From the NCBI GenBank assembly GCA_963828735.1, contig CAWHFW010000004.1:160001-224000 (forward strand): 64,000 nt of DNA, given 5' to 3'. Both the position numbers and the translations under genes were made by a program. The stretch comes from an uncultured Gemmatimonadales bacterium (GTDB lineage: Bacteria > Gemmatimonadota > Gemmatimonadetes > Gemmatimonadales > GWC2-71-9). The notes beneath the pieces were generated by a model. The model made no database searches and had not been told where the DNA came from. It saw only the letters and a program-made list of their open reading frames with translations. The stretch's first letter is position 1. Each line of letters begins with the position of its first letter. Of the stretch, positions 1 to 64,000 are shown in pieces.

Positions 1-729
1 GAGGTGACCTTCCAGACCGCAGCGGGCGACCTCGACCACGTGTGGAATACGTCGTGGGGCGTGTCCACCCGCCTCGTCGGCGCCCTCATCATGACGCATA
101 GCGACGACGCCGGCCTGGTCTGCCCGCCGCGGCTGGCCCAGTACCAGGTGGTCATCGTGCCGATCTACCGCACCGACGACGAGCGAGGCACCGTCGTAGC
201 CGCGGCCGACCGGCTGCGCCGGGAGCTGGCCGCCGCGGGGGTCCGGGTCCATCTGGATGCGCGTGAGGGCATCAAGCCGGGAGCCAAATACTACGAGTGG
301 GAAGGGCGGGGCGTGCCGTTGCGGCTCGAGGTGGGTCCTCGCGACGTCGCCGCCGGCGCGGCCGTGCTGGCCCGTCGGACGGGCGGGAAGAAGGAAACCA
401 TGCCCGTCGACGGACTCGGCCAGCGGATTCTCGAGGAAATGGAGCGGATGCAGACCGGCCTGCTCGAAACGGCGCGCGCGCGGCGTGAGGCGAACAGCAT
501 CCGGGGCGCGACCAAGGAGCAGTTCCTGGCCTACATGGAGGCGAACGGCGGCTTCGTATACGCGGGCTTCTGCGGCGGCGGCGCCTGCGAGGCGGAGATC
601 AAGGAGCAGACCAAGGCCACGATCCGAGTCCTGCCGGACGAGGAGTCCCGTTCGCCGGAGACGCCCAAGACATGCATGTGGTGCGGGCGGCCCAGCGCCT
701 CCGAGGCGGTGTGGGCCAAGGCGTACTGA
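1..729 (+). CDS. proS: Prolyl-tRNA synthetase, archaeal/eukaryote-like type, C-terminal part (5' truncated by window)
   Basis: Motif 3 NTSWGVSTRLVGALIMTHSDD, anticodon-binding KPGAKYYEWEGRGVPLRLEVGPRD, C-terminal Cys-containing domain ending AKAY. Confidence 0.95.
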   Translation, partial: EVTFQTAAGDLDHVWNTSWGVSTRLVGALIMTHSDDAGLVCPPRLAQYQVVIVPIYRTDDERGTVVAAADRLRRELAAAGVRVHLDAREGIKPGAKYYEWEGRGVPLRLEVGPRDVAAGAAVLARRTGGKKETMPVDGLGQRILEEMERMQTGLLETARARREANSIRGATKEQFLAYMEANGGFVYAGFCGGGACEAEIKEQTKATIRVLPDEESRSPETPKTCMWCGRPSASEAVWAKAY

Positions 730-1997
730 CCGACAGCCGCTTCGCCGACGCCGGTCTCGATCGGCGGGACGGCACCCTTTGCCTGGGCGGCGTTCCGCTC
801 GCCGAGATCGCCCGCGCGGTCGGCACGCCCGTCTACGTCTACAACGCGGGCGCGATCCGCGAGCGATACCGGGCGCTCGACGCGGCGCTGGCCGTCCTGC
901 CGCACCGCATCTGCTACGCGGTCAAGGCCAACAGCACGCTCGCCGTGCTCCGCATCCTGCGCGAGCTCGGTGCCGGCGCCGACATCGTCTCGGGCGGCGA
1001 GATGGCTCGCGCGCTCGCGGCCGGCTTCCCGGCCGAGCGCATCGTGTTCAGCGGCGTCGGCAAGGCCGGCGACGAACTTCGCCGCGCGGTCCAGGCGGGT
1101 CTGGGCCACCTCAACATCGAGTCGGTGGAGGAGCTGCATCGGCTGGCGGCGATCGCGGACGAGGAGCGCACCGACGTCGCCGTCGGCATTCGCGTCAATC
1201 CTGACATCACGACCGACACCCATCCGTACATCTCGACGGGGAAGAGTGGCATCAAGTTCGGCGTGCCGGTGGACCAGGTGCCCGCGGCGGCCGACCTGAT
1301 CGCCGCGCATCCGCGTCTCCGCCTCACCACGCTCGCGATGCATCTCGGGAGCCAGCTCTCGGACACCGATCCGTTCCGGCAGGGCATCGGGCGGCTGCTC
1401 GAGCTGGCCTCAGCGCTCCGGTCCCGGGGCCACGCGCTCGAGGTGATTGACATCGGCGGCGGCCTGGGCATCCGGTATCATCACGAGCAGCCGATGGATC
1501 CGGCCCGGTTCGCCGCCGCTGTCGTCCCGCTGCTCGCCACGACGGGATACATGGTGTACCTCGAGCCCGGCCGGTTCCTGGTCGGCAGCGCCGGCGTGCT
1601 CGTGACCGAGGTGCTCTATCGGAAGCACTCGGGCGGGAAGGAGTTCGTGGTGGTGGACGCTGGGATGAACGACCTCGTCCGTCCCAGCCATTACCAGGCC
1701 TACCACGAGATCGTCTCGCTCGAGTCGAACGAGCAAGCGACGGTTCGGGCGGACGTCGTGGGCCCCGTCTGCGAGACTGGTGACTTCCTCGCCCTCGACC
1801 GCCAGGTCCCGGATGTGGCGGCGGGCGATTGCCTCGCCGTCCTCGGTGCCGGCGCCTACGGCTTCGTCATGGCGTCGAACTACAACTCGCGGCCCCGGCC
1901 CGCGGAGGTCGTGGTGGACGGCGATCGCTGGTGGGTGGCGCGCGCGCGCGAGACGATCGAGCAGCTGTATCAGGGCGAGCAGATGGACCCGGCATGA
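711..1997 (+). CDS. lysA: Diaminopimelate decarboxylase
   Basis: YAVKAN PLP lysine, [37 protein letters not shown] start at 711 inferred. Confidence 0.95.
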
Positions 1998-3583
1998 CGC
2001 GGACCACCACAGGAGCATCACGACCCGTGCCCCAGCACCACGACGGCATCCTGATCATCGACTTCGGGTCCCAGTACACCCAGCTCATCGCCCGCCGCGT
2101 GCGCGAGGCGCACGTCTACTGCGAGATCCATCCGCCATCGCGCACGGTGGAGTGGATTCGGAGCTGGCGTCCCAAGGGCATCATCCTCTCGGGCGGCCCG
2201 AACTCGGTCTACGGCGACAGCGTGCCGACGGCCGATCCCGCCCTGCTCGAACTGGGCACCCCGGTGCTCGGCCTCTGCTACGGCATGCAGCTGCTCGCGC
2301 ACCTGTCGGGCGGCAACGTCAAGCGGGCGTCCCGGCGCGAGTACGGCCGGGCCACCGTGAAGATCGAAGGCGGTCGCCTGTTCCGGGGGTTCGGGAAGGG
2401 CGAGGAAACCCCCGTGTGGATGAGCCACGGTGATCACGTGGACGTGCCGCCGCCGGGCTACCGAGTCACCGCGTCGAGCGAGAATAGTCCGGTCGCCGCG
2501 TTCGAGCACGGCCAGCGCCCGCTGTTCGGGGTGCAGTTCCATCCCGAGGTCGCGCATACGCCCCGTGGCGGTGAGATCCTCAGCAACTTCCTGTTCGAGG
2601 TCTGCGGGGTCACGCCGGACTGGACGCCCGGCCATTTCGTCGAGACGGAGATCGAGCGGATTCGCGCCCTGGTCGGTGTCGATCAGCGCGTGATCTGCGG
2701 ACTCTCGGGCGGCGTGGACTCGTCGGTGGCGGCGGTCCTGGTGCACCGGGCGGTCGGCGATCGGCTCACCTGCATCTTCGTCGATCATGGACTGCTGCGC
2801 CTGCACGAGCGGGAGCAGGTCGAAGCGACGTTCCGGCGGCACCTGGGCATCGACCTCCGGGTGGTGGACGCCGGCCCGACGTTTCTCGAGCGCCTCGCCG
2901 GTGTCAGCGACCCGGAGGAAAAGCGGCGGCGCATCGGCCACACGTTCATCGATGTGTTCGAGTCCGAGGCCCGATCCGTCGGGACGGATGTCGGCTTTCT
3001 GGTGCAGGGCACGCTCTATCCCGACGTGATCGAGTCGCTGTCGCCGCAGGGCGGGCCGTCGGCGACGATCAAGACGCACCACAACGTCGGCGGCCTGCCC
3101 GAACGGCTGCCGTTCGAGCTGCTGGAGCCGCTCCGCGAGCTCTTCAAGGACGAAGTGCGACAGGTGGGACGCGAGCTCGGCCTGCCCGAAGAGATGGTCG
3201 GCCGCCATCCATTCCCCGGCCCCGGCCTCGCCATCCGCATCCTCGGCGAGGTGTCGCCCGAAAGCCTCGGCATTCTCCGGCGGGCAGACCACATCTATCT
3301 GGAGGAGATCCGCGCCGCGGGCCTGTACGACGAGATCTGGCAGGCCTTCTCCGTGCTCCTTCCCATCCGCTCGGTAGGCGTCCAGGGGGACTTCCGGAGT
3401 TACGATCAGGTGATCGCCCTGCGGGCCGTCACCAGCCGCGACGGCATGACGGCCGACTGGTACGCCTTCCCGCCCGAGGTCCTCGCGCGCATCTCGAACC
3501 GCATCGCGAACGAAGTCGATGGGGTGAACCGGGTCGTCTACGACGTGAGCTCCAAGCCACCCGCCACGATCGAGTGGGAATGA
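1994..3583 (+). CDS. guaA: GMP synthase (glutamine-hydrolysing)
   Basis: [39 protein letters not shown]-terminal [13 protein letters not shown] overlap with lysA. Confidence 0.97.
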
Positions 3584-4086
3584 GCCGCCCGCGCGCCGTC
3601 ACGCTGCGCTTCCTCGCCGAGCCGGGACACGTCAACTTCGGCGGCAAGGTGCACGGCGGCGCTGTGATGAAGTGGATCGACCAGACGGGCTACGCCTGCG
3701 CGGCAGGGTGGACGGGCGAATACTGCGTCACGATCTACGTGGGCGGCATTCATTTCATTCGGCCGGTGATGGTCGGCGAGATCGTCGAGTGCCGGGCGCT
3801 CGTGATCCACACGGGCCGAACCAGCTTGCACATCGCGGTGAACATCTACGCGCGCGACCCCAAGGCCACGGAGCTCAAGCGGACGGGGCACTGCGTGATC
3901 GTCTTCGTCGCGCTCGACGAGGGGGGGCGACCGACAGCAGTACCCAGGTGGATCCCGGCGACCGATACCGATCGCGCGCTCCAGGCATACGCGCTCCGGC
4001 TGGTCGAGCTCAGGAAGCTGATGGATGCGGAGATGGACTCACATCTCGCGGAGCTGGAACGCGCGGCAGCGGACCGCGCAGGGTAA
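3580..4086 (+). CDS. Acyl-CoA thioesterase (hotdog fold, YciA-like)
   Basis: [27 protein letters not shown] motifs. Confidence 0.9.
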
Positions 4087-4117
4087 GAGGTCGCGGCGCT
4101 GCACGGCCGCCCGAGCT

Positions 4118-4141
4118 GGGCCGGCCGCCAGTGGCCGGCCC
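4118..4141. terminator. GC-rich hairpin between convergent genes
   Basis: GGGCCGGCC-gccagt-GGCCGGCCC inverted repeat; no clear U-tract. Confidence 0.45.
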
Positions 4142-4149
4142 CCCCGAGA

Positions 4150-4296
4150 TCAGAGAGCCCTTCGGCCGGTGAAGAAGTTGATCAGGAAGACGATGACCGC
4201 GATGACGAGCAGGAGATGAATCAGCGCGCCCGCGACGTGAAACACGCCCCATCCCAACACCCACGCGATCACGAGTAAGACGGCAAGCCAGATCAT
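4150..4296 (-). CDS. 48-aa membrane microprotein, lmo0937/DUF5670-like (not in ORF track)
   Basis: Manual translation MIWLAVLLVIAWVLGWGVFHVAGALIHLLLVIAVIVFLINFFTGRRAL; GAGG RBS upstream; family-typical GALIHLLLVIA. Confidence 0.85.
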   Translation of the reverse strand: MIWLAVLLVIAWVLGWGVFHVAGALIHLLLVIAVIVFLINFFTGRRAL

Positions 4297-4522
4297 ACAC
4301 GCCTCGAGGTAACAGGGTCAGAAGCCATTCGAGCCCGGACAACGGTAACGCCGGGCCGGCCCCGGGTCCGTGACGTGTCCCACCCTCCGGCCCGTCGCTC
4401 ACCGGAGCCGCTGGGTCCGGAACTCCTTCGTCAGCCGTGGCGCCGTCCCGGGAAACCGGTCTAGCATACGGCGCGGGGGCCGCGCCGGAAAGAGCGAGGT
4501 CGCCGGCGGCCGAACGGGTCGT

Positions 4523-6700
4523 CTAGTGGTCTGTCTCAACCACGCGAATGGCGCGGCGCCGCGCGTCCAGGCGTCCGTCGGGACCCGTGACCTTCACCTC
4601 GACGACGTACCGCCCGGGCTTGAGCCGCGCCAGTTGGAGCGTGCGGTGCGCCCGGATCGGATCCCCACCGGCGGCCTCATCCACGTGAAGCGAGACGACG
4701 GGGCGGTCCTCGACCCGGTCGTCACCCCGGACCCGGAACACGCCGATCTCGTGACGATAGGAGGCGCCCGCGCGGGTGCCTGCGGCCTCGTAGTACAGGT
4801 GAACCTCGCTGCCGGCGGGGAACAGGTCGAACGGCGTGAGCAGGACGGTGTCGGCCGGCGTGGGCTCCCAGCGTGCACTCGCCGCTCGAATGCCGAGCGC
4901 AAGATCGCTGAGCGAGAGACTGGGTCCGGGCGAGCGGACGGTGACGCTGTCCCTCGGCAGAACCACCCCGGCCCCCTCGCCTTGCTCCAGCGCCGCGCGC
5001 CAGGCATAGCGGCCAGGGGGCACCGGCAGCTCGACCCGTCCGATGAGATACTGCCCCCGGGCGAGCGCGCGGTCGAGCCGGAAGACCAGCGTCGTATCGG
5101 CGTGCGCCACGGCGTGCTCCGCGCCGTCGAGCGCCACGAGACGGACCCGCACCGCGTAGCTCACCCCGTCGATCTCCGGCGAGGGTGTGGTCGCCGCGGG
5201 GCCGACCGCGAAGACGAACTGTGTGAGCGGCTCGCCGTGCGCCGCGCCGACCGCCACCAGATCGGCATAGGCGGTGAGCCGCTTCGCGAACTGGAGTTCG
5301 TAGGAGTCAGTGGTGGTCCCGTAGTCGATGCTCGCGCGGCCGATGTTCCGCTCGGTCGCGCGGGCGTGCGCGGCGCCGTGGGGCCCCCAATGCAGCATCC
5401 GGCCGTACAGCGGCGAAAGCGTCTGGCGCGACAGGAGCAGCTGGTCGTCCGGCGCGCCCGCCGCGCCACGCAGGTCGAGCACGCTCTCCACCAGTCGATA
5501 GTCGTACAGGTCACCGCCGCCGCTGTCGTCGTAACCCGCGCTGAAGTGAAACAGCAGGTCGCCGTCGGCCCGGCCATAACGCCAGGTCTCGTTGGGCATC
5601 AGGCCGAACACGAACGGCTTGAGGCGTAGAGCCGGCTCGCCATGGCGCACGTAGATCACGCCGCGGTCGTCGAGCTCCTCGCTGCCGGAGCGGTACGCGT
5701 CCTGGTCTCCATAGAAGCGCCGCGAGACGGTCAGGGCGAAGTGACGACGAGCGTACAGGAGGCGGCGGTAATGCTCTCGCAGCCGCTCGCCATCGGCGCG
5801 TAGCTCGGCCCGGTCCCGGTCCGACCAGAACCGCGCGAGCCACGCGGCGCGATCGGCGCCGTGGACCGCGTCGAAGCGAGCGAGCTCCGAGTCCGGGGCG
5901 ATCGGAGCCAGATCTTCGCGGTAGCCGGCCACGGTCGCGGAGTCATCACTCACCGCCCCCTCGAAATACGGGCGATCGCCATCCTTCGACCCGAGGCCCA
6001 GGCTCGTGCGCGCCCATTCCAGCCGGGCCACTGCCGCGGAGGAGCCGCTCCCGTCGGCGGCGTGCTCGAACGACACGAGCGCCGACTCGGGCTCATCCGC
6101 GGCACGCTCGAGCCTGCCGCGTGCCAGCAGGAGATCGGCCGGCGCGTCCGTCATCGCCGCCGAGGCGCGGCGCAGCGCGTCTCGGGCCGGGACGAAGAGC
6201 GCGGTGTCGTGCAGCGCCAGCGCCACGTGGGCGAGGGTCAGCGCGGCTGGCACGTAGCGGGGGTCGGCCTCGAGCGCGCGGCGCTCGTACTCGATGGCAC
6301 GCTCGAGCGTACCCGTGCCCACGCGATTGCCAAGCGCGACCGGATCCGCGCGCTCCCAGGCCGCGCGGCGCATCTCCGCCGCGGCGAGCGCGTGCCAGGC
6401 CTGCGGCCACGCGGGCTCGCGCTTGACCAGGCGGCGCAGCGCGTCTCGCGCGTCGCCTGCGTCGGCGTCCGCGCCCAGCTCCGCGCGGCGAAGCGCGACG
6501 AGCGCGAAGCGGAGGGACGAGACAGGATCTTGGGGCCGGCGTCCGGCGAGGGCCTGTTGGAGGAGGGCGAGCGCGGAGGTGTCCTGGGCGGCGGCGAGGG
6601 AGTCGCGGAAGCGATCGAGCGCGGTGCGGTCCGACGCGGTCTGGCCGGCGAGTGCCGTAGGCAATGCCAGTACCAGCAGGGTCGGGAACCACGAGCGCAC
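4523..6700 (-). CDS. Secreted TPR-like + GWxTD-domain-like protein with beta-rich C-terminus
   Basis: Signal peptide; FWSDRD...EHYRRLLYARRHF...DDRGVIYVRHGEP...NETWRY pattern of the GWxTD family. Confidence 0.75.
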   Translation of the reverse strand: MRSWFPTLLVLALPTALAGQTASDRTALDRFRDSLAAAQDTSALALLQQALAGRRPQDPVSSLRFALVALRRAELGADADAGDARDALRRLVKREPAWPQAWHALAAAEMRRAAWERADPVALGNRVGTGTLERAIEYERRALEADPRYVPAALTLAHVALALHDTALFVPARDALRRASAAMTDAPADLLLARGRLERAADEPESALVSFEHAADGSGSSAAVARLEWARTSLGLGSKDGDRPYFEGAVSDDSATVAGYREDLAPIAPDSELARFDAVHGADRAAWLARFWSDRDRAELRADGERLREHYRRLLYARRHFALTVSRRFYGDQDAYRSGSEELDDRGVIYVRHGEPALRLKPFVFGLMPNETWRYGRADGDLLFHFSAGYDDSGGGDLYDYRLVESVLDLRGAAGAPDDQLLLSRQTLSPLYGRMLHWGPHGAAHARATERNIGRASIDYGTTTDSYELQFAKRLTAYADLVAVGAAHGEPLTQFVFAVGPAATTPSPEIDGVSYAVRVRLVALDGAEHAVAHADTTLVFRLDRALARGQYLIGRVELPVPPGRYAWRAALEQGEGAGVVLPRDSVTVRSPGPSLSLSDLALGIRAASARWEPTPADTVLLTPFDLFPAGSEVHLYYEAAGTRAGASYRHEIGVFRVRGDDRVEDRPVVSLHVDEAAGGDPIRAHRTLQLARLKPGRYVVEVKVTGPDGRLDARRRAIRVVETDH

Positions 6701-6703
6701 GGG

Positions 6704-7156
6704 CTACACTCCCTTCTCTCCCAGCAGTCGCAGGAAGTCGTCCGACGACCGAAGCGCGGCGAGCCGGTCGGGAACGTCGGGCTCCTTGGCGAACTGCGCG
6801 ATCTTCCCCAGCACCGGGAGGTACTGGTTGGACACCTCGAGTGGGGGGGCCACGATCAGAAAGAAATCGAAGACCGGGCGGTTGTCGATGGCCTGGTACT
6901 CGATGCCCGTCACGTGGTGCCCATAGGCGATCCGGAGACGACTCACCACCAGCGACCGGCAATGCGGAATCGCGATTCCCCGGCCCACGCCGGTGGAGCC
7001 CAGGGTCTCCCGCCGCTGGAGCATGCGCAGCAGCGAGTCGCTCGCCGCGTCGTCGAGACGAAGCAGCCCCACGAGCTCCGTGAGGATCTCATCCTTGGCG
7101 CCGCCGCGAAGCCCGATGGAGATGGCATCCGGCGAGAAGAAGTCGGCGAGGTGCAT
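6704..7156 (-). CDS. Stand-alone PTS EIIA (fructose/Ntr-type)
   Basis: RETLGSTGVGRGIAIPH with phospho-His; ATG at 7156. Confidence 0.9.
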   Translation of the reverse strand: MHLADFFSPDAISIGLRGGAKDEILTELVGLLRLDDAASDSLLRMLQRRETLGSTGVGRGIAIPHCRSLVVSRLRIAYGHHVTGIEYQAIDNRPVFDFFLIVAPPLEVSNQYLPVLGKIAQFAKEPDVPDRLAALRSSDDFLRLLGEKGV

Positions 7157-7221
7157 GGTGTGGCGGCAACCTAGTGCTGGCCGTGTCGATCCGTCAACGG
7201 GCCGGCACCACCGCCAGCACC

Positions 7222-8511
7222 TCAGAGTGGAAGGCGCAACACCAGCGGCGACTGCAGGGGCGTGGATGTGTCGAGCGTCCCGTCCTCGCGAAAGCGCTCC
7301 CACTGGCTGTTCGCCACGTAGTACAGCGACGGTCCCACCAGCACCCCGAGCGTCGGCTCGGCGTAGTCGGGGCGCGCGCGCTCCAGCACCTCCATCGACG
7401 CGAGCCGTCGACCGGCCTCATCGAGATGGAGACGCACGACGCGGGCGGGACTCACACCGTTCTGGATGCCCACCAGGCCCTCACCGGTGGCGTACAGCCC
7501 GTCGACCCCGAGTGCCATGACACCGTCCGCCGGGGGCAGGAGGGCCACCTCGCGCGTCGTCATGTCCACGCGCAGAATGCCGCGAGAATAGTCAGCGATG
7601 TACATCGAGCGCTCGTCGCGGTCGAACGCCATGCCCTGCGCGGACAGGAGGAGTGGGGAGGTGAGAAACCTTTCCAGGGTGTCGCTCCCGGGCCGCACCC
7701 GATAGACCGTGGGGGCGCGGCTGTCGCTCGCGTACACGTCACCGCCACGGGTGATGGTCACATCGCCCAGTGCGTGCGGCGCGGCGTCGGGGGAGATAAG
7801 GTAGCGTCCGCGCAGCGCACCGGTGGACAGGTCGTATGCGAACACGCCGGACCGCCCGGCCTCGGTGCTGTCGTACCCGACCATCTGCGGCACGGCCGTC
7901 GCTGCGACCCACAGGAGCCCGCGTGACGAATCGGCCCGCATGCCGAGCGGCGCCCAGAGGCCGTCCCGCGCGGACGAGACGAATTCCGTGACCCGGCCGG
8001 ACCGGTCGACGCGCAGGATCTTGCGATGGTGCACGCTGCCGACGAAGAAGGCCCTCGTGCGAGGGTCATACGCGACGCCCTCGGTCAGGAGATCGCGTTC
8101 GGGCAGGGTGAAGGCGGCCTCGGATCGCATCAGGGGCGTGGCGTTCCGGCTCAGCGCCCGGCGCACCGCATCGAACTGGGGAAGCGAGCGTAGCGGGGCG
8201 AGGTCCGAGTCCGCCATGACGTCGGCCGTGTAGCCGAGCGCGGCGAAGCGCTGGAGCATCGCGAGGGCGCCCGCGGTATCACCGGCCATCGCGTAGGCGG
8301 ACGCGAGGGTGTAGATCACCCCGCCGTGATCCGGCCGGAGGCGTTCCGCCTCGCGGGCGTGGGCGAGAAAGCCCGGAACATCGTGCGCTTCGTACGCCTT
8401 GACCGCCTGTTGGTGCGCGGCCCGAGAGGCGAGGACCGGATCGTCCTGTGCGGCGGCGGGCGCGGCGAGGATCGCGAGCGCCATGGTCACTAAGGTGATG
8501 TGTGGGGGCAT
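7222..8511 (-). CDS. Secreted protein, TPR-like N-terminus + SMP-30/gluconolactonase-like beta-propeller
   Basis: Signal peptide (AAPAAA-QDD); EGVAYDP, GDVYASDS, QGMAFD, GVDGL blade repeats. Confidence 0.7.
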   Translation of the reverse strand: MPPHITLVTMALAILAAPAAAQDDPVLASRAAHQQAVKAYEAHDVPGFLAHAREAERLRPDHGGVIYTLASAYAMAGDTAGALAMLQRFAALGYTADVMADSDLAPLRSLPQFDAVRRALSRNATPLMRSEAAFTLPERDLLTEGVAYDPRTRAFFVGSVHHRKILRVDRSGRVTEFVSSARDGLWAPLGMRADSSRGLLWVAATAVPQMVGYDSTEAGRSGVFAYDLSTGALRGRYLISPDAAPHALGDVTITRGGDVYASDSRAPTVYRVRPGSDTLERFLTSPLLLSAQGMAFDRDERSMYIADYSRGILRVDMTTREVALLPPADGVMALGVDGLYATGEGLVGIQNGVSPARVVRLHLDEAGRRLASMEVLERARPDYAEPTLGVLVGPSLYYVANSQWERFREDGTLDTSTPLQSPLVLRLPL

Positions 8512-8581
8512 GGAGGCACTACGCCCACCCGCCAGCCTGGGTTCCATTGCCGTCCGTCCAGCCGCCAAGTATTTTCTCCCC

Positions 8582-9565
8582 ATGCAGTTGCCCTTTCCGT
8601 CCGAGCACGAGTTCCCCCTCCTCCTGGCCCCGATGGCCGGGGTGTCGGAGGCGCCGTTCCGCCAGATCTGCCGGCGAATGGGCGCCGATGTCGTGCTGTC
8701 CGAGTTCCTCTCCTCGGAGGCCATCCGGCGCCGCATCCGGAACACGCTCGAAGGAGCGGAGTTCGAGGAGGTCGAGCGGCCCATCGGCATCCAGATCTAT
8801 GGCGCCGACGCCAACGCGATGGCGGAGGCGGCCGGGCTCATCACCGAGCATTACCGGCCCGAGTTCATCGACATCAACTTCGGCTGCCCGGTCAAGAAGG
8901 TCGTACAGCGGAACGGTGGCTCGGGATGTCTGCGCGACATGGAGCTGGTCGAGCGCATCATCCGCGCGGTCATCGGAGCCACGCACCTGCCGGTCACGGT
9001 CAAGACCCGGAGCGGATGGAACGACGAGACGCGGGATCCCGTCAGCATCGCGCGCCGGATGCAGGATGCGGGTGCACGGGCGTTCACGTTGCATGCACGC
9101 ACCCGCACGCAGATGTTCTCGGGCAAGGCCAACTGGGACGAGATCGCGCGGGTGGTCGAAGCGCTCGACATTCCGGTCATCGGCAACGGCGACATCCAGA
9201 CGGCCGAGGACATCGTGCGCATGCGGAATCACACCCGGTGCGCCGGCCTCATGATCGGCCGCGGCGCCTTCGGGAATCCATGGCTCTTCCGCGACGGGCG
9301 GGCCCTGCTCGAGGGCCGCGCGACTCCGCTCGCACCCGGCGCCGCCGAGCGATTCCGGGTGGCTCTCGACCACGCCCGGCTGGCGCTCCGGCTCCAGGGG
9401 GACACCCGGAAGACCGTCATCGAGTTCCGGAAGCACCTCGGCTGGTACACGAAGGGTCTGCACGGCGCGAGCGACCTCCGCCAGCGGCTGTTCCAGATCG
9501 AGTCGATCGCGGAGGCCGAGGCGACCTTCCTCGAGTATCTCGAGCCGGTCGCCGCAGTGGCGTGA
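8582..9565 (+). CDS. dusB: tRNA dihydrouridine synthase
   Basis: LAPMAG, DINFGCP, TVKTRSGW, LHARTR, IGNGDI, MIGRGA. Confidence 0.93.
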   Translation: MQLPFPSEHEFPLLLAPMAGVSEAPFRQICRRMGADVVLSEFLSSEAIRRRIRNTLEGAEFEEVERPIGIQIYGADANAMAEAAGLITEHYRPEFIDINFGCPVKKVVQRNGGSGCLRDMELVERIIRAVIGATHLPVTVKTRSGWNDETRDPVSIARRMQDAGARAFTLHARTRTQMFSGKANWDEIARVVEALDIPVIGNGDIQTAEDIVRMRNHTRCAGLMIGRGAFGNPWLFRDGRALLEGRATPLAPGAAERFRVALDHARLALRLQGDTRKTVIEFRKHLGWYTKGLHGASDLRQRLFQIESIAEAEATFLEYLEPVAAVA

Positions 9566-10311
9566 GACCCGAGCAGCTCGAGGTCCTCCTCGCCGACGTC
9601 GCCGCCGGGCGCGTGGCGCCGGGTGCAGCGCTCGAGCGCCTGCGCCACCTTCCGTTCGAAGATCTTCCGTTCGCCCGCATCGACCATCATCGCGCCCTGC
9701 GACAGGGGCAACCCGAAGTCGTGTTCTGCGAGGGGAAGTCCCTGGAGCAGGTGGTCGCGATCTGCGAGCGGCTCGAGGCGGCCACAGGTTCGTTTCTCGG
9801 GACGCGCGCGAACGAGGCGACGGCAACCGCGCTGCGTGGCCGGTTCCCGCACGTCCGCTGGAATCCCGCCGGGCGCACCGTGTGGCTCCCAGCCGAGGAC
9901 GCGCCCCCGCCGACCGCCGGTCCCGTGCTCGTCGTATCCGCCGGCACCAGCGATCTCCCGGTCGCCGAGGAGGCAGCGACGGTCGCGGAGGCGTTCGGTG
10001 TCTGCGTCGAGCGGCTGATGGACGTGGGGGTCGCCGGTATCCATCGGCTGCTCGCCGAGGGCGACGCGCTTGGCCGCGCGAAGGTCATAGTCGTCGTCGC
10101 CGGAATGGAGGGCGCGCTGCCCAGTGTGGTCGGGGGGCTCGTCGCGGTGCCGGTCATCGCCGTGCCCACGAGCGTCGGGTACGGGGCCTCGTTCGGCGGC
10201 CTCGCCGCGCTCCTCGGCATGCTCAACTCGTGCGCGGCCGGCGTCACGGTCGTGAACATCGACAACGGCTTCGGCGCGGGGGCCGCGGCGAGCCGGATCT
10301 GCCGTTCGTGA
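9562..10311 (+). CDS. larB: Nickel-pincer cofactor biosynthesis carboxylase LarB (PurE-like)
   Basis: ARIDHHRALRQGQPEVVFCEGK, AGTSDLPVAEEA, DVGVAGIHRL, AGMEGALPS, PTSVGYG, VVNIDNGFGA. Confidence 0.92.
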   Translation: MRPEQLEVLLADVAAGRVAPGAALERLRHLPFEDLPFARIDHHRALRQGQPEVVFCEGKSLEQVVAICERLEAATGSFLGTRANEATATALRGRFPHVRWNPAGRTVWLPAEDAPPPTAGPVLVVSAGTSDLPVAEEAATVAEAFGVCVERLMDVGVAGIHRLLAEGDALGRAKVIVVVAGMEGALPSVVGGLVAVPVIAVPTSVGYGASFGGLAALLGMLNSCAAGVTVVNIDNGFGAGAAASRICRS

Positions 10312-11252
10312 CCGCGCGAACCGTTCTCAAGCGGACCGAGCCGCCGCTCGTCTGGATCGACATCGTGGCGCCTACCGCGGCGGAGCTGGAAGAGGTATCC
10401 AAGACCTACGGTCTCCAGCCGACCTCCGTCCTAGATTGCCTCGATCCCGAACATCTTCCCAAGTTCGAGCAGTTCGAGAACTACGCCTTCGTCATCATCC
10501 GGACCTTCGACCAGCAGGCCGAGGGAAGCTGCTCCACGGTGCAGGAGCTCACCCGCAAGGTGGCGATCTTCTCCGGCCAGTCGTTTCTCATCACCATCCA
10601 CCGCACGGAACAGGCATGGCTGAAGGCGCTGCAGGAGAAGTTCGAGGGGAACCAGGCCGGTCACGCGGGCAAAGAGGGGCTCCAGGCGTACGCCATCACA
10701 CAGGTGCTCAACGCAGCGGTGGACACCTACCTCAAGCCGATGGAATCGATCGAATCGAGGATCGACGCCTTCGAGGAGACCGTATTCGGCGGTCAGGACT
10801 CGGATAGCCGGGCCTTCTCGCAGGACCTGCGTGGCATTCACGTGCTCAAGCGTCAGGTGACGCTGATCAAGCGGCTGCTCTGGCGGACCCTCGACGTGGT
10901 GCAACGGATGACGCCCGCGAGCGGACGCGCGGCCACGCTGTTCCGGGACGTGCAGGAGAACGTCGAGAGCTACCACTTCTATGCCGACGAGCTGCTCGAC
11001 GACGCGAACACCATCCTCAATCTCCAGCTCGCGCTCGCCGCCCACCGGACCGGAGAGGTCATGCGGATCCTGACCGTCTTTTCCGTGTTCTTTCTCCCGC
11101 TCACCTTCCTCGTGGGCGTCTACGGCATGAACTTCGATTTCATGCCCGAGCTCCGCTCGCCCTGGGGTTATCCCGCCGTGCTGGCCGGGATGGGCGGGAT
11201 CGTTCTCGCGATCTATCTCTGGTTCCGCCGGCGCGGATGGCTTCGGGATTGA
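10308..11252 (+). CDS. corA: CorA-family divalent cation transporter
   Basis: Two C-terminal TM helices with GVYGMNF and MPEL signature. Confidence 0.9.
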   Translation: MTARTVLKRTEPPLVWIDIVAPTAAELEEVSKTYGLQPTSVLDCLDPEHLPKFEQFENYAFVIIRTFDQQAEGSCSTVQELTRKVAIFSGQSFLITIHRTEQAWLKALQEKFEGNQAGHAGKEGLQAYAITQVLNAAVDTYLKPMESIESRIDAFEETVFGGQDSDSRAFSQDLRGIHVLKRQVTLIKRLLWRTLDVVQRMTPASGRAATLFRDVQENVESYHFYADELLDDANTILNLQLALAAHRTGEVMRILTVFSVFFLPLTFLVGVYGMNFDFMPELRSPWGYPAVLAGMGGIVLAIYLWFRRRGWLRD

Positions 11253-12700
11253 GCCTCCTGCCGCTGATCGTCGCGACGCTCGCGGGCGCCGGTGCGGGGT
11301 GGGCCGTGGCCCGCCGCCGAGCGGGATTGGCAATCGCGCCGGTGGCCGGCCCCCATCTGCTGCCCGACCCGGCGCTGGAGTGGCTCCGCCGCGCGTACGG
11401 GGCGCTGGGTGTATGGGTGGCGGAAATCGATCCGCGGGAAGAAGGGCCGCATGCCGAGCGGATCGTGGATGCCGAGCGACTGTCGGTGACGCAGATCGTG
11501 GCGGTGGACCGCCGTCTCGAGCGCGCGCGCGACCAGGAGCAGAGCGGGGCGGAGCGCATGGATAGCGGCCTGCTCGTCTTCCACGCCGCCGGCGGCACCG
11601 CGGTGGCGCTGCTCCTGCCGACGGACTTCGACACGACGCGGCTCGACCTGGTGGAGACCGACCTCCGGCGGCTGCTCGAGGGCGCGCGCCGCAAGCCGCA
11701 GATCGTGGCCCTGGCACAGGCCCAGACGCAGGAGGCGTCGCTCGAGTCCGTGGGCAGCGTCGGCCTTCGGCTGGCCTACCAGCTCGAGCGATCGCTGGAC
11801 GCGCAGGTCATCGTCGCCGCGAAGGAGGTGGTGGGCGACTCTCCGCACGTCGGCTCCCTCGCGCCGCTGCCGCCCGTCCGCATCGTCGGCGTGTCCGGTC
11901 GCGGCGACCGGCGACTGCTCGACACCCTCGTGCCGGAGATCAGCGACATCGCGCGCGTCGCGCGCGGCGAGACCGGGCAGTTCATGATGGAGGGGGACCC
12001 CTTGGGCGGAGCGGTGCCGGACCGCCGCCAACGACCGGGTGCGGTGATGCTGCTCCCGATTCTCGTGGGCGACGAAGCCTTCGGTGCGGTGGCCATCTGG
12101 CCGCCCGGGGGCCGCGAGCCGATCGGCGGCGCGTTGGCGGAGCTGATGGAGGCGCTGGCGAATGCGGGACCGCGGCTCGCACGCGCGCTGGAAGCCGACA
12201 AGCGCGCGACGCATGCGGCGTCCGACGGCCTGACCGGCCTCGCCAACCGCCGCAGGTTCGACGATCTGATCGACCAGGCGGAGCCGCGCGGGCCGCGCGC
12301 CGGCGCATTGGTGTACGCGGACTTCGATGAGTTCAAGCTGCTCAACGACACGCTCGGCCACCCGGCGGGCGACGCCGCGCTGATTCACTTCGCCCGCATC
12401 ATTCAGAGTCAGATCCGCGGCGGCGATCTCGCGGCGCGGATCGGGGGTGAGGAATTCGCCGTGTGGCTTCCGAGAGCGGATCTCGATACCGGCGCGCGCA
12501 TCGCCGAGCGCATCCGGATCCGGCTGGGGACCACGCCCTGGGACTGGAATGGGCGGGTCTGGCCGCTCAGCGCCTCGTTCGGCGTGGCGGCCTGTCCCGA
12601 GACCGGTCCCACGCTCAAGGCGCTGCCGGCGCAGGCGGACGCGGCGTTGTACGTGGCGAAGAATTCGGGGAGAAATCGGGTCGAGCGGGCGGGGAGGTAG
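11237..12700 (+). CDS. Membrane-anchored diguanylate cyclase (GAF-like region + GGDEF)
   Basis: N-terminal TM; DGLTGLANRR, DFDEFKLLND, RIGGEEF, ADAALYVAK. Confidence 0.9.
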   Translation: MASGLSLLPLIVATLAGAGAGWAVARRRAGLAIAPVAGPHLLPDPALEWLRRAYGALGVWVAEIDPREEGPHAERIVDAERLSVTQIVAVDRRLERARDQEQSGAERMDSGLLVFHAAGGTAVALLLPTDFDTTRLDLVETDLRRLLEGARRKPQIVALAQAQTQEASLESVGSVGLRLAYQLERSLDAQVIVAAKEVVGDSPHVGSLAPLPPVRIVGVSGRGDRRLLDTLVPEISDIARVARGETGQFMMEGDPLGGAVPDRRQRPGAVMLLPILVGDEAFGAVAIWPPGGREPIGGALAELMEALANAGPRLARALEADKRATHAASDGLTGLANRRRFDDLIDQAEPRGPRAGALVYADFDEFKLLNDTLGHPAGDAALIHFARIIQSQIRGGDLAARIGGEEFAVWLPRADLDTGARIAERIRIRLGTTPWDWNGRVWPLSASFGVAACPETGPTLKALPAQADAALYVAKNSGRNRVERAGR

Positions 12701-12776
12701 GGTCAGATCGAGGTTTTTGACCCGGCCGCCATCGCTACCCATCCGTCCCCTGACTGTCTATATTTGAGGCACCTTC

Positions 12777-13139
12777 GGGGGCGACTGGCTTCGACGGGTT
12801 TGTAGAAGGAATTGCAGCGTGCCCAGGTCCAGAGTCCTGGTAAAACCGTCTGGAACGCTTTAACTGCCAACTCAAACCTGGCACTGGCCGCGTAAGCTGA
12901 GCTAGCTCGCTTGACGCGCCTTCGGCTAGAGGAGCCCGCCCGGAGCGCCTCCTGTCGAATCGCAAACCTGGGCTGGCCAGACGCGTTGCTCCGACGCGAA
13001 CGGTGAGATCAGCAAGGAGCTAGACCAAGGGCAGGTCGGTTCGGCACCGGCCCGAGGCGACGGCGAGAAGACGAACCTACGCACGTAGACGCGGTTCTGG
13101 ACGCTCACTCGGACCAGGGTTCGATTCCCTGCGCCTCCA
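12777..13139 (+). ncRNA. ssrA: tmRNA
   Basis: 5' GGGGGCGAC pairs with 3' CGCCTCCA; T-arm CAGGGTTCGATTCCCTG; tag ORF at 12866-12895 after TAACT encodes ANSNLALAA*; CCA not encoded. Confidence 0.95.
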
Positions 13140-13144
13140 TCACG

Positions 13145-13190
13145 CGAACACGGGGCCCGCGATATGCCGCGGGCCCCGTGTTCGTTTCTC
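13145..13190 (+). terminator. Rho-independent terminator after ssrA
   Basis: 17-bp perfect stem CGAACACGGGGCCCGCG / CGCGGGCCCCGTGTTCG followed by TTTCTC. Confidence 0.85.
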
Positions 13191-13237
13191 TGTCCCATAC
13201 TGCCGCTGACCCTGCTGGCACGCGGGTGCGAGCGAGC

Positions 13238-13852
13238 TCACTTCGTGGGCGGCGTTCGCTCCGCGCAGAAATACCCCTCCGCTCCGACCCCGGCCTTCGA
13301 TCCGCCACTCGCCCAGGTGCCCGCGAAGCCACCCGGCCCGAGGCTCCGCACCGTCAGCGCGAAGTAGCCGCCATCGTAGCGTACAACGCCCAGCCGGTTG
13401 GCGTCGGACCCGAGCCGCAACATGATCTCGGCGCCGGCATCCTCGTGCGCGGGATGGCGCTCGATGACCAGTACGCCAGGCGCCTCGGGATCATCGGTGG
13501 TGAGGTCTCCGGTCCGCACGCCGCCGAGCGCGGTCGGGTCGAGGTCGCTGGTGCCCGCGAGCGGATGGCTCGCCGTGGTGTCGCGCACCCCCAGGACCAC
13601 GACGGCGCGCGCGAGCGAATCCGCGAGCGGCGCGAGGCGAAGGCCGCTCTCGACCGACCGGCCCGCGCTCGCGCCCGACGTCGCGGTGAGGTGAACGCGG
13701 TATTCCCCCGCGAGACCGTCGGCGGTCGCCGTCCGGGGCAGGGAGCCGGTTGGCGGCCGGCACGGATCGGCGGCCGGCTGGGCTTCGGGCTTGGCCGAGT
13801 GGCAGCCCATCAACAGTGCGAGCATCGCGCTGGCCCCGCGCCAGGCCCTCAC
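13238..13852 (-). CDS. Hypothetical lipoprotein
   Basis: Lipobox LLMG-C; 4-nt overlap with upstream gene; globular-looking sequence. Confidence 0.65.
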   Translation of the reverse strand: MRAWRGASAMLALLMGCHSAKPEAQPAADPCRPPTGSLPRTATADGLAGEYRVHLTATSGASAGRSVESGLRLAPLADSLARAVVVLGVRDTTASHPLAGTSDLDPTALGGVRTGDLTTDDPEAPGVLVIERHPAHEDAGAEIMLRLGSDANRLGVVRYDGGYFALTVRSLGPGGFAGTWASGGSKAGVGAEGYFCAERTPPTK

Positions 13853-15324
13853 GGGCGGATGAGGTTGACGACGCGTCCGCCCTCATCCACGACCCGGAGC
13901 GGGAGGCGGAGCAGGTCGTTCTTCAGCTGCACCCGCGGTCCCCGCGGCGAGAACGCCCGGAGGCCCGGCGCGAGCGTGAAGGGATCGGCGCCCTCGAGGT
14001 TGACGGCGTAACCCAGGTCCGCCATCGAGGCGACGGAGACTCGGCTCAGCGCGTTGGTGCTGGCCTCCACGAAGCCGGTCATCAACTCGTTGCCGAACAC
14101 CGATTCACGCCAGTGCGCGTCGGCGGTGCCTTCGCCGCCCATGTCCTCGACCGGGACCTTCGCGCTCGCGATGTAGCCTGCGCCGCCGATGTCGTCGAAC
14201 GCCGCGATGCCCTGCGGACCGGTGAAGTGCGGGTCGATGCCTCCGGAGAGGGAGGGATCGGCGAGCAGGTTCAGGTCGCTCCAGATGGTGCCGAATCCGA
14301 GGACGTGTCCCATCTCGTGCAGGATGACCACCTGCAACAGGCCACCGCTCTCGAGCACGTCGAGATCGGCGGTGTCGAACTTCATGAGGCCCAGGACCGG
14401 AATGTGGGTGCCGTTGCGAATGAAGCAGGGACCCGCGGCGCCGAGCACGCTTCCGGCGCCGTCGATCGGCTCGAGCGTGATCAGGATCAGGACGTCGTCT
14501 ACCGTCTGGTTGAGGGCCGGCGAGTTCGTGCCGCACTGGCCGGCCGTGGCGGTGAGCTGCACGTTGGGGATGTCGCCGACGATTAGTCCCTGCCAGCGCT
14601 GCGCCGCCGCCACGAAGGCCTGCCGCTGGGCGGTCGTGGGCGTGGTGAGGAATTGGAGGTCGATCGAGAATGCCGAGACGCCGGTTTCGGTGAAGGTCGT
14701 GGTGAGGGGCGATCCCGCGACCGAGGCCGTGACGGAGATCGCGCCCGAGCCCAGCACGGTGAGCGACGTGGCCGCGCGTCCATCCGCGCCGGTCTGGCCG
14801 GTTGGCGTGCCGAGGGTGCCGAGCTGCGGCTCCGCCGAGAACGTGACCGTGGCGCCCGGGATGGGATGGCCGTTGCCGTCGTTCACCTGCACGGTGAGCG
14901 GGGTGGCTACCGCGGCGCCGATGTCGGCCGTCTGCTGATCGCCCGCGGCCTTCTGTAGCTGGGTGACCGTCTGAGTGACCGTGACGCTCACCGTGGCATT
15001 CACGGAGCCGGTGGTGGCAGTGATGTGCGCGGCGCCGCTGCCAGCGGCGGAAACCAAGCCCGTCCCCGTCACGGTGGCGACCGAGGCATTGTCACTCGAC
15101 CAATTGATCGAGGGCGACGAGATGGTCGCGCCGTCCTGGTCGGTGACCGTGGCGGTGAGTTGCTGGGTATCGCCGACCGCGTCGAGCGCGAAGTCGGGCG
15201 GGCTCACCGAGATGGCGCCCGGCACCGGGGTGTCCGTGGGGCCGCTCCCGCTGCAGGCGGCCACGAGGATGGCCGCGAGGAGGACGGGGGCACCGAGGCG
15301 GCGGCAGCGCGAGCGAGGCGGCAT
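13849..15324 (-). CDS. Lipoprotein with bacterial Ig-like domains and leishmanolysin-like zinc metallopeptidase
   Basis: Lipobox LVAA-C; WSSDNASVATV (Big_2); VLGAAGP, HEMGHVLG, AHWRE, ELMTG. Confidence 0.85.
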   Translation of the reverse strand: MPPRSRCRRLGAPVLLAAILVAACSGSGPTDTPVPGAISVSPPDFALDAVGDTQQLTATVTDQDGATISSPSINWSSDNASVATVTGTGLVSAAGSGAAHITATTGSVNATVSVTVTQTVTQLQKAAGDQQTADIGAAVATPLTVQVNDGNGHPIPGATVTFSAEPQLGTLGTPTGQTGADGRAATSLTVLGSGAISVTASVAGSPLTTTFTETGVSAFSIDLQFLTTPTTAQRQAFVAAAQRWQGLIVGDIPNVQLTATAGQCGTNSPALNQTVDDVLILITLEPIDGAGSVLGAAGPCFIRNGTHIPVLGLMKFDTADLDVLESGGLLQVVILHEMGHVLGFGTIWSDLNLLADPSLSGGIDPHFTGPQGIAAFDDIGGAGYIASAKVPVEDMGGEGTADAHWRESVFGNELMTGFVEASTNALSRVSVASMADLGYAVNLEGADPFTLAPGLRAFSPRGPRVQLKNDLLRLPLRVVDEGGRVVNLIRP

Positions 15325-15535
15325 GCGCGAAATACCGGGCTGAGGGGGCCGGCCATGAGGCGCTCGAGCACGAAGAGGTGCGCCGAGCGCGGACGGAAGC
15401 TAATCTATGGCGCGCGCGCCAATCCGCGTATCGTGCTGGCGCAGGACCGGGCGCCGCGACGCCTTGTTCAATGTTTGATCGTAAGTTCAACATAGCAACG
15501 CATTTATGCTCTGCGACGTCACCTGACCTCTTACT

Positions 15536-16801
15536 ATGGCCTCGACCGTGACCCCACCCGCCTCCGCGCTCGCTACCTCCCCGGTGCAGTCGACTCAAGA
15601 AATCCGCGGCCGGTTTCCGGCACTCGAGCGCCGGCACGGCGGCCACCCGGTCGCCTACTTCGATGGCCCCGGCGGCACGCAGGTCCCCAAGGTCGTCGCG
15701 GACGCGGTGGCCGACTATCTCCTGCATCACAACGCGAACACGCACTGGCGCTATCCCACGAGCGAGGAGACCGACCGTCTGATCGCCGGTGCGCGCGAGG
15801 CCATGGCGGACTTTCTCGGCGGCGCGCCGTCCGAAATCGTCTTCGGCGCCAACATGACGACCCTCACCTTCCACCTCGGCCGAGCGCTGGGGCGAGGCTG
15901 GGGGCCGGGCGACGAACTGATCGTCACCGAACTCGATCACCACGCCAACGTGGCGCCCTGGCGCGCCCTCGAGCGCGAGCGCGGCGTCACCGTGCGCAGC
16001 GTGCCCCTCGTGCCCGGCACCGGCGAGCTCGACTGGACGGCTCTCCAGGAAGCGCTTTCCGCCCGGACGCGCCTGCTCGCGATCGGCGCCGCGTCCAACG
16101 CCCTCGGCACCGTCAGCGACGTCGCTCGTGCCTGCGGCCTCGCGCGGGCCGTCGGCGCGCTCACCTTCGTGGACGCGGTCCACTCTGCCCCCCACGCGCT
16201 GGTGGACGTCCGCGCGATCGGCTGCGACTTCCTCGCCTGCTCGGCCTACAAGTTCTACGGGCCACACATCGGAATCCTGTACGGCCGGCGCGACCGGCTC
16301 GAGGCCCTCGATGCCCCGAAGCTTGCGCCCGCACCGGAGACCGCCCCCGAGCGGATGGAGACCGGCACCCTCGACCACGAAGGAATCGCGGGCGCCGGCG
16401 CGGCCGTCGACTTCCTGGCGTCGCTCGCCGCAGGCGGCAGCCGGCGTGAGCGCCTGCGGCGAGGGTTCGGAGAGCTCCATGCTCGCGGCCAAATTCTCCT
16501 GGAGCGCCTCTGGCAGGGCCTCGGCGAGATCCCCGGGGTCACGAGGTACGGTCCACCGCCCGGACGCCCCCGCACGCCGACGGTGAGCTTCACGCTGGCT
16601 GGCCGCACGAGCGACGAGGTGGCCACCGCGCTGGCGGCCGACGGTGTGTTCGTCTCCAACGGCGACTTCTACGCGACGACCGTGGTCGAGCGGCTGGGGC
16701 TGGGGGCCCAGGGCCTCGTGCGCGCGGGCTGCGCCTGCTACACGACGTCCGACGAGGTGGACCGTCTTGTGGAGGGCGTGAGCCGCCTCACGCCGGATTG
16801 A
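15536..16801 (+). CDS. Cysteine desulfurase-like class V PLP enzyme (VC1184-like subfamily)
   Basis: YFDGPGGTQVP, LDHHANVAPW, VDAVH, SAYKFYGPH, ETGT. Confidence 0.88.
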   Translation: MASTVTPPASALATSPVQSTQEIRGRFPALERRHGGHPVAYFDGPGGTQVPKVVADAVADYLLHHNANTHWRYPTSEETDRLIAGAREAMADFLGGAPSEIVFGANMTTLTFHLGRALGRGWGPGDELIVTELDHHANVAPWRALERERGVTVRSVPLVPGTGELDWTALQEALSARTRLLAIGAASNALGTVSDVARACGLARAVGALTFVDAVHSAPHALVDVRAIGCDFLACSAYKFYGPHIGILYGRRDRLEALDAPKLAPAPETAPERMETGTLDHEGIAGAGAAVDFLASLAAGGSRRERLRRGFGELHARGQILLERLWQGLGEIPGVTRYGPPPGRPRTPTVSFTLAGRTSDEVATALAADGVFVSNGDFYATTVVERLGLGAQGLVRAGCACYTTSDEVDRLVEGVSRLTPD

Positions 16802-17369
16802 TCGGGATCTTGACCCGCGTCTTTTCCCACTCGAGCAGGAGCGTGGCACCCTTGCCCGCGCCTTCGCTCCGGATGGTGAAGGTGTCGACCGCCTGCTTGA
16901 TGCGCTCGCTCTTCACCGTCCCACGACCCACCTCCTGCGCCTGCACCTCCGGCGTGTAGCTGTCCTCACGGCCCCACTGCTTGGTCGACCGGTTCACGAT
17001 GATCTCCCACTCGGTGGCGTTGGGCACGGAATAGAGTGAATACGTGCCCGGGGGCACCGGGATGCCGGCGACCGTGATGGCCACTGGCGTGAACAGGGTC
17101 GTGGGCTCGTTCGCGCCGGTTCGCCAGAGCTTGCCGTAAGGCACGGCCTCCCCTCCCAACATCACGCGTCCGCGCGAGGACGGCCGTCCGTAGCAGACCT
17201 TCACCGGCTGCTTGGCCACGCTGAACGTCAGCGAGTCGAGTGGGCTCTTCCGCCCCTCGGCCGGGACGTCGTTCGGGAGCAGGATCTGGCAGGCCGTGTC
17301 CGCCGTCTGGATCGGCATCGGCTGCGAGAACGCGGCGGCGGCAATCACGAGGCTGAGCGGCGTCATCAT
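16788..17369 (-). CDS. DUF2911-family exported protein
   Basis: YGRPSSRGR, VPYGKLWRTGANEPT, GTYSLYSVP, LEWE. Confidence 0.85.
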   Translation of the reverse strand: MMTPLSLVIAAAAFSQPMPIQTADTACQILLPNDVPAEGRKSPLDSLTFSVAKQPVKVCYGRPSSRGRVMLGGEAVPYGKLWRTGANEPTTLFTPVAITVAGIPVPPGTYSLYSVPNATEWEIIVNRSTKQWGREDSYTPEVQAQEVGRGTVKSERIKQAVDTFTIRSEGAGKGATLLLEWEKTRVKIPINPA

Positions 17370-18529
17370 ATGCTCCTGGAAGAGGCGGGGACGGCCGCCG
17401 GCGTCGCGGCGAGGGCCGCGTGGGCCTTGTGGGCGAGGGCGTAGGCCAGGTCGGCCGAATCGGCGATGCAGTTGAGGTGCCCCATCTTGCGGCCGGGCCG
17501 CGGCTCGGCCTTGCCATAGAGATGGAGGCGAACGCCCGGGAGCTTGAGCGCTTCCACCCAGCGAGGCTCGCCGGCCTGCCACAGGTCTCCGAGAAGGTTG
17601 ATCATGGTCACCGGCGAGAGCAGTCGCGGCTGGCCGAGCGGCAGGCCGCAAAGCGCGCGGAGCTGCTGCTCGAACTGGTCCACCGTGCACGCGTCCATCG
17701 TGAAGTGTCCGCTGTTGTGCGGGCGAGGGGCGGTCTCGTTCACGAACAGGCGGCCGCCGTTCGCGACGAAGAGCTCGACGCCCAGCACACCGGAATACTC
17801 CATCCGCTCGGCCACCCGGACCGCGAGGTCGCGCGCCTCGTCGGCGAGGCGGGCGGAGACGCGGGCGGGCACGACGGTGGTCTCGAGGATGCCGTCGCGG
17901 TGCCGGTTCTCGCCCACCGGGAACGCCTGGACCTCGCCGTCGGCCCCCCGCGCCAGCACGACCGAGAGCTCCGTCTCGAGCGCCAGCCGCTCCTCCAGCA
18001 CGCAGGGCACGCCGCCGAAGCGCTCGAATGCGGCCGACGCCGACGCCGGATCGGTGACCAGCGCCTGTCCCTTCCCGTCGTAGCCGAGCCGGCTGGTCTT
18101 GAGCAGGGCGGGCAGGCGAACGAACCCGAGCGCGTCATGGAGCTCGGCAGCGCTGGTGACGGGGCGAAACGGCGCCGTGGAAAAGGCCGCGCGTTGCAGA
18201 AAGGTCTTTTCGGCGATTCGGTCCTGGGCGACGGCCACCGCCTCGACGGGTGGCCTCACGATCGTGCCTGCCGAAAGTCGGTGCAGGGTGGCCGCGGGAA
18301 CGTTCTCGAACTCGGTCGTCACGGCCGCACAGCCGGCGGCCAATTCGTCGAGCGCCCGCTCGTCGTCGTAGGAGGCGCGCAGGTGGCGATCGGCGACGAG
18401 CCCCGCCGGGCTGCGCGCGTCCGGATCGAGCACGACCACGCGATACCCCATCGCCAGCGCCCGCAGCACGAACATCCGACCCAGCTGCCCACCACCTACC
18501 ACTCCGACCGTCGCGCCGGGCAGGATCAC
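17366..18529 (-). CDS. purK: N5-CAIR synthetase
   Basis: [46 protein letters not shown]. Confidence 0.95.
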
Positions 18530-19020
18530 GCCGACCCCGGGAGCTTGAGGGCCAGGACCCGCTCGGTCTGGGCGGCACGAAACGCGTCGAGGCGCCGGGC
18601 CAGCGCGGCATCGGCGCCCGCCAGGATCGCGACGGCGTAGAGCCCCGCATTGTGCGCGCCGGCCGCACCGATCGCGAAGGTCGCGACCGGCACCCCCGCC
18701 GGCATCTGGACGATGGAGAGCAGGGAATCGAGTCCCTGCAGGTGGGTCGACGTCACGGGCACGCCCAGCACCGGCAGTGTAGTCTTGGCGGCGAGCATAC
18801 CCGGCAGGTGGGCGGCGCCGCCCGCGCCCGCGATGATACACCGCAGCCCACGCCCGCGGGCCTCGGCGGCGTACTGGAAGAGCAGGTCCGGCGTCCGGTG
18901 CGCGCTGACGACGCGACACTCGTGAGGCACGTCGAACTCGGCCAGCCGGCGGCTCGCGTGCTGCATGACCTCCCAATCGGAGTCGCTGCCCATCACGATA
19001 CCCACGAGCGGTGCGGTCAT
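18526..19020 (-). CDS. purE: N5-CAIR mutase
   Basis: [29 protein letters not shown]. Confidence 0.96.
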
Positions 19021-19168
19021 AGCGTCCTCGACAGCGAGGTGGTCAGCCGTTCGGCAGGCAGGAATAAAGGACGTCCCCCTCGGCGAGAGCAAGCGTCCGG
19101 GTCAGCCGTCACAGTCGGGCGTCCGCCCGGGCTCTAGCTTGCGCGCGGATCATCCGTACGGAGGGGAA

Positions 19169-19519
19169 ATGAGGCAGCAGCAGGCGCGCGCGGCGCGGCG
19201 CGCACGGGTCGACGAGGACCTCACCGGCGCCGAGCGCCTGGTGCTGGCTATCCTCGATCATCGCATCGTTCATTTCAGATATCATGGGCACGATCGCACG
19301 GTCGAGCCTCATCTGCTCGGCCTGCACGACGCGGGCGAGTCGCTGCTGGTGGCCTACCAGACCGGCGGGGGCAGCCAGAATGGGCAGATTCCCGGCTGGC
19401 GGGCGTTCATCACGACGTCGGTGGAGGACGTGGTGATCGACGATCGTCACTTTCCCGGCCCGCGCGGCGATCTCGACGTCGAGAAGCACCGCATGCTCGA
19501 GGTCTTCGCGCGCGCCTAG
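19169..19519 (+). CDS. Stand-alone WYL-domain-like protein
   Basis: AILDHRIVHFRY...RTVEPHLLG...LVAYQ...GWRAF pattern; GGAGGGG RBS. Confidence 0.7.
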   Translation: MRQQQARAARRARVDEDLTGAERLVLAILDHRIVHFRYHGHDRTVEPHLLGLHDAGESLLVAYQTGGGSQNGQIPGWRAFITTSVEDVVIDDRHFPGPRGDLDVEKHRMLEVFARA

Positions 19520-22182
19520 ACGGTCGCCCGGGTGCGATCCATGGTGCCACGCGTGGCGAGCGCCGCCTGCGCGGCCGCCAGCCGGGCGATCGGAATGCGG
19601 AACGGCGAGCAGCTCACGTAGTTCATCCCGAGCCGGTCGCAGAAGGCCACTGCGGTGGGGTCTCCGCCGTGCTCACCGCAGATCCCGAGCTTGAGATCGG
19701 GCCGCGTCCGGCGGCCCAGCTCGGTTGCCATCTGGATCAGCTTGCCCACGCCGGCCTGGTCCAGCACCTGGAATGGATCGTCCTCGATCACACCGTGCTC
19801 GATGTAGTACGGCAGGAAATGCCCGGCGTCGTCGCGGCTCAAGCCCCAGGTGGTCTGGGTGAGATCGTTGGTCCCGAACGAGAAGAACTGCGCCTCGCGG
19901 GCGAGCTCGTCCGCCGTGAGCGCGGCACGGGGCAGCTCGATCATGGTGCCGAGCAGGAACGGCACCGTGATCTGTCGCTCGCGAAACACCGCCTCCGCGA
20001 CCTCCCGCACCAGCAGTGCTTGCTTCCGGAACTCCACCACGCTCGCCGTGAGCGGAACCATCACCTCCGGCATGACGCGCCCCTTCCGCGCCGCCACCGT
20101 GCAGGCTGCCTCGAAGATGGCGCGGACCTGCATGCGGGTGATCTCCGGATAGACGATGCCGAGCCGGCATCCCCGAAGGCCGAGCATCGGGTTCACCTCG
20201 TGCAGCCGGTCGATGACGGTCTGCAGGGCGTCCACCGAGATCCCGAGCTCGCCGGCCAGCGTCTCGATCTCGGCGCGCTCCTTGGGCAGGAATTCGTGCA
20301 GCGGCGGATCGAGCAGGCGGATGGTGACCGGGAAGCCCTCCATCGCGCGATAGATCGCCTCGAAATCGGACCGCTGCATCGGGAGCAGCTTGGCCAGCGC
20401 CCGCTCGCGTCCCGCAGTATCCTGCGCGACGATCATCTCCCGCATGGCCGTCAGGCGGTCGCCGTCGAAGAACATGTGCTCGGTCCGGCAGAGCCCGATG
20501 CCCTCCGCGCCGAAATCGCGTCCGCGGTGCGCGTCCGCGGGCGTGTCCGCGTTGACGCGCACGCGGAGCTGCCGGATCCGGTCGGCCCACTGCATGAGGC
20601 GGTTGAAGTCGCCACTGAGTTCGGGCGTCCGGAGCGCGGCCTGGCCGGCGAACACCTTGCCGGTGCCGCCGTCGACCGTGATCCACTGGCCCTCGGCGAG
20701 CTGACGCCCGTTCACCGCGAGGTGCCCGGACCGCTCGTCCACCTGCAGCTCCTGCGCGCCGACCACGCACGGCTTCCCCATGCCTCGCGCCACGACCGCG
20801 GCATGCGAGGTCATGCCGCCTCGGGCGGTGAGGACGGCCTTGGCCATCACCATGCCGTGGAAGTCCTCGGGCGATGTCTCGCGCCGGACCAGGATGACCG
20901 CTTGGCCCGCACGGCCGAGCTTCTCGGCCCGGTCGGCGTCGAACACGATCGTGCCGCAGGCGGCGCCCGGCGATGCGGGCAGGCCGGTGGTGAGCAGGTC
21001 GAGCTGGCTCGTGGGATCGATCGTCGGGTGCAGCAGCTGGTTCAGGTCGTGCGGCGGAATGCGCGCGACCGCCTCTTCCTCGGAGATGAGCTCCTCGTCC
21101 ACCATCTCGCAGGCGATCCGCACAGCCGCGTGGCCCGAGCGCTGGCCTCGGCGCGTCTGCAGCATGTATAGGGTACCGCGCTCGATGGTGAACTCCATGT
21201 CCTGCACGTCGCGAAAGTGCCGCTCGAGCGTGCGCGCCACCCGCTCCAGCTCCTGGTAGGAGGCTGGCAGGCCGTCCTTCAGCGTCGCGATCGGGAGCGG
21301 GGTCCGAGAGCCCGACACGACGTCCTCGCCCTGCGCGTTGAGCAGGTATTCACCGTAGAGCGCCCGCTCGCCGGTGGACGGGTCGCGCGTGAATGCGACG
21401 CCCGTGCCGGAGTCCTCGCCCAGGTTGCCGTACACCATGGCGACCACGTTCACTGCGGTCCCCATGCTGTCGGGAATGTCGTGCAGCTTCCGGTAGTCGA
21501 TCGCCCGGCGGGTGTTCCAGCTCTCGAACACGGCCGCGATCGCGCCCCACAGCTGGTCCAGCGGGTCGCTCGGGAAGTCGCGGCCGGTCTCAGCCCGCAC
21601 GTGCTCCTTGAACCGGCGCACGATGCCCTGCATCTCCTCGACGGAGAGATCGATGTCCCGCTCGACCTTGCACCGCTGCCGGTGCTCCTCCAGAATGTGC
21701 TCGAACGGCTTCCGCGAGAGATCGAAGACCACACTGCCGTACATCTGCACAAACCGGCGGTAGGAATCCCAGGCGAACTGCGGATTGCGACTCTGCCGCG
21801 TGAGACCCTCGACGGTCACGTCGTTGAGGCCGAGGTTGAGGATCGTCTCCATCATGCCCGGCATCGAGACCGCGGCGCCCGAGCGCACGCTCACGAGCAG
21901 CGGATTGTCGCCGTCGCCGAAGTGCTTGCCAGTCGCGGCTTCGACCCGGTGCAAGGCGTTCTCCACCTGGATCTGAAGGCGCTTCGGAAACTGGTGGCTG
22001 TCGAGATAGCTGAGGCAGAGATTGCTGGCGATCGTGAAGCCGGGCGGAACGGGAATGCCGATGGTGGTCATCTCGGCGAGGCCGGCTCCCTTGCCGCCGA
22101 GCACGTCCTTCATCGCCGCGGTGCCGTCCGCGCGCCCCTGGCCGAAGAAGTAGACGAGGGGCTGGGCGTAGGGGCCGCTCAT
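19516..22182 (-). CDS. ppdK: Pyruvate, phosphate dikinase
   Basis: LGGKGAGLAEM, SVRSGAAVSMPGMM, GGMTSHAAVVAR phospho-His, GLCRTEHMF, SFGTNDLTQ. Confidence 0.97.
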   Translation of the reverse strand: MSGPYAQPLVYFFGQGRADGTAAMKDVLGGKGAGLAEMTTIGIPVPPGFTIASNLCLSYLDSHQFPKRLQIQVENALHRVEAATGKHFGDGDNPLLVSVRSGAAVSMPGMMETILNLGLNDVTVEGLTRQSRNPQFAWDSYRRFVQMYGSVVFDLSRKPFEHILEEHRQRCKVERDIDLSVEEMQGIVRRFKEHVRAETGRDFPSDPLDQLWGAIAAVFESWNTRRAIDYRKLHDIPDSMGTAVNVVAMVYGNLGEDSGTGVAFTRDPSTGERALYGEYLLNAQGEDVVSGSRTPLPIATLKDGLPASYQELERVARTLERHFRDVQDMEFTIERGTLYMLQTRRGQRSGHAAVRIACEMVDEELISEEEAVARIPPHDLNQLLHPTIDPTSQLDLLTTGLPASPGAACGTIVFDADRAEKLGRAGQAVILVRRETSPEDFHGMVMAKAVLTARGGMTSHAAVVARGMGKPCVVGAQELQVDERSGHLAVNGRQLAEGQWITVDGGTGKVFAGQAALRTPELSGDFNRLMQWADRIRQLRVRVNADTPADAHRGRDFGAEGIGLCRTEHMFFDGDRLTAMREMIVAQDTAGRERALAKLLPMQRSDFEAIYRAMEGFPVTIRLLDPPLHEFLPKERAEIETLAGELGISVDALQTVIDRLHEVNPMLGLRGCRLGIVYPEITRMQVRAIFEAACTVAARKGRVMPEVMVPLTASVVEFRKQALLVREVAEAVFRERQITVPFLLGTMIELPRAALTADELAREAQFFSFGTNDLTQTTWGLSRDDAGHFLPYYIEHGVIEDDPFQVLDQAGVGKLIQMATELGRRTRPDLKLGICGEHGGDPTAVAFCDRLGMNYVSCSPFRIPIARLAAAQAALATRGTMDRTRATV

Positions 22183-23573
22183 GCCGGAGTCGCCACCAGC
22201 GGGGACGCATGCCGAATCTGGACCAGGTCGCCGGGAATGGCCGTGGGATAGCTGCCCGAGAAGCAGGCGTGACAGTACTCGGTGTTCGGGCCGGACGCAC
22301 GCAGCATGCCGTCGAGCGACAGGTACCCGAGGGAATCGACGCCGAGGAACTCCCGGATCTCCTCGATCGAGTGCGTGGCGGCGATGAGCTCCTCCCGCGT
22401 GGGAGTGTCGATGCCGTAGAGGCACGGCCCGGTGATCGGCGGCGAGCCGAGGCGGAGATGCACCTCGTGCGCCCCCGCCGCGCGGATCATCTGAACCAGG
22501 CTCTGGCTCGTGTTGCCGCGGACGAGGCTGTCGTCCACCACCACCACGGACTTGCCCTGGATCACGTCTCGCACCGGATTGAACTTGATCTTCACCTTGG
22601 CCACCCGGTGGTCCTGGGTGGGGTTGATGAAGGTGCGACCGACGTAGTGGTTGCGGATGAGGCCGTACTCCAGCTTGGTGCCGGAGACCTCGGAGTAGCC
22701 GAGCGCCATCGCGTTCGAGCTGTCCGGAACGCTGAACACCACCTGCGCGCCGGGCGCGGGCTGCTCCCGGGCGAGCTGACGGCCGAGCTCGCGCCGCACG
22801 CGGTCCACCGACTCGCCGAAGACGGTGCTGTCGGGGCGGGCGAAGTACACCAGCTCGAAGACGCAGCGGCTGACGGGCCTGGGAGCGAGCCGGGGAAGCT
22901 CCGTGACCTGGCCGTCCTCGATCCGGACGAACTCGCCCGGCTGCAGCTCGCACGTGATGTTCGCGCCAAGCAGGTCGAGCGCGCAGGTCTCCGACGCCAC
23001 GACCATCCCGCCCGACAGGCGGCCCATCACGAGCGGCCGGAAGCCGCGGCTGTCGACCACCGCGTAGAGCGTGCGGCCGACGGTGATCACCAGGGTGTAG
23101 GCGCCGTCCACCTGCTCCAGCGCGTCCCGGATTTGGCCCTCGACCGTGTCGGCCTCCGAGCGCGCGATGAGATGCACGAGCACCTCGGTGTCGCTCGAGG
23201 TCGTGAAGATGGCACCCTTGTCGACCAGCTCCCGCTTGAGCTCGGCGGCATTGATGATGTTGCCGTTGTGCGCGATCGCGAGCGGTCCGCAGCGGGTCGC
23301 CACGTTGCAGGGCTGCGCGTTGGCGAGAACGGTGCTGCCGGTCGTCGAGTAGCGAGTGTGGCCCACGGCGACGTCGCCGGGCAGCGTCCCCAGGATCGGC
23401 TCCTCGAAGGTCTCGCTCACGAGCCCCATCCCGCGGTGCGAGCGGGCGTGGCCCTCGCGGTCGATCGCGACGATGCCGGCGCTCTCCTGCCCTCGGTGCT
23501 GCAGGGCGTAGAGGCCGAGATAGGTGAGCCGGGCCGCGTCAGGGATCCCGGAGACGCCGATGATGCCGCACAT
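22179..23573 (-). CDS. purF: Amidophosphoribosyltransferase
   Basis: N-terminal MCGI, QHRGQE, GHTRYST, VDDSLVRG, YGID. Confidence 0.97.
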   Translation of the reverse strand: MCGIIGVSGIPDAARLTYLGLYALQHRGQESAGIVAIDREGHARSHRGMGLVSETFEEPILGTLPGDVAVGHTRYSTTGSTVLANAQPCNVATRCGPLAIAHNGNIINAAELKRELVDKGAIFTTSSDTEVLVHLIARSEADTVEGQIRDALEQVDGAYTLVITVGRTLYAVVDSRGFRPLVMGRLSGGMVVASETCALDLLGANITCELQPGEFVRIEDGQVTELPRLAPRPVSRCVFELVYFARPDSTVFGESVDRVRRELGRQLAREQPAPGAQVVFSVPDSSNAMALGYSEVSGTKLEYGLIRNHYVGRTFINPTQDHRVAKVKIKFNPVRDVIQGKSVVVVDDSLVRGNTSQSLVQMIRAAGAHEVHLRLGSPPITGPCLYGIDTPTREELIAATHSIEEIREFLGVDSLGYLSLDGMLRASGPNTEYCHACFSGSYPTAIPGDLVQIRHASPLVATPA

Positions 23574-23576
23574 GCC

Positions 23577-25892
23577 TTACTCTCCCGCCGAGCGGTCCAC
23601 GTCCGGATGCTGCATCCGGCGCGGGATCGCCATGAAATAGGTCTGGCGCAGCGTGTCTACAGGCCAAGTGAACACCCGAGAGCCGAGCCGCAGTTCCAGC
23701 ACGCCGGCGGGGGCGGTGACGCGACCCGCGTGGTGCACCGGGACCCCGTGTTCCCTCGCGAGCGCCATGACGGCCTCTAGATGCTCCGGGTTCACCGAAA
23801 CGACTGCCCGGGCGCCGTTCTCGCCGTACAGCAGCCCGTCGGCCGGCGCATCCGCGCCCAGCGCCGTGAGGTCCACCGAGGCGCCGAGCCCACCCTGGGC
23901 GTAGGCGCCGCCGAGGGCCGCTTCCGCCAGCGCGACGGCCAGTCCTCCCTCCGAACAGTCGTGCGCCGAGTGGAACAGCCGCCTCGCGGCCCCCGCGACG
24001 AGCAGACGCTGCAGGGACCGCTCGGCCTCGAGGTCGACGCGCGCGGGCCGGCCGCCGATGAAGTCGTACACCTCGGCCCAGTAGGCGGAGCCCCCGAGCT
24101 GGCCCGTCGTCGTCCCGAGGATGAGGATCTCGTCGCCCGCCGCCGAGAAGTGGCTCGACACCCGCGCCTCCACCTGCTCGAGCAGGCCGACCATTCCAAC
24201 CGTGGGGGTGGGATCGACGGCGCCCGTGGGACTCTCGTTGTAAAAGCTCACGTTGCCGCCCGTGACCGGCGTGTCGAACGCGCGGCAGGCGTCGGCGATG
24301 CCCCGGCAGGCCTCCCGGAACTGGAAGAACACCTCGGGCTTTTCCGGGTTGCCGAAGTTGAGGCAATCGGTGATGCCCAGCGGCAGTGCGCCGGTGCAGG
24401 CGATGTTCCGGGCGGCCTCGGCAACGGTGGCCTTGCCGCCTTCGTACGGGTCGAGCGCCACGAGGCGGTTGTTGCAGTCCACGGTCACCGCCAGCCCGAA
24501 CGTCGTGCCCGGGACCCGCAGGACGCCCGCGTCCCCGCCGGGGCCGAGGACCGTCGACGCCTGCACGGTCGAGTCGAACTGCTCGTACACCCAGCGCTTG
24601 CTCGCGATGGTGGGCGAATCGAGCAGCAGGGGAAGCGCGCCCTGGAGATCGGCCTTGGCGGGCGTGTCGGGAGCGGCGGCACGTCGGGCCTTCGCGTCCT
24701 CGCCTTCGCGCGCCTCGGGATCGTAGATCGGGCAGTCGTCCACCAGCCGCTGGCCCGGGATGGCCGCCACCACCAGCCCCTGGTGGCGGACGCGGAAGAC
24801 GCCGTCGTCGGTGACCTGGCCGATCGGGGTCGCGCCCAGCTCCCACTTGGCGCATACGCCCTGAATCTCGGGCACGCGGTGCGGTTCCGCCACGACGAGC
24901 ATGCGCTCCTGCGATTCGGAGAGCAGGATCTCGTACGGCGTCATCCCGGCCTCGCGGGTCGGCACGAGGCCGGTGTCGATCTCGACCCCCACGCCCCCGC
25001 GCGCGGCCATCTCGGCGCTCGAGCTGGTGAGACCCGCCGCGCCCATGTCCTGAATGGCGACGATCAGCCCCGAGGTGATGAGCTCCAGGCTCGCTTCCAG
25101 GAGGAGCTTCTCGGTGAACGGATCGCCCACCTGGACCTGCGGGCGGCGCGCCTCGCTCTTCTCGCTCAGCTCCTCCGACGCGAAGCTCGCGCCGTGGATG
25201 CCGTCTCGACCGGTTCGTGCCCCGACGCAAAGCAGGACGTTGCCTACGCCGTGGGCCGCGGCGCGGATCAACTCCGCCTCCCGAAGCAATCCGACGCACA
25301 TCGCGTTCACCAGGGGATTGCCGGTGTACCCCGGAGCGAAGCCGACCTCGCCGCCGAGCGTCGGGATGCCGACGCAGTTGCCGTAGTCACCCACGCCGCG
25401 CACGACGCCGGCGAACAGGTAGCGGTTCCGGGGAACATCGAGCGGCCCGAACCGCAGGCTGTTGAGCACCGCGACCGGGCGGGCGCCCATCGTGAACACG
25501 TCGCGCAGGATCCCGCCCACGCCCGTGGCCGCGCCCTGGTAGGGCTCGACGGCGGACGGGTGGTTGTGGGACTCGATCTTGAACGCGACCGCCCATCCGT
25601 CGGGCAGGCGGAGCACGCCCGCATTCTCGCCGGGACCCTGGACCACCTGGGGTCCGGTGGTCGGAAACCGCTTGAGGACGGGCTTGGAGTGCTTGTAGGA
25701 GCAGTGCTCCGACCAGAGCGCGGAGAAGACGCCGAGCTCCGTCAGGGTGGGCGCGCGGCCCAGCATCTCGACGATGCGGCCGTATTCGAGGTCGTTGAGG
25801 TTGTGCTCCGCGACCATCTCCGGGGTGACGGGGCGCTCGCCCGGCAAGGAGAACGCTTCGGTGGCACCGATGGCCGCGGCGGAGCCGGTCAC
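23577..25892 (-). CDS. purL: FGAM synthase subunit PurL (small type)
   Basis: [50 protein letters not shown]. Confidence 0.96.
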
Positions 25893-26221
25893 CGCTGTTC
25901 CCAGTCGCGCACGTGCGGCAGGCTTCCCAGCGCGTCCGTGATGATGCGTGTCAGGAGCGCCGGACGGTGCTCGTGCGCCACCGCGTCCAAATCGTCCGCG
26001 TCGATCCACATGCCTCCGCAGCGCGGGCAGGTTTCGATCAACACGCCGTGATACTCCTTGCTCGCGAGGTCGTAGCCGTCCTTCGGACACTTCATGTAGT
26101 GGGTCTTCCGCTCGGCGGCCGTTGCGGCGGCCTCGGCGGCGGCGCGCTCCTTCTGGAGCAGCTCGGCGTCATGCTGGGCGAAATACTGGCCTTCGTTACG
26201 GCTGGGTCTTGGTATGGTCAT
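25889..26221 (-). CDS. zf-TFIIB-like zinc-ribbon protein
   Basis: NEGQYF N-terminal helix; MKCPKD...[12 protein letters not shown]. Confidence 0.8.
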
Positions 26222-26937
26222 GTGCTCGGCACGTTGAGCGACGAGCCCCGCGGCTGCCAGGCCGCGAGGGACGTGAAGAATCCGAGACCGTCGGGGATCC
26301 CGAGCAGGGTCTCTGCGATGCGCTCGGGGTGGGGCATGATCCCGACGACGGTGCCCGAGGCGTTGGAGATGCCCGCGATGTGGTTGGCGGAGCCGTTGGG
26401 GTTGGGCTGGAGCGGCGACGACTCGCTCCCCGGCACGTACCGCAGCACGACCCGTCCCTCGGCCTCGAGCATCCGGAGCGTGTCGTCGGCGGCGACGAAA
26501 CGGCCGTCGCCGTGCGCCACCGGCAGGCGGAGCCGCGTGCCGGGCGCGTAGGCCGAGGTGAACACGGTCTCGGTCCGCTCCACGACGACGTCCACCGGCT
26601 TCGAGACGAAGGTGAGGCCCGCGTTCCGCATGAGCGCGCCGGGGAGCAGGTGCGCCTCGCACAGGATCTGGAAGCCGTTGCAGATGCCGAGCACGGGGCC
26701 GCCTTCCGCCGCGTGGCGCTGGACGGCCTGCATCATGGGGCTGAACCGCGCGATCGCGCCCGAGCGGAGATAGTCGCCATAGCTGAAGCCGCCGGGCAGG
26801 AGCACGACGTCGGCAGCGCGAAGGCTCGTGTCACGATGCCACACGAAATACGCGTTCGCGCCGACCCGTTCGGCCGCGCGCAACGAGTCGAAATCGCAGT
26901 TGCTGCCCGGGAACCGCACCACCGCCACGTTGAGCAT
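26218..26937 (-). CDS. purQ: FGAM synthase glutaminase subunit
   Basis: FPGSNC, GGFSYGDYLR, GICNGFQ, MPHPER. Confidence 0.96.
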   Translation of the reverse strand: MLNVAVVRFPGSNCDFDSLRAAERVGANAYFVWHRDTSLRAADVVLLPGGFSYGDYLRSGAIARFSPMMQAVQRHAAEGGPVLGICNGFQILCEAHLLPGALMRNAGLTFVSKPVDVVVERTETVFTSAYAPGTRLRLPVAHGDGRFVAADDTLRMLEAEGRVVLRYVPGSESSPLQPNPNGSANHIAGISNASGTVVGIMPHPERIAETLLGIPDGLGFFTSLAAWQPRGSSLNVPST

Positions 26938-27191
26938 CAGGCGTCCTCCACCTGCAGGAGGTAGTCCTCGGTCACGGGATTCGCGAGCAGCTTGTCGCAC
27001 ATCTGCCGGACCCGCGTTTCGGCCTCGGCGCGCGACGCCGCCGACACCTCGAGCTCGATGGCCCGACCGATGCGCACCCCGCCGGCCTCGGCGAAGCCCA
27101 AGGCGGACAGCGCGTGCTCCACCGCCTGGCCCTGCGGATCGAGGAGTCCGGTTCTCGGCATCACCCGTACGTGTACCCGGTAGCTCATCAT
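26937..27191 (-). CDS. purS: FGAM synthase subunit PurS
   Basis: [15 protein letters not shown]. Confidence 0.95.
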
Positions 27192-28081
27192 TCCTCTGAC
27201 TGCTGGCGTCGGTCGGTCCAGCCCGCGCGCCGTTCGATGGGAGGGCCGGCCTGGCCCACTGCCCGGGCCGGCTCACCGGCCTCGGCGAGGTGCTCCTCGA
27301 CCGGCACGGTCTGCTCCTGCCGTTCCATGAGCCCCAGCACCGTCGCGCGGACGACGCCGAACGCGACGTAGAAGAGGCCCAGCGGAAACAGAAAATACTC
27401 TGGGGCGAGCACCGCGCCGAAGAGGATCGCGAGATGGACCGCCAGCCCGAAGATCCCCTTGGCGCTGCGGAGTCCGATCGGCGGAAACTTCGGATACTTC
27501 ACGTTGCTCACCATGAGCACCGCGAGCAGGAGCATCAGCACGACCAGACCCTGGTGCTGCAGGTCGAGGTAGGCCACGCTGGCGCGGTACCACTCGGTCT
27601 GGCTGAACGGGTAGTACACGGCCAGCGTCATGCCCGCCGAGGGTGAGGGCAGCCCGGTGAACCACCCGGTGGAGGGCTTGCCGGCCGACGTCACGTTGAA
27701 CCGCGCGAGCCGGAGCGCGACGGCCGTGACGTAGATGAACGAGAGGATCCAGGCGAACCGGCCCGCGCTCGCGAAGTCGAGGAAGTAGATGAGCAGGGCG
27801 GGGGCGACGCCGAAGGAGATCACGTCCACGAGCGAGTCGAGCTCCGCGCCGAACCGGGACCCCGTGTTCGACAGCCGGGCCACGCGGCCGTCGAGCATGT
27901 CGAGAATGCCGGAGAAGACGATGAACCATCCCGCCCAGCGGAAGTTGCCGTTGAAGGCGGAGACGATCGCCCAGAATCCGAAGAACAGGTTGCCGAGCGT
28001 GAACGCGCTCGGCATCACGACGACGACCTGCCGCATCGTCGGACGCCGGCGCGGGCCGCTCCCCCGAGGAATCAGCTCCAT
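27188..28081 (-). CDS. pssA: CDP-diacylglycerol-serine O-phosphatidyltransferase
   Basis: DMLDGRVAR...[28 protein letters not shown]; alternative start at 28036. Confidence 0.92.
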
Positions 28082-28722
28082 TCGGCCACCACCGTTACCC
28101 CCACCCGCGTGGTGTCGCCCACGTGCGCCAGCACGCGGGTGCCCAGCGGAAGGAACAGGTCCACTCGCGAGCCGAACCGGATCATGCCCAGCCGCTCGCC
28201 CTGGTGCACCGCCGCACCGACCGGGTGGTCGGTCACGATGCGTCGCGCTACGAGCCCGGCGATCTGTCGGATGAGCACCTTGCCGCGCGCCGTGGCGAGC
28301 CCGATGGACGACTGCTCGTTGGAGAGGCTCGCCTTTTCCGCGCCGGCATGCCCGAACTCGCCGGGATTGTAGTTCCGGTAGGCTACGGTGCCGTCCGTCG
28401 GATACCGGTTCACGTGACAATCGAACACGTTCATGAAGATCGATATCCGCTGCGCGCGCCCACCGAAGAACGCCGGCTCCTCTACCTCGATCACACTCAC
28501 GACCTTGCCGTCCGCCGGGGCGACGATCAGCCGTTCGCCGCGCGACCACGGTCGCTCGGGATCGCGGAAGAACGCGACCACCCAGACGGCGAGGATACCC
28601 CAGACCGCCGCCGCCACGACCCATCCCGCCGACGTTCTCGCGACCGCCGTCCCGATCAACGCCAGTGCCACCGCCCACGCGCCGATGATGAACCAGCGCC
28701 CTTCCGGTGCGGTGCGGATCAC
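28072..28722 (-). CDS. psd: Phosphatidylserine decarboxylase proenzyme
   Basis: FFRDPER, APADG, SIFM, QIAG, RFGSRVD cleavage motif. Confidence 0.93.
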
Positions 28723-29639
28723 GCCGTGTCCTCCAACGCGCGGCCGGTGATGAGCCGGAACGCCTCGAGGTAGCGCCGGCTCGTGGCCTCGACGACCTCG
28801 GCCGGCAGCGGCGGCGGTGGCGCCTCACCATTCCAGTGGCCCGCGGTCCTGAGGCCCGCGAGATAGTCGCGGAGCGGCTGCTTGTCGAAGCTCGGCTGGC
28901 TCCGGCCGGGCGTGTAGCGCTCGCCGGGCCAGAAGCGCGAGCTGTCCGGGGTCATCAGCTCGTCGATGAGGAGCAGCGTGCCCTCGGCGGTCGTTCCGAA
29001 CTCGAACTTGGTGTCGGCGATGAGGATGCCCTGGGAGGCCGCGTGATCTCGCCCGCCGCGGTAGATGGCGAAGCTCGCCTCCCGGAGGCGGGCCGTGAGC
29101 TCGCGACCCAGAGTCTCGGCCATCCGATCGATCGTCACGTTCTCGTCGTGCCCGCTCTCGGCCTTGGTTGCCGGCGAGAAGAGCGGGGGGTCGAGTCGGT
29201 CGCTTTCCCGGAGGCCGGCCGGCAGCGGCTCACCCGCGAGGGTGCCGCGATCGCGGTATTCCGCCCACGCTGAGCCCGAGAGATAGCCTCGCACGACACA
29301 CTCGAACGGCACCGGCGCGCTCCGGCGGACGAGCATCGCGCGGCCCGCGATCTCGCTCTCGCGCCCCGCGAGGGCGGGAACGCGCGCGACGACGTCGGCG
29401 GTGCGAGCCGTCACGTAGTGCGACGGAAAGACCGCGGCGAGCCGCTCGAACCAGAACGCGCTCATCTGGGTGAGCACCGCACCCTTCCGCGGGATCGGCT
29501 CGCGCATGACGATGTCGAACGCACTCACGCGGTCGCTCGCGACCAGCAGGAGATGAGCGGCGTCGACCTCGTACACCTCGCGGACCTTCCCACGGCGGAG
29601 CAGCGGGAGCGGCAGCCGGCTCTCGGTGATCGTCGTCAT
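28719..29639 (-). CDS. purC: SAICAR synthetase
   Basis: [36 protein letters not shown]. Confidence 0.96.
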
Positions 29640-31071
29640 ACCCGCACCTCCGCCCCGCCGGCTTCGGCGGCCAGCGGCCGCGCGCGCTCGAGCAGCGGGT
29701 GCAGGTATTCGTCGAGAAACTCGCCGACCTGGCGGGCGGCCCGCCCCGTGTAGCTCGCGGGTTCGAGCTCGGCCCGGAGCGAGCTCGCGGGGACGTCCCG
29801 GAAGGCGGGATCCCCCGCGAGGCGGTCCAGGAGGTCGTTGCTCGCGCCTCGGCTCACGGCCTCGGCCACGGCGAGGCTGTGCTGGCGAATCACCTCGTGG
29901 AGCGCCTGGCGGTCGCCGCCCGCGCCGACGCCAAGCATGAGCCAGCGCTCGGTCGCCATGAAGGGCATCTGCTCGGCGACGTGCCGGCGGATCACGTCCT
30001 CCCGCACCTCGAGGCCCGCGGCGACGTTGGTCGCGAGGACGAGGATCGCGTCGGCTCCGAGGAACGCCTCGGGCAGGGTGAGGCGGCGATTGGCGCTGTC
30101 GTCGAGCGTGCGCTCGAGCCACTGGCTCGCGGCGGTGTGCGCGCCGTTGGCCTGGAGCGAGATGACGAATCGTGCGATGCCGGCGATGCGCTCGGCGCGC
30201 ATCGGGTTCCGCTTGTAGGCCATGGCGCTGGAGCCGATCTGCTCGGACTCGAACGGCTCGAGCAGCTCGCCTTCGTGCTGCAGGAGCCGAAGGTCGCCCG
30301 CCATCTTGCCCGCCGACTGCGCGATGCCGCTCAGCGCGTCGAGCACCGTGCTGTCGGCCTTGCGGGGGTAGGTCTGCCCGGTGACGGCGTATTGCTCGCG
30401 GAACCCGAGCTTGGCCGTAACCCGCCGTTCGAGCTCCCGCACCTTGCCGTCATCGCCGGCGAACAGCTCCAGGAAGGATGCCTGCGTGCCGGTCGTGCCC
30501 TGGCAGCCCCGGAAGCGAAGGGCCTCGAGCCGGTGCGCGATCTCCTCGACGTCGAGCGCGAAGTCCTGCATCCAGAGCGTCGCGCGTTTGCCGACCGTGG
30601 TGAGCTGCGCGGGCTGGAAGTGGGTGTAGGCAAGGCAGGGGATGTCCGCCGTGCGGCGCGCGAAACCCTCGAGCGCCGAGAGCACCGCGATCAGGCGTCC
30701 GAGCAGCAGCCGGAGTCCGTCCCGCATCACGATCAGATCGGCGTTGTCGGTGACGAACGCACTGGTGGCGCCCAGGTGGAGAAACGGCCGCGCCGCCGGC
30801 GCCTGGTCCCCGAAGGCATGCACGTGGGCCATGACGTCATGCCGGAAGCGGCGCTCGTACCGGCCGGCGGCCGCGAGATCGGCGTCGTCGAGGTGCGCGC
30901 GCATCTGCGCGAGCGCTTCGTCGGGAATGGCGAGCCCGAGCTCGCGCTCCGCTTCCGCCAGCGCGAGCCAGAGGCGGCGCCAGAGCCCGATCCGATGCGT
31001 CTCGCCCCACAGCCGTTGCATGGCGGGAGAGGCGTAGCGCGTTCCGAGCGGCGAGCGCCAGCGGTCGTCGG

Positions 31072-31075
<4 letters not shown>
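29636..31075 (-). CDS. purB: Adenylosuccinate lyase
   Basis: [39 protein letters not shown]. Confidence 0.95.
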
Positions 31076-32500
<1,425 letters not shown>

Positions 32501-32508
<8 letters not shown>

Positions 32509-33343
32509 CGCTCACCATCGCGTCGCGAGAGGAGGGCTCGTGCGTTCGGTGGGACAAGGGCTCGGCCGCGGCCTCCGGGCCGAGCACGTGATCGGCCGGG
32601 TAGGTGGCCCTCACGAAATAGAGTCCCTGAGGCGGCGCCGGCGGGCTCGTGCGCTGATTGTCTCCCAGCTCGAGCAACATGTCGATATCGGAGACCGGCC
32701 GCCGGCCCAGCCCGATGTCCACCATGGTGCCGACGAGCATCCGCACCATGTGGTGCAGGAATCGATCGGCCTCGACGTGGAAGCTCACGCCGCGGCCCTC
32801 GCGGCGTTCGGTCCACTCCGCCACCGCGAGCCGGCAGCGGTAGTGCCGTTTGGCCTGTCCGCTGACGGCGAAGGCGCGGAAGTCGTGCTCACCGTGCAGA
32901 AGCGTGGCCGCGGCGCGGAGTGACGGCAGCTCCAGGGGCCGCACGAGTGCCCATTCGAACGGGCGACGGAACGGCGAAGCCGCGGCGTCATCCATGCCGA
33001 TGTCATACCGGTACCGTCGGGTCAGCGCGCTCTTGCGGGCATGAAATCCGTCTTGCACGCGATCCACTCGCGCGACCCAGCAGTCCGGGGGCAGCAAGGC
33101 GTTGAGCGCACGGCGAAGGGCGGGTGGGGTCCACTGGTCGGGAGCGGCGAAGCTGACGGGAAGACCTTCCGCATGCACCCCGGCGTCGGTCCGACCGGCG
33201 GCGGAGGCGGCCGCGTGTGCTCCGAACAGGCGCTCGAGCACGCGCTCGAACTCGGCTTGGACCGAACGGCCGGCCGGTTGGCGCTGCCATCCGACAAACC
33301 CGGTGCCGTCGAAGTGCAGCGTGGCGAGAAAGGTCCGGCTCAT
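32501..33343 (-). CDS. truA: tRNA pseudouridine(38-40) synthase
   Basis: FDGTGFVGWQ, AGRTDAGVHA, FHAR, HDFRAF, FLHHMVR. Confidence 0.95.
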
Positions 33344-33402
33344 CGGCCCGCAATCTAGCGGGGAAGGACCCCCCGGGCAAGCTGCGCAACTGCTTGTCGT
33401 GA

Positions 33403-33430
33403 TTGACAAAAGGACGCTTCCGCAGATACT
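33403..33430 (+). promoter_or_regulatory. Putative sigma70 promoter of trpD
   Basis: TTGACA-N16-GATACT in the divergent truA/trpD gap. Confidence 0.5.
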
Positions 33431-33481
33431 CTTTTCGACACTTCCCACGCATGCCCGACGACGCTCCGACCGCGACCGCCC

Positions 33482-34543
33482 GTGACCCAGGACGCTCCGC
33501 TCCGCTACGCCATCGACCAGCTGTCCCAAGGCCTCCCGCTGACGGCCGAGGCGGCCGCGGAGGCATTCGGCGTGGTCATGCGTGGGGACGCGACACCGGT
33601 GCAGACCGCCGCGTTGCTCATGGGCCTACGGGCCAAGGGCGAGACGGCCGAGGAGCTCGCGGGCGCGGCGCATGCGCTGCGGTGCGCGATGGTGCGGGTG
33701 GAAGGCGCAGCCGGCGACGGGCTGGTCGATACGTGCGGCACGGGGGGCGGACGCGTGGGCACGCTCAACATCTCGACAGCGGCGGCATTCGTCGTCGCTG
33801 GGGCGGGCGTGCCGGTCGCCAAGCACGGCAACCGGAGCTTCACATCGCGCTCGGGCTCGGCGGACGTGCTCGAAGCGCTCGGCATCGACATCTCGATCGC
33901 GCCCGCCCGGGCCGCCGGCGTGCTCCGCGAGGCGGGACTCGTGTTCCTGTTCGCGCCGACCTATCACCCCGCGATGCGGCACGTCGGACCCGTGCGCAAG
34001 GAGCTCGGCGTCACGACCATCATGAACCTGCTGGGACCGCTCGCGAATCCGGCGGGCGTCCGGCGCCAGGTGATCGGGGTCGCGACGGCGGATCGCGCGC
34101 CGCTGGTTGCGGCGGCGGTTGCGCGCCTGGGCGCGGATCACGCGCTCGTCGTTCACGCCGCGGTGGGCATGGACGAGGTGAGTCCGTCCGGTACGACACG
34201 AGTCTGGGAGGTGCGCGACGGCAGCGTCACCGACTGGGAAGTCTCGCCGAACGCGCTCGGTCTCGACTGCGACGATCTCGATGCGCTTGCCGGCGGAACG
34301 CCGGAGGAGAACGCCCACCGCGTTGAACGGTTGCTCGGTGGGGAGGGCGCCCGGGTCGAGCGGTGCGCGGTGCTCCTGAACGCGGCCGCGGCGCTCTACG
34401 TGTCCGGACGGGGCTGGACGATGGTGGAAGCGGCGAAACGGGCGACCGAGTCACTCGAGAGCGCGGCGGCGGCGCGGGCCCTTGCCGCGTTGCGCGCCGC
34501 GGCTCCGGGGGGAAAATCGTCGCTGGCGAGCCGCCCGTCCTAG
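33482..34543 (+). CDS. trpD: Anthranilate phosphoribosyltransferase
   Basis: DTCGTGG, NIST, KHGNRS, GSADVLE, NLLGPLANP. Confidence 0.95.
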   Translation: MTQDAPLRYAIDQLSQGLPLTAEAAAEAFGVVMRGDATPVQTAALLMGLRAKGETAEELAGAAHALRCAMVRVEGAAGDGLVDTCGTGGGRVGTLNISTAAAFVVAGAGVPVAKHGNRSFTSRSGSADVLEALGIDISIAPARAAGVLREAGLVFLFAPTYHPAMRHVGPVRKELGVTTIMNLLGPLANPAGVRRQVIGVATADRAPLVAAAVARLGADHALVVHAAVGMDEVSPSGTTRVWEVRDGSVTDWEVSPNALGLDCDDLDALAGGTPEENAHRVERLLGGEGARVERCAVLLNAAAALYVSGRGWTMVEAAKRATESLESAAAARALAALRAAAPGGKSSLASRPS

Positions 34544-34579
34544 GAGCACCCGACGGTGCACGGCCCGCCAGCGACGCGC

Positions 34580-35188
34580 TCAGTACTTGCGAATGACTCC
34601 GACCACGACGCCCTGAATGAGGACGTCCCGCTCCTGGAACCGCATCGGTTGCATGGTGGCGTTGGCCGGCTGCAGCCGGATCCAGCCACCGGCCTCCCGA
34701 TAGAACTTCTTGACTGTAGCCTCGCTGCCGTTGACGAGCGCGATGACCATTTCGCCGTTTTCGGCGGACTGCTTCCCGTGCACCACGACGACATCGCCGT
34801 CCATGATGTGCTCGTCGATCATGGACGTGCCCTGGACGCGGAGGGCGTAGTTGGGCCCGCGCCGCGGGAGCATCTGATCGGGCACGGCGATGGTTTCCTG
34901 ATGCATCAGCGATTCGATCGGTGTGCCCGCGGCGACCTTGCCCAGGAGCGGGATCTCGCTGGCGGCCGACGTGCCCCGCGGCGGGAGGACCTCGATGGAG
35001 CGACTCTCGTTGTACGAGCGGCGGATATATCCCTTCCGCTCGAGATTCGTCAGGTGCTCGTGCACCGTGGCGAGCGACTGAAAGCCGAACCGCTCCGCGA
35101 TCTCCTCGAAGCTGGGCGCGTAGCCCTGCTCATCGATGTGGTGCTGCAGGAACGTCAGGATTTCACTCTGTCGCTTGGTCAGGGGCAC
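34580..35188 (-). CDS. lexA: SOS repressor LexA
   Basis: LTKRQ...PSFEEIA...SLATVHEHL wHTH; VAAG cleavage site, GTSM serine, ATVK lysine; GAGGAGG RBS. Confidence 0.96.
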   Translation of the reverse strand: MPLTKRQSEILTFLQHHIDEQGYAPSFEEIAERFGFQSLATVHEHLTNLERKGYIRRSYNESRSIEVLPPRGTSAASEIPLLGKVAAGTPIESLMHQETIAVPDQMLPRRGPNYALRVQGTSMIDEHIMDGDVVVVHGKQSAENGEMVIALVNGSEATVKKFYREAGGWIRLQPANATMQPMRFQERDVLIQGVVVGVIRKY

Positions 35189-35213
35189 AATTTCCTCCTC
35201 GTGCGCGGTGCGA

Positions 35214-35260
35214 CCGAATAGAGCCCGAACAACAATACCCGAAGACTGGCCGAAGGACAA
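35214..35260 (-). promoter_or_regulatory. lexA promoter with two TTCGG-N6-TTCGG direct-repeat operator candidates
   Basis: Minus strand TTGTCC-N17-TATTGT; + strand CCGAA at 35214, 35225, 35239, 35250. Confidence 0.7.
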
Positions 35261-35261
35261 G

Positions 35262-36050
35262 ATGCCCGTAACGCTCGACCAGATCCTGAGCTCGACCCGC
35301 GACGGCCTGCCGGCGCTCCACGCCCGCCGGGCCGCGCTGGAGCGGGAAGCGGCCGACGCCCCCGTGCCGAGATCGTTCGCGGCGGCGCTCGCTCGTCAGA
35401 CTGTGGCCGTGATCGCGGAAGTGAAGCGGCGCTCGCCGTCAGCCGGAGCCATTCGCGAGGATCTCGATCCCGCGGATCGCGCCGAGCGGTACGCGCGCCA
35501 CGGGGCGGCGGCGATCTCGGTGCTCACGGATGCGCCGTATTTCGGTGGTTCGATGGGCGACCTCCGCGCGGCGGCGGCCCGGGCTCACGTACCGCTGCTC
35601 CGCAAGGACTTCGTCCTCGACGAGCTCCAGATACTCGAGGCGCGCGCGGCCGGCGCGTCGGCGGTCCTGCTCATCGTGCGCGCGCTGCCGCCAGCGCGAC
35701 TCGCGGCGCTTCTGGCGCAGGCGACGTCAGCCGGCCTCGACGCGCTGGTGGAGGTCCATACGCGGACGGAGCTGGACCAGGCGCTCAACGCGGGCGCGCG
35801 GATCCTCGGTGTGAACAGCCGCGACCTCGACACCTTCCGCATCGACACGGCCGCGGCCTGGGCGCTCCTCGGGTCCGTGCCCCCGGAGATCGTCGCGGTG
35901 GCGGAGAGCGGGATGGCCAGCGCGTCTGACGTCGAGGCCGCCGCGGCCTCGGGCGCCGATGCCGCCCTGATCGGGACCGCGCTCTCCGCGGCGGCCGATC
36001 CCGACGAGCTGCTCGAGCGCCTGAGCCGGATCACTCGCCATGGGCGCTGA
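35262..36050 (+). CDS. trpC: Indole-3-glycerol phosphate synthase
   Basis: IAEVKRRSPS, SVLTD, LRKDF, LVEVH, GVNSRDL, AESG. Confidence 0.95.
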   Translation: MPVTLDQILSSTRDGLPALHARRAALEREAADAPVPRSFAAALARQTVAVIAEVKRRSPSAGAIREDLDPADRAERYARHGAAAISVLTDAPYFGGSMGDLRAAAARAHVPLLRKDFVLDELQILEARAAGASAVLLIVRALPPARLAALLAQATSAGLDALVEVHTRTELDQALNAGARILGVNSRDLDTFRIDTAAAWALLGSVPPEIVAVAESGMASASDVEAAAASGADAALIGTALSAAADPDELLERLSRITRHGR

Positions 36051-36673
36051 GGGTGGCACGCAGGTCAAGATCTGCGGGCTCACGCGCCCCCGCGATGCGG
36101 CGGTCGCGGCGGGCGCCGGGGCGGCCTACCTGGGCGTCGTTTTTGCTGGTGGGCCACGGGTCGTCACCGTCGAGGGTGCGGCCGCCATCCGCGAGGCCGC
36201 CGACCGGGTCCCGGTCTTCGGAGTTTTCGGCGCCCAACCCATCGAGGAGATCCTGCGGATAAGCCGCCGGGCTGGGCTCGCCGGCGCACAGCTCCACGGC
36301 CCGTACCGACGGCAGGACGCCGTCCGTCTCCGAGCCGAGGGGCTGCTCGTCTGGCGGGTGGTGCGAATCGCCGCTCCGGCCGATCTCGACACGCTGTTCG
36401 AGGCTGCCCGGGACGCCGACGCTGTGCTGGTGGAGCCGCGGGTTCCGCACGCGGCAGGCGGAGCGGGCGTTTCGCTGGACCTCGCCGTGGCTCGCGAGGC
36501 CCGCTCTCGCCTGGCGGACTCGAGGATGGTGCTGGCGGGGGGGTTGGTGCCGGACACCGTCGGCGAAGCCGTGGCCCTCGTTCGACCCGAGGTGGTGGAT
36601 GTAAGTTCCGGGGTGGAGCACCTGCCGGGCATCAAGGACCCTGACAAAATCGCGCGCTTTCTGGAGGCGGTGA

Positions 36674-36696
<23 letters not shown>
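36040..36696 (+). CDS. trpF: Phosphoribosylanthranilate isomerase
   Basis: [24 protein letters not shown]. Confidence 0.93.
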
Positions 36697-37872
<1,176 letters not shown>

Positions 37873-37876
<4 letters not shown>

Positions 37877-39567
37877 CCAGCGGCCCGCCGCCGACCGAGA
37901 TCCTCCCCGTCTCGCAGGTCGCCGAGCTCATCAACGGCCTGGTGAAGGCGCTCCGCGCCTATCACATGTACCTGCCCAACAATCCCATCTACCAGCGGGC
38001 GAGCGACAACCTGCGGATCGCGTTTCAACCGATCTGGGCGGTGCTCGACGAGCTGACCCTGACAGTGGCGGAGACCGACTTCGTCTGGGAGGAGCAGGTG
38101 GTGTACCACCAGCTCAACAAGACGGAGAGCGTCGCCTGGGGGCTGTTCAAGGACGGCATGCGCTCGCTGACGATCCGTCGCGGAGCGGAGCACGAGGAAC
38201 TGCCACGATTCCTCGAGACGATCAACCGGGCGCGCTTCCTCCCCGCGGATGCAGGCGACGATCTGCTGACCCTGCTGTGGGAGCAGGAGTTCGAGTTCAT
38301 CTCCTACAAGTTCATCGAGTTCTTCGGCGGAGACGGCGGGGTCCCGGAGCAGACGGGGACCTACACCACCGCCGGGGCCGATGCCCAGCAGGCGGCCAAC
38401 GATCGGCGCGCCGCCGCCGCCCAGGAGGCCCCGCCACGGCCCAAGGGCGTCGTCGACCTCGAGGAGTTCGATTCGACGCTCTACTTCCTCGAGGAGCGGG
38501 AGATCAATCAGGTGGCCGCGGCCGTCGAGGACGAATACCGTCGCGACGTGCGCTTCGCCGCGCTCAACGTCCTGTTCGACCTGTTCGAGCTCCAGGGCGA
38601 GGAGCCGATCCGCGGCGAGATTCTCGGCGCTCTCGAAGCGCTCTTCCCCAACTTCCTGAACGCCAGGGATTTTCGCACCGCCGCCACGGTACTGCGGGAG
38701 ACGCGCCTGCTGGGCCAGCGCGCGCCGGGGCTCGTGCCGGCGCACGTGGCAAGGCTGGACGGGTTCATCGCGAAGCTGAGCGAGCCGGCCATCGTGAGCC
38801 AGCTGGTCCAGTCGCTCGATGAAGCGCCGGCTCTCGCCGGCGAGGCCACGGTCGGGGAAGTGCTGCGGGAGCTCCGCGCCTCGGCGCTCGAGCCCATTCT
38901 GACCTGGATTCCGAACCTGTCCGCGCCGGCACTTCGGCAGGCGCTCGAGGGGGTCGCGGACCGGCTCGCGGAAGCCCACCCGGCGGAAGTGTTGCGTATC
39001 CTGCGCTCTCCCGAGTCCGAGGCGCTCGCGGCGGTGGTGGCCTTGTGCGGCCGCCTCCAGCTGGTGCAGACGGTGCCCGGACTTGGCGAGACCGTGGTGC
39101 ACAAGGACCCGGCCGTCCGCCTCGCCTCGGTGCAGGCGCTCGGCCAGCTCGGCACGCCGGCGGCGCTGGCGTTCATCGAGAAGGCGCTGGAGGACGGGGA
39201 CCGCGGCATTCGCCTGGCGGCGGTTCGGGCCGTCGGCGGGCGCGGCTACAAGGGGGCCCAGCGCCGGATCGAGGGCCTGGTGCTCGGGAAGGCCGTCGGC
39301 GAGATGGACCTGACGGAGAAGATGGCGTTCTTCGAGGCGTACGGCGCGATCGCCGGGGCCGCGGCGATCAAGCCGCTGACCGGCCTGCTGGCGCCGCGCG
39401 GGCTGCTCCGCATGAAGGAGGCCTCGGAGACGCGCGCGTGCGCCGCGATCGCCCTGGGGAAGATCCGGACCCCGGAGGCCCGTGAGGTGCTGCAGCGCGC
39501 CGCCGAGGACAAGGACCTCGTGGTCCGGAACGCCGTGAGCCGCGCGCTCCGGGACAGCGCGACGTGA
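37873..39567 (+). CDS. HEAT-repeat protein with unassigned N-terminal domain
   Basis: C-terminal repeats [53 protein letters not shown] overlaps on both sides. Confidence 0.85.
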
Positions 39568-41021
39568 CCACGCCCGCTGAGCAGGCGTCCAGCACGGCGG
39601 CGGACGGCCGGCTCCGCCAGGGCGGTCGCGTCCTCCTGCTGGCCCTTTACACCGCGCTCCGCAGTCTCAAGCTGTACCCCGTCGAGAACACCACCGTGCA
39701 GAAGGCGCTGGACGACCTGGACACGTCGTCGCGCTCGCTGCTCGCCCAGGAGACCGATCTCGAGATCCGGCTCGCGGGCGACTTCATCTTCGTGAACGCC
39801 ACCCGCCTCCGACTCGAGCTCGACAACTACGCCTCGTTCAGCCACATCCTCGCCATGCTTCGCGCGTTCTCGATCGGCGGCCTTCGCGTGCACGCGACGG
39901 CCAACCGGCGCGAGTGGCAGATCCTCCTGAGCCTGCTGCTCAGTCTCTCGGAGCGGGGCGAGCCGGACGACCGGTTCGACGAGCTGGCCGAGCGGCTGGG
40001 CGGTGCGCAGGTCCAGGGGATCGGGATCGAGCGCGCCGTTCACCAGGAGGACGACCCGGACGCCGAGCAGGCGAAGGAGCAGGCCAAGCGCATCTACTCG
40101 CAGGGCGTGGCGGTCACCAAGGACGTCATCACCGGCGCGCGACTGGGCAGGGCCACCAGCGTCAAGCGGGTCAAGCGCGCCGTGCAGCTCATCGTGGACC
40201 AGGTGCTCAACAACGAGACGTCGCTCGTCGGACTGACCACCATTCGCGACTACGACGAGTACACGTTCACCCACTCGGTGAACGTCTGCATCTTCTCGGT
40301 GGCCCTCGGCAAGAAGCTCGGGTTCACCAAGCTCCAGCTCTACGACCTGGGCATGACGGCACTGCTGCACGACGTCGGCAAGGCGCGGGTGCCCGTGGAA
40401 ATCCTCAACAAGACCACCGGGCTCGACGAGCAGGAATGGCGGATCATGCAGGGCCATCCGTGGCTCGGCGCGCTCACGCTGTTCGCCATGCGCGCGCAGG
40501 ACGAGGTGCCGTACCGCTCGATCCTCGTGGCGCACGAGCACCACATGAAGACGGATCTGACGGGATATCCCAAGCACGTCCGCGACCGCTCGCTCGGCAT
40601 CTTCTCCCGCATCGTATCGGTGGCTGACGGCTTCGACGCCGCGACCACGCGGCGGAGCTATCAGACGATTCCGATCGAGCCCGACCAGGTGCTGCGCGAG
40701 ATGTGGCAGAACCCGAAGCGCGGCTACGACGGGATCCTCGTGAAGGCGCTCATCAATCTGATCGGCATCTACCCGGTCGGCACCTGCGTCATCCTCGACA
40801 CGTTCGAGGTGGCCCTCGTGGCCGCGCCGAACCCCGAAGGGCAGCAGCTCAACCGGCCGCTGGTGCGCATCGCGGTCGACGCGGACGGCGGCCTCGTGCC
40901 GCCGCCCGGCACGCTGGTCAGTCTGACGGAGCAGGACGACACGGGGGCGTTCCGCCGCTCGATCGTCAAGGTGACCAACCCGGACCGCTACGGGCTGACG
41001 GTTGGCGACTACTTTGTCTGA
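39564..41021 (+). CDS. HD-GYP cyclic-di-nucleotide phosphodiesterase
   Basis: YTFTHSVNV, LLHDVGK, HPWLG, HEHHMKTDLTGYP, VADGFDA, RRSY. Confidence 0.9.
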   Translation: MTTPAEQASSTAADGRLRQGGRVLLLALYTALRSLKLYPVENTTVQKALDDLDTSSRSLLAQETDLEIRLAGDFIFVNATRLRLELDNYASFSHILAMLRAFSIGGLRVHATANRREWQILLSLLLSLSERGEPDDRFDELAERLGGAQVQGIGIERAVHQEDDPDAEQAKEQAKRIYSQGVAVTKDVITGARLGRATSVKRVKRAVQLIVDQVLNNETSLVGLTTIRDYDEYTFTHSVNVCIFSVALGKKLGFTKLQLYDLGMTALLHDVGKARVPVEILNKTTGLDEQEWRIMQGHPWLGALTLFAMRAQDEVPYRSILVAHEHHMKTDLTGYPKHVRDRSLGIFSRIVSVADGFDAATTRRSYQTIPIEPDQVLREMWQNPKRGYDGILVKALINLIGIYPVGTCVILDTFEVALVAAPNPEGQQLNRPLVRIAVDADGGLVPPPGTLVSLTEQDDTGAFRRSIVKVTNPDRYGLTVGDYFV

Positions 41022-41811
41022 GTCGCGGTTGGCGCCGGCGTGGTCGGGGCTCAAGGCCCGGGGCCGCACGGCACTGATCCCCTACCTGACCGCCGGCTAT
41101 CCCTCCACCGAGACGAGCCTCGACGCGCTCCGCGTGGCGGACGAGGTCGCGGACATCCTCGAGGTGGGTGTTCCCTTCAGCGATCCGCTGGCTGACGGGC
41201 CCACCATCCAGCGCTCCACGTTCGACGCGCTGCGCCAGGGCATGACGCTCGCCGGCACGCTGGCGCTGATCGAGCGGGCGCGCCTTCGGCGCCCGGTGGT
41301 GGTCTTCAGCTACGTCAATCCCATTCTCCGGTACGGCCTCGGGCGCTTCCTCCAGGATGCCGACGCGCTCGGGATCGCCGGCCTGCTGCTCACGGACCTG
41401 CCGGCCGGGAGCGATCCGCCGTTCGAATCGGCGGTCCAGGAAAGCTCCCTCGACCTGATCCGGCTCATCGCGCCCACCACGCGTCCCGACCGACTCGCGG
41501 CCGCGGTCGAGGGAGCGCAGGGCTTCGTCTATCTCGTCGCGCGCCTGGGCGTGACGGGCGCGACCGCTTCGCTGGCGGAGGGACTCGGGGCGTCCATCGC
41601 GCAGGTCCGCCACGCGACGCCGTTACCCGTCGCCGTGGGCTTCGGCATCTCCACGCCCGACCAGGCGCGCACCGTGGCGACACAGGCCGACGGCGTCGTG
41701 GTCGGCAGCGCGCTGGTCGATGCACTCGGCGCGCGCGGCGTGGACGCGGCCCGCGAGCTTCTCGTCGCCCTGCGGCAGGCGCTCGACGGCCCACCCGGGG
41801 GGACTCGATGA
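41002..41811 (+). CDS. trpA: Tryptophan synthase alpha chain
   Basis: [42 protein letters not shown]. Confidence 0.96.
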
Positions 41812-43889
41812 GCGCCCGCGTGCAGCGGCTGGTGGACGGGTACGCCCGAGGGCTCGCGCTGGGCGGCGCGGGCGTTGCGTTGCTCTATCTGGCGGTCGAC
41901 CGAGACTGGGCGTCGCGTCCGGTCACCTCGCTCGTCATGGCCCTCGCCGTCTTCGCGCTGCGGGCCTCGCCGGTTCGACTCAGCAAGTATTCCTACCTTA
42001 CGCAGTCCGGCGTGGCGGCGCTCGTGGGCGCGGTGTCCGTCGGGACCGCGCCGGTCGTGCTCGCCCTGTGGCTCGGCGTCTTCACCTCCGACCTGCTCTG
42101 GCTCCGTAAGCTGCCCCGCGCGGGCGTGATCAATGCGGGCCGGGAGGTCCTCGCCTTCGCCGCGGCATACGGGCCCTACGCGGGGGTGCTCGCCCTGACC
42201 GGCCAGCCCGATCTCTCGCTCGATCTGCTGCCGGCCGTCACCATCCTCGTGTGCGGGTACTTCTTCGCGACGCGCGCGCTGTTCTACTTCACCCTCCTCC
42301 TGCGCGACAAGCTCGAGTACGCCGAGAAGATCCTGATCCTCCGGTGGGAAATCATCTCCTACCTGCTCACGGTGATCGCCTCGGTCGTGATCGTCGCCGC
42401 GCTTCGCGGGCTGTCGCCGGTCGGGTGGGTGGCCGTGGCGCTCGCGCTGGGCGTGCTCGGCGTGCTCACCCGGCGGATCCTCGAGGAGGCCATCGGCGCC
42501 GAAGACCTGAACAAGGTGCACCTGATGGAGACGGCGATCGCGAGCAACGCCACGCTGCAGGGCTCCTTCGATCAGATCGAGCGTCTCGCCTATCGGCTGC
42601 TCGACTGGGGCGATTTCCGGATCTACCGGGTCGTCGACGGCACGCCCTCGCTGGCCTATCGCGGCACGCTGGGGCGGCCGAACCGTGGCGAGCCGCCCCA
42701 AGGCGCGGCGCCGCTTCGCGCGCAGGCCATCGCGGAGAACCGGGTCGTCGAGGTGAAGGACGCGGGCTCGGATCCGCGCGTGCCCCTTCCGATGCTGGAG
42801 GTGGGCAGCCTGGTCATCCACCCGATCCGGTTCGGCGAGGAGCTGCTGGGAACGCTCGAGGTGGACCACCCCAAGCGTCATACCTACGGCTCGAAGGATC
42901 TCACGGCGCTCAGCACGCTCGGGACCCAGATCGCGACCGCGATCCACATCGCGGAGCTCCGCCGTCCGCTCCTCGGCACGGTCGAGCAGATCGGCCAGCA
43001 GGTGACCGCGCTGGCCCGGGTGACCGAGTCCCTGCGGGGGTCCGCCCTCGCGCTCGCCGAGGCGTCCCAAGGCATGCGGCAGGGCGTGGGCGAGCTCGAG
43101 TCGTTCGTCGCCGACGGGCTCCGGGCCACCGATTCGCTCGGCGCCGCGTCGCGGGTGATGGCCGACCAGGGTGCCCGGGCCGCGGACGCGAGCGGCACGG
43201 CGGTGGAGGTCGCCGCGCAGAACCGGGCGGTGATCGGCGAGGCGATCAGCCGGCTGGTGGGGCTCAACGCCTTCGTGTCCACGAGCGTGCAGCAGGTGGG
43301 CGCCCTCGGCGCCATGACGAGCCGGATCAAGGGCTTCATCGGCACCATCCGGGAAATCGCCGACCTCACCAATCTGATCGCCCTCAATGCCGCGATCGAA
43401 GCGGCCCGCGCGGGGGCGGAAGGCCGCGGCTTCGCCGTCGTGGCCGACGAAGTGCGCGAACTCGCCGCGCAAAGCCTGCACGCCGCCGGCGAGGCGCGCT
43501 CGCTGCTCGAGGAGATCACGACCCAGGTCGAAGCGGTCTCGGGGGAGATGGCGCGCGGGCGCGAGGCCGTGACGGGCGTGGAGGAGCTGAGCGCCGACGC
43601 GGCGAGCGCGCTCGATGCCATCGTGGGAACGACCGGCGAGGCGGAGAGCCACGCCCGCGCCATCGCCACCACGGCCGCCGAGCAGCTGCGCGCCGTGGAC
43701 GGCTTGACGGGGCAGATCCGTCGCGTCGCCGCGGGATCGGCCCGCACGCTCAGCGAGACCGAGACGCTCGCCCGCCGCGCGGCCGAGACCGCGGCAGGGC
43801 AGGCCGACCTCGAACGCGCCATCCGCGAGCTCGGGGAGGTGGCGTCCGATCTGCAGCGCATCGCGCAGCATTTCGTCGTGGAGACGTAG
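41808..43889 (+). CDS. Methyl-accepting chemotaxis protein with polytopic membrane domain and GAF
   Basis: Several hydrophobic segments; GAF-like [56 protein letters not shown] hairpin. Confidence 0.9.
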
Positions 43890-43890
43890 T

Positions 43891-44313
43891 GTGACGCCTG
43901 CGGTCGAGGCCGCCTACGTGGCGCTCGGCAGCAATCTGGGAGACCGCGCCGGCCACCTCGCGGCCGCGCGTGCCGCCCTCGGCGCCTTGCCGGACACCCG
44001 GCTGGTGGCCGCCTCGACCGTCGAGGAAACCGCGCCGCTGGCCGGAAAAGAGCAGCCGCCGTACCTCAATCAGATGGTGTTGCTCGCGACCGGCCTGGCC
44101 CCCAGGGCGCTGCTCCAGGCATGCCAGGCCATCGAGCGCGCCGAGGGGCGCGTCCGGGCGGAGCACTGGGGGTCGCGCACCCTCGACCTGGACATCGTCC
44201 GCTTCGGCCAGCGGCGCGTGGCGGAGCCCGACCTTATCATTCCCCATCCCGAGCTGGCCAACCGCGACTTCTGGCAGCGAGAGCTGGCGGAGCTCAAGGC
44301 CCATGAACGCTGA
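43891..44313 (+). CDS. folK: HPPK, 6-hydroxymethyl-7,8-dihydropterin pyrophosphokinase
   Basis: ALGSNLG, YLNQ, WGSRTLDLDI, IPHP. Confidence 0.93.
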   Translation: MTPAVEAAYVALGSNLGDRAGHLAAARAALGALPDTRLVAASTVEETAPLAGKEQPPYLNQMVLLATGLAPRALLQACQAIERAEGRVRAEHWGSRTLDLDIVRFGQRRVAEPDLIIPHPELANRDFWQRELAELKAHER

Positions 44314-45115
44314 TGCGCGACCGCTCACGGTGCTCGACCTGCCGGCCATGAAGGCGGCAGGCCGTCGCATCGTGATGCTGACCTGCTACGACGCCGCGTT
44401 CGCGCGCCTGCTCGATCAGGCCGGAGTGGACGTCCTGCTCGTGGGCGACTCGCTCAACCAGGTGATCGCGGGCGAGGAAACGACGCTCAGCGCCAGCCTC
44501 GACCAGATGATCTACCACGCGGCGGCCGTTCGCCGGGGCGCGCCGCGGTCGCTCCTGCTGGTTGACCTCCCCTTCCTCACCTACCAGGTGTCGGTGCCGG
44601 AGGCGATCCGCAACGCGGGCCGCGTGCTGCAGGAGACGGGCGCGCAGGGGGTCAAGCTCGAGGGCGGGCGCCCCATGGTGGAGACCGTGCGCGCGCTGGT
44701 GGAACGGGGCATTCCGGTGCTCGGCCACCTGGGACTGACGCCGCAATCGGTCCACGCGCTCGGCGGGTATCGCGTGCAGGGCCGCGACCATCCCGCAGCC
44801 GAACGGCTGCTCGCCGATGCGAGCGCGCTGGAGGAGGCGGGCGCGTGCGGCGTCGTGCTCGAGCTCGTGCCGACCGCCCTGGCCGAGCGGGTTTCGAAGG
44901 CGCTCGCCATCCCCACCATCGGGATCGGTGCGGGCGCGGGATGCGACGGCCAGGTGCTCGTCCTGCACGACATGCTCGGCCTCAACGAGGGGTTCAATCC
45001 GAAGTTCCTCAAGCGCTACGGTGCGCTGGGTGAAGCGGTCCGCCAGGCGGTTCGGGCCTACGCCGCGGAGGTGCGCGACGGCTCGTATCCCGGCCCCGAG
45101 CACAGCTTCGACTGA
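44303..45115 (+). CDS. panB: 3-methyl-2-oxobutanoate hydroxymethyltransferase
   Basis: LTCYD, LVGDS, VKLEGG, GHLGLTPQ, IGIGAG, DGQVLV. Confidence 0.96.
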   Translation: MNADARPLTVLDLPAMKAAGRRIVMLTCYDAAFARLLDQAGVDVLLVGDSLNQVIAGEETTLSASLDQMIYHAAAVRRGAPRSLLLVDLPFLTYQVSVPEAIRNAGRVLQETGAQGVKLEGGRPMVETVRALVERGIPVLGHLGLTPQSVHALGGYRVQGRDHPAAERLLADASALEEAGACGVVLELVPTALAERVSKALAIPTIGIGAGAGCDGQVLVLHDMLGLNEGFNPKFLKRYGALGEAVRQAVRAYAAEVRDGSYPGPEHSFD

Positions 45116-45140
45116 CCGCGCCGCTGCCCGTCTTCCTCCC

Positions 45141-45998
45141 ATGATCGAGCTCGAGACCATTTCCGACCTGCGCCGCTGGGTCCGAGGCGCGCGCGCGGCG
45201 GACCGCCGCGTCGCCCTGGTGCCGACCATGGGCTACCTCCACGAGGGGCATCTTCGGCTCGTGGACGAGGCCCGTCGTCGGGCCGACGCGGTCGTGATGA
45301 GCGTGTTCGTGAACCCGCTCCAATTCGGGCCCAACGAGGACCTTGCCCGCTATCCGCGCGACCTGCCGCGCGACCGCGCCCTCGCGGAAGCCCGGGGAGT
45401 GGATGCCCTGTTCGTGCCTACCGCGGACGCCATGTACCCCACCGGGTCGGAGATCCGCGTGATCCCGGGTCCCACCGCGGATCGGTGGGAGGGCGCGGCG
45501 CGCCCGGGCCACTTCGCAGGCGTGCTCACCGTCGTGGCCAAGCTGTTCCATCTCGTCGAGCCCGACGTCGCCACCTTCGGGCGGAAGGACATCCAGCAGG
45601 CCGTGCTCGTGCGCCAGATGGTCCACGACCTCGACTGGCGGCTCGACATCGTCGTCGTCCCGACCGTGCGCGAGCCCGACGGGCTGGCGCTCAGCAGCCG
45701 CAATGCCTACCTCGACCCGGCGCAGCGCCGACAGGCCGTCGCCCTCAGCGCGGCCCTCGGCGCGGCGCATGCCGCCTTCACGGCGGGCGAGCGTCGCGCA
45801 TCTGCGGTGGAGGCCGCGATGCGGCGTCGGCTCGACGCGGAGCCGGCCGTGGCGGTCGAGTACCTGGCCATCGCCGAGCCGCGGACGCTCGCGCCCGTCG
45901 ACATGGTCGAGGCGGACACGGTCATCGCGCTCGCCGCCCGGCTCGGACGCACGCGCCTGATCGACAACATCGTTCTGGGCGAGGGCCTCGGCGCATGA
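45141..45998 (+). CDS. panC: Pantoate-beta-alanine ligase
   Basis: VPTMGYLHEGH, FVNPLQF, RPGHF, GLALSSRN, RLIDN. Confidence 0.96.
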   Translation: MIELETISDLRRWVRGARAADRRVALVPTMGYLHEGHLRLVDEARRRADAVVMSVFVNPLQFGPNEDLARYPRDLPRDRALAEARGVDALFVPTADAMYPTGSEIRVIPGPTADRWEGAARPGHFAGVLTVVAKLFHLVEPDVATFGRKDIQQAVLVRQMVHDLDWRLDIVVVPTVREPDGLALSSRNAYLDPAQRRQAVALSAALGAAHAAFTAGERRASAVEAAMRRRLDAEPAVAVEYLAIAEPRTLAPVDMVEADTVIALAARLGRTRLIDNIVLGEGLGA

Positions 45999-46555
45999 CG
46001 GGCGTCGAGCCGGGACTGCCCGCGTGGGCCGTCGCGTCACCCAAGCGCATCGCGCACATTCAGCGCGTCGCCGACCTCGCGGCGGCATGGGCGGCGCGGA
46101 TGCGAGTGACCGGCGCCGAGCGGGCCAGGTGGCTCCGCGCGGTGTGGCTGCACGATGCGCTGCGTGATGCGGACGAGGCGGCCCTCGCCCGGTGGGCGCC
46201 GGACACGCCCGGCTCGCGCTCGCTGCGCCACGGGCCGGCCAGCGCATCGCACGCCGAAGCGGATGGCGAGGCCGATCGCGGCGTGCTCGATGCCGTGCGA
46301 TACCATTCGGTGGGCTTCGCCGGCTGGGACATGGTAGGCCGGGTGCTCTACTGCGCGGACTATCTGGAGCCCGGGCGCGAGTTCGATCGCGAGTGGCGCG
46401 CGGCGCTGGCGGCGCGCTTTCCCGAGGATTCGCCCGCGGTGCTGTCCGAGGTCGCGGCGCGGCGCGTCACCCACGTTGTGCAGACTCGGTGGCCGTTGAT
46501 CGAGCCGACGGTGAGCTTTTGGAACAGTCTCGTCGCGTCGTCCGGGCCGCGCTAG
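45995..46555 (+). CDS. HD-domain protein, YqeK-like (possible Ap4A hydrolase)
   Basis: RIAH, LHD, HG, RYHS, ADYLEPGR. Confidence 0.75.
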   Translation: MTGVEPGLPAWAVASPKRIAHIQRVADLAAAWAARMRVTGAERARWLRAVWLHDALRDADEAALARWAPDTPGSRSLRHGPASASHAEADGEADRGVLDAVRYHSVGFAGWDMVGRVLYCADYLEPGREFDREWRAALAARFPEDSPAVLSEVAARRVTHVVQTRWPLIEPTVSFWNSLVASSGPR

Positions 46556-46944
46556 TCGCGTCGGGCGCGTTCGCGCTGCTCGGCGTGCTGGCGCTGCTGC
46601 TTCAGCCCAGACGCGAGCAGGTGCCCGGCCACGCGTATCCCGTTCCGGCGCCCGGAAAACGCATCCGGGTGGAAGTGCTGAACGGCACGCGGCGTCCGGG
46701 TTTCGCGCGGACGGCGACTCGCGCCCTCCGGGAGCGAGGACTGGACGTCGTCTTCTTCGGGACCGGACCCGCGGCGGATTCCACGCGCATCTTCGTTCGG
46801 CGGGGAGATCCGGGGCAGGGAAAGGACGTGGCGGAAGCGCTCGGCGTCGGACGTGTGGTTCTCCAGCCGGACACGCTCCGCCGAGTGGATGTGAGCGTCC
46901 TGCTGGGAAACGACTGGCGACCGAGGCTGCCGCTGCATCCCTGA
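46519..46944 (+). CDS. Membrane-anchored LytR C-terminal domain protein
   Basis: TM then VEVLNGTRRPGFA...DVSVLLGND; TTG start inferred. Confidence 0.8.
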   Translation: MEQSRRVVRAALVASGAFALLGVLALLLQPRREQVPGHAYPVPAPGKRIRVEVLNGTRRPGFARTATRALRERGLDVVFFGTGPAADSTRIFVRRGDPGQGKDVAEALGVGRVVLQPDTLRRVDVSVLLGNDWRPRLPLHP

Positions 46945-46964
46945 CGCCCCGTCCCTTCGCTCCG

Positions 46965-48305
46965 CTACACCACCCCGATGACGACATCCATCACGTTCGT
47001 CCCCGTCAGCCCCACTCTCAGCAGGGCTCCCGCCGCGTCCAGCGCCCGGTAGGCGTCGTGCGCCGCCAGGTCCCGCTCGGGATCCCGACCCGAGGTCGCC
47101 GCGGCGCGCCAGGTGCCGCCGTCCACGATCGCACCCGCAGCGTCGGTCGGACCGTCGCGACCGTCGGTGCCGGCGGCCATGAGCGCCACGCCCGATCGCG
47201 CGCCGTCCAGCGCCCGGGCCGCCGAGAGTGCCAGCTCCTGGCACCGCCCGCCGAGTCCAGGAGAAGCGTCGCCCAAGGTCACGGTCGTCTCACCGCCCCA
47301 GATGAAGCAGCGGCTCGGCGCGACTGGTTGCGGGATGTTCCGGGGACCGCAATGTTGTAGCAGAAGAGCGGCTACACTCGCGCCTGTCGCCCATGCCTCC
47401 CCGGCGAGCGGCGTCTCAGCCACCTCGGGCGCGAGGCCCAACTCAGCCGCCCGTCTGGCCGCAGCTTCGACGGCCAGTCTGTTACTGGCGATCACTTCGA
47501 GGGTCACGCGCGCGAAGGCCTGATCTCCGGGCTTTGGCGTTTCGGCTGTTTCCCCCGATTCCGACGCCAGCAGGAGCCGTTGGGCGGCCGCCGGAATACG
47601 GGTCCAGAGCCCGGCCTGCTCGAGTTGGCGGTGGACTTCCGCCGCGGTGGTGGGGTCGGGGACGCAGGGGCCGGAGCCGATCGAAGCGAGGTCGTCGCCG
47701 ATGACGTCGGAGACGACGAACACCCGTACCCGCGCCGGCGCGAGCGCCGCGGCGAGCCGTCCGCCGCCCCAGCGCGAAAAGCGCTTGCGGATCCGGTTCA
47801 TGGCGGTGATATCGAGGCCGGATCCGAGGAGGAGACCGTACAACGCGGTCAGCTCCGCCGGCGCGAGTCCGGGGACCGGCGCCGCGAGCAGGCTCGAGGC
47901 GCCGCCGGAGAGCAGCACCCAGACCTCGTCCGGCGACCCGACCCGACTGGTCGCCTGCGCCAATGCTTCCGCCGCGGCGAGCGAGCCCGGCCCGGGCTCG
48001 GGATGATCCCCGCGGATCGTGCGGATGCCGGGATGCGGTGTTGCCTCCGCCGCGGGGGCGACGAGGAGTCCGCCTGCCGGCTCCTGACCCCACGCGCCGA
48101 GGGTCTCGACGGCGGCGCGGGCCATCGGGCCAGCCGCCTTCCCGAGCGCGAAGATCCAGGGGGAGGCAGGGGTGCGGTCGAGGAGGCTCAGCCTCGCCGA
48201 GAGCGCCGGGCCGGGATCAACCGCCCGGGTGGCAACCGTGTAGAGCTCGGTGAGGAGCTCCCGTGGGGACAAATCCGAGTGGGAACGAGCGGCGGACGCG
48301 GGCAA
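46965..48305 (-). CDS. gck: Glycerate 2-kinase (class II, MOFRL/TtuD family)
   Basis: ALGKAA, HPEP, LSGGASSL, SDVIGDD, IGSGP, GGETTV, GGRCQE, GTDGRDG, TGTNVMD. Confidence 0.9.
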   Translation of the reverse strand: MPASAARSHSDLSPRELLTELYTVATRAVDPGPALSARLSLLDRTPASPWIFALGKAAGPMARAAVETLGAWGQEPAGGLLVAPAAEATPHPGIRTIRGDHPEPGPGSLAAAEALAQATSRVGSPDEVWVLLSGGASSLLAAPVPGLAPAELTALYGLLLGSGLDITAMNRIRKRFSRWGGGRLAAALAPARVRVFVVSDVIGDDLASIGSGPCVPDPTTAAEVHRQLEQAGLWTRIPAAAQRLLLASESGETAETPKPGDQAFARVTLEVIASNRLAVEAAARRAAELGLAPEVAETPLAGEAWATGASVAALLLQHCGPRNIPQPVAPSRCFIWGGETTVTLGDASPGLGGRCQELALSAARALDGARSGVALMAAGTDGRDGPTDAAGAIVDGGTWRAAATSGRDPERDLAAHDAYRALDAAGALLRVGLTGTNVMDVVIGVV

Positions 48306-48315
48306 GATCGCAGCC

Positions 48316-48368
48316 TTGTGAAAAAAAGCACAAAGTGCTATACATGGGCTGACGCATAAAAATTCAGC
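48316..48368 (+). promoter_or_regulatory. Putative promoter/operator region of the divergent gck / sga cluster
   Basis: AT-rich island; TTGTGA-N17-TATACA; palindromes AGCAC-AAA-GTGCT (48327-48339) and GCTGA-N11-TCAGC (48348-48368). Confidence 0.5.
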
Positions 48369-48461
48369 GGGCAGTATGAGCTTCAGCGCCTGCTAATGTA
48401 CTCTGATCAGGCGGGGGCGTCGCGCCTCCGCCGGGGCTTCCTTCCTCCTGAGGGCTCGCGC

Positions 48462-49724
48462 ATGGCCGGCCGCAACTTCCTCCTCGTTCCGGGGCCTACG
48501 AACACGCCCGACCGTATCCTCCGCGCCATGCATGTCGCGATGGAGGACCACCGGTCGTCCGACTTCCCCAAGCTCGCCGCCCCGGTGCTCGAGAACCTGA
48601 AGAAGATCTTCAAGACGTCGACGGGGCAGCCCTACATTTTCCCCGCCAGCGGCACGGGCGCGTGGGAGGCGTCGCTGTCGAACACGCTGAGCCCCGGCGA
48701 CCGCGTCCTCGCGGCCCGGTTCGGCATGTTCAGCCACCTCTGGATCGACATGGCCCAGCGGCTGGGCCTCAAGGTGGACGTGCTCGACACCGAGTGGGGC
48801 GAGGGCGCCCCGGTCGAGCGGTATCACGAGGCGCTCGCCGCCGACAAGAACCACGAGATCAAGGCCGTACTGTTCACCCACAACGAGACGGCCACCGGAG
48901 TCACCAGCGACGTGGCCGGGATGCGCAAGGCGCTCGACGACGCGAAGCATCCCGCGCTCCTCATGGTGGACGGCGTGAGCTCGATCGCGAGCATCGACTT
49001 CCGGATGGACGAGTGGGGCGTCGACTGCGCCGTCACCGGTTCCCAGAAGGGCCTAATGCTTCCGGCCGGCCTCGGCATCGTGTGCGTGAGCCAGAAGGCT
49101 GCGGCGCAGTACGAGAAGGCCAGGCTGCCGCGGGTCTTCTTCGATTTCGGCGACATGAAGAAGGCGAACGCGACGGGGTACTTCCCGTACACGCCGTCGC
49201 TTCCGATGCTGTACGGCCTCCGCGAGTCGCTCGCGGTCCTGTTCGAGGAAGGGCTCGAGAACGTCTTCGCCCGGCATCACCGGCTCGCCGAGGGCACCCG
49301 TGCCGCCGTGAAGGCCTGGGGGCTCGAGCTCTGCGCCCGCGAGCCGCGGTGGCACTCGGACACGGTGAGCGCGATCATGGTGCCGCCCGGCATCAACGGC
49401 GCCGAGGTCATCGACGTGGCCTACCGCCGCTACAATCTGGCGCTCGGCGCGGGTCTCGCGCGGATGGCGGGGCGGCTCTTCCGCATCGGCCACCTCGGCG
49501 ATTTGAACGAGTGCATGCTCCTCGGCGGCCTCGCCGGCGCGGAGATGGCGATGCGCGACGTGGGCATCAAGGTGACGCCCGGGAGCGGGGTGGCCGCGGC
49601 CGAGGAATACTGGCGCGGCACGGCGAAGCCGCTCGAGCAGCGGGAGCTTCCGCCGCGCGCCCCCGATGCCCAGCCCGCGGCCCCGACGGCGAAGGAGAAG
49701 GCGACCGCCGGCGTCGCTCGATGA
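48462..49724 (+). CDS. sgaA: Serine-glyoxylate aminotransferase
   Basis: GRNFLLVPGPTN, EDHRS, SGTGAWE, HNETATGV, VDGVSS, GSQKG, FRIGHLG. Confidence 0.9.
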   Translation: MAGRNFLLVPGPTNTPDRILRAMHVAMEDHRSSDFPKLAAPVLENLKKIFKTSTGQPYIFPASGTGAWEASLSNTLSPGDRVLAARFGMFSHLWIDMAQRLGLKVDVLDTEWGEGAPVERYHEALAADKNHEIKAVLFTHNETATGVTSDVAGMRKALDDAKHPALLMVDGVSSIASIDFRMDEWGVDCAVTGSQKGLMLPAGLGIVCVSQKAAAQYEKARLPRVFFDFGDMKKANATGYFPYTPSLPMLYGLRESLAVLFEEGLENVFARHHRLAEGTRAAVKAWGLELCAREPRWHSDTVSAIMVPPGINGAEVIDVAYRRYNLALGAGLARMAGRLFRIGHLGDLNECMLLGGLAGAEMAMRDVGIKVTPGSGVAAAEEYWRGTAKPLEQRELPPRAPDAQPAAPTAKEKATAGVAR

Positions 49725-50659
49725 GCCACACCCGCGTCGAGCCCGCCCGTCAGCGGCTGCAGCGCAGCGAGCTGGCCGTGCCCGGATCGAGTCCGGGCAT
49801 GTTCGCGAAGGCGCTCGACAGCGCCGCCGACTACATCTTCCTCGATCTCGAGGACGCGGTGGCGCCGGGGGACAAGGAGTCCGCGCGGACCAACGTGATC
49901 CGCGCGCTGCAGGAGCACGAGTGGCGCGGTCGCGGCAAGACGATCTCGGTGCGGATCAACGGCATCGACACCCACTACATGTATCGCGACGTGGTGGACG
50001 TCGTGGAGCAGGCCGGCCATCGGCTCGACACGATCCTGATTCCCAAGGTGGGCGTTCCCGCGGACGTCTACCTCGTGGACGCGCTGCTGACGCAGATCGA
50101 GCAGGCGAAGGGCATCCCCCACCGCATCGGCATCGACGTGTTGATCGAGACCGCGCTCGGCATGGCCAACGTCGAGGCGATCGCGCAGTCCAGCCGGCGG
50201 CTCGAGGCCATGCACTTCGGGGTCGCCGACTACTCGGCGAGCTGTCGCGCGCGCACCGTGGTGATCGGCGGCCTCAACCCCGACTACCCGGGTGATCAGT
50301 GGCACGCCGCGCTCTCGCGGATGATCGTCGCCTGCCGCGCCTACGGCCTTCGCCCCATTGACGGGCCCTTCGGCGACTTCAAGGATCCGGATGGCTATCG
50401 GCTCGCCGCGAAGCGCGCCGCGGCGCTCGGCATCGAGGGAAAGTGGGCCATCCATCCCTCGCAGATCGCGCTGGCCAACGAGGTGTTCAGCCCTCCGCCG
50501 GCCGAGGTGGATCGGGCGAAACGCATCCTGGTCGCGCTCGACGAGGCCGCGCGGGACGGGCGCGGCGCGGCGCAGCTCGACGGGCGGATGATCGACGCCG
50601 CCTCCGCGCGGATGGCGCAGAACATCGTTCACATGCACGAGGCCATCGAGAAGGCCTGA
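49721..50659 (+). CDS. mcl: L-malyl-CoA lyase (CitE superfamily)
   Basis: [58 protein letters not shown]. Confidence 0.88.
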
Positions 50660-50693
50660 CCGCGACTCCGACCCACGACTCGAGATCGCCACC

Positions 50694-51887
50694 ATGGACA
50701 TCCACGAATACCAGGCCAAGGAGCTGCTCGCAGGTTTCGGCGTGGCCATCCCGCGTGGCGGGGTGGCCTACAGTCCGGAACAGGCGGTCTACCGCGCGTC
50801 GGAGATCGGCGGCACTCGCTGGGCCGTGAAGGCGCAGATCCATTCGGGCGCCCGCGGCAAGGCGGGCGGGATCAAGCTCTGCTCCAACGAGGACGAGGTC
50901 CGGCAGGCCGCGAAGGGCCTGCTCGGCAAGCGACTGGTGACCCACCAGACCGGTCCCGAGGGTCGCACGGTCCACCGTCTCTACGTCGAGGCGGCGGTGC
51001 CGATCGACCGCGAGATCTATCTGGGGTTCGTGCTGGACCGGAAGAGCGAGCGGGTGATGATCGTCGCCTCGGCGCAGGGCGGGATGGAGATCGAGGAGAT
51101 CTCCGAGCGCTCGCCGGACGCGATCATCCGCTCGGTGGTCGAGCCTGCGGTGGGCCTCACCGCCTTCCAGGCGCGGGAGATCGCCTTCGCCCTCGGCCTC
51201 GATTCCGCCCAGGTGACCCGCGCCGTGACCACCTTGCTCGGCTGCTACCGGGCGTTCCGCGACCTCGACGCGACCATGGTGGAGATCAACCCGCTCGTGG
51301 CCACGACGGACGGCCAGCTCTTCGCGCTCGACTGCAAGATGACGTTCGACGACAACGCGCTGTTCCGGCGGCCGAACGTGAGCGAGCTGCGCGACTACGC
51401 CGAGGAGGATCCGCGGGAGTCCCAGGCCGCCGAGTACGGGATCAATTACGTCGCGCTCGACGGCGAGATCGGCTGCATCGTGAACGGCGCGGGCCTCGCG
51501 ATGGGCACGATGGACCTGATCAAGCACGCCGGCAGCTCGCCGGCCAACTTCCTCGACGTAGGCGGCGGCGCCTCGCCGGAGAAGGTGTGCAATGCCTTTC
51601 GTCTGGTGCTCGCGGATCCGAAGGTCAAGGCGATCCTCGTGAACATCTTCGCCGGGATCAACCGCTGCGACTGGGTGGCCCAGGGCGTGGTCTATGCCGT
51701 GAAGGAGCTCAAGCCCGCCGTGCCCCTGGTGGTGCGGCTCGCGGGCACGAACGTCGAGGAGGGCCGCAAGATCCTGAAGGACAGCGGCCTCGACCTGGTC
51801 ACCGCGGATACCCTTACCGAGGCGGCCGAGAAGGTCGTCGCCGCCCTCAAGGCCTCGGGCAGCACGGCCGGAAACGGAAAGCCATGA
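50694..51887 (+). CDS. mtkA: Malate-CoA ligase (malate thiokinase) large subunit
   Basis: [47 protein letters not shown] (MtkA-like rather than SucC NIFGGI.RCD); gene context. Confidence 0.85.
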
Positions 51888-52795
51888 GCATCCTGATCGA
51901 CGAACGGACGCGCGTGATCATCCAGGGCTTCACGGGCGACAAGGGCTCCTTCCACGGCAAGGAGATGGCCGCGTACGGCACCAACCTGGTGGGCGGCGTC
52001 ACGCCAGGGAAGGGCGGCAAGCGGCACCTCGACCGGCCGGTCTTCAACACCGTCAAGGAAGCGGTCCGCGAGGCCGGCGCCGAGGCGACCATCATCTTCG
52101 TACCGGCCGCGTTCTGCGCGGACTCGATCATGGAAGCGGCCGACGCCGGCGTCCGGCTGATCTGCGCCATCACCGACGGGATCCCGGCGCAGGACATGAT
52201 GATGGTGAAGCGGTATCTGTGGCGATATCCCAAGGAGAGGCGCTCGACGGCGATCGGCCCCAACTGCGCCGGCATCATCAGTCCGGGCAAGGCCATGCTC
52301 GGCATCATGCCGGGCCACATCTACAAGCGCGGCACGGTGGGTCTGGTGACGCGATCCGGCACGCTGGGCTACGAGGCCGCGTCGCAGATGAAGGCGGTCG
52401 GTATCGGCATCTCGACCAGCGTCGGCATCGGCGGCGATCCGATCAACGGCAGCTCGTTCGTGGACATCCTGCAGCGCTTCGAGGAGGATCCCGAGACCGA
52501 GGCCGTCATGATGATCGGGGAGATCGGCGGCCCCCAGGAGGCGGAGGCAGCCCGGTTCGCGAAGGCGAACATGAAGAAGCCGGTCATCGGGTACGTGGCC
52601 GGCCTGACCGCGCCGAAGGGCCGCCGCATGGGACACGCGGGCGCCATCATCCGCGCCTTCGGGGAGAGCGCGGCCGAGAAGGTGGAGATCATGAAGGAGG
52701 CGGGGCTCACGGTGGTCCACAGCCCGGCCGACCTCGGCGCCACGACCGCGACGGTGCTGGGCGGGCTGTCCAAGCGCGTGGCGGTCGCGACGTGA
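51884..52795 (+). CDS. mtkB: Malate-CoA ligase small subunit (SucD family)
   Basis: [43 protein letters not shown]. Confidence 0.85.
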
Positions 52796-53766
52796 GCGGG
52801 CGGCCGGTGATCGTCGTGACCCGCCGGCTGCCGGAGCCGGTGCACCAGGCGCTCACGCGCGAGTTCGACGCGCGGCTCAACGAGGACGACCGCCCGCTCT
52901 CGTCCGACGGCCTCCGCGACGCGCTCGCCACCGCCGACGCCCTGCTCACCACGGTGACGGACAAGGTGACCGAAGAGGTGCTCGCCGTGGAGCCGCGGCG
53001 CGCCAAGCTGGTGGCCAACTTCGGCGTGGGCTTCAACAACATCGACGTCGAGGCCGCGAAGGCCCGAGGCGTCGCCGTCTCGAATACGCCCGACGTCCTG
53101 ACGGATGCCACGGCGGACCTCGCCATGACCCTTCTGCTCATGGTGGCGCGCCGCACGGGGGAAGGCGAGCGCCACCTGCGGGGCGGGCAGTGGACCGGCT
53201 GGCGTCCGACCCACATGCTCGGGACCCAGGTGACCGGGAAGACGCTGGGCCTCGTCGGCATGGGGCGGATCGCGCGCGCGGTGGCGCAGCGCGCCCACCA
53301 CGGCTTCAAAATGAAAGTGATCTATCACGATCCGTTTCCGCCGCCGGCCGACGTGGCCAGCGCCCTCGGCGCCGAGCCGCGCGAGACGCTGGACGACGTG
53401 CTGCGCGAGGCGGACTTCGTCTCGCTCCATTGCCCGGCGCTACCGGAGACGCGGCACCTGATGAACCGGGATCGACTTGCCCGCATGCAGCCGCACGCGT
53501 TCCTCGTGAACACCGCCCGCGGCGACGTGGTGGACGAGGCCGCCCTGGTCGAAGCGCTCGCGTCGAAGCGGATCGCGGGCGCGGGCCTCGACGTGTACGA
53601 ACGCGAGCCGCAGGTGACGCAGGCGCTCACGACCATGGACAACGTCGTGCTCCTCCCCCACCTCGGCAGCGCCACCACCGAAACGCGCGTGGCGATGGGC
53701 ATGCGCGCCGTCGAGAACCTCCAGCTCTTCTTCAGCGGCAAGCCCCTCCGCGATCGCGTCGTGTGA
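52792..53766 (+). CDS. D-glycerate dehydrogenase / hydroxypyruvate-glyoxylate reductase (GyaR-like)
   Basis: NTPDVLT, GMGRIA, SLHCP, NTARG, GLDVYE, LPHLGSAT. Confidence 0.88.
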   Translation: MSGRPVIVVTRRLPEPVHQALTREFDARLNEDDRPLSSDGLRDALATADALLTTVTDKVTEEVLAVEPRRAKLVANFGVGFNNIDVEAAKARGVAVSNTPDVLTDATADLAMTLLLMVARRTGEGERHLRGGQWTGWRPTHMLGTQVTGKTLGLVGMGRIARAVAQRAHHGFKMKVIYHDPFPPPADVASALGAEPRETLDDVLREADFVSLHCPALPETRHLMNRDRLARMQPHAFLVNTARGDVVDEAALVEALASKRIAGAGLDVYEREPQVTQALTTMDNVVLLPHLGSATTETRVAMGMRAVENLQLFFSGKPLRDRVV

Positions 53767-56534
53767 CCCCGGTGGTGCTCGAGCCGTTCGTCGCCGGGAT
53801 CGAGCTGCCCGAGTCGCCCGACCCGGTAGCGGCGAGCGCCGCGCACTATGCCAACGGGGTCGTTGACCTCCTGAGCGATTTGATGCTGCGACTGGTCCGG
53901 CAGCGCGCGCCCGACGTCGAGCCGGTGCTGCGGGGTCAGAAGGCGCCACACGAGCTGAGCGCCGAGCTGCTGGCCCGGACGCTCCAGGTGCAGGGAATCT
54001 GGTTCCAGCTCCTGAGCATCGCCGAGCAGAACGCGGCCATGCGGCGCCGCCGGCAGACCGAGGCCGAGCGCGGCTACGAGCTGGTCCGCGGGACGTTTGC
54101 GCAGGTCTTCTCGTCCGCGGTCGAGGCCAAGGTGCCGGCGGCCGACATTCGAGGGCTGCTCGAACGGCTCCGGGTCCGGCCGGTCATCACCGCGCATCCC
54201 ACCGAAGCCAAGCGCGTCACCGTCCTGGAGAAGCACCGGCGCATCTACCGCCGCCTCGTGGATCTCGAGTCCCCGCGCTGGACGCCGCGCGAGCGCCAAT
54301 CGCTGATCGACGGGCTCCGGAACGAAATCGAGCTGCTGTGGCTCACGGGAGAGCTGCGCCTCTCGAAGCCGACCGTGCCGCAGGAAGTGTTCTGGGGCCT
54401 GCACTTCTTCAACGAGACGTTGTTCGAGGCGGTGCCGGACCTGCTCGACAAGGTCGAGCGCACGCTGGCCCAGCACTATCCCGACGAGCGCTGGGTGGTC
54501 CCGCCGTTCTTCCAGTTCGGCTCCTGGATCGGCGGCGACCGCGACGGCAATCCCTTCGTCACCAACGACGTCACGCAGAGCACTCTGCTCGAGAACCGGC
54601 TCACGTCGCTCCGGCGATACCGGCGTCGGATCGATGAGCTGGTGCGCGCGCTCAGCATCACGGAGAAGGCCGTCCCGATCTCCGACCGGTTTCGGCGGGC
54701 TCTCGAGAAGGAGCTGGCCGAGACCGGGCGCGCGGAGGAGGTCGCGGCGCGGAATCCCGGGGAGGTCTTCCGGCAGTACCTGGGCTGCATGCTGGGCCGG
54801 ATCCAGGTCATGATCGAGCGGACGGAGCAGGGCTCCACCAAGCCCGACCCGGCCGGCTACGCCACGGCAGACGCCTTGCTCGCGGACCTCAAGCTGCTCG
54901 AGGACGAGCTGGGCCTTGCCGGCCGGCCCGAGATCGCACGGGCGCTGCTCACGCCGGTGCGACGCGAAGTGGAGTCGTTCCGGTTCAGCACCGTGCGGCT
55001 CGACGTGCGCGAGAACACAACCAAGCTGGGCGCCGCCCTGCGCGATCTCTGGCGGCTCGCTAACGGCGGCGACCCGCCCGAGGCCGGCTCCGAGGCGTGG
55101 CGGGCCTGGGTCGCCGCGGAGCTGGCGCGTCCGCTGGCTCCCGGCGCTCTCGCGCCGGCGCTCCCCGAAGCGACCGCGGAGACGCTAGGCATGTTTCAGC
55201 TCGTGCGACGGCTCCGCGACGAGATCGACCGTGAGGCCTTCGGCGCCTTCGTGCTCAGCATGACACAGAGCGTGAGCGACGTGCTCGGCGCGTACCTGCT
55301 GGCGAAGGTCAGTGGGTTGTTCGCCGACGCGCCCGGCGTGGAGAGCTGCACCCTGCCCATCGTGCCCCTGTTCGAGACGATCGACGATCTGCAGCGCGCT
55401 CCGACCATCATGCGAGACCTGCTGACGGTGCCATTGGTCAAGCGGAGCGTGCGGGCCCAGGGCGGCGTGCAAGAGGTGATGATCGGCTACTCCGACTCGA
55501 ACAAGGACGGCGGGTTCCTCACCTCGAACTGGGAGCTGTACAAGGCGCAGACCAAGCTGACCCGGGTCGGGAAGGAGTGCGGCGTGCCGATCGCCTTCTT
55601 CCACGGGCGGGGCGGCTCGGTGAGTCGCGGCGGCGCGCCGACGGGGCGCGCGATCGCGGCCCAGCCTGCGGGCTCGATCCGGGGACGCATGCGGATCACC
55701 GAGCAGGGCGAGGTGGTCTCGTTCAAGTACGCCAACCGCGGCACCGCCCAGTATCAGATCGAGCTGTTGGCCTCGAGCGTCGTCGAACATTCGCTCAAGT
55801 CCGAGCGGGAAGAGGCCCTCGCCCCCACGGCGGAATTCGACGAGGCGATGGAGGCCTTGAGCGGCGCGGCTCAGGCGGCGTATCGGCGCCTGGTGGACCA
55901 CCCCGATCTCCTGCCGTATTACCAGTCGGCGAGCCCGCTCGAAGAGATCTCGCTCCTCAATCTCGGCTCACGCCCCGCGAGGCGCTTCGGCGCGCGCTCC
56001 CTGGGTGATCTCCGCGCGATCCCCTGGGTGTTCGCCTGGTCCCAGAATCGCCACTTCGTGCCGGGATGGTACGGGGTCGGGAGCGGCATCCTCACGTTTC
56101 TGCAGGTGCGCGGGCAACGGGGCGCCGCGCTGATCCAGCGCATGTCCACCGAGTCGCGGCTGTTTCGTTTGATCGCGGATGAGGTCGAGAAGACGCTGTG
56201 CTACGTGGATCTCGAAACAGCCAGGGAGTACGCCGCGCTGGTGCCGGACGAGCGCGCGCGCGACGCGATCTTCCCGATGATCGAGGAGGAGTACCATCGG
56301 ACCGTCGAGGCGGTGCTTCGGATCAGCGGCGGTCCGGAGCTGGCGCACCGGTTTCCCCGCTTCCGTCGCAAGCTGGCCCGACGTCTCCCGACCCTGAACC
56401 AGATCTCCCGGCAGCAGATCGAGCTGCTCCGGCGCTTCCGGGAAACGGGCGGGGACACGTCCCAGGAGGAACTGCTCTCGGCGCTACTCCTGTCCATCAA
56501 CTGCATCGCGGCGGGGTTCGGGGCGACAGGGTAA
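53763..56534 (+). CDS. ppc: Phosphoenolpyruvate carboxylase (bacterial/plant type)
   Basis: TAHPTE, SWIGGDRDGNP, VPLFET, MIGYSDSNKDGG, FHGRGGSVSRGG, LRAIPWVFAWSQ. Confidence 0.95.
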   Translation: MTPVVLEPFVAGIELPESPDPVAASAAHYANGVVDLLSDLMLRLVRQRAPDVEPVLRGQKAPHELSAELLARTLQVQGIWFQLLSIAEQNAAMRRRRQTEAERGYELVRGTFAQVFSSAVEAKVPAADIRGLLERLRVRPVITAHPTEAKRVTVLEKHRRIYRRLVDLESPRWTPRERQSLIDGLRNEIELLWLTGELRLSKPTVPQEVFWGLHFFNETLFEAVPDLLDKVERTLAQHYPDERWVVPPFFQFGSWIGGDRDGNPFVTNDVTQSTLLENRLTSLRRYRRRIDELVRALSITEKAVPISDRFRRALEKELAETGRAEEVAARNPGEVFRQYLGCMLGRIQVMIERTEQGSTKPDPAGYATADALLADLKLLEDELGLAGRPEIARALLTPVRREVESFRFSTVRLDVRENTTKLGAALRDLWRLANGGDPPEAGSEAWRAWVAAELARPLAPGALAPALPEATAETLGMFQLVRRLRDEIDREAFGAFVLSMTQSVSDVLGAYLLAKVSGLFADAPGVESCTLPIVPLFETIDDLQRAPTIMRDLLTVPLVKRSVRAQGGVQEVMIGYSDSNKDGGFLTSNWELYKAQTKLTRVGKECGVPIAFFHGRGGSVSRGGAPTGRAIAAQPAGSIRGRMRITEQGEVVSFKYANRGTAQYQIELLASSVVEHSLKSEREEALAPTAEFDEAMEALSGAAQAAYRRLVDHPDLLPYYQSASPLEEISLLNLGSRPARRFGARSLGDLRAIPWVFAWSQNRHFVPGWYGVGSGILTFLQVRGQRGAALIQRMSTESRLFRLIADEVEKTLCYVDLETAREYAALVPDERARDAIFPMIEEEYHRTVEAVLRISGGPELAHRFPRFRRKLARRLPTLNQISRQQIELLRRFRETGGDTSQEELLSALLLSINCIAAGFGATG

Positions 56535-56566
56535 GACGGCGGAACCGCTGGGGCCAGCCTCAACGA

Positions 56567-56599
56567 GAAGGGGCCATGCGTGCGACGCATGGCCCCTTC
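56567..56599. terminator. Hairpin between convergent ppc and rlmN
   Basis: 15-bp perfect inverted repeat GAAGGGGCCATGCGT-gcg-ACGCATGGCCCCTTC. Confidence 0.75.
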
Positions 56600-56644
56600 G
56601 CTTCGCTCGGCCGGGCTCACTTCCCGGCGACGCTCGGCACGCGT

Positions 56645-57736
56645 CTACTCGGGCTGACCGACCCCGGCCGCCGCTTGGCGCTTCCGCTCCGTCGCCACCC
56701 GGAGCTGCCCGCACGCGGCATCGATGTCGAGCCCGCGACTCCTTCGCACCGTGGCCTCGACGCCTTGGTTGCGCAGGCGGCCCGCGAAGGCGCGGATGCG
56801 GTCGGGGCCCGTGGGCGTCAGGTCCGGTGCGCCGCCAGGATGGAGCGGAAGGATGTTAACCAGCGCTCCGAGGCCCCGGGCGAGCTTGGCGAGCCGGTCG
56901 GCATCGGCGTCGCGATCGTTGACCCCGCCGATCATCACGTATTCGAAGGTCACCCGCTTCCTGAACGCCCCCGCGGCGCGGAGCACGGCCGCGAGGTCGT
57001 ATTTCTTCTCGATCGGCATGATGCCCAGCCGCTGCGGCGACGTGGTCGCATGCAGCGAGATGGCGAGGCGGAACTGCTCGGGACGCCGGGCGAAGGCCTC
57101 GAGCCCCGGCAGGATCCCCACGGTCGAGACCGTGATGTGGCGAGCACCGATCCCGAGGCCGTCGGGAGAGTTGAGGATCGTGAGCGCCGTGTCCACCGCG
57201 GGCCAGTTGAGCAGGGGCTCGCCCATGCCCATGAAGACGACATTGGTCGGCACGTCGTCCGGATTCCTGAGCACGATCTCGCGCACCTGTCCCACGATCT
57301 CGAACGCGGAGAGGTTGCGCCGAAAGCCCATCCGACCCGTCGCGCAGAACGAGCAGCGCAGCGCGCAGCCCGCCTGTGACGAGATGCAAAGCGTCCGTCG
57401 CGATCCTGAGGGAATGAGCACCGATTCGATCGCCTCGCCGTCCGCGAGCCGCCAGAGGAACTTTCGGGTGCCGTCCTCCGAGAGCTGCTCCACCTCCGCG
57501 GTCAGTCGGCCCAGCGGAAAGGCACGCTCCAGTTCGTCGCGAAGCGCGAGGGGCAGGTCGGTGGCCTCACGCCACGTACTGACCGGCGCCTGCCACAGAC
57601 GGCGGAAGATCTGGCTCACCCGGTAGGCCGGCAGGCCCTTGCCTCGGACCCAGGCGGCCAGGTCCCCGCGGGCGGCGGCCGGCGGCCGGTCGAGGAGATC
57701 TGGCGCCGGAGAAGATGGCTGAGAGGCGATGCTCAT
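56645..57736 (-). CDS. rlmN: 23S rRNA A2503/tRNA A37 C2-methyltransferase
   Basis: CISSQAGCALRCSFCATG, VFMGMGEP, AISLH, IDAACGQL. Confidence 0.95.
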   Translation of the reverse strand: MSIASQPSSPAPDLLDRPPAAARGDLAAWVRGKGLPAYRVSQIFRRLWQAPVSTWREATDLPLALRDELERAFPLGRLTAEVEQLSEDGTRKFLWRLADGEAIESVLIPSGSRRTLCISSQAGCALRCSFCATGRMGFRRNLSAFEIVGQVREIVLRNPDDVPTNVVFMGMGEPLLNWPAVDTALTILNSPDGLGIGARHITVSTVGILPGLEAFARRPEQFRLAISLHATTSPQRLGIMPIEKKYDLAAVLRAAGAFRKRVTFEYVMIGGVNDRDADADRLAKLARGLGALVNILPLHPGGAPDLTPTGPDRIRAFAGRLRNQGVEATVRRSRGLDIDAACGQLRVATERKRQAAAGVGQPE

Positions 57737-57892
57737 CGTGTTGAAAACTAACATCATAGCCGGCCGACGTGTGGCTCCGTCCGAACCGGGACGCCAAGGC
57801 CGAGCGGGCCCGGCGCCCCGCCGGAGAACCACCCCGCGGGATCCCCGTGGACACCCCTGCGCAAGGAGCCTAACTCCCGTTCATTCCTCGCA

Positions 57893-57921
57893 TTGCTCCC
57901 CCTCTGGCCGCCGGTTACGTT
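57893..57921 (+). promoter_or_regulatory. Putative sigma70 promoter for EIIA-aspS operon
   Basis: TTGCTC-N17-TACGTT 26 nt upstream of the start codon. Confidence 0.35.
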
Positions 57922-57947
57922 TGTCCAATGCACCGCCTAGCCGTGCT

Positions 57948-58403
57948 GTGCTCCTGACCGAGTTGCTCTCGCCGGACCGGGTGGTGGTGCCGCTGCTGGC
58001 CGATGACAGGCAGACAGCCATCGCAACGCTCACGCGCAAGCTCGCCGAGCTGGCGGGCGCCGGGTATGACGAGGTGCTGGACGCGGTGCTCGAGCGCGAG
58101 TCCGTCCAGAGCACCGGTATAGGCTTCGGCGTCGCCATTCCGCACGGTCGGTGCGCCGCGGTCCGCGAGCTCACCATGGTGGCCGGGGTGAGTCCCGCGC
58201 CCGTGCCGTTCGACGCGATCGACGGGGAGCCGGTGCGGCTGTTCTTCCTCATCGTCGGCCCCGAGGCATCCGCCGGGCTGCACGTCAAGATCCTGAGTCG
58301 AATCGCCCGCCTGGTCCGCCGAGATACGGTGCGCCAGCAACTGGTCGAGGCCACCACCGCCGATGCGTTCTACAACGTCATCCTCGACGCCGAAGCGCGT
58401 TGA
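57948..58403 (+). CDS. Second stand-alone PTS EIIA
   Basis: RESVQSTGIGFGVAIPHG, FDAIDGEPV, HVKILSRIAR. Confidence 0.9.
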   Translation: MLLTELLSPDRVVVPLLADDRQTAIATLTRKLAELAGAGYDEVLDAVLERESVQSTGIGFGVAIPHGRCAAVRELTMVAGVSPAPVPFDAIDGEPVRLFFLIVGPEASAGLHVKILSRIARLVRRDTVRQQLVEATTADAFYNVILDAEAR

Positions 58404-58437
58404 CCACATCTCCTTTCCGCGTCCATTGGCCGGTAGC

Positions 58438-60207
<1,770 letters not shown>

Positions 60208-60210
60208 CCC

Positions 60211-61164
60211 ATGGCAGACGACAGTCACCATCGCCTATCGGCCGAAGGCGCCGATCCGCTCCTCTTCGCGGGCGTCAACGACGCGAACCTGCTCGAGCTC
60301 CAACGGAGCCTCGGGGTCCGCGTGTCGTTCCGCGGGGATGCCGTCACCCTGACCGGCACGACCGAGCAGCTGGAGCGGGCCACGCCCGTCGTGCAAGGGT
60401 TGCTGGACCTCGCCCGGATGGGCGAGCCGGTGTCGCCCGACGACGTCGCCCGCCTCGCGGCGGAGGGACCTCCGGGCGAGCTCCCGGCCCAGCCCAGCGA
60501 CGGGAAGATCGTGCTGCCGGGCCTTCGCCGGGCCATCGTGCCGAAGACGCAGGGCCAGCGCGACTACCTGCAGGCGATCAGCAATCACGACATCGTGGTC
60601 GGGATCGGCCCAGCGGGCACGGGCAAGACGTACCTTGCCGTCGCCAAGGCGATCGAGGCCCTCGCGCGGAAGCGCGTGAAGCGGATCATCCTGGCCCGGC
60701 CCGCGGTCGAGGCCGGCGAATCGCTCGGCTTCCTGCCGGGAGATCTGCAGGCCAAGGTGGATCCCTACCTGCGGCCCCTGTACGACGCGCTGGAAGACAT
60801 GATGCCGCATGACCGGGTGCAGCGGGCGCTCGAGACGCGAACCATCGAGATCGCACCGTTGGCGTACATGCGCGGCCGCACGCTCGCCGACGCCTTCATC
60901 ATTCTCGACGAGGCGCAGAACGCCACCGGCGCGCAGATGAAGATGTTCCTCACCCGGCTCGGCGTGAACAGCAAGACCGTCGTGACCGGCGACAAGACGC
61001 AGATCGATCTGCCCAAGCGCGAGGACTCGGGCCTGGTGCAGGTGGAGCGGGTGCTGCCGGGCATCGAAGGAATCGCCTTCTGCTACCTGCACGAGGCCGA
61101 CGTGGTGCGGCACCGCCTCGTGCGCGAGATCATCAAGGCCTATGCGGAGGATCAGATCGGTTGA
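60211..61164 (+). CDS. PhoH-family ATPase
   Basis: [33 protein letters not shown]. Confidence 0.95.
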
Positions 61165-63362
61165 TGGCCCGCCGGGAGGCGTTTCACGGCCCCACTGGGG
61201 AAACGCTGTCCGACCGGATCCGCTACCATGCCATCCGGTGGCTGCCGCTGCTCGCGACGGCCCTGGTCACGTACGCGCTGTTCCCGCCGCCGGCCGCCGT
61301 CCTGTCCCGCGTTCCCGACGTCGGTCAGCGTGCCGAGCGCACCGTCGTGGCACCGTTCCCGTATCAGGTGCGCAAGTCCACCGACGAGCTGGCCCGGGAG
61401 GGCGAGGCTCGCGCGATGACGGCGCAGCCGGTGTATCGCTTCAGCCCCACCGCGTACGACTCAGCCATTGCCGCCACGCGGGATTTCTTCGCCGACCTCG
61501 ACCGTGCCGGCACTCAGAACCCCGAGCTCATGCGTGCCGTGGCCGCGACGCAGGCCCATCTCGGTCCGGAGGAGACCCGGTTCCTCGCGGATTCGGCCAA
61601 TCGCCGGGCCATGCGCGAGCTCGTGACGCACTTCCTGGGCGAGTCGCTGTCGCACGGCGTCGCCGACGCGGGCGTGATTCGCGGCGAGGCGAGCCGGCAG
61701 ATCACCCTGCGCCGCAACGACGCGGAGCGCGTGGTGGCGCGCGACTCGATCCTCACGTTCGCCGATCTCATGGAGCAGGCCGAGGTCGCCGGCATCGTCG
61801 TCGAGGATCCCGTGGGCCAGCGGACCCTCCGGCGCCTGGTGGGCGCGTTCTACCACCCGACCATCGTGCCCGACCCGTTGCTCACGAGCGCGCGCCGCGA
61901 GCAGCTGCGGGCGAGCATCGACCCGGTGCGCTTCGGCGTCCGCTCGGGCGAGCGGATCGTGTCCTCGGGCCAGGCCGTGAGCGAGGAGCAGCGGGCCAAG
62001 CTCATCGCGCTGCACCAGGAGCTCGAGCGGCGCGGCTCCCAGGAATTCTGGACTCAGGGTGCCGTCGGCGGGTTCCTGTACAACGCCCTCGTGCTGAGCG
62101 CCTTCTGGCTGCTGTTGGTGTTCTACCGGCCCGAGACGTACGCGGAAGTCCGCGAGATGGCCTTCTTCGGCGGCCTCCTCACGCTGGTCGTGTTGATCAC
62201 CGCGGGGACGACGCAGCTGCTGCCGATCCGGCCGGAGATGGTTCCCATCCCGTTCGCCGCGATCCTGGTGACCCTCCTCTACAACGGCCGCATCGGGGTA
62301 TTCGCGGCGCTGACACTCGCGGTGCTTCTGGATGGCCAGTGGGAGCTGCGCGAGACCGGCATTCTCTTCTTCGGCCTCATGGGCGGCGTCGCGGGGGCCA
62401 TCGGCATCCGGGCGGTCCGGCGCCGGCGGCATCTCTACGTCACGGTCGCGGTGGTGGCGGGCGCGAGCATGCTGGCCTCGCTGACCATCGGCCTCATGCA
62501 GGGATGGGGGACGATCACCATCGTGGCGAGCGCGTTCCTGGGTGTGCTCATGGCGCTGGCGAGCGCCGCGCTCGCGATGCTCGTCACGCCTCTCGCCGAG
62601 TCGGCGACCCGCATCACGACGGATCTCACGCTGCTCGAGCTTTCCGACCTGGGCCGGCCGCTCCTCCGCCGCCTCGCGCTCGAAGCGCCGGGCACGTGGG
62701 CGCACAGTCTGGCGATGGCCAACCTCTGCGAGTCCGCCTGCAACATCATCGGAGCGAACGGGCTGCTCGCGCGCGTCGGCTGCTATTACCATGACATCGG
62801 CAAGCTGACGGCGCCCGGGTTCTTCGTCGAGAACCAGGGCGGGGGACCGAATCCGCACGATCAGCTCCCTCCCGCCGAATCCGCGCGCATCATCCGGCAG
62901 CACGTGCTCGACGGCATCGCCCTGGCCGAAACGGCGGGCCTCCCGCCCATCGTACGGTCGTTCATTCCGGAGCATCACGGGACCACGGAGATCAGCTACT
63001 TCCTCGTGCGCGCCCGGCGGGCCTCGCCGAACGGCTTGCCCAACCCATCCGACTACCGCTATCCCGGTCCGCGCCCGCAGCGCGCCGAGACGGCGGTCGC
63101 CATGCTCGCGGACTCCGCCGAGGCCGCCATCCGCGTGCTGCCCGATCCCACGCCCGACAAGGTGCGCGAGGCGATCGATCTCCTGGTGCAGCAGAAGCTC
63201 GCCTCGGGACAGCTCGAGGACGCGCCGCTCACCCTGCGCGACATCGACCGGGTGAAGCGCGAATTCGCCCGCGTGATGTCGGGCACCTACCACAAGCGCA
63301 TCGGGTATCCCCGTGCCAGCGGCGGCATCACGTCGGAATTCCAGACCGCCGAGCGGCAGTGA
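61164..63362 (+). CDS. 7TM-HD phosphohydrolase (PgpH/YqfF-like)
   Basis: Extracytoplasmic domain, TM bundle, LLELSD, APGTWAHS, YYHDIGK, FVENQ, EHHGT, MLADS. Confidence 0.88.
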   Translation: MARREAFHGPTGETLSDRIRYHAIRWLPLLATALVTYALFPPPAAVLSRVPDVGQRAERTVVAPFPYQVRKSTDELAREGEARAMTAQPVYRFSPTAYDSAIAATRDFFADLDRAGTQNPELMRAVAATQAHLGPEETRFLADSANRRAMRELVTHFLGESLSHGVADAGVIRGEASRQITLRRNDAERVVARDSILTFADLMEQAEVAGIVVEDPVGQRTLRRLVGAFYHPTIVPDPLLTSARREQLRASIDPVRFGVRSGERIVSSGQAVSEEQRAKLIALHQELERRGSQEFWTQGAVGGFLYNALVLSAFWLLLVFYRPETYAEVREMAFFGGLLTLVVLITAGTTQLLPIRPEMVPIPFAAILVTLLYNGRIGVFAALTLAVLLDGQWELRETGILFFGLMGGVAGAIGIRAVRRRRHLYVTVAVVAGASMLASLTIGLMQGWGTITIVASAFLGVLMALASAALAMLVTPLAESATRITTDLTLLELSDLGRPLLRRLALEAPGTWAHSLAMANLCESACNIIGANGLLARVGCYYHDIGKLTAPGFFVENQGGGPNPHDQLPPAESARIIRQHVLDGIALAETAGLPPIVRSFIPEHHGTTEISYFLVRARRASPNGLPNPSDYRYPGPRPQRAETAVAMLADSAEAAIRVLPDPTPDKVREAIDLLVQQKLASGQLEDAPLTLRDIDRVKREFARVMSGTYHKRIGYPRASGGITSEFQTAERQ

Positions 63363-63771
63363 CGTCGCCGTGAGCGGACGTCGCATGCCCCTCCCGGGGA
63401 CGCTGGTGCGCCGGGTGGTCGAGACCGTGCTCGCGGGAGAGCGTCGCCGCGCCCTGGTCTCGATCACCTTTCTCGGCCGCGACGCCATGCGGCGGCTGAA
63501 TGCCAGCCACACCGGGCACGATCGGCCGACCGACGTCCTCAGCTTCGCCCTGACCGACCCGTCGGGCGCCACCGTGGGCGACGTCTACGTCTGCGCATGG
63601 GTCGCCCGACGTGAGGCGCGGACCCGCCGCATTCCGCTGCGCGAGGAGCTGATTCGCCTCGTCGTGCACGGCACGCTGCACGCCCTCGGCCGCGACCATC
63701 CCGAGGGCGAGCGCCGCACCACCTCGCCCATGTGGCGGCGGCAGGAGCGGTACGTGGACGCGCTCGCATGA
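63313..63771 (+). CDS. ybeY: rRNA maturation endoribonuclease YbeY
   Basis: PTDVLSF, GDVYV, HGTLHALGRDH; exact start uncertain. Confidence 0.92.
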   Translation: MPAAASRRNSRPPSGSDVAVSGRRMPLPGTLVRRVVETVLAGERRRALVSITFLGRDAMRRLNASHTGHDRPTDVLSFALTDPSGATVGDVYVCAWVARREARTRRIPLREELIRLVVHGTLHALGRDHPEGERRTTSPMWRRQERYVDALA

Positions 63772-64000
63772 TGGCCATGCTGCAGCTTTTCATCGCCCCG
63801 CTGGTCGCGGCGGGGCTCACGCTCTGGGCGGCATGGCTCGCGCTCGCGGCGGAGTCGGACGCGGACCTGCCGCGGGCGCTCGGCGGGGAGTTCTCCACCG
63901 AGACCGGGGCAGGGACGCTCTCTCGCAATCTGCATGTGGCGCACCTGGCGCTCCTCGTGCTCGCCGGCGCCGCGGCGGGCGGCGCGGTAGCCTGGTGGGC
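63768..64000 (+). CDS. Membrane protein, 3' truncated; possibly CorC/CNNM (hemolysin-family) N-terminus
   Basis: ATGA overlap with ybeY; hydrophobic MMAMLQLFIAPLVAAGLTLWAAWLALAAE; family guess rests on typical ybeY synteny only. Confidence 0.5.
   Translation, partial: MMAMLQLFIAPLVAAGLTLWAAWLALAAESDADLPRALGGEFSTETGAGTLSRNLHVAHLALLVLAGAAAGGAVAWW

Follow-up and report, generated by a model that had tools for sequence, protein, structure and literature searches.

Related serine cycle systems

The serine cycle genes of Methylobacterium and Methylorubrum are arranged as sga-hprA-mtdA-fch-mtkAB-ppc-mcl, are regulated by QscR and operate together with the ethylmalonyl-CoA pathway. The locus described here, from an uncultured Gemmatimonadales bacterium, has in common with them Sga, MtkAB, Ppc and Mcl proteins of 60-72% identity, oxidation through H4MPT and C1 entry through FtfL, but it differs in gene order, in the type of reductase (33% identical to that of the Methylobacterium cluster), in the presence of FolD and in that no ccr was found. 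The arrangement sga-mcl-mtkBA(-hpr)(-ppc) is itself a published cluster type, and Aminobacter-type clusters with the gene order and reductase type seen here have been described (PMC13199381). These share with our locus the order sga-mcl-mtk beta-mtk alpha-hpr(-ppc), a kinase of the MOFRL family and identities of 75% (Mcl) and 68-70% (Mtk); unlike them, our locus has no secR-like gene beside sga, its gck is a divergent neighbour, a Rex-type box is present instead and the C1 source looks like methanol, since gmaS was not found. An Aminobacter plasmid carrying sga-mcl-mtkA-mtkB-hpr-gck, with a reductase of the same type (56% identical), removes the distinction that a first-pass annotation of this DNA had seen in a single operon with a GyaR-type reductase, and the same six-gene order recurs in many uncultured Gammaproteobacteria.

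In the icl+ serine cycle of Methylocella silvestris, according to the relevant passages of PMC7364539, glyoxylate comes from isocitrate lyase (ICL), which is necessary for C1 growth, while growth on C1 compounds does not need malate synthase. Neither there nor here is an ethylmalonyl-CoA pathway present; the lyase of the present genome is short (370 aa) and divergent, has an RTCGH loop and is ICL-like by sequence and model. Within the phylum, a malate-route serine pathway was reported in Gemmatimonadetes genomes as early as 2016 (Butterfield et al., PMC5103831, Fig. 4 legend and supplement), so that methylotrophic potential, which the first-pass annotation rightly took as perhaps not wholly new, is more than the proposal it was held to be. 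Those soil Gemmatimonadetes resemble the present genome in XoxF with H4MPT genes immediately upstream, in pqq, in the THF route and in a “canonical malate-intermediated” serine pathway, with malate-CoA ligase and malyl-CoA lyase in the supplement; in the main-text passages concerned, isocitrate lyase is discussed for Rokubacteria and not for Gemmatimonadetes, no operon map is given, and the term “Rex” gave no match in the supplements searched. Pathway, phylum and gene order being already in print, the operon alone contributes little. In searches of the open-access literature, two further features gave no match: a divergent lyase as glyoxylate source in serine-cycle Gemmatimonadota, and Rex-type boxes before operon and lyase, that is, Rex control of a C1 assimilation operon or of an isocitrate lyase.

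Organization of the locus

The window (the whole stretch analysed, 64,000 nt) contains seven adjacent genes. On the minus strand lies gck (46965-48305; glycerate 2-kinase, MOFRL/DUF4147 type), whose start is uncertain (TTG at 48305 or 48272); divergent from it, on the plus strand, run sga (48462-49724; serine-glyoxylate aminotransferase, class V PLP), mcl (49721-50659; malyl-CoA lyase, HpcH/CitE family), mtkA (50694-51887; malate-CoA ligase, or malate thiokinase, beta subunit), mtkB (51884-52795; alpha subunit), hpr (52792-53766; GyaR/GHPR-type hydroxypyruvate (glyoxylate) reductase) and ppc (53763-56534; PEP carboxylase, the sole copy found in the genome). All seven reading frames are open and intact, and the mostly overlapping arrangement first noticed was confirmed: four of the five junctions from sga to ppc are 4-nt overlaps (ATGA, ATGA, GTGA, GTGA), the mcl-mtkA junction being a 34-nt gap. 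GC3 is 0.90-0.94 in the six plus-strand genes and 0.83 in gck, and the GC content of the region (about 0.70) equals that of its flanks.

The order folK-panB-panC-HD-lytR_C / cluster / rlmN-PTS IIA-aspS is kept, as far as the contigs reach, in 20/20 same-genus loci, which, together with the host-like GC, argues that the cluster is neither a chance nor a chimeric block. Among same-genus relatives gck is 66-81% identical. The assignment to Gemmatimonadota, a guess at first, is borne out by the best 17 named mcl relatives, all titled Gemmatimonadales, Gemmatimonadaceae or Gemmatimonadota. Between 46500 and 57000, no sigma-70 site passed a promoter scan, and a terminator scan returned three terminator-like hits, which equals the chance level. 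Of the operon's words, 6-11% were present in 11 soil metatranscriptome runs; four runs compared with 41001-61000 gave short contigs over operon and flanks alike, conserved stretches having attracted other organisms.

Identity of the cluster enzymes

The best PDB match of Sga is the serine-glyoxylate aminotransferase 6pk1 (E 1.6e-145), and the protein is 64% identical to the Methylobacterium enzyme, 69% to a Paraburkholderia serine-cluster copy and 60% to an annotated BhcA. A comparison of Mcl with CitE had been proposed: against PDB entries, Mcl lies closest to the solved methylotroph-type malyl-CoA lyase 5ugr (418 bits), followed by 4l9y (312), with citrate-lyase-like entries at 114 bits or less, and its 167 bits on the CitE model (cut-off 443) show that it is not CitE. 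MtkA passes the malate-CoA ligase beta model PRK14046 of NCBIfam (700.9 bits, cut-off 604) and groups with Mtk, apart from SucC, in a tree with SucC as outgroup; MtkB is 72% identical to the Methylobacterium copy versus 51% to the SucD of the same genome. A separate sucCD lies elsewhere (contig C1, 76585-78593), its SucC reaching 392 bits on the Mtk model, below 604. MtkAB is thus not a lone ligase of the SucCD clade, the outcome that the first-pass annotation had named as contrary to its reading.

The other enzymes score under their NCBIfam cut-offs: Hpr, with glyoxylate reductase PRK13243 as best model (314 bits, cut-off 455), Gck, with its DUF4147 and MOFRL domains, and Ppc (781 bits, just under 815; Pfam 823), which is 60% identical to the copy in the Methylobacterium cluster. 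NADH preference is marked by an acidic residue that follows the second Rossmann strand, and the YHDP of Hpr suggests such a preference. By homology and context, genes for Sga, Hpr, Gck and Ppc of the serine cycle all appear to be present.

Three quick trees (LG+G4, SH-aLRT support only) were built after removal of redundant rows (19, 32 and 42 locus ids); the one in which the Gemmatimonadales copies form one branch is unrooted, and the outgroups of the other two are long branches. The nearest outsider is Methylobacterium with Paraburkholderia for MtkA and one gammaproteobacterial record for Mcl plus MtkAB; because it differs by tree, no gene-transfer donor is claimed.

The C1 pathway in the genome and its distribution

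A XoxF-type protein, encoded on contig C5 (2263670-2265553), retains the WDYDG aspartate (the lanthanide role is stated in PMC5103831); among PDB structures it is most similar to 4mae and to two XoxF entries, 6oc5 and 6dam. The xoxF-J-G genes adjoin a full H4MPT cluster, xoxF coming after fae, mtd, fhcBADC, mch and pterin/furan biosynthesis genes. Also found were pqq genes, two formate dehydrogenases, ftfL (867 bits, cut-off 652) and, with the identity to E. coli in brackets, glyA (57%), eno (58%), mdh (31%) and folD (52%), so that GlyA, Eno, Mdh and the route to methylene-THF, none of them in the window, are all in the genome. The same holds for gltA, acnA, fumC, sdh, aceK, gcvP/H/T, gcl, glcDEF and acetyl-CoA-synthetase-like genes; malate synthase was not found in the genome. 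Four genes (fhcA, fhcB, pqqC, fumC) have frame breaks in this assembly, probably assembly errors, since rpoB is also broken and 9/116 control genes show a frame change.

Genes for C1 oxidation and activation, whose absence would have spoken against a serine cycle, are therefore there, as are the xoxF, pqq, glyA, ftfL, folD and separate sucCD for which a genome search had been proposed; together with the Mtk and Mcl identities they support the initial claim of C1 assimilation through this cycle. Among the C1 sources then listed, methanol is favoured by the XoxF system, whereas methylamine by the gmaS route is not: no gmaS passed the cut-off in 28 Gemmatimonadota genomes, while 4/4 proteobacterial controls did. 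Likewise, pmoA was found in 0/45 Gemmatimonadota genomes, the present one included, and in 5/18 proteobacterial genomes by the same search.

In 151 genomes of the family, mch occurs in 35/37 genomes with mtkA versus 5/114 without it, and a xoxF orthologue in 33/37 and none of the other four, mch or the xoxF orthologue (either) being present in 5/114 genomes without mtkA; these counts are not independent, because the genomes are related. An ICL-family gene accompanies mtkA in 32 of the 37 and had no match in five, four of which are 92-100% complete; malate synthase is present in 21 and was not found in 16. Across the phylum, mtkA occurs in 75/401 genomes sampled, in two families.

A divergent lyase as probable source of glyoxylate

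How is glyoxylate regenerated? For ccr, the best match in the genome reaches 114.5 against a cut-off of 378.55, and 0/49 relatives exceed it; by this marker the genome lacks the ethylmalonyl-CoA variant. On the side of aceA, also suggested for this step (ccr/ecm or aceA), a divergent ICL-family lyase was found that shares about 31% identity with AceA of E. coli. It scores 167 bits on AceA models with cut-offs of 562 and 276, and RTCGH takes the place of KKCGH in 46/46 loci covering the loop, so it is described as ICL-like and not as canonical AceA. It nonetheless keeps (E. coli numbering) Y89, S91, G92, W93, D157, E159, H184, E186, C195, H197, R232, W287, E289, N317, S319, S321, F349 and T351. 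ICL specificity is set by W287, F349, T351 and N-x-S-P-S. The lyase has all of these binding residues and the ICL fold (the best structural matches of its model are ICL, TM up to 0.84), and E. coli PrpB differs at W287, F349 and T351. Glyoxylate is thus probably regenerated by this RTCGH-loop isocitrate lyase.

All relatives among the matches listed in a homologue search are at least 87% identical to the lyase. One survey of relatives found no genome with both lyase types; strict exclusivity was rejected, as 2/36 same-genus genomes have a second, distant match. Of the weak matches, 12 were retrieved and proved to be KKCGH AceA.

Predicted control by Rex

Between gck and sga, 146 nt before sga, lies a Rex-type operator (48316-48333, no strand; TTGTGAA-N4-GCACAA) with two mismatches to TTGTGAAN4TTCACAA, at which binding is predicted. 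The latter is also the operator of the Rex regulons of Streptomyces avermitilis and Staphylococcus aureus, in which, in the parts of PMC5355995 and PMC2883068 concerned, boxes occur at rex, atp and nuo (verified targets in Streptomyces, PMC5355995) and sites with 1-3 mismatches are still bound. In same-genus loci the operon box is perfect in 5/18, has 0-2 mismatches in 15/18 and four in 3/18, and a fitted pattern finds it in 79/103 genomes of the genus. It is absent from 19/19 loci of other genera and 8/8 of the sister family (0/27), so Rex control of the operon would be at most genus-wide; the left half of the box could instead be conserved as a -35 element.

The lyase box has 0-1 mismatch in 37/43 loci. 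It is missing in six, five of which are genomes without mtkA and mch that still have boxes elsewhere; G082 is a C1-module genome without the lyase box. The genome has a rex gene that passes the NCBIfam cut-offs and is preceded, here and in relatives, by its own operator. When a site matrix trained on the relatives' lyase boxes only was run over the genome, the top seven sites (at least 17.4 bits; the next 13.6) lay at rex, the lyase gene, atpA, a cupredoxin-like gene, the F0 atp operon, sga and nuoA. No Rex box was found before xoxF, the best candidate having seven mismatches here and 2/30 loci having one with three. From these sites, the serine-cycle operon and the lyase are predicted to be under the control of the NADH sensor Rex.

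Proposed mechanism and alternatives

We consider it likely that the locus encodes the core of a serine cycle assimilating methanol-derived C1 units, with glyoxylate supplied by the divergent lyase and with operon and lyase jointly derepressed through Rex, methanol probably being turned into biomass in this soil-type Gemmatimonadales bacterium. The enzymes are known here as genes, and the flux steps are inferred from the known pathway. Methanol would be oxidized by XoxF (with XoxJ, XoxG and pqq), formaldehyde would be converted to formate by Fae, Mtd, Mch and Fhc, with formate dehydrogenases beyond, and FtfL and FolD would lead from formate to methylene-THF, which GlyA would join to glycine to give serine. 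Sga would then yield hydroxypyruvate and glycine; Hpr (NADH) would make glycerate, Gck (ATP) 2-phosphoglycerate and Eno PEP; Ppc would add bicarbonate to form oxaloacetate, Mdh (NADH) malate, MtkAB (ATP) malyl-CoA, and Mcl would release glyoxylate and acetyl-CoA. Through citrate synthase and aconitase, acetyl-CoA would reach isocitrate, from which the divergent lyase would form a second glyoxylate and succinate, an icl+ variant with no ethylmalonyl-CoA route. C1 oxidation would raise NADH/NAD+ and thereby release Rex from its operators, which would jointly derepress the cycle, itself a consumer of NADH, the lyase and the operons for NADH dehydrogenase and ATP synthase.

Much less probable, although it differs from this only in degree, is that the cassette is mainly an NADH sink and a means of co-assimilation in mixed growth, methanol being an energy supplement that does not sustain growth alone, and formate, glycine or methylated compounds may be equally important sources of C1 units. 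The Rex boxes, which link the operon with respiratory genes and not with xoxF, are consistent with it, as are gcvP/H/T and the mcl-mtk cassettes without adjoining sga in Pelagibacteraceae and Acidimicrobiales records; the close co-occurrence of mtkA with mch and the xoxF orthologue argues against it, and the ICL-family gene of most mtkA genomes would permit net growth. More doubtful still is a modified glyoxylate shunt for acetate, in which Mcl and MtkAB would run in reverse as a malate synthase substitute (acetyl-CoA and glyoxylate to malyl-CoA to malate), complemented by the lyase, while the salvage of glyoxylate or serine would fall to Sga, Hpr and Gck. That malate synthase was not found, here or in 16 mtkA genomes, fits such a use, as do the acetyl-CoA-synthetase-like genes, aceK, gcl and glcDEF; malate synthase is nevertheless kept in the other 21, and this reading accounts neither for ppc, sga, hpr and gck forming a single unit nor for the association with mch and xoxF. 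Reverse operation may be an additional role of the cluster and not its principal one. Very improbable, and largely refuted at the level of homology, is a role in glyoxylate assimilation by the beta-hydroxyaspartate cycle, with BhcA as the aminotransferase: Sga comes near the cut-off of the BhcA model (621 bits, cut-off 650), in line with its identity to BhcA, but is nearer to serine-cluster copies (64-71%), and the best look-alikes of BhcB, BhcC and BhcD score 258/550, 143/690 and 162/500 and are encoded away from this locus. That the block is contaminating DNA, or was recently inserted from a proteobacterium, in a mixed assembly (contamination 5.17%, proteins 56-82% identical to proteobacterial cassettes), has a negligible chance and is refuted by the identical site and order in all 20 same-genus loci, with mcl in 33/36 same-genus genomes, host-like GC and the Gemmatimonadales copies on one branch of an unrooted tree.

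Implications

In one soil proteome, XoxF of Gemmatimonadetes was more abundant than any other protein (PMC5103831). The serine cycle reading bears on whether these bacteria assimilate methanol or only burn it. With the divergent lyase, it adds what is probably the step lacking so far, the regeneration of glyoxylate; mtkA and mch may serve to recognize the methylotrophs within the order. We give an about even chance to a more specific reading: that in an abundant genus of soil bacteria the serine cycle is governed by Rex, not by a C1-specific activator (QscR, SecR), and is closed by the short, previously undescribed RTCGH lyase, whose control by Rex would be retained in methylotrophic lineages and absent from those without the C1 genes. 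If true, the fixing of carbon from methanol and CO2 would work as a redox valve, open at electron excess, including at low oxygen.

The serine-cycle operon and its enzymes

All seven reading frames that the first-pass annotation had assigned to a serine-cycle cluster, i.e., gck and, divergent from it, the run sga-mcl-mtkA-mtkB-hpr-ppc (window 46965..56534), are open at the positions it gave, the sga-ppc run has 4-nt overlaps at four of its five junctions, and family scans of the proteins bear out the enzyme names. MtkA reaches 700.9 on the malate-CoA ligase beta model (cut-off 604) and groups, in a SucC-rooted tree, with Mtk proteins, next to the Methylobacterium and Paraburkholderia copies, which upholds its reading as malate thiokinase against SucCD; the SucC of the same genome, encoded on a separate contig and 46% identical to MtkA, scores 392 and fails the cut-off. 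For Mcl, the closest solved structure is the malyl-CoA lyase 5ugr (418 bits), an M. extorquens enzyme. A beta-hydroxyaspartate (Bhc) pathway is very unlikely, given that the remaining Bhc enzymes fall below cut-offs and that Sga is closer to serine-cluster copies (64-71% identity) than to BhcA (60%). Hpr is an Aminobacter/Paracoccus-type reductase (51-56% identical), whereas that of the Methylobacterium cluster is of another type (33% identical to Hpr here).

The window corresponds to C4:160001-224000 of the source genome (4.78 Mb), which is 97.5% complete and 5.17% contaminated, and, since contig C2 carries a foreign-looking stretch, the nativeness of the cluster was checked. Within the reach of each contig, its order and flanks recur in 20/20 loci of the genus, mcl was detected in 33 of 36 genomes of the genus, and the named relatives are Gemmatimonadales. 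The operon is real and native, in a probably methanol-using Gemmatimonadales lineage. Elsewhere, actinobacterial-looking genes (second folD, serA, gatB) lie at about 25000-48000 of C2 and about 178600-186000 of C1, and the genome holds two tmRNAs instead of one (C4:172777 and C5:2756475); these stretches and the second tmRNA are likely contaminant blocks inside contigs. The gene between trpA and folK (window 41808-43889) encodes, as read from the sequence, a membrane protein that contains a GAF-like region and ends in a methyl-accepting-like stretch.

In one relative the site is empty, with lytR_C directly adjoining rlmN. In two others, both without mtkA and mch (L366 of genome G114 and L367 of G130), just gck and hpr stand beside rlmN, representing either the remnant of a deletion or the ancestral state preceding insertion.

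The remaining C1 pathway

The C1 assimilation proposed from the window finds its counterpart genome-wide, where the C1 oxidation and activation genes searched for (XoxF, pqq, ftfL and folD), and also glyA, were found. The XoxF-type dehydrogenase, accompanied by xoxJ and xoxG, comes after a stretch of some 25 kb that carries the H4MPT genes fae, mtd, fhcBADC and mch together with those for pterin and furan biosynthesis; pqqA-E, eno, mdh, gcvPHT, citrate synthase, aconitase, sdh, fumC and aceK are also encoded. Formate dehydrogenases comprise a Fdh-alpha/NuoF-like set adjoining fdhD and an FdnG-type alpha subunit (locus L347, G000:C5:2560826-2564182) with an in-frame TGA where selenocysteine is normally encoded; near ftfL there is a tRNA-Sec (C2:68777-68874). 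Frame breaks affect fhcA, fhcB, pqqC and fumC, and they are likely assembly errors, because rpoB is likewise broken and, of 116 control genes, 9 change frame with respect to a close relative. Searches for pmoA (0/45 Gemmatimonadota genomes), gmaS (0/28), ccr (this genome and the relatives searched) and malate synthase (this genome) were negative.

Five more PQQ dehydrogenases are encoded (C5:523879-525792, C2:973353-975110, C5:2527669-2529270, C2:901689-903194 and C4:75387-77120). The first keeps a WDYDD motif, and its xoxJ-like, cytochrome and NRAMP-like neighbours resemble those of XoxF3 systems, as described in PMC10875860.

A probable, divergent isocitrate lyase

The sole member of the isocitrate lyase (ICL) family in this genome is a divergent lyase of 370 aa (C5:56015-57127). 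Its identity to E. coli AceA is about 31%, its scores lie far under the AceA cut-offs, and 34 of 36 genomes of the genus have a match to it at 78-96%. It retains the ICL binding residues, three of which differ in PrpB, its predicted structure (mean pLDDT 88.5) best matches isocitrate lyases, and its loop reads RTCGH in place of KKCGH in all 46 loci covering it. Among 37 genomes with mtkA, 21 carry the divergent form, 11 a distant ICL match (the six fetched are all KKCGH AceA) and five none. The presence of malate synthase in 19 of the 28 genomes carrying the divergent lyase suggests that this form would act as their working ICL. According to PMC7364539, Methylocella requires ICL, and not malate synthase, on C1; by analogy, the divergent lyase suggests the icl+ variant of the cycle, in which the lyase would regenerate glyoxylate.

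Putative Rex control

The gck-sga gap contains a conserved element (window 48316-48333) that fits the Rex operator consensus TTGTGAAN4TTCACAA (PMC2883068 and PMC5355995) with two mismatches, and a rex gene is present (C4:31410-32030). Genome-wide, three perfect sites, one with one mismatch and four with two were found, against 0.001, 0.03 and 1.0 expected by chance from base composition. A matrix trained exclusively on the relatives' lyase sites ranked rex, the lyase, atpA, a cupredoxin-like gene, the F0 atp operon, sga and nuoA at the top, with a gap beneath (the atp, nuo and cupredoxin names were read from the sequences).

In 18 same-genus loci the sga site is perfect (5) or has two (10) or four (3) mismatches, and it is missing from 27/27 loci of other genera and a second family. 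Of 103 genomes of the genus, 79 contain a pattern fitted to this site, whose position was checked at the fetched loci, and none contains the reversed pattern. Of 43 loci, 37 have the lyase site with no more than one mismatch; the other six belong to one genome with the C1 module and to five that lack mtkA and mch. In these five, boxes are retained at the cupredoxin-like gene (5/5) and at rex (3/5). No Rex-type box precedes xoxF in this genome. Judging from these sites, Rex would bind the boxes and repress their targets.

The cupredoxin-like gene (C5:253378-253698) has a perfect box at C5:253896, retained in most relatives checked, whether or not C1 genes are present. At seven loci of other genera (L134, L137, L139, L140, L141, L146 and L152), a distinct conserved hairpin-like motif, TTCGCGCGAGAGCCCGGAGCTCTCGC, and variants of it replace the Rex box directly 5' of sga.

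Distribution and gene transfer

Among 151 family genomes, mtkA occurs in 37 (35 with mch, 33 with xoxF), mch in 40 and an xoxF orthologue (71% identity or more, a threshold placed at a gap, the next match being 56%) in 38; five without mtkA, three of them 68-80% complete, carry both mch and xoxF. Across 401 phylum genomes, mtkA was found in 66/166 of this family (plus the source genome), 8/93 of the second family, all eight retaining sga-mcl-mtkAB-hpr, and 0/141 others, all these counts being descriptive, as the genomes are related and not independent.

The six-gene order recurs in many uncultured Gammaproteobacteria, frequently accompanied by folD or mtd, and the 33 Gemmatimonadota rows of an Mcl+MtkA+MtkB tree form one branch (SH-aLRT 99). 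Inside this branch sits mcl-mtkA-mtkB from an Actinobacteria-titled record (L220), which is either a mis-binned contig or a case of transfer from this order to another lineage. The full sga-mcl-mtkA-mtkB-hpr-ppc, its reductase being of the GyaR type, is found in a gammaproteobacterial record that also holds pmoA (L224 of G552; likewise L255 of G566 and L236 of G559), with no USC-gamma membership implied. PMC13333085 describes hpr as absent from USC-gamma methanotrophs, and annotation may miss a GyaR-type hpr.

Relation to known serine cycles

The core of the operon is already known: Gemmatimonadetes XoxF, H4MPT and a malate-route serine pathway appear in PMC5103831 and XoxF systems of the phylum in PMC10875860, while PMC13199381 assigns the gene order seen here to cluster types I and II and places the Aminobacter serine cluster under SecR control. 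The open-access literature searched, including part of the supplements of PMC5103831, yielded no report of Rex control of the serine cycle or of this divergent lyase. The mechanism as a whole, a serine cycle with the divergent lyase under Rex control, appears fairly probable, and the lyase and the Rex boxes make of it a modest, testable variant of the known serine cycle.
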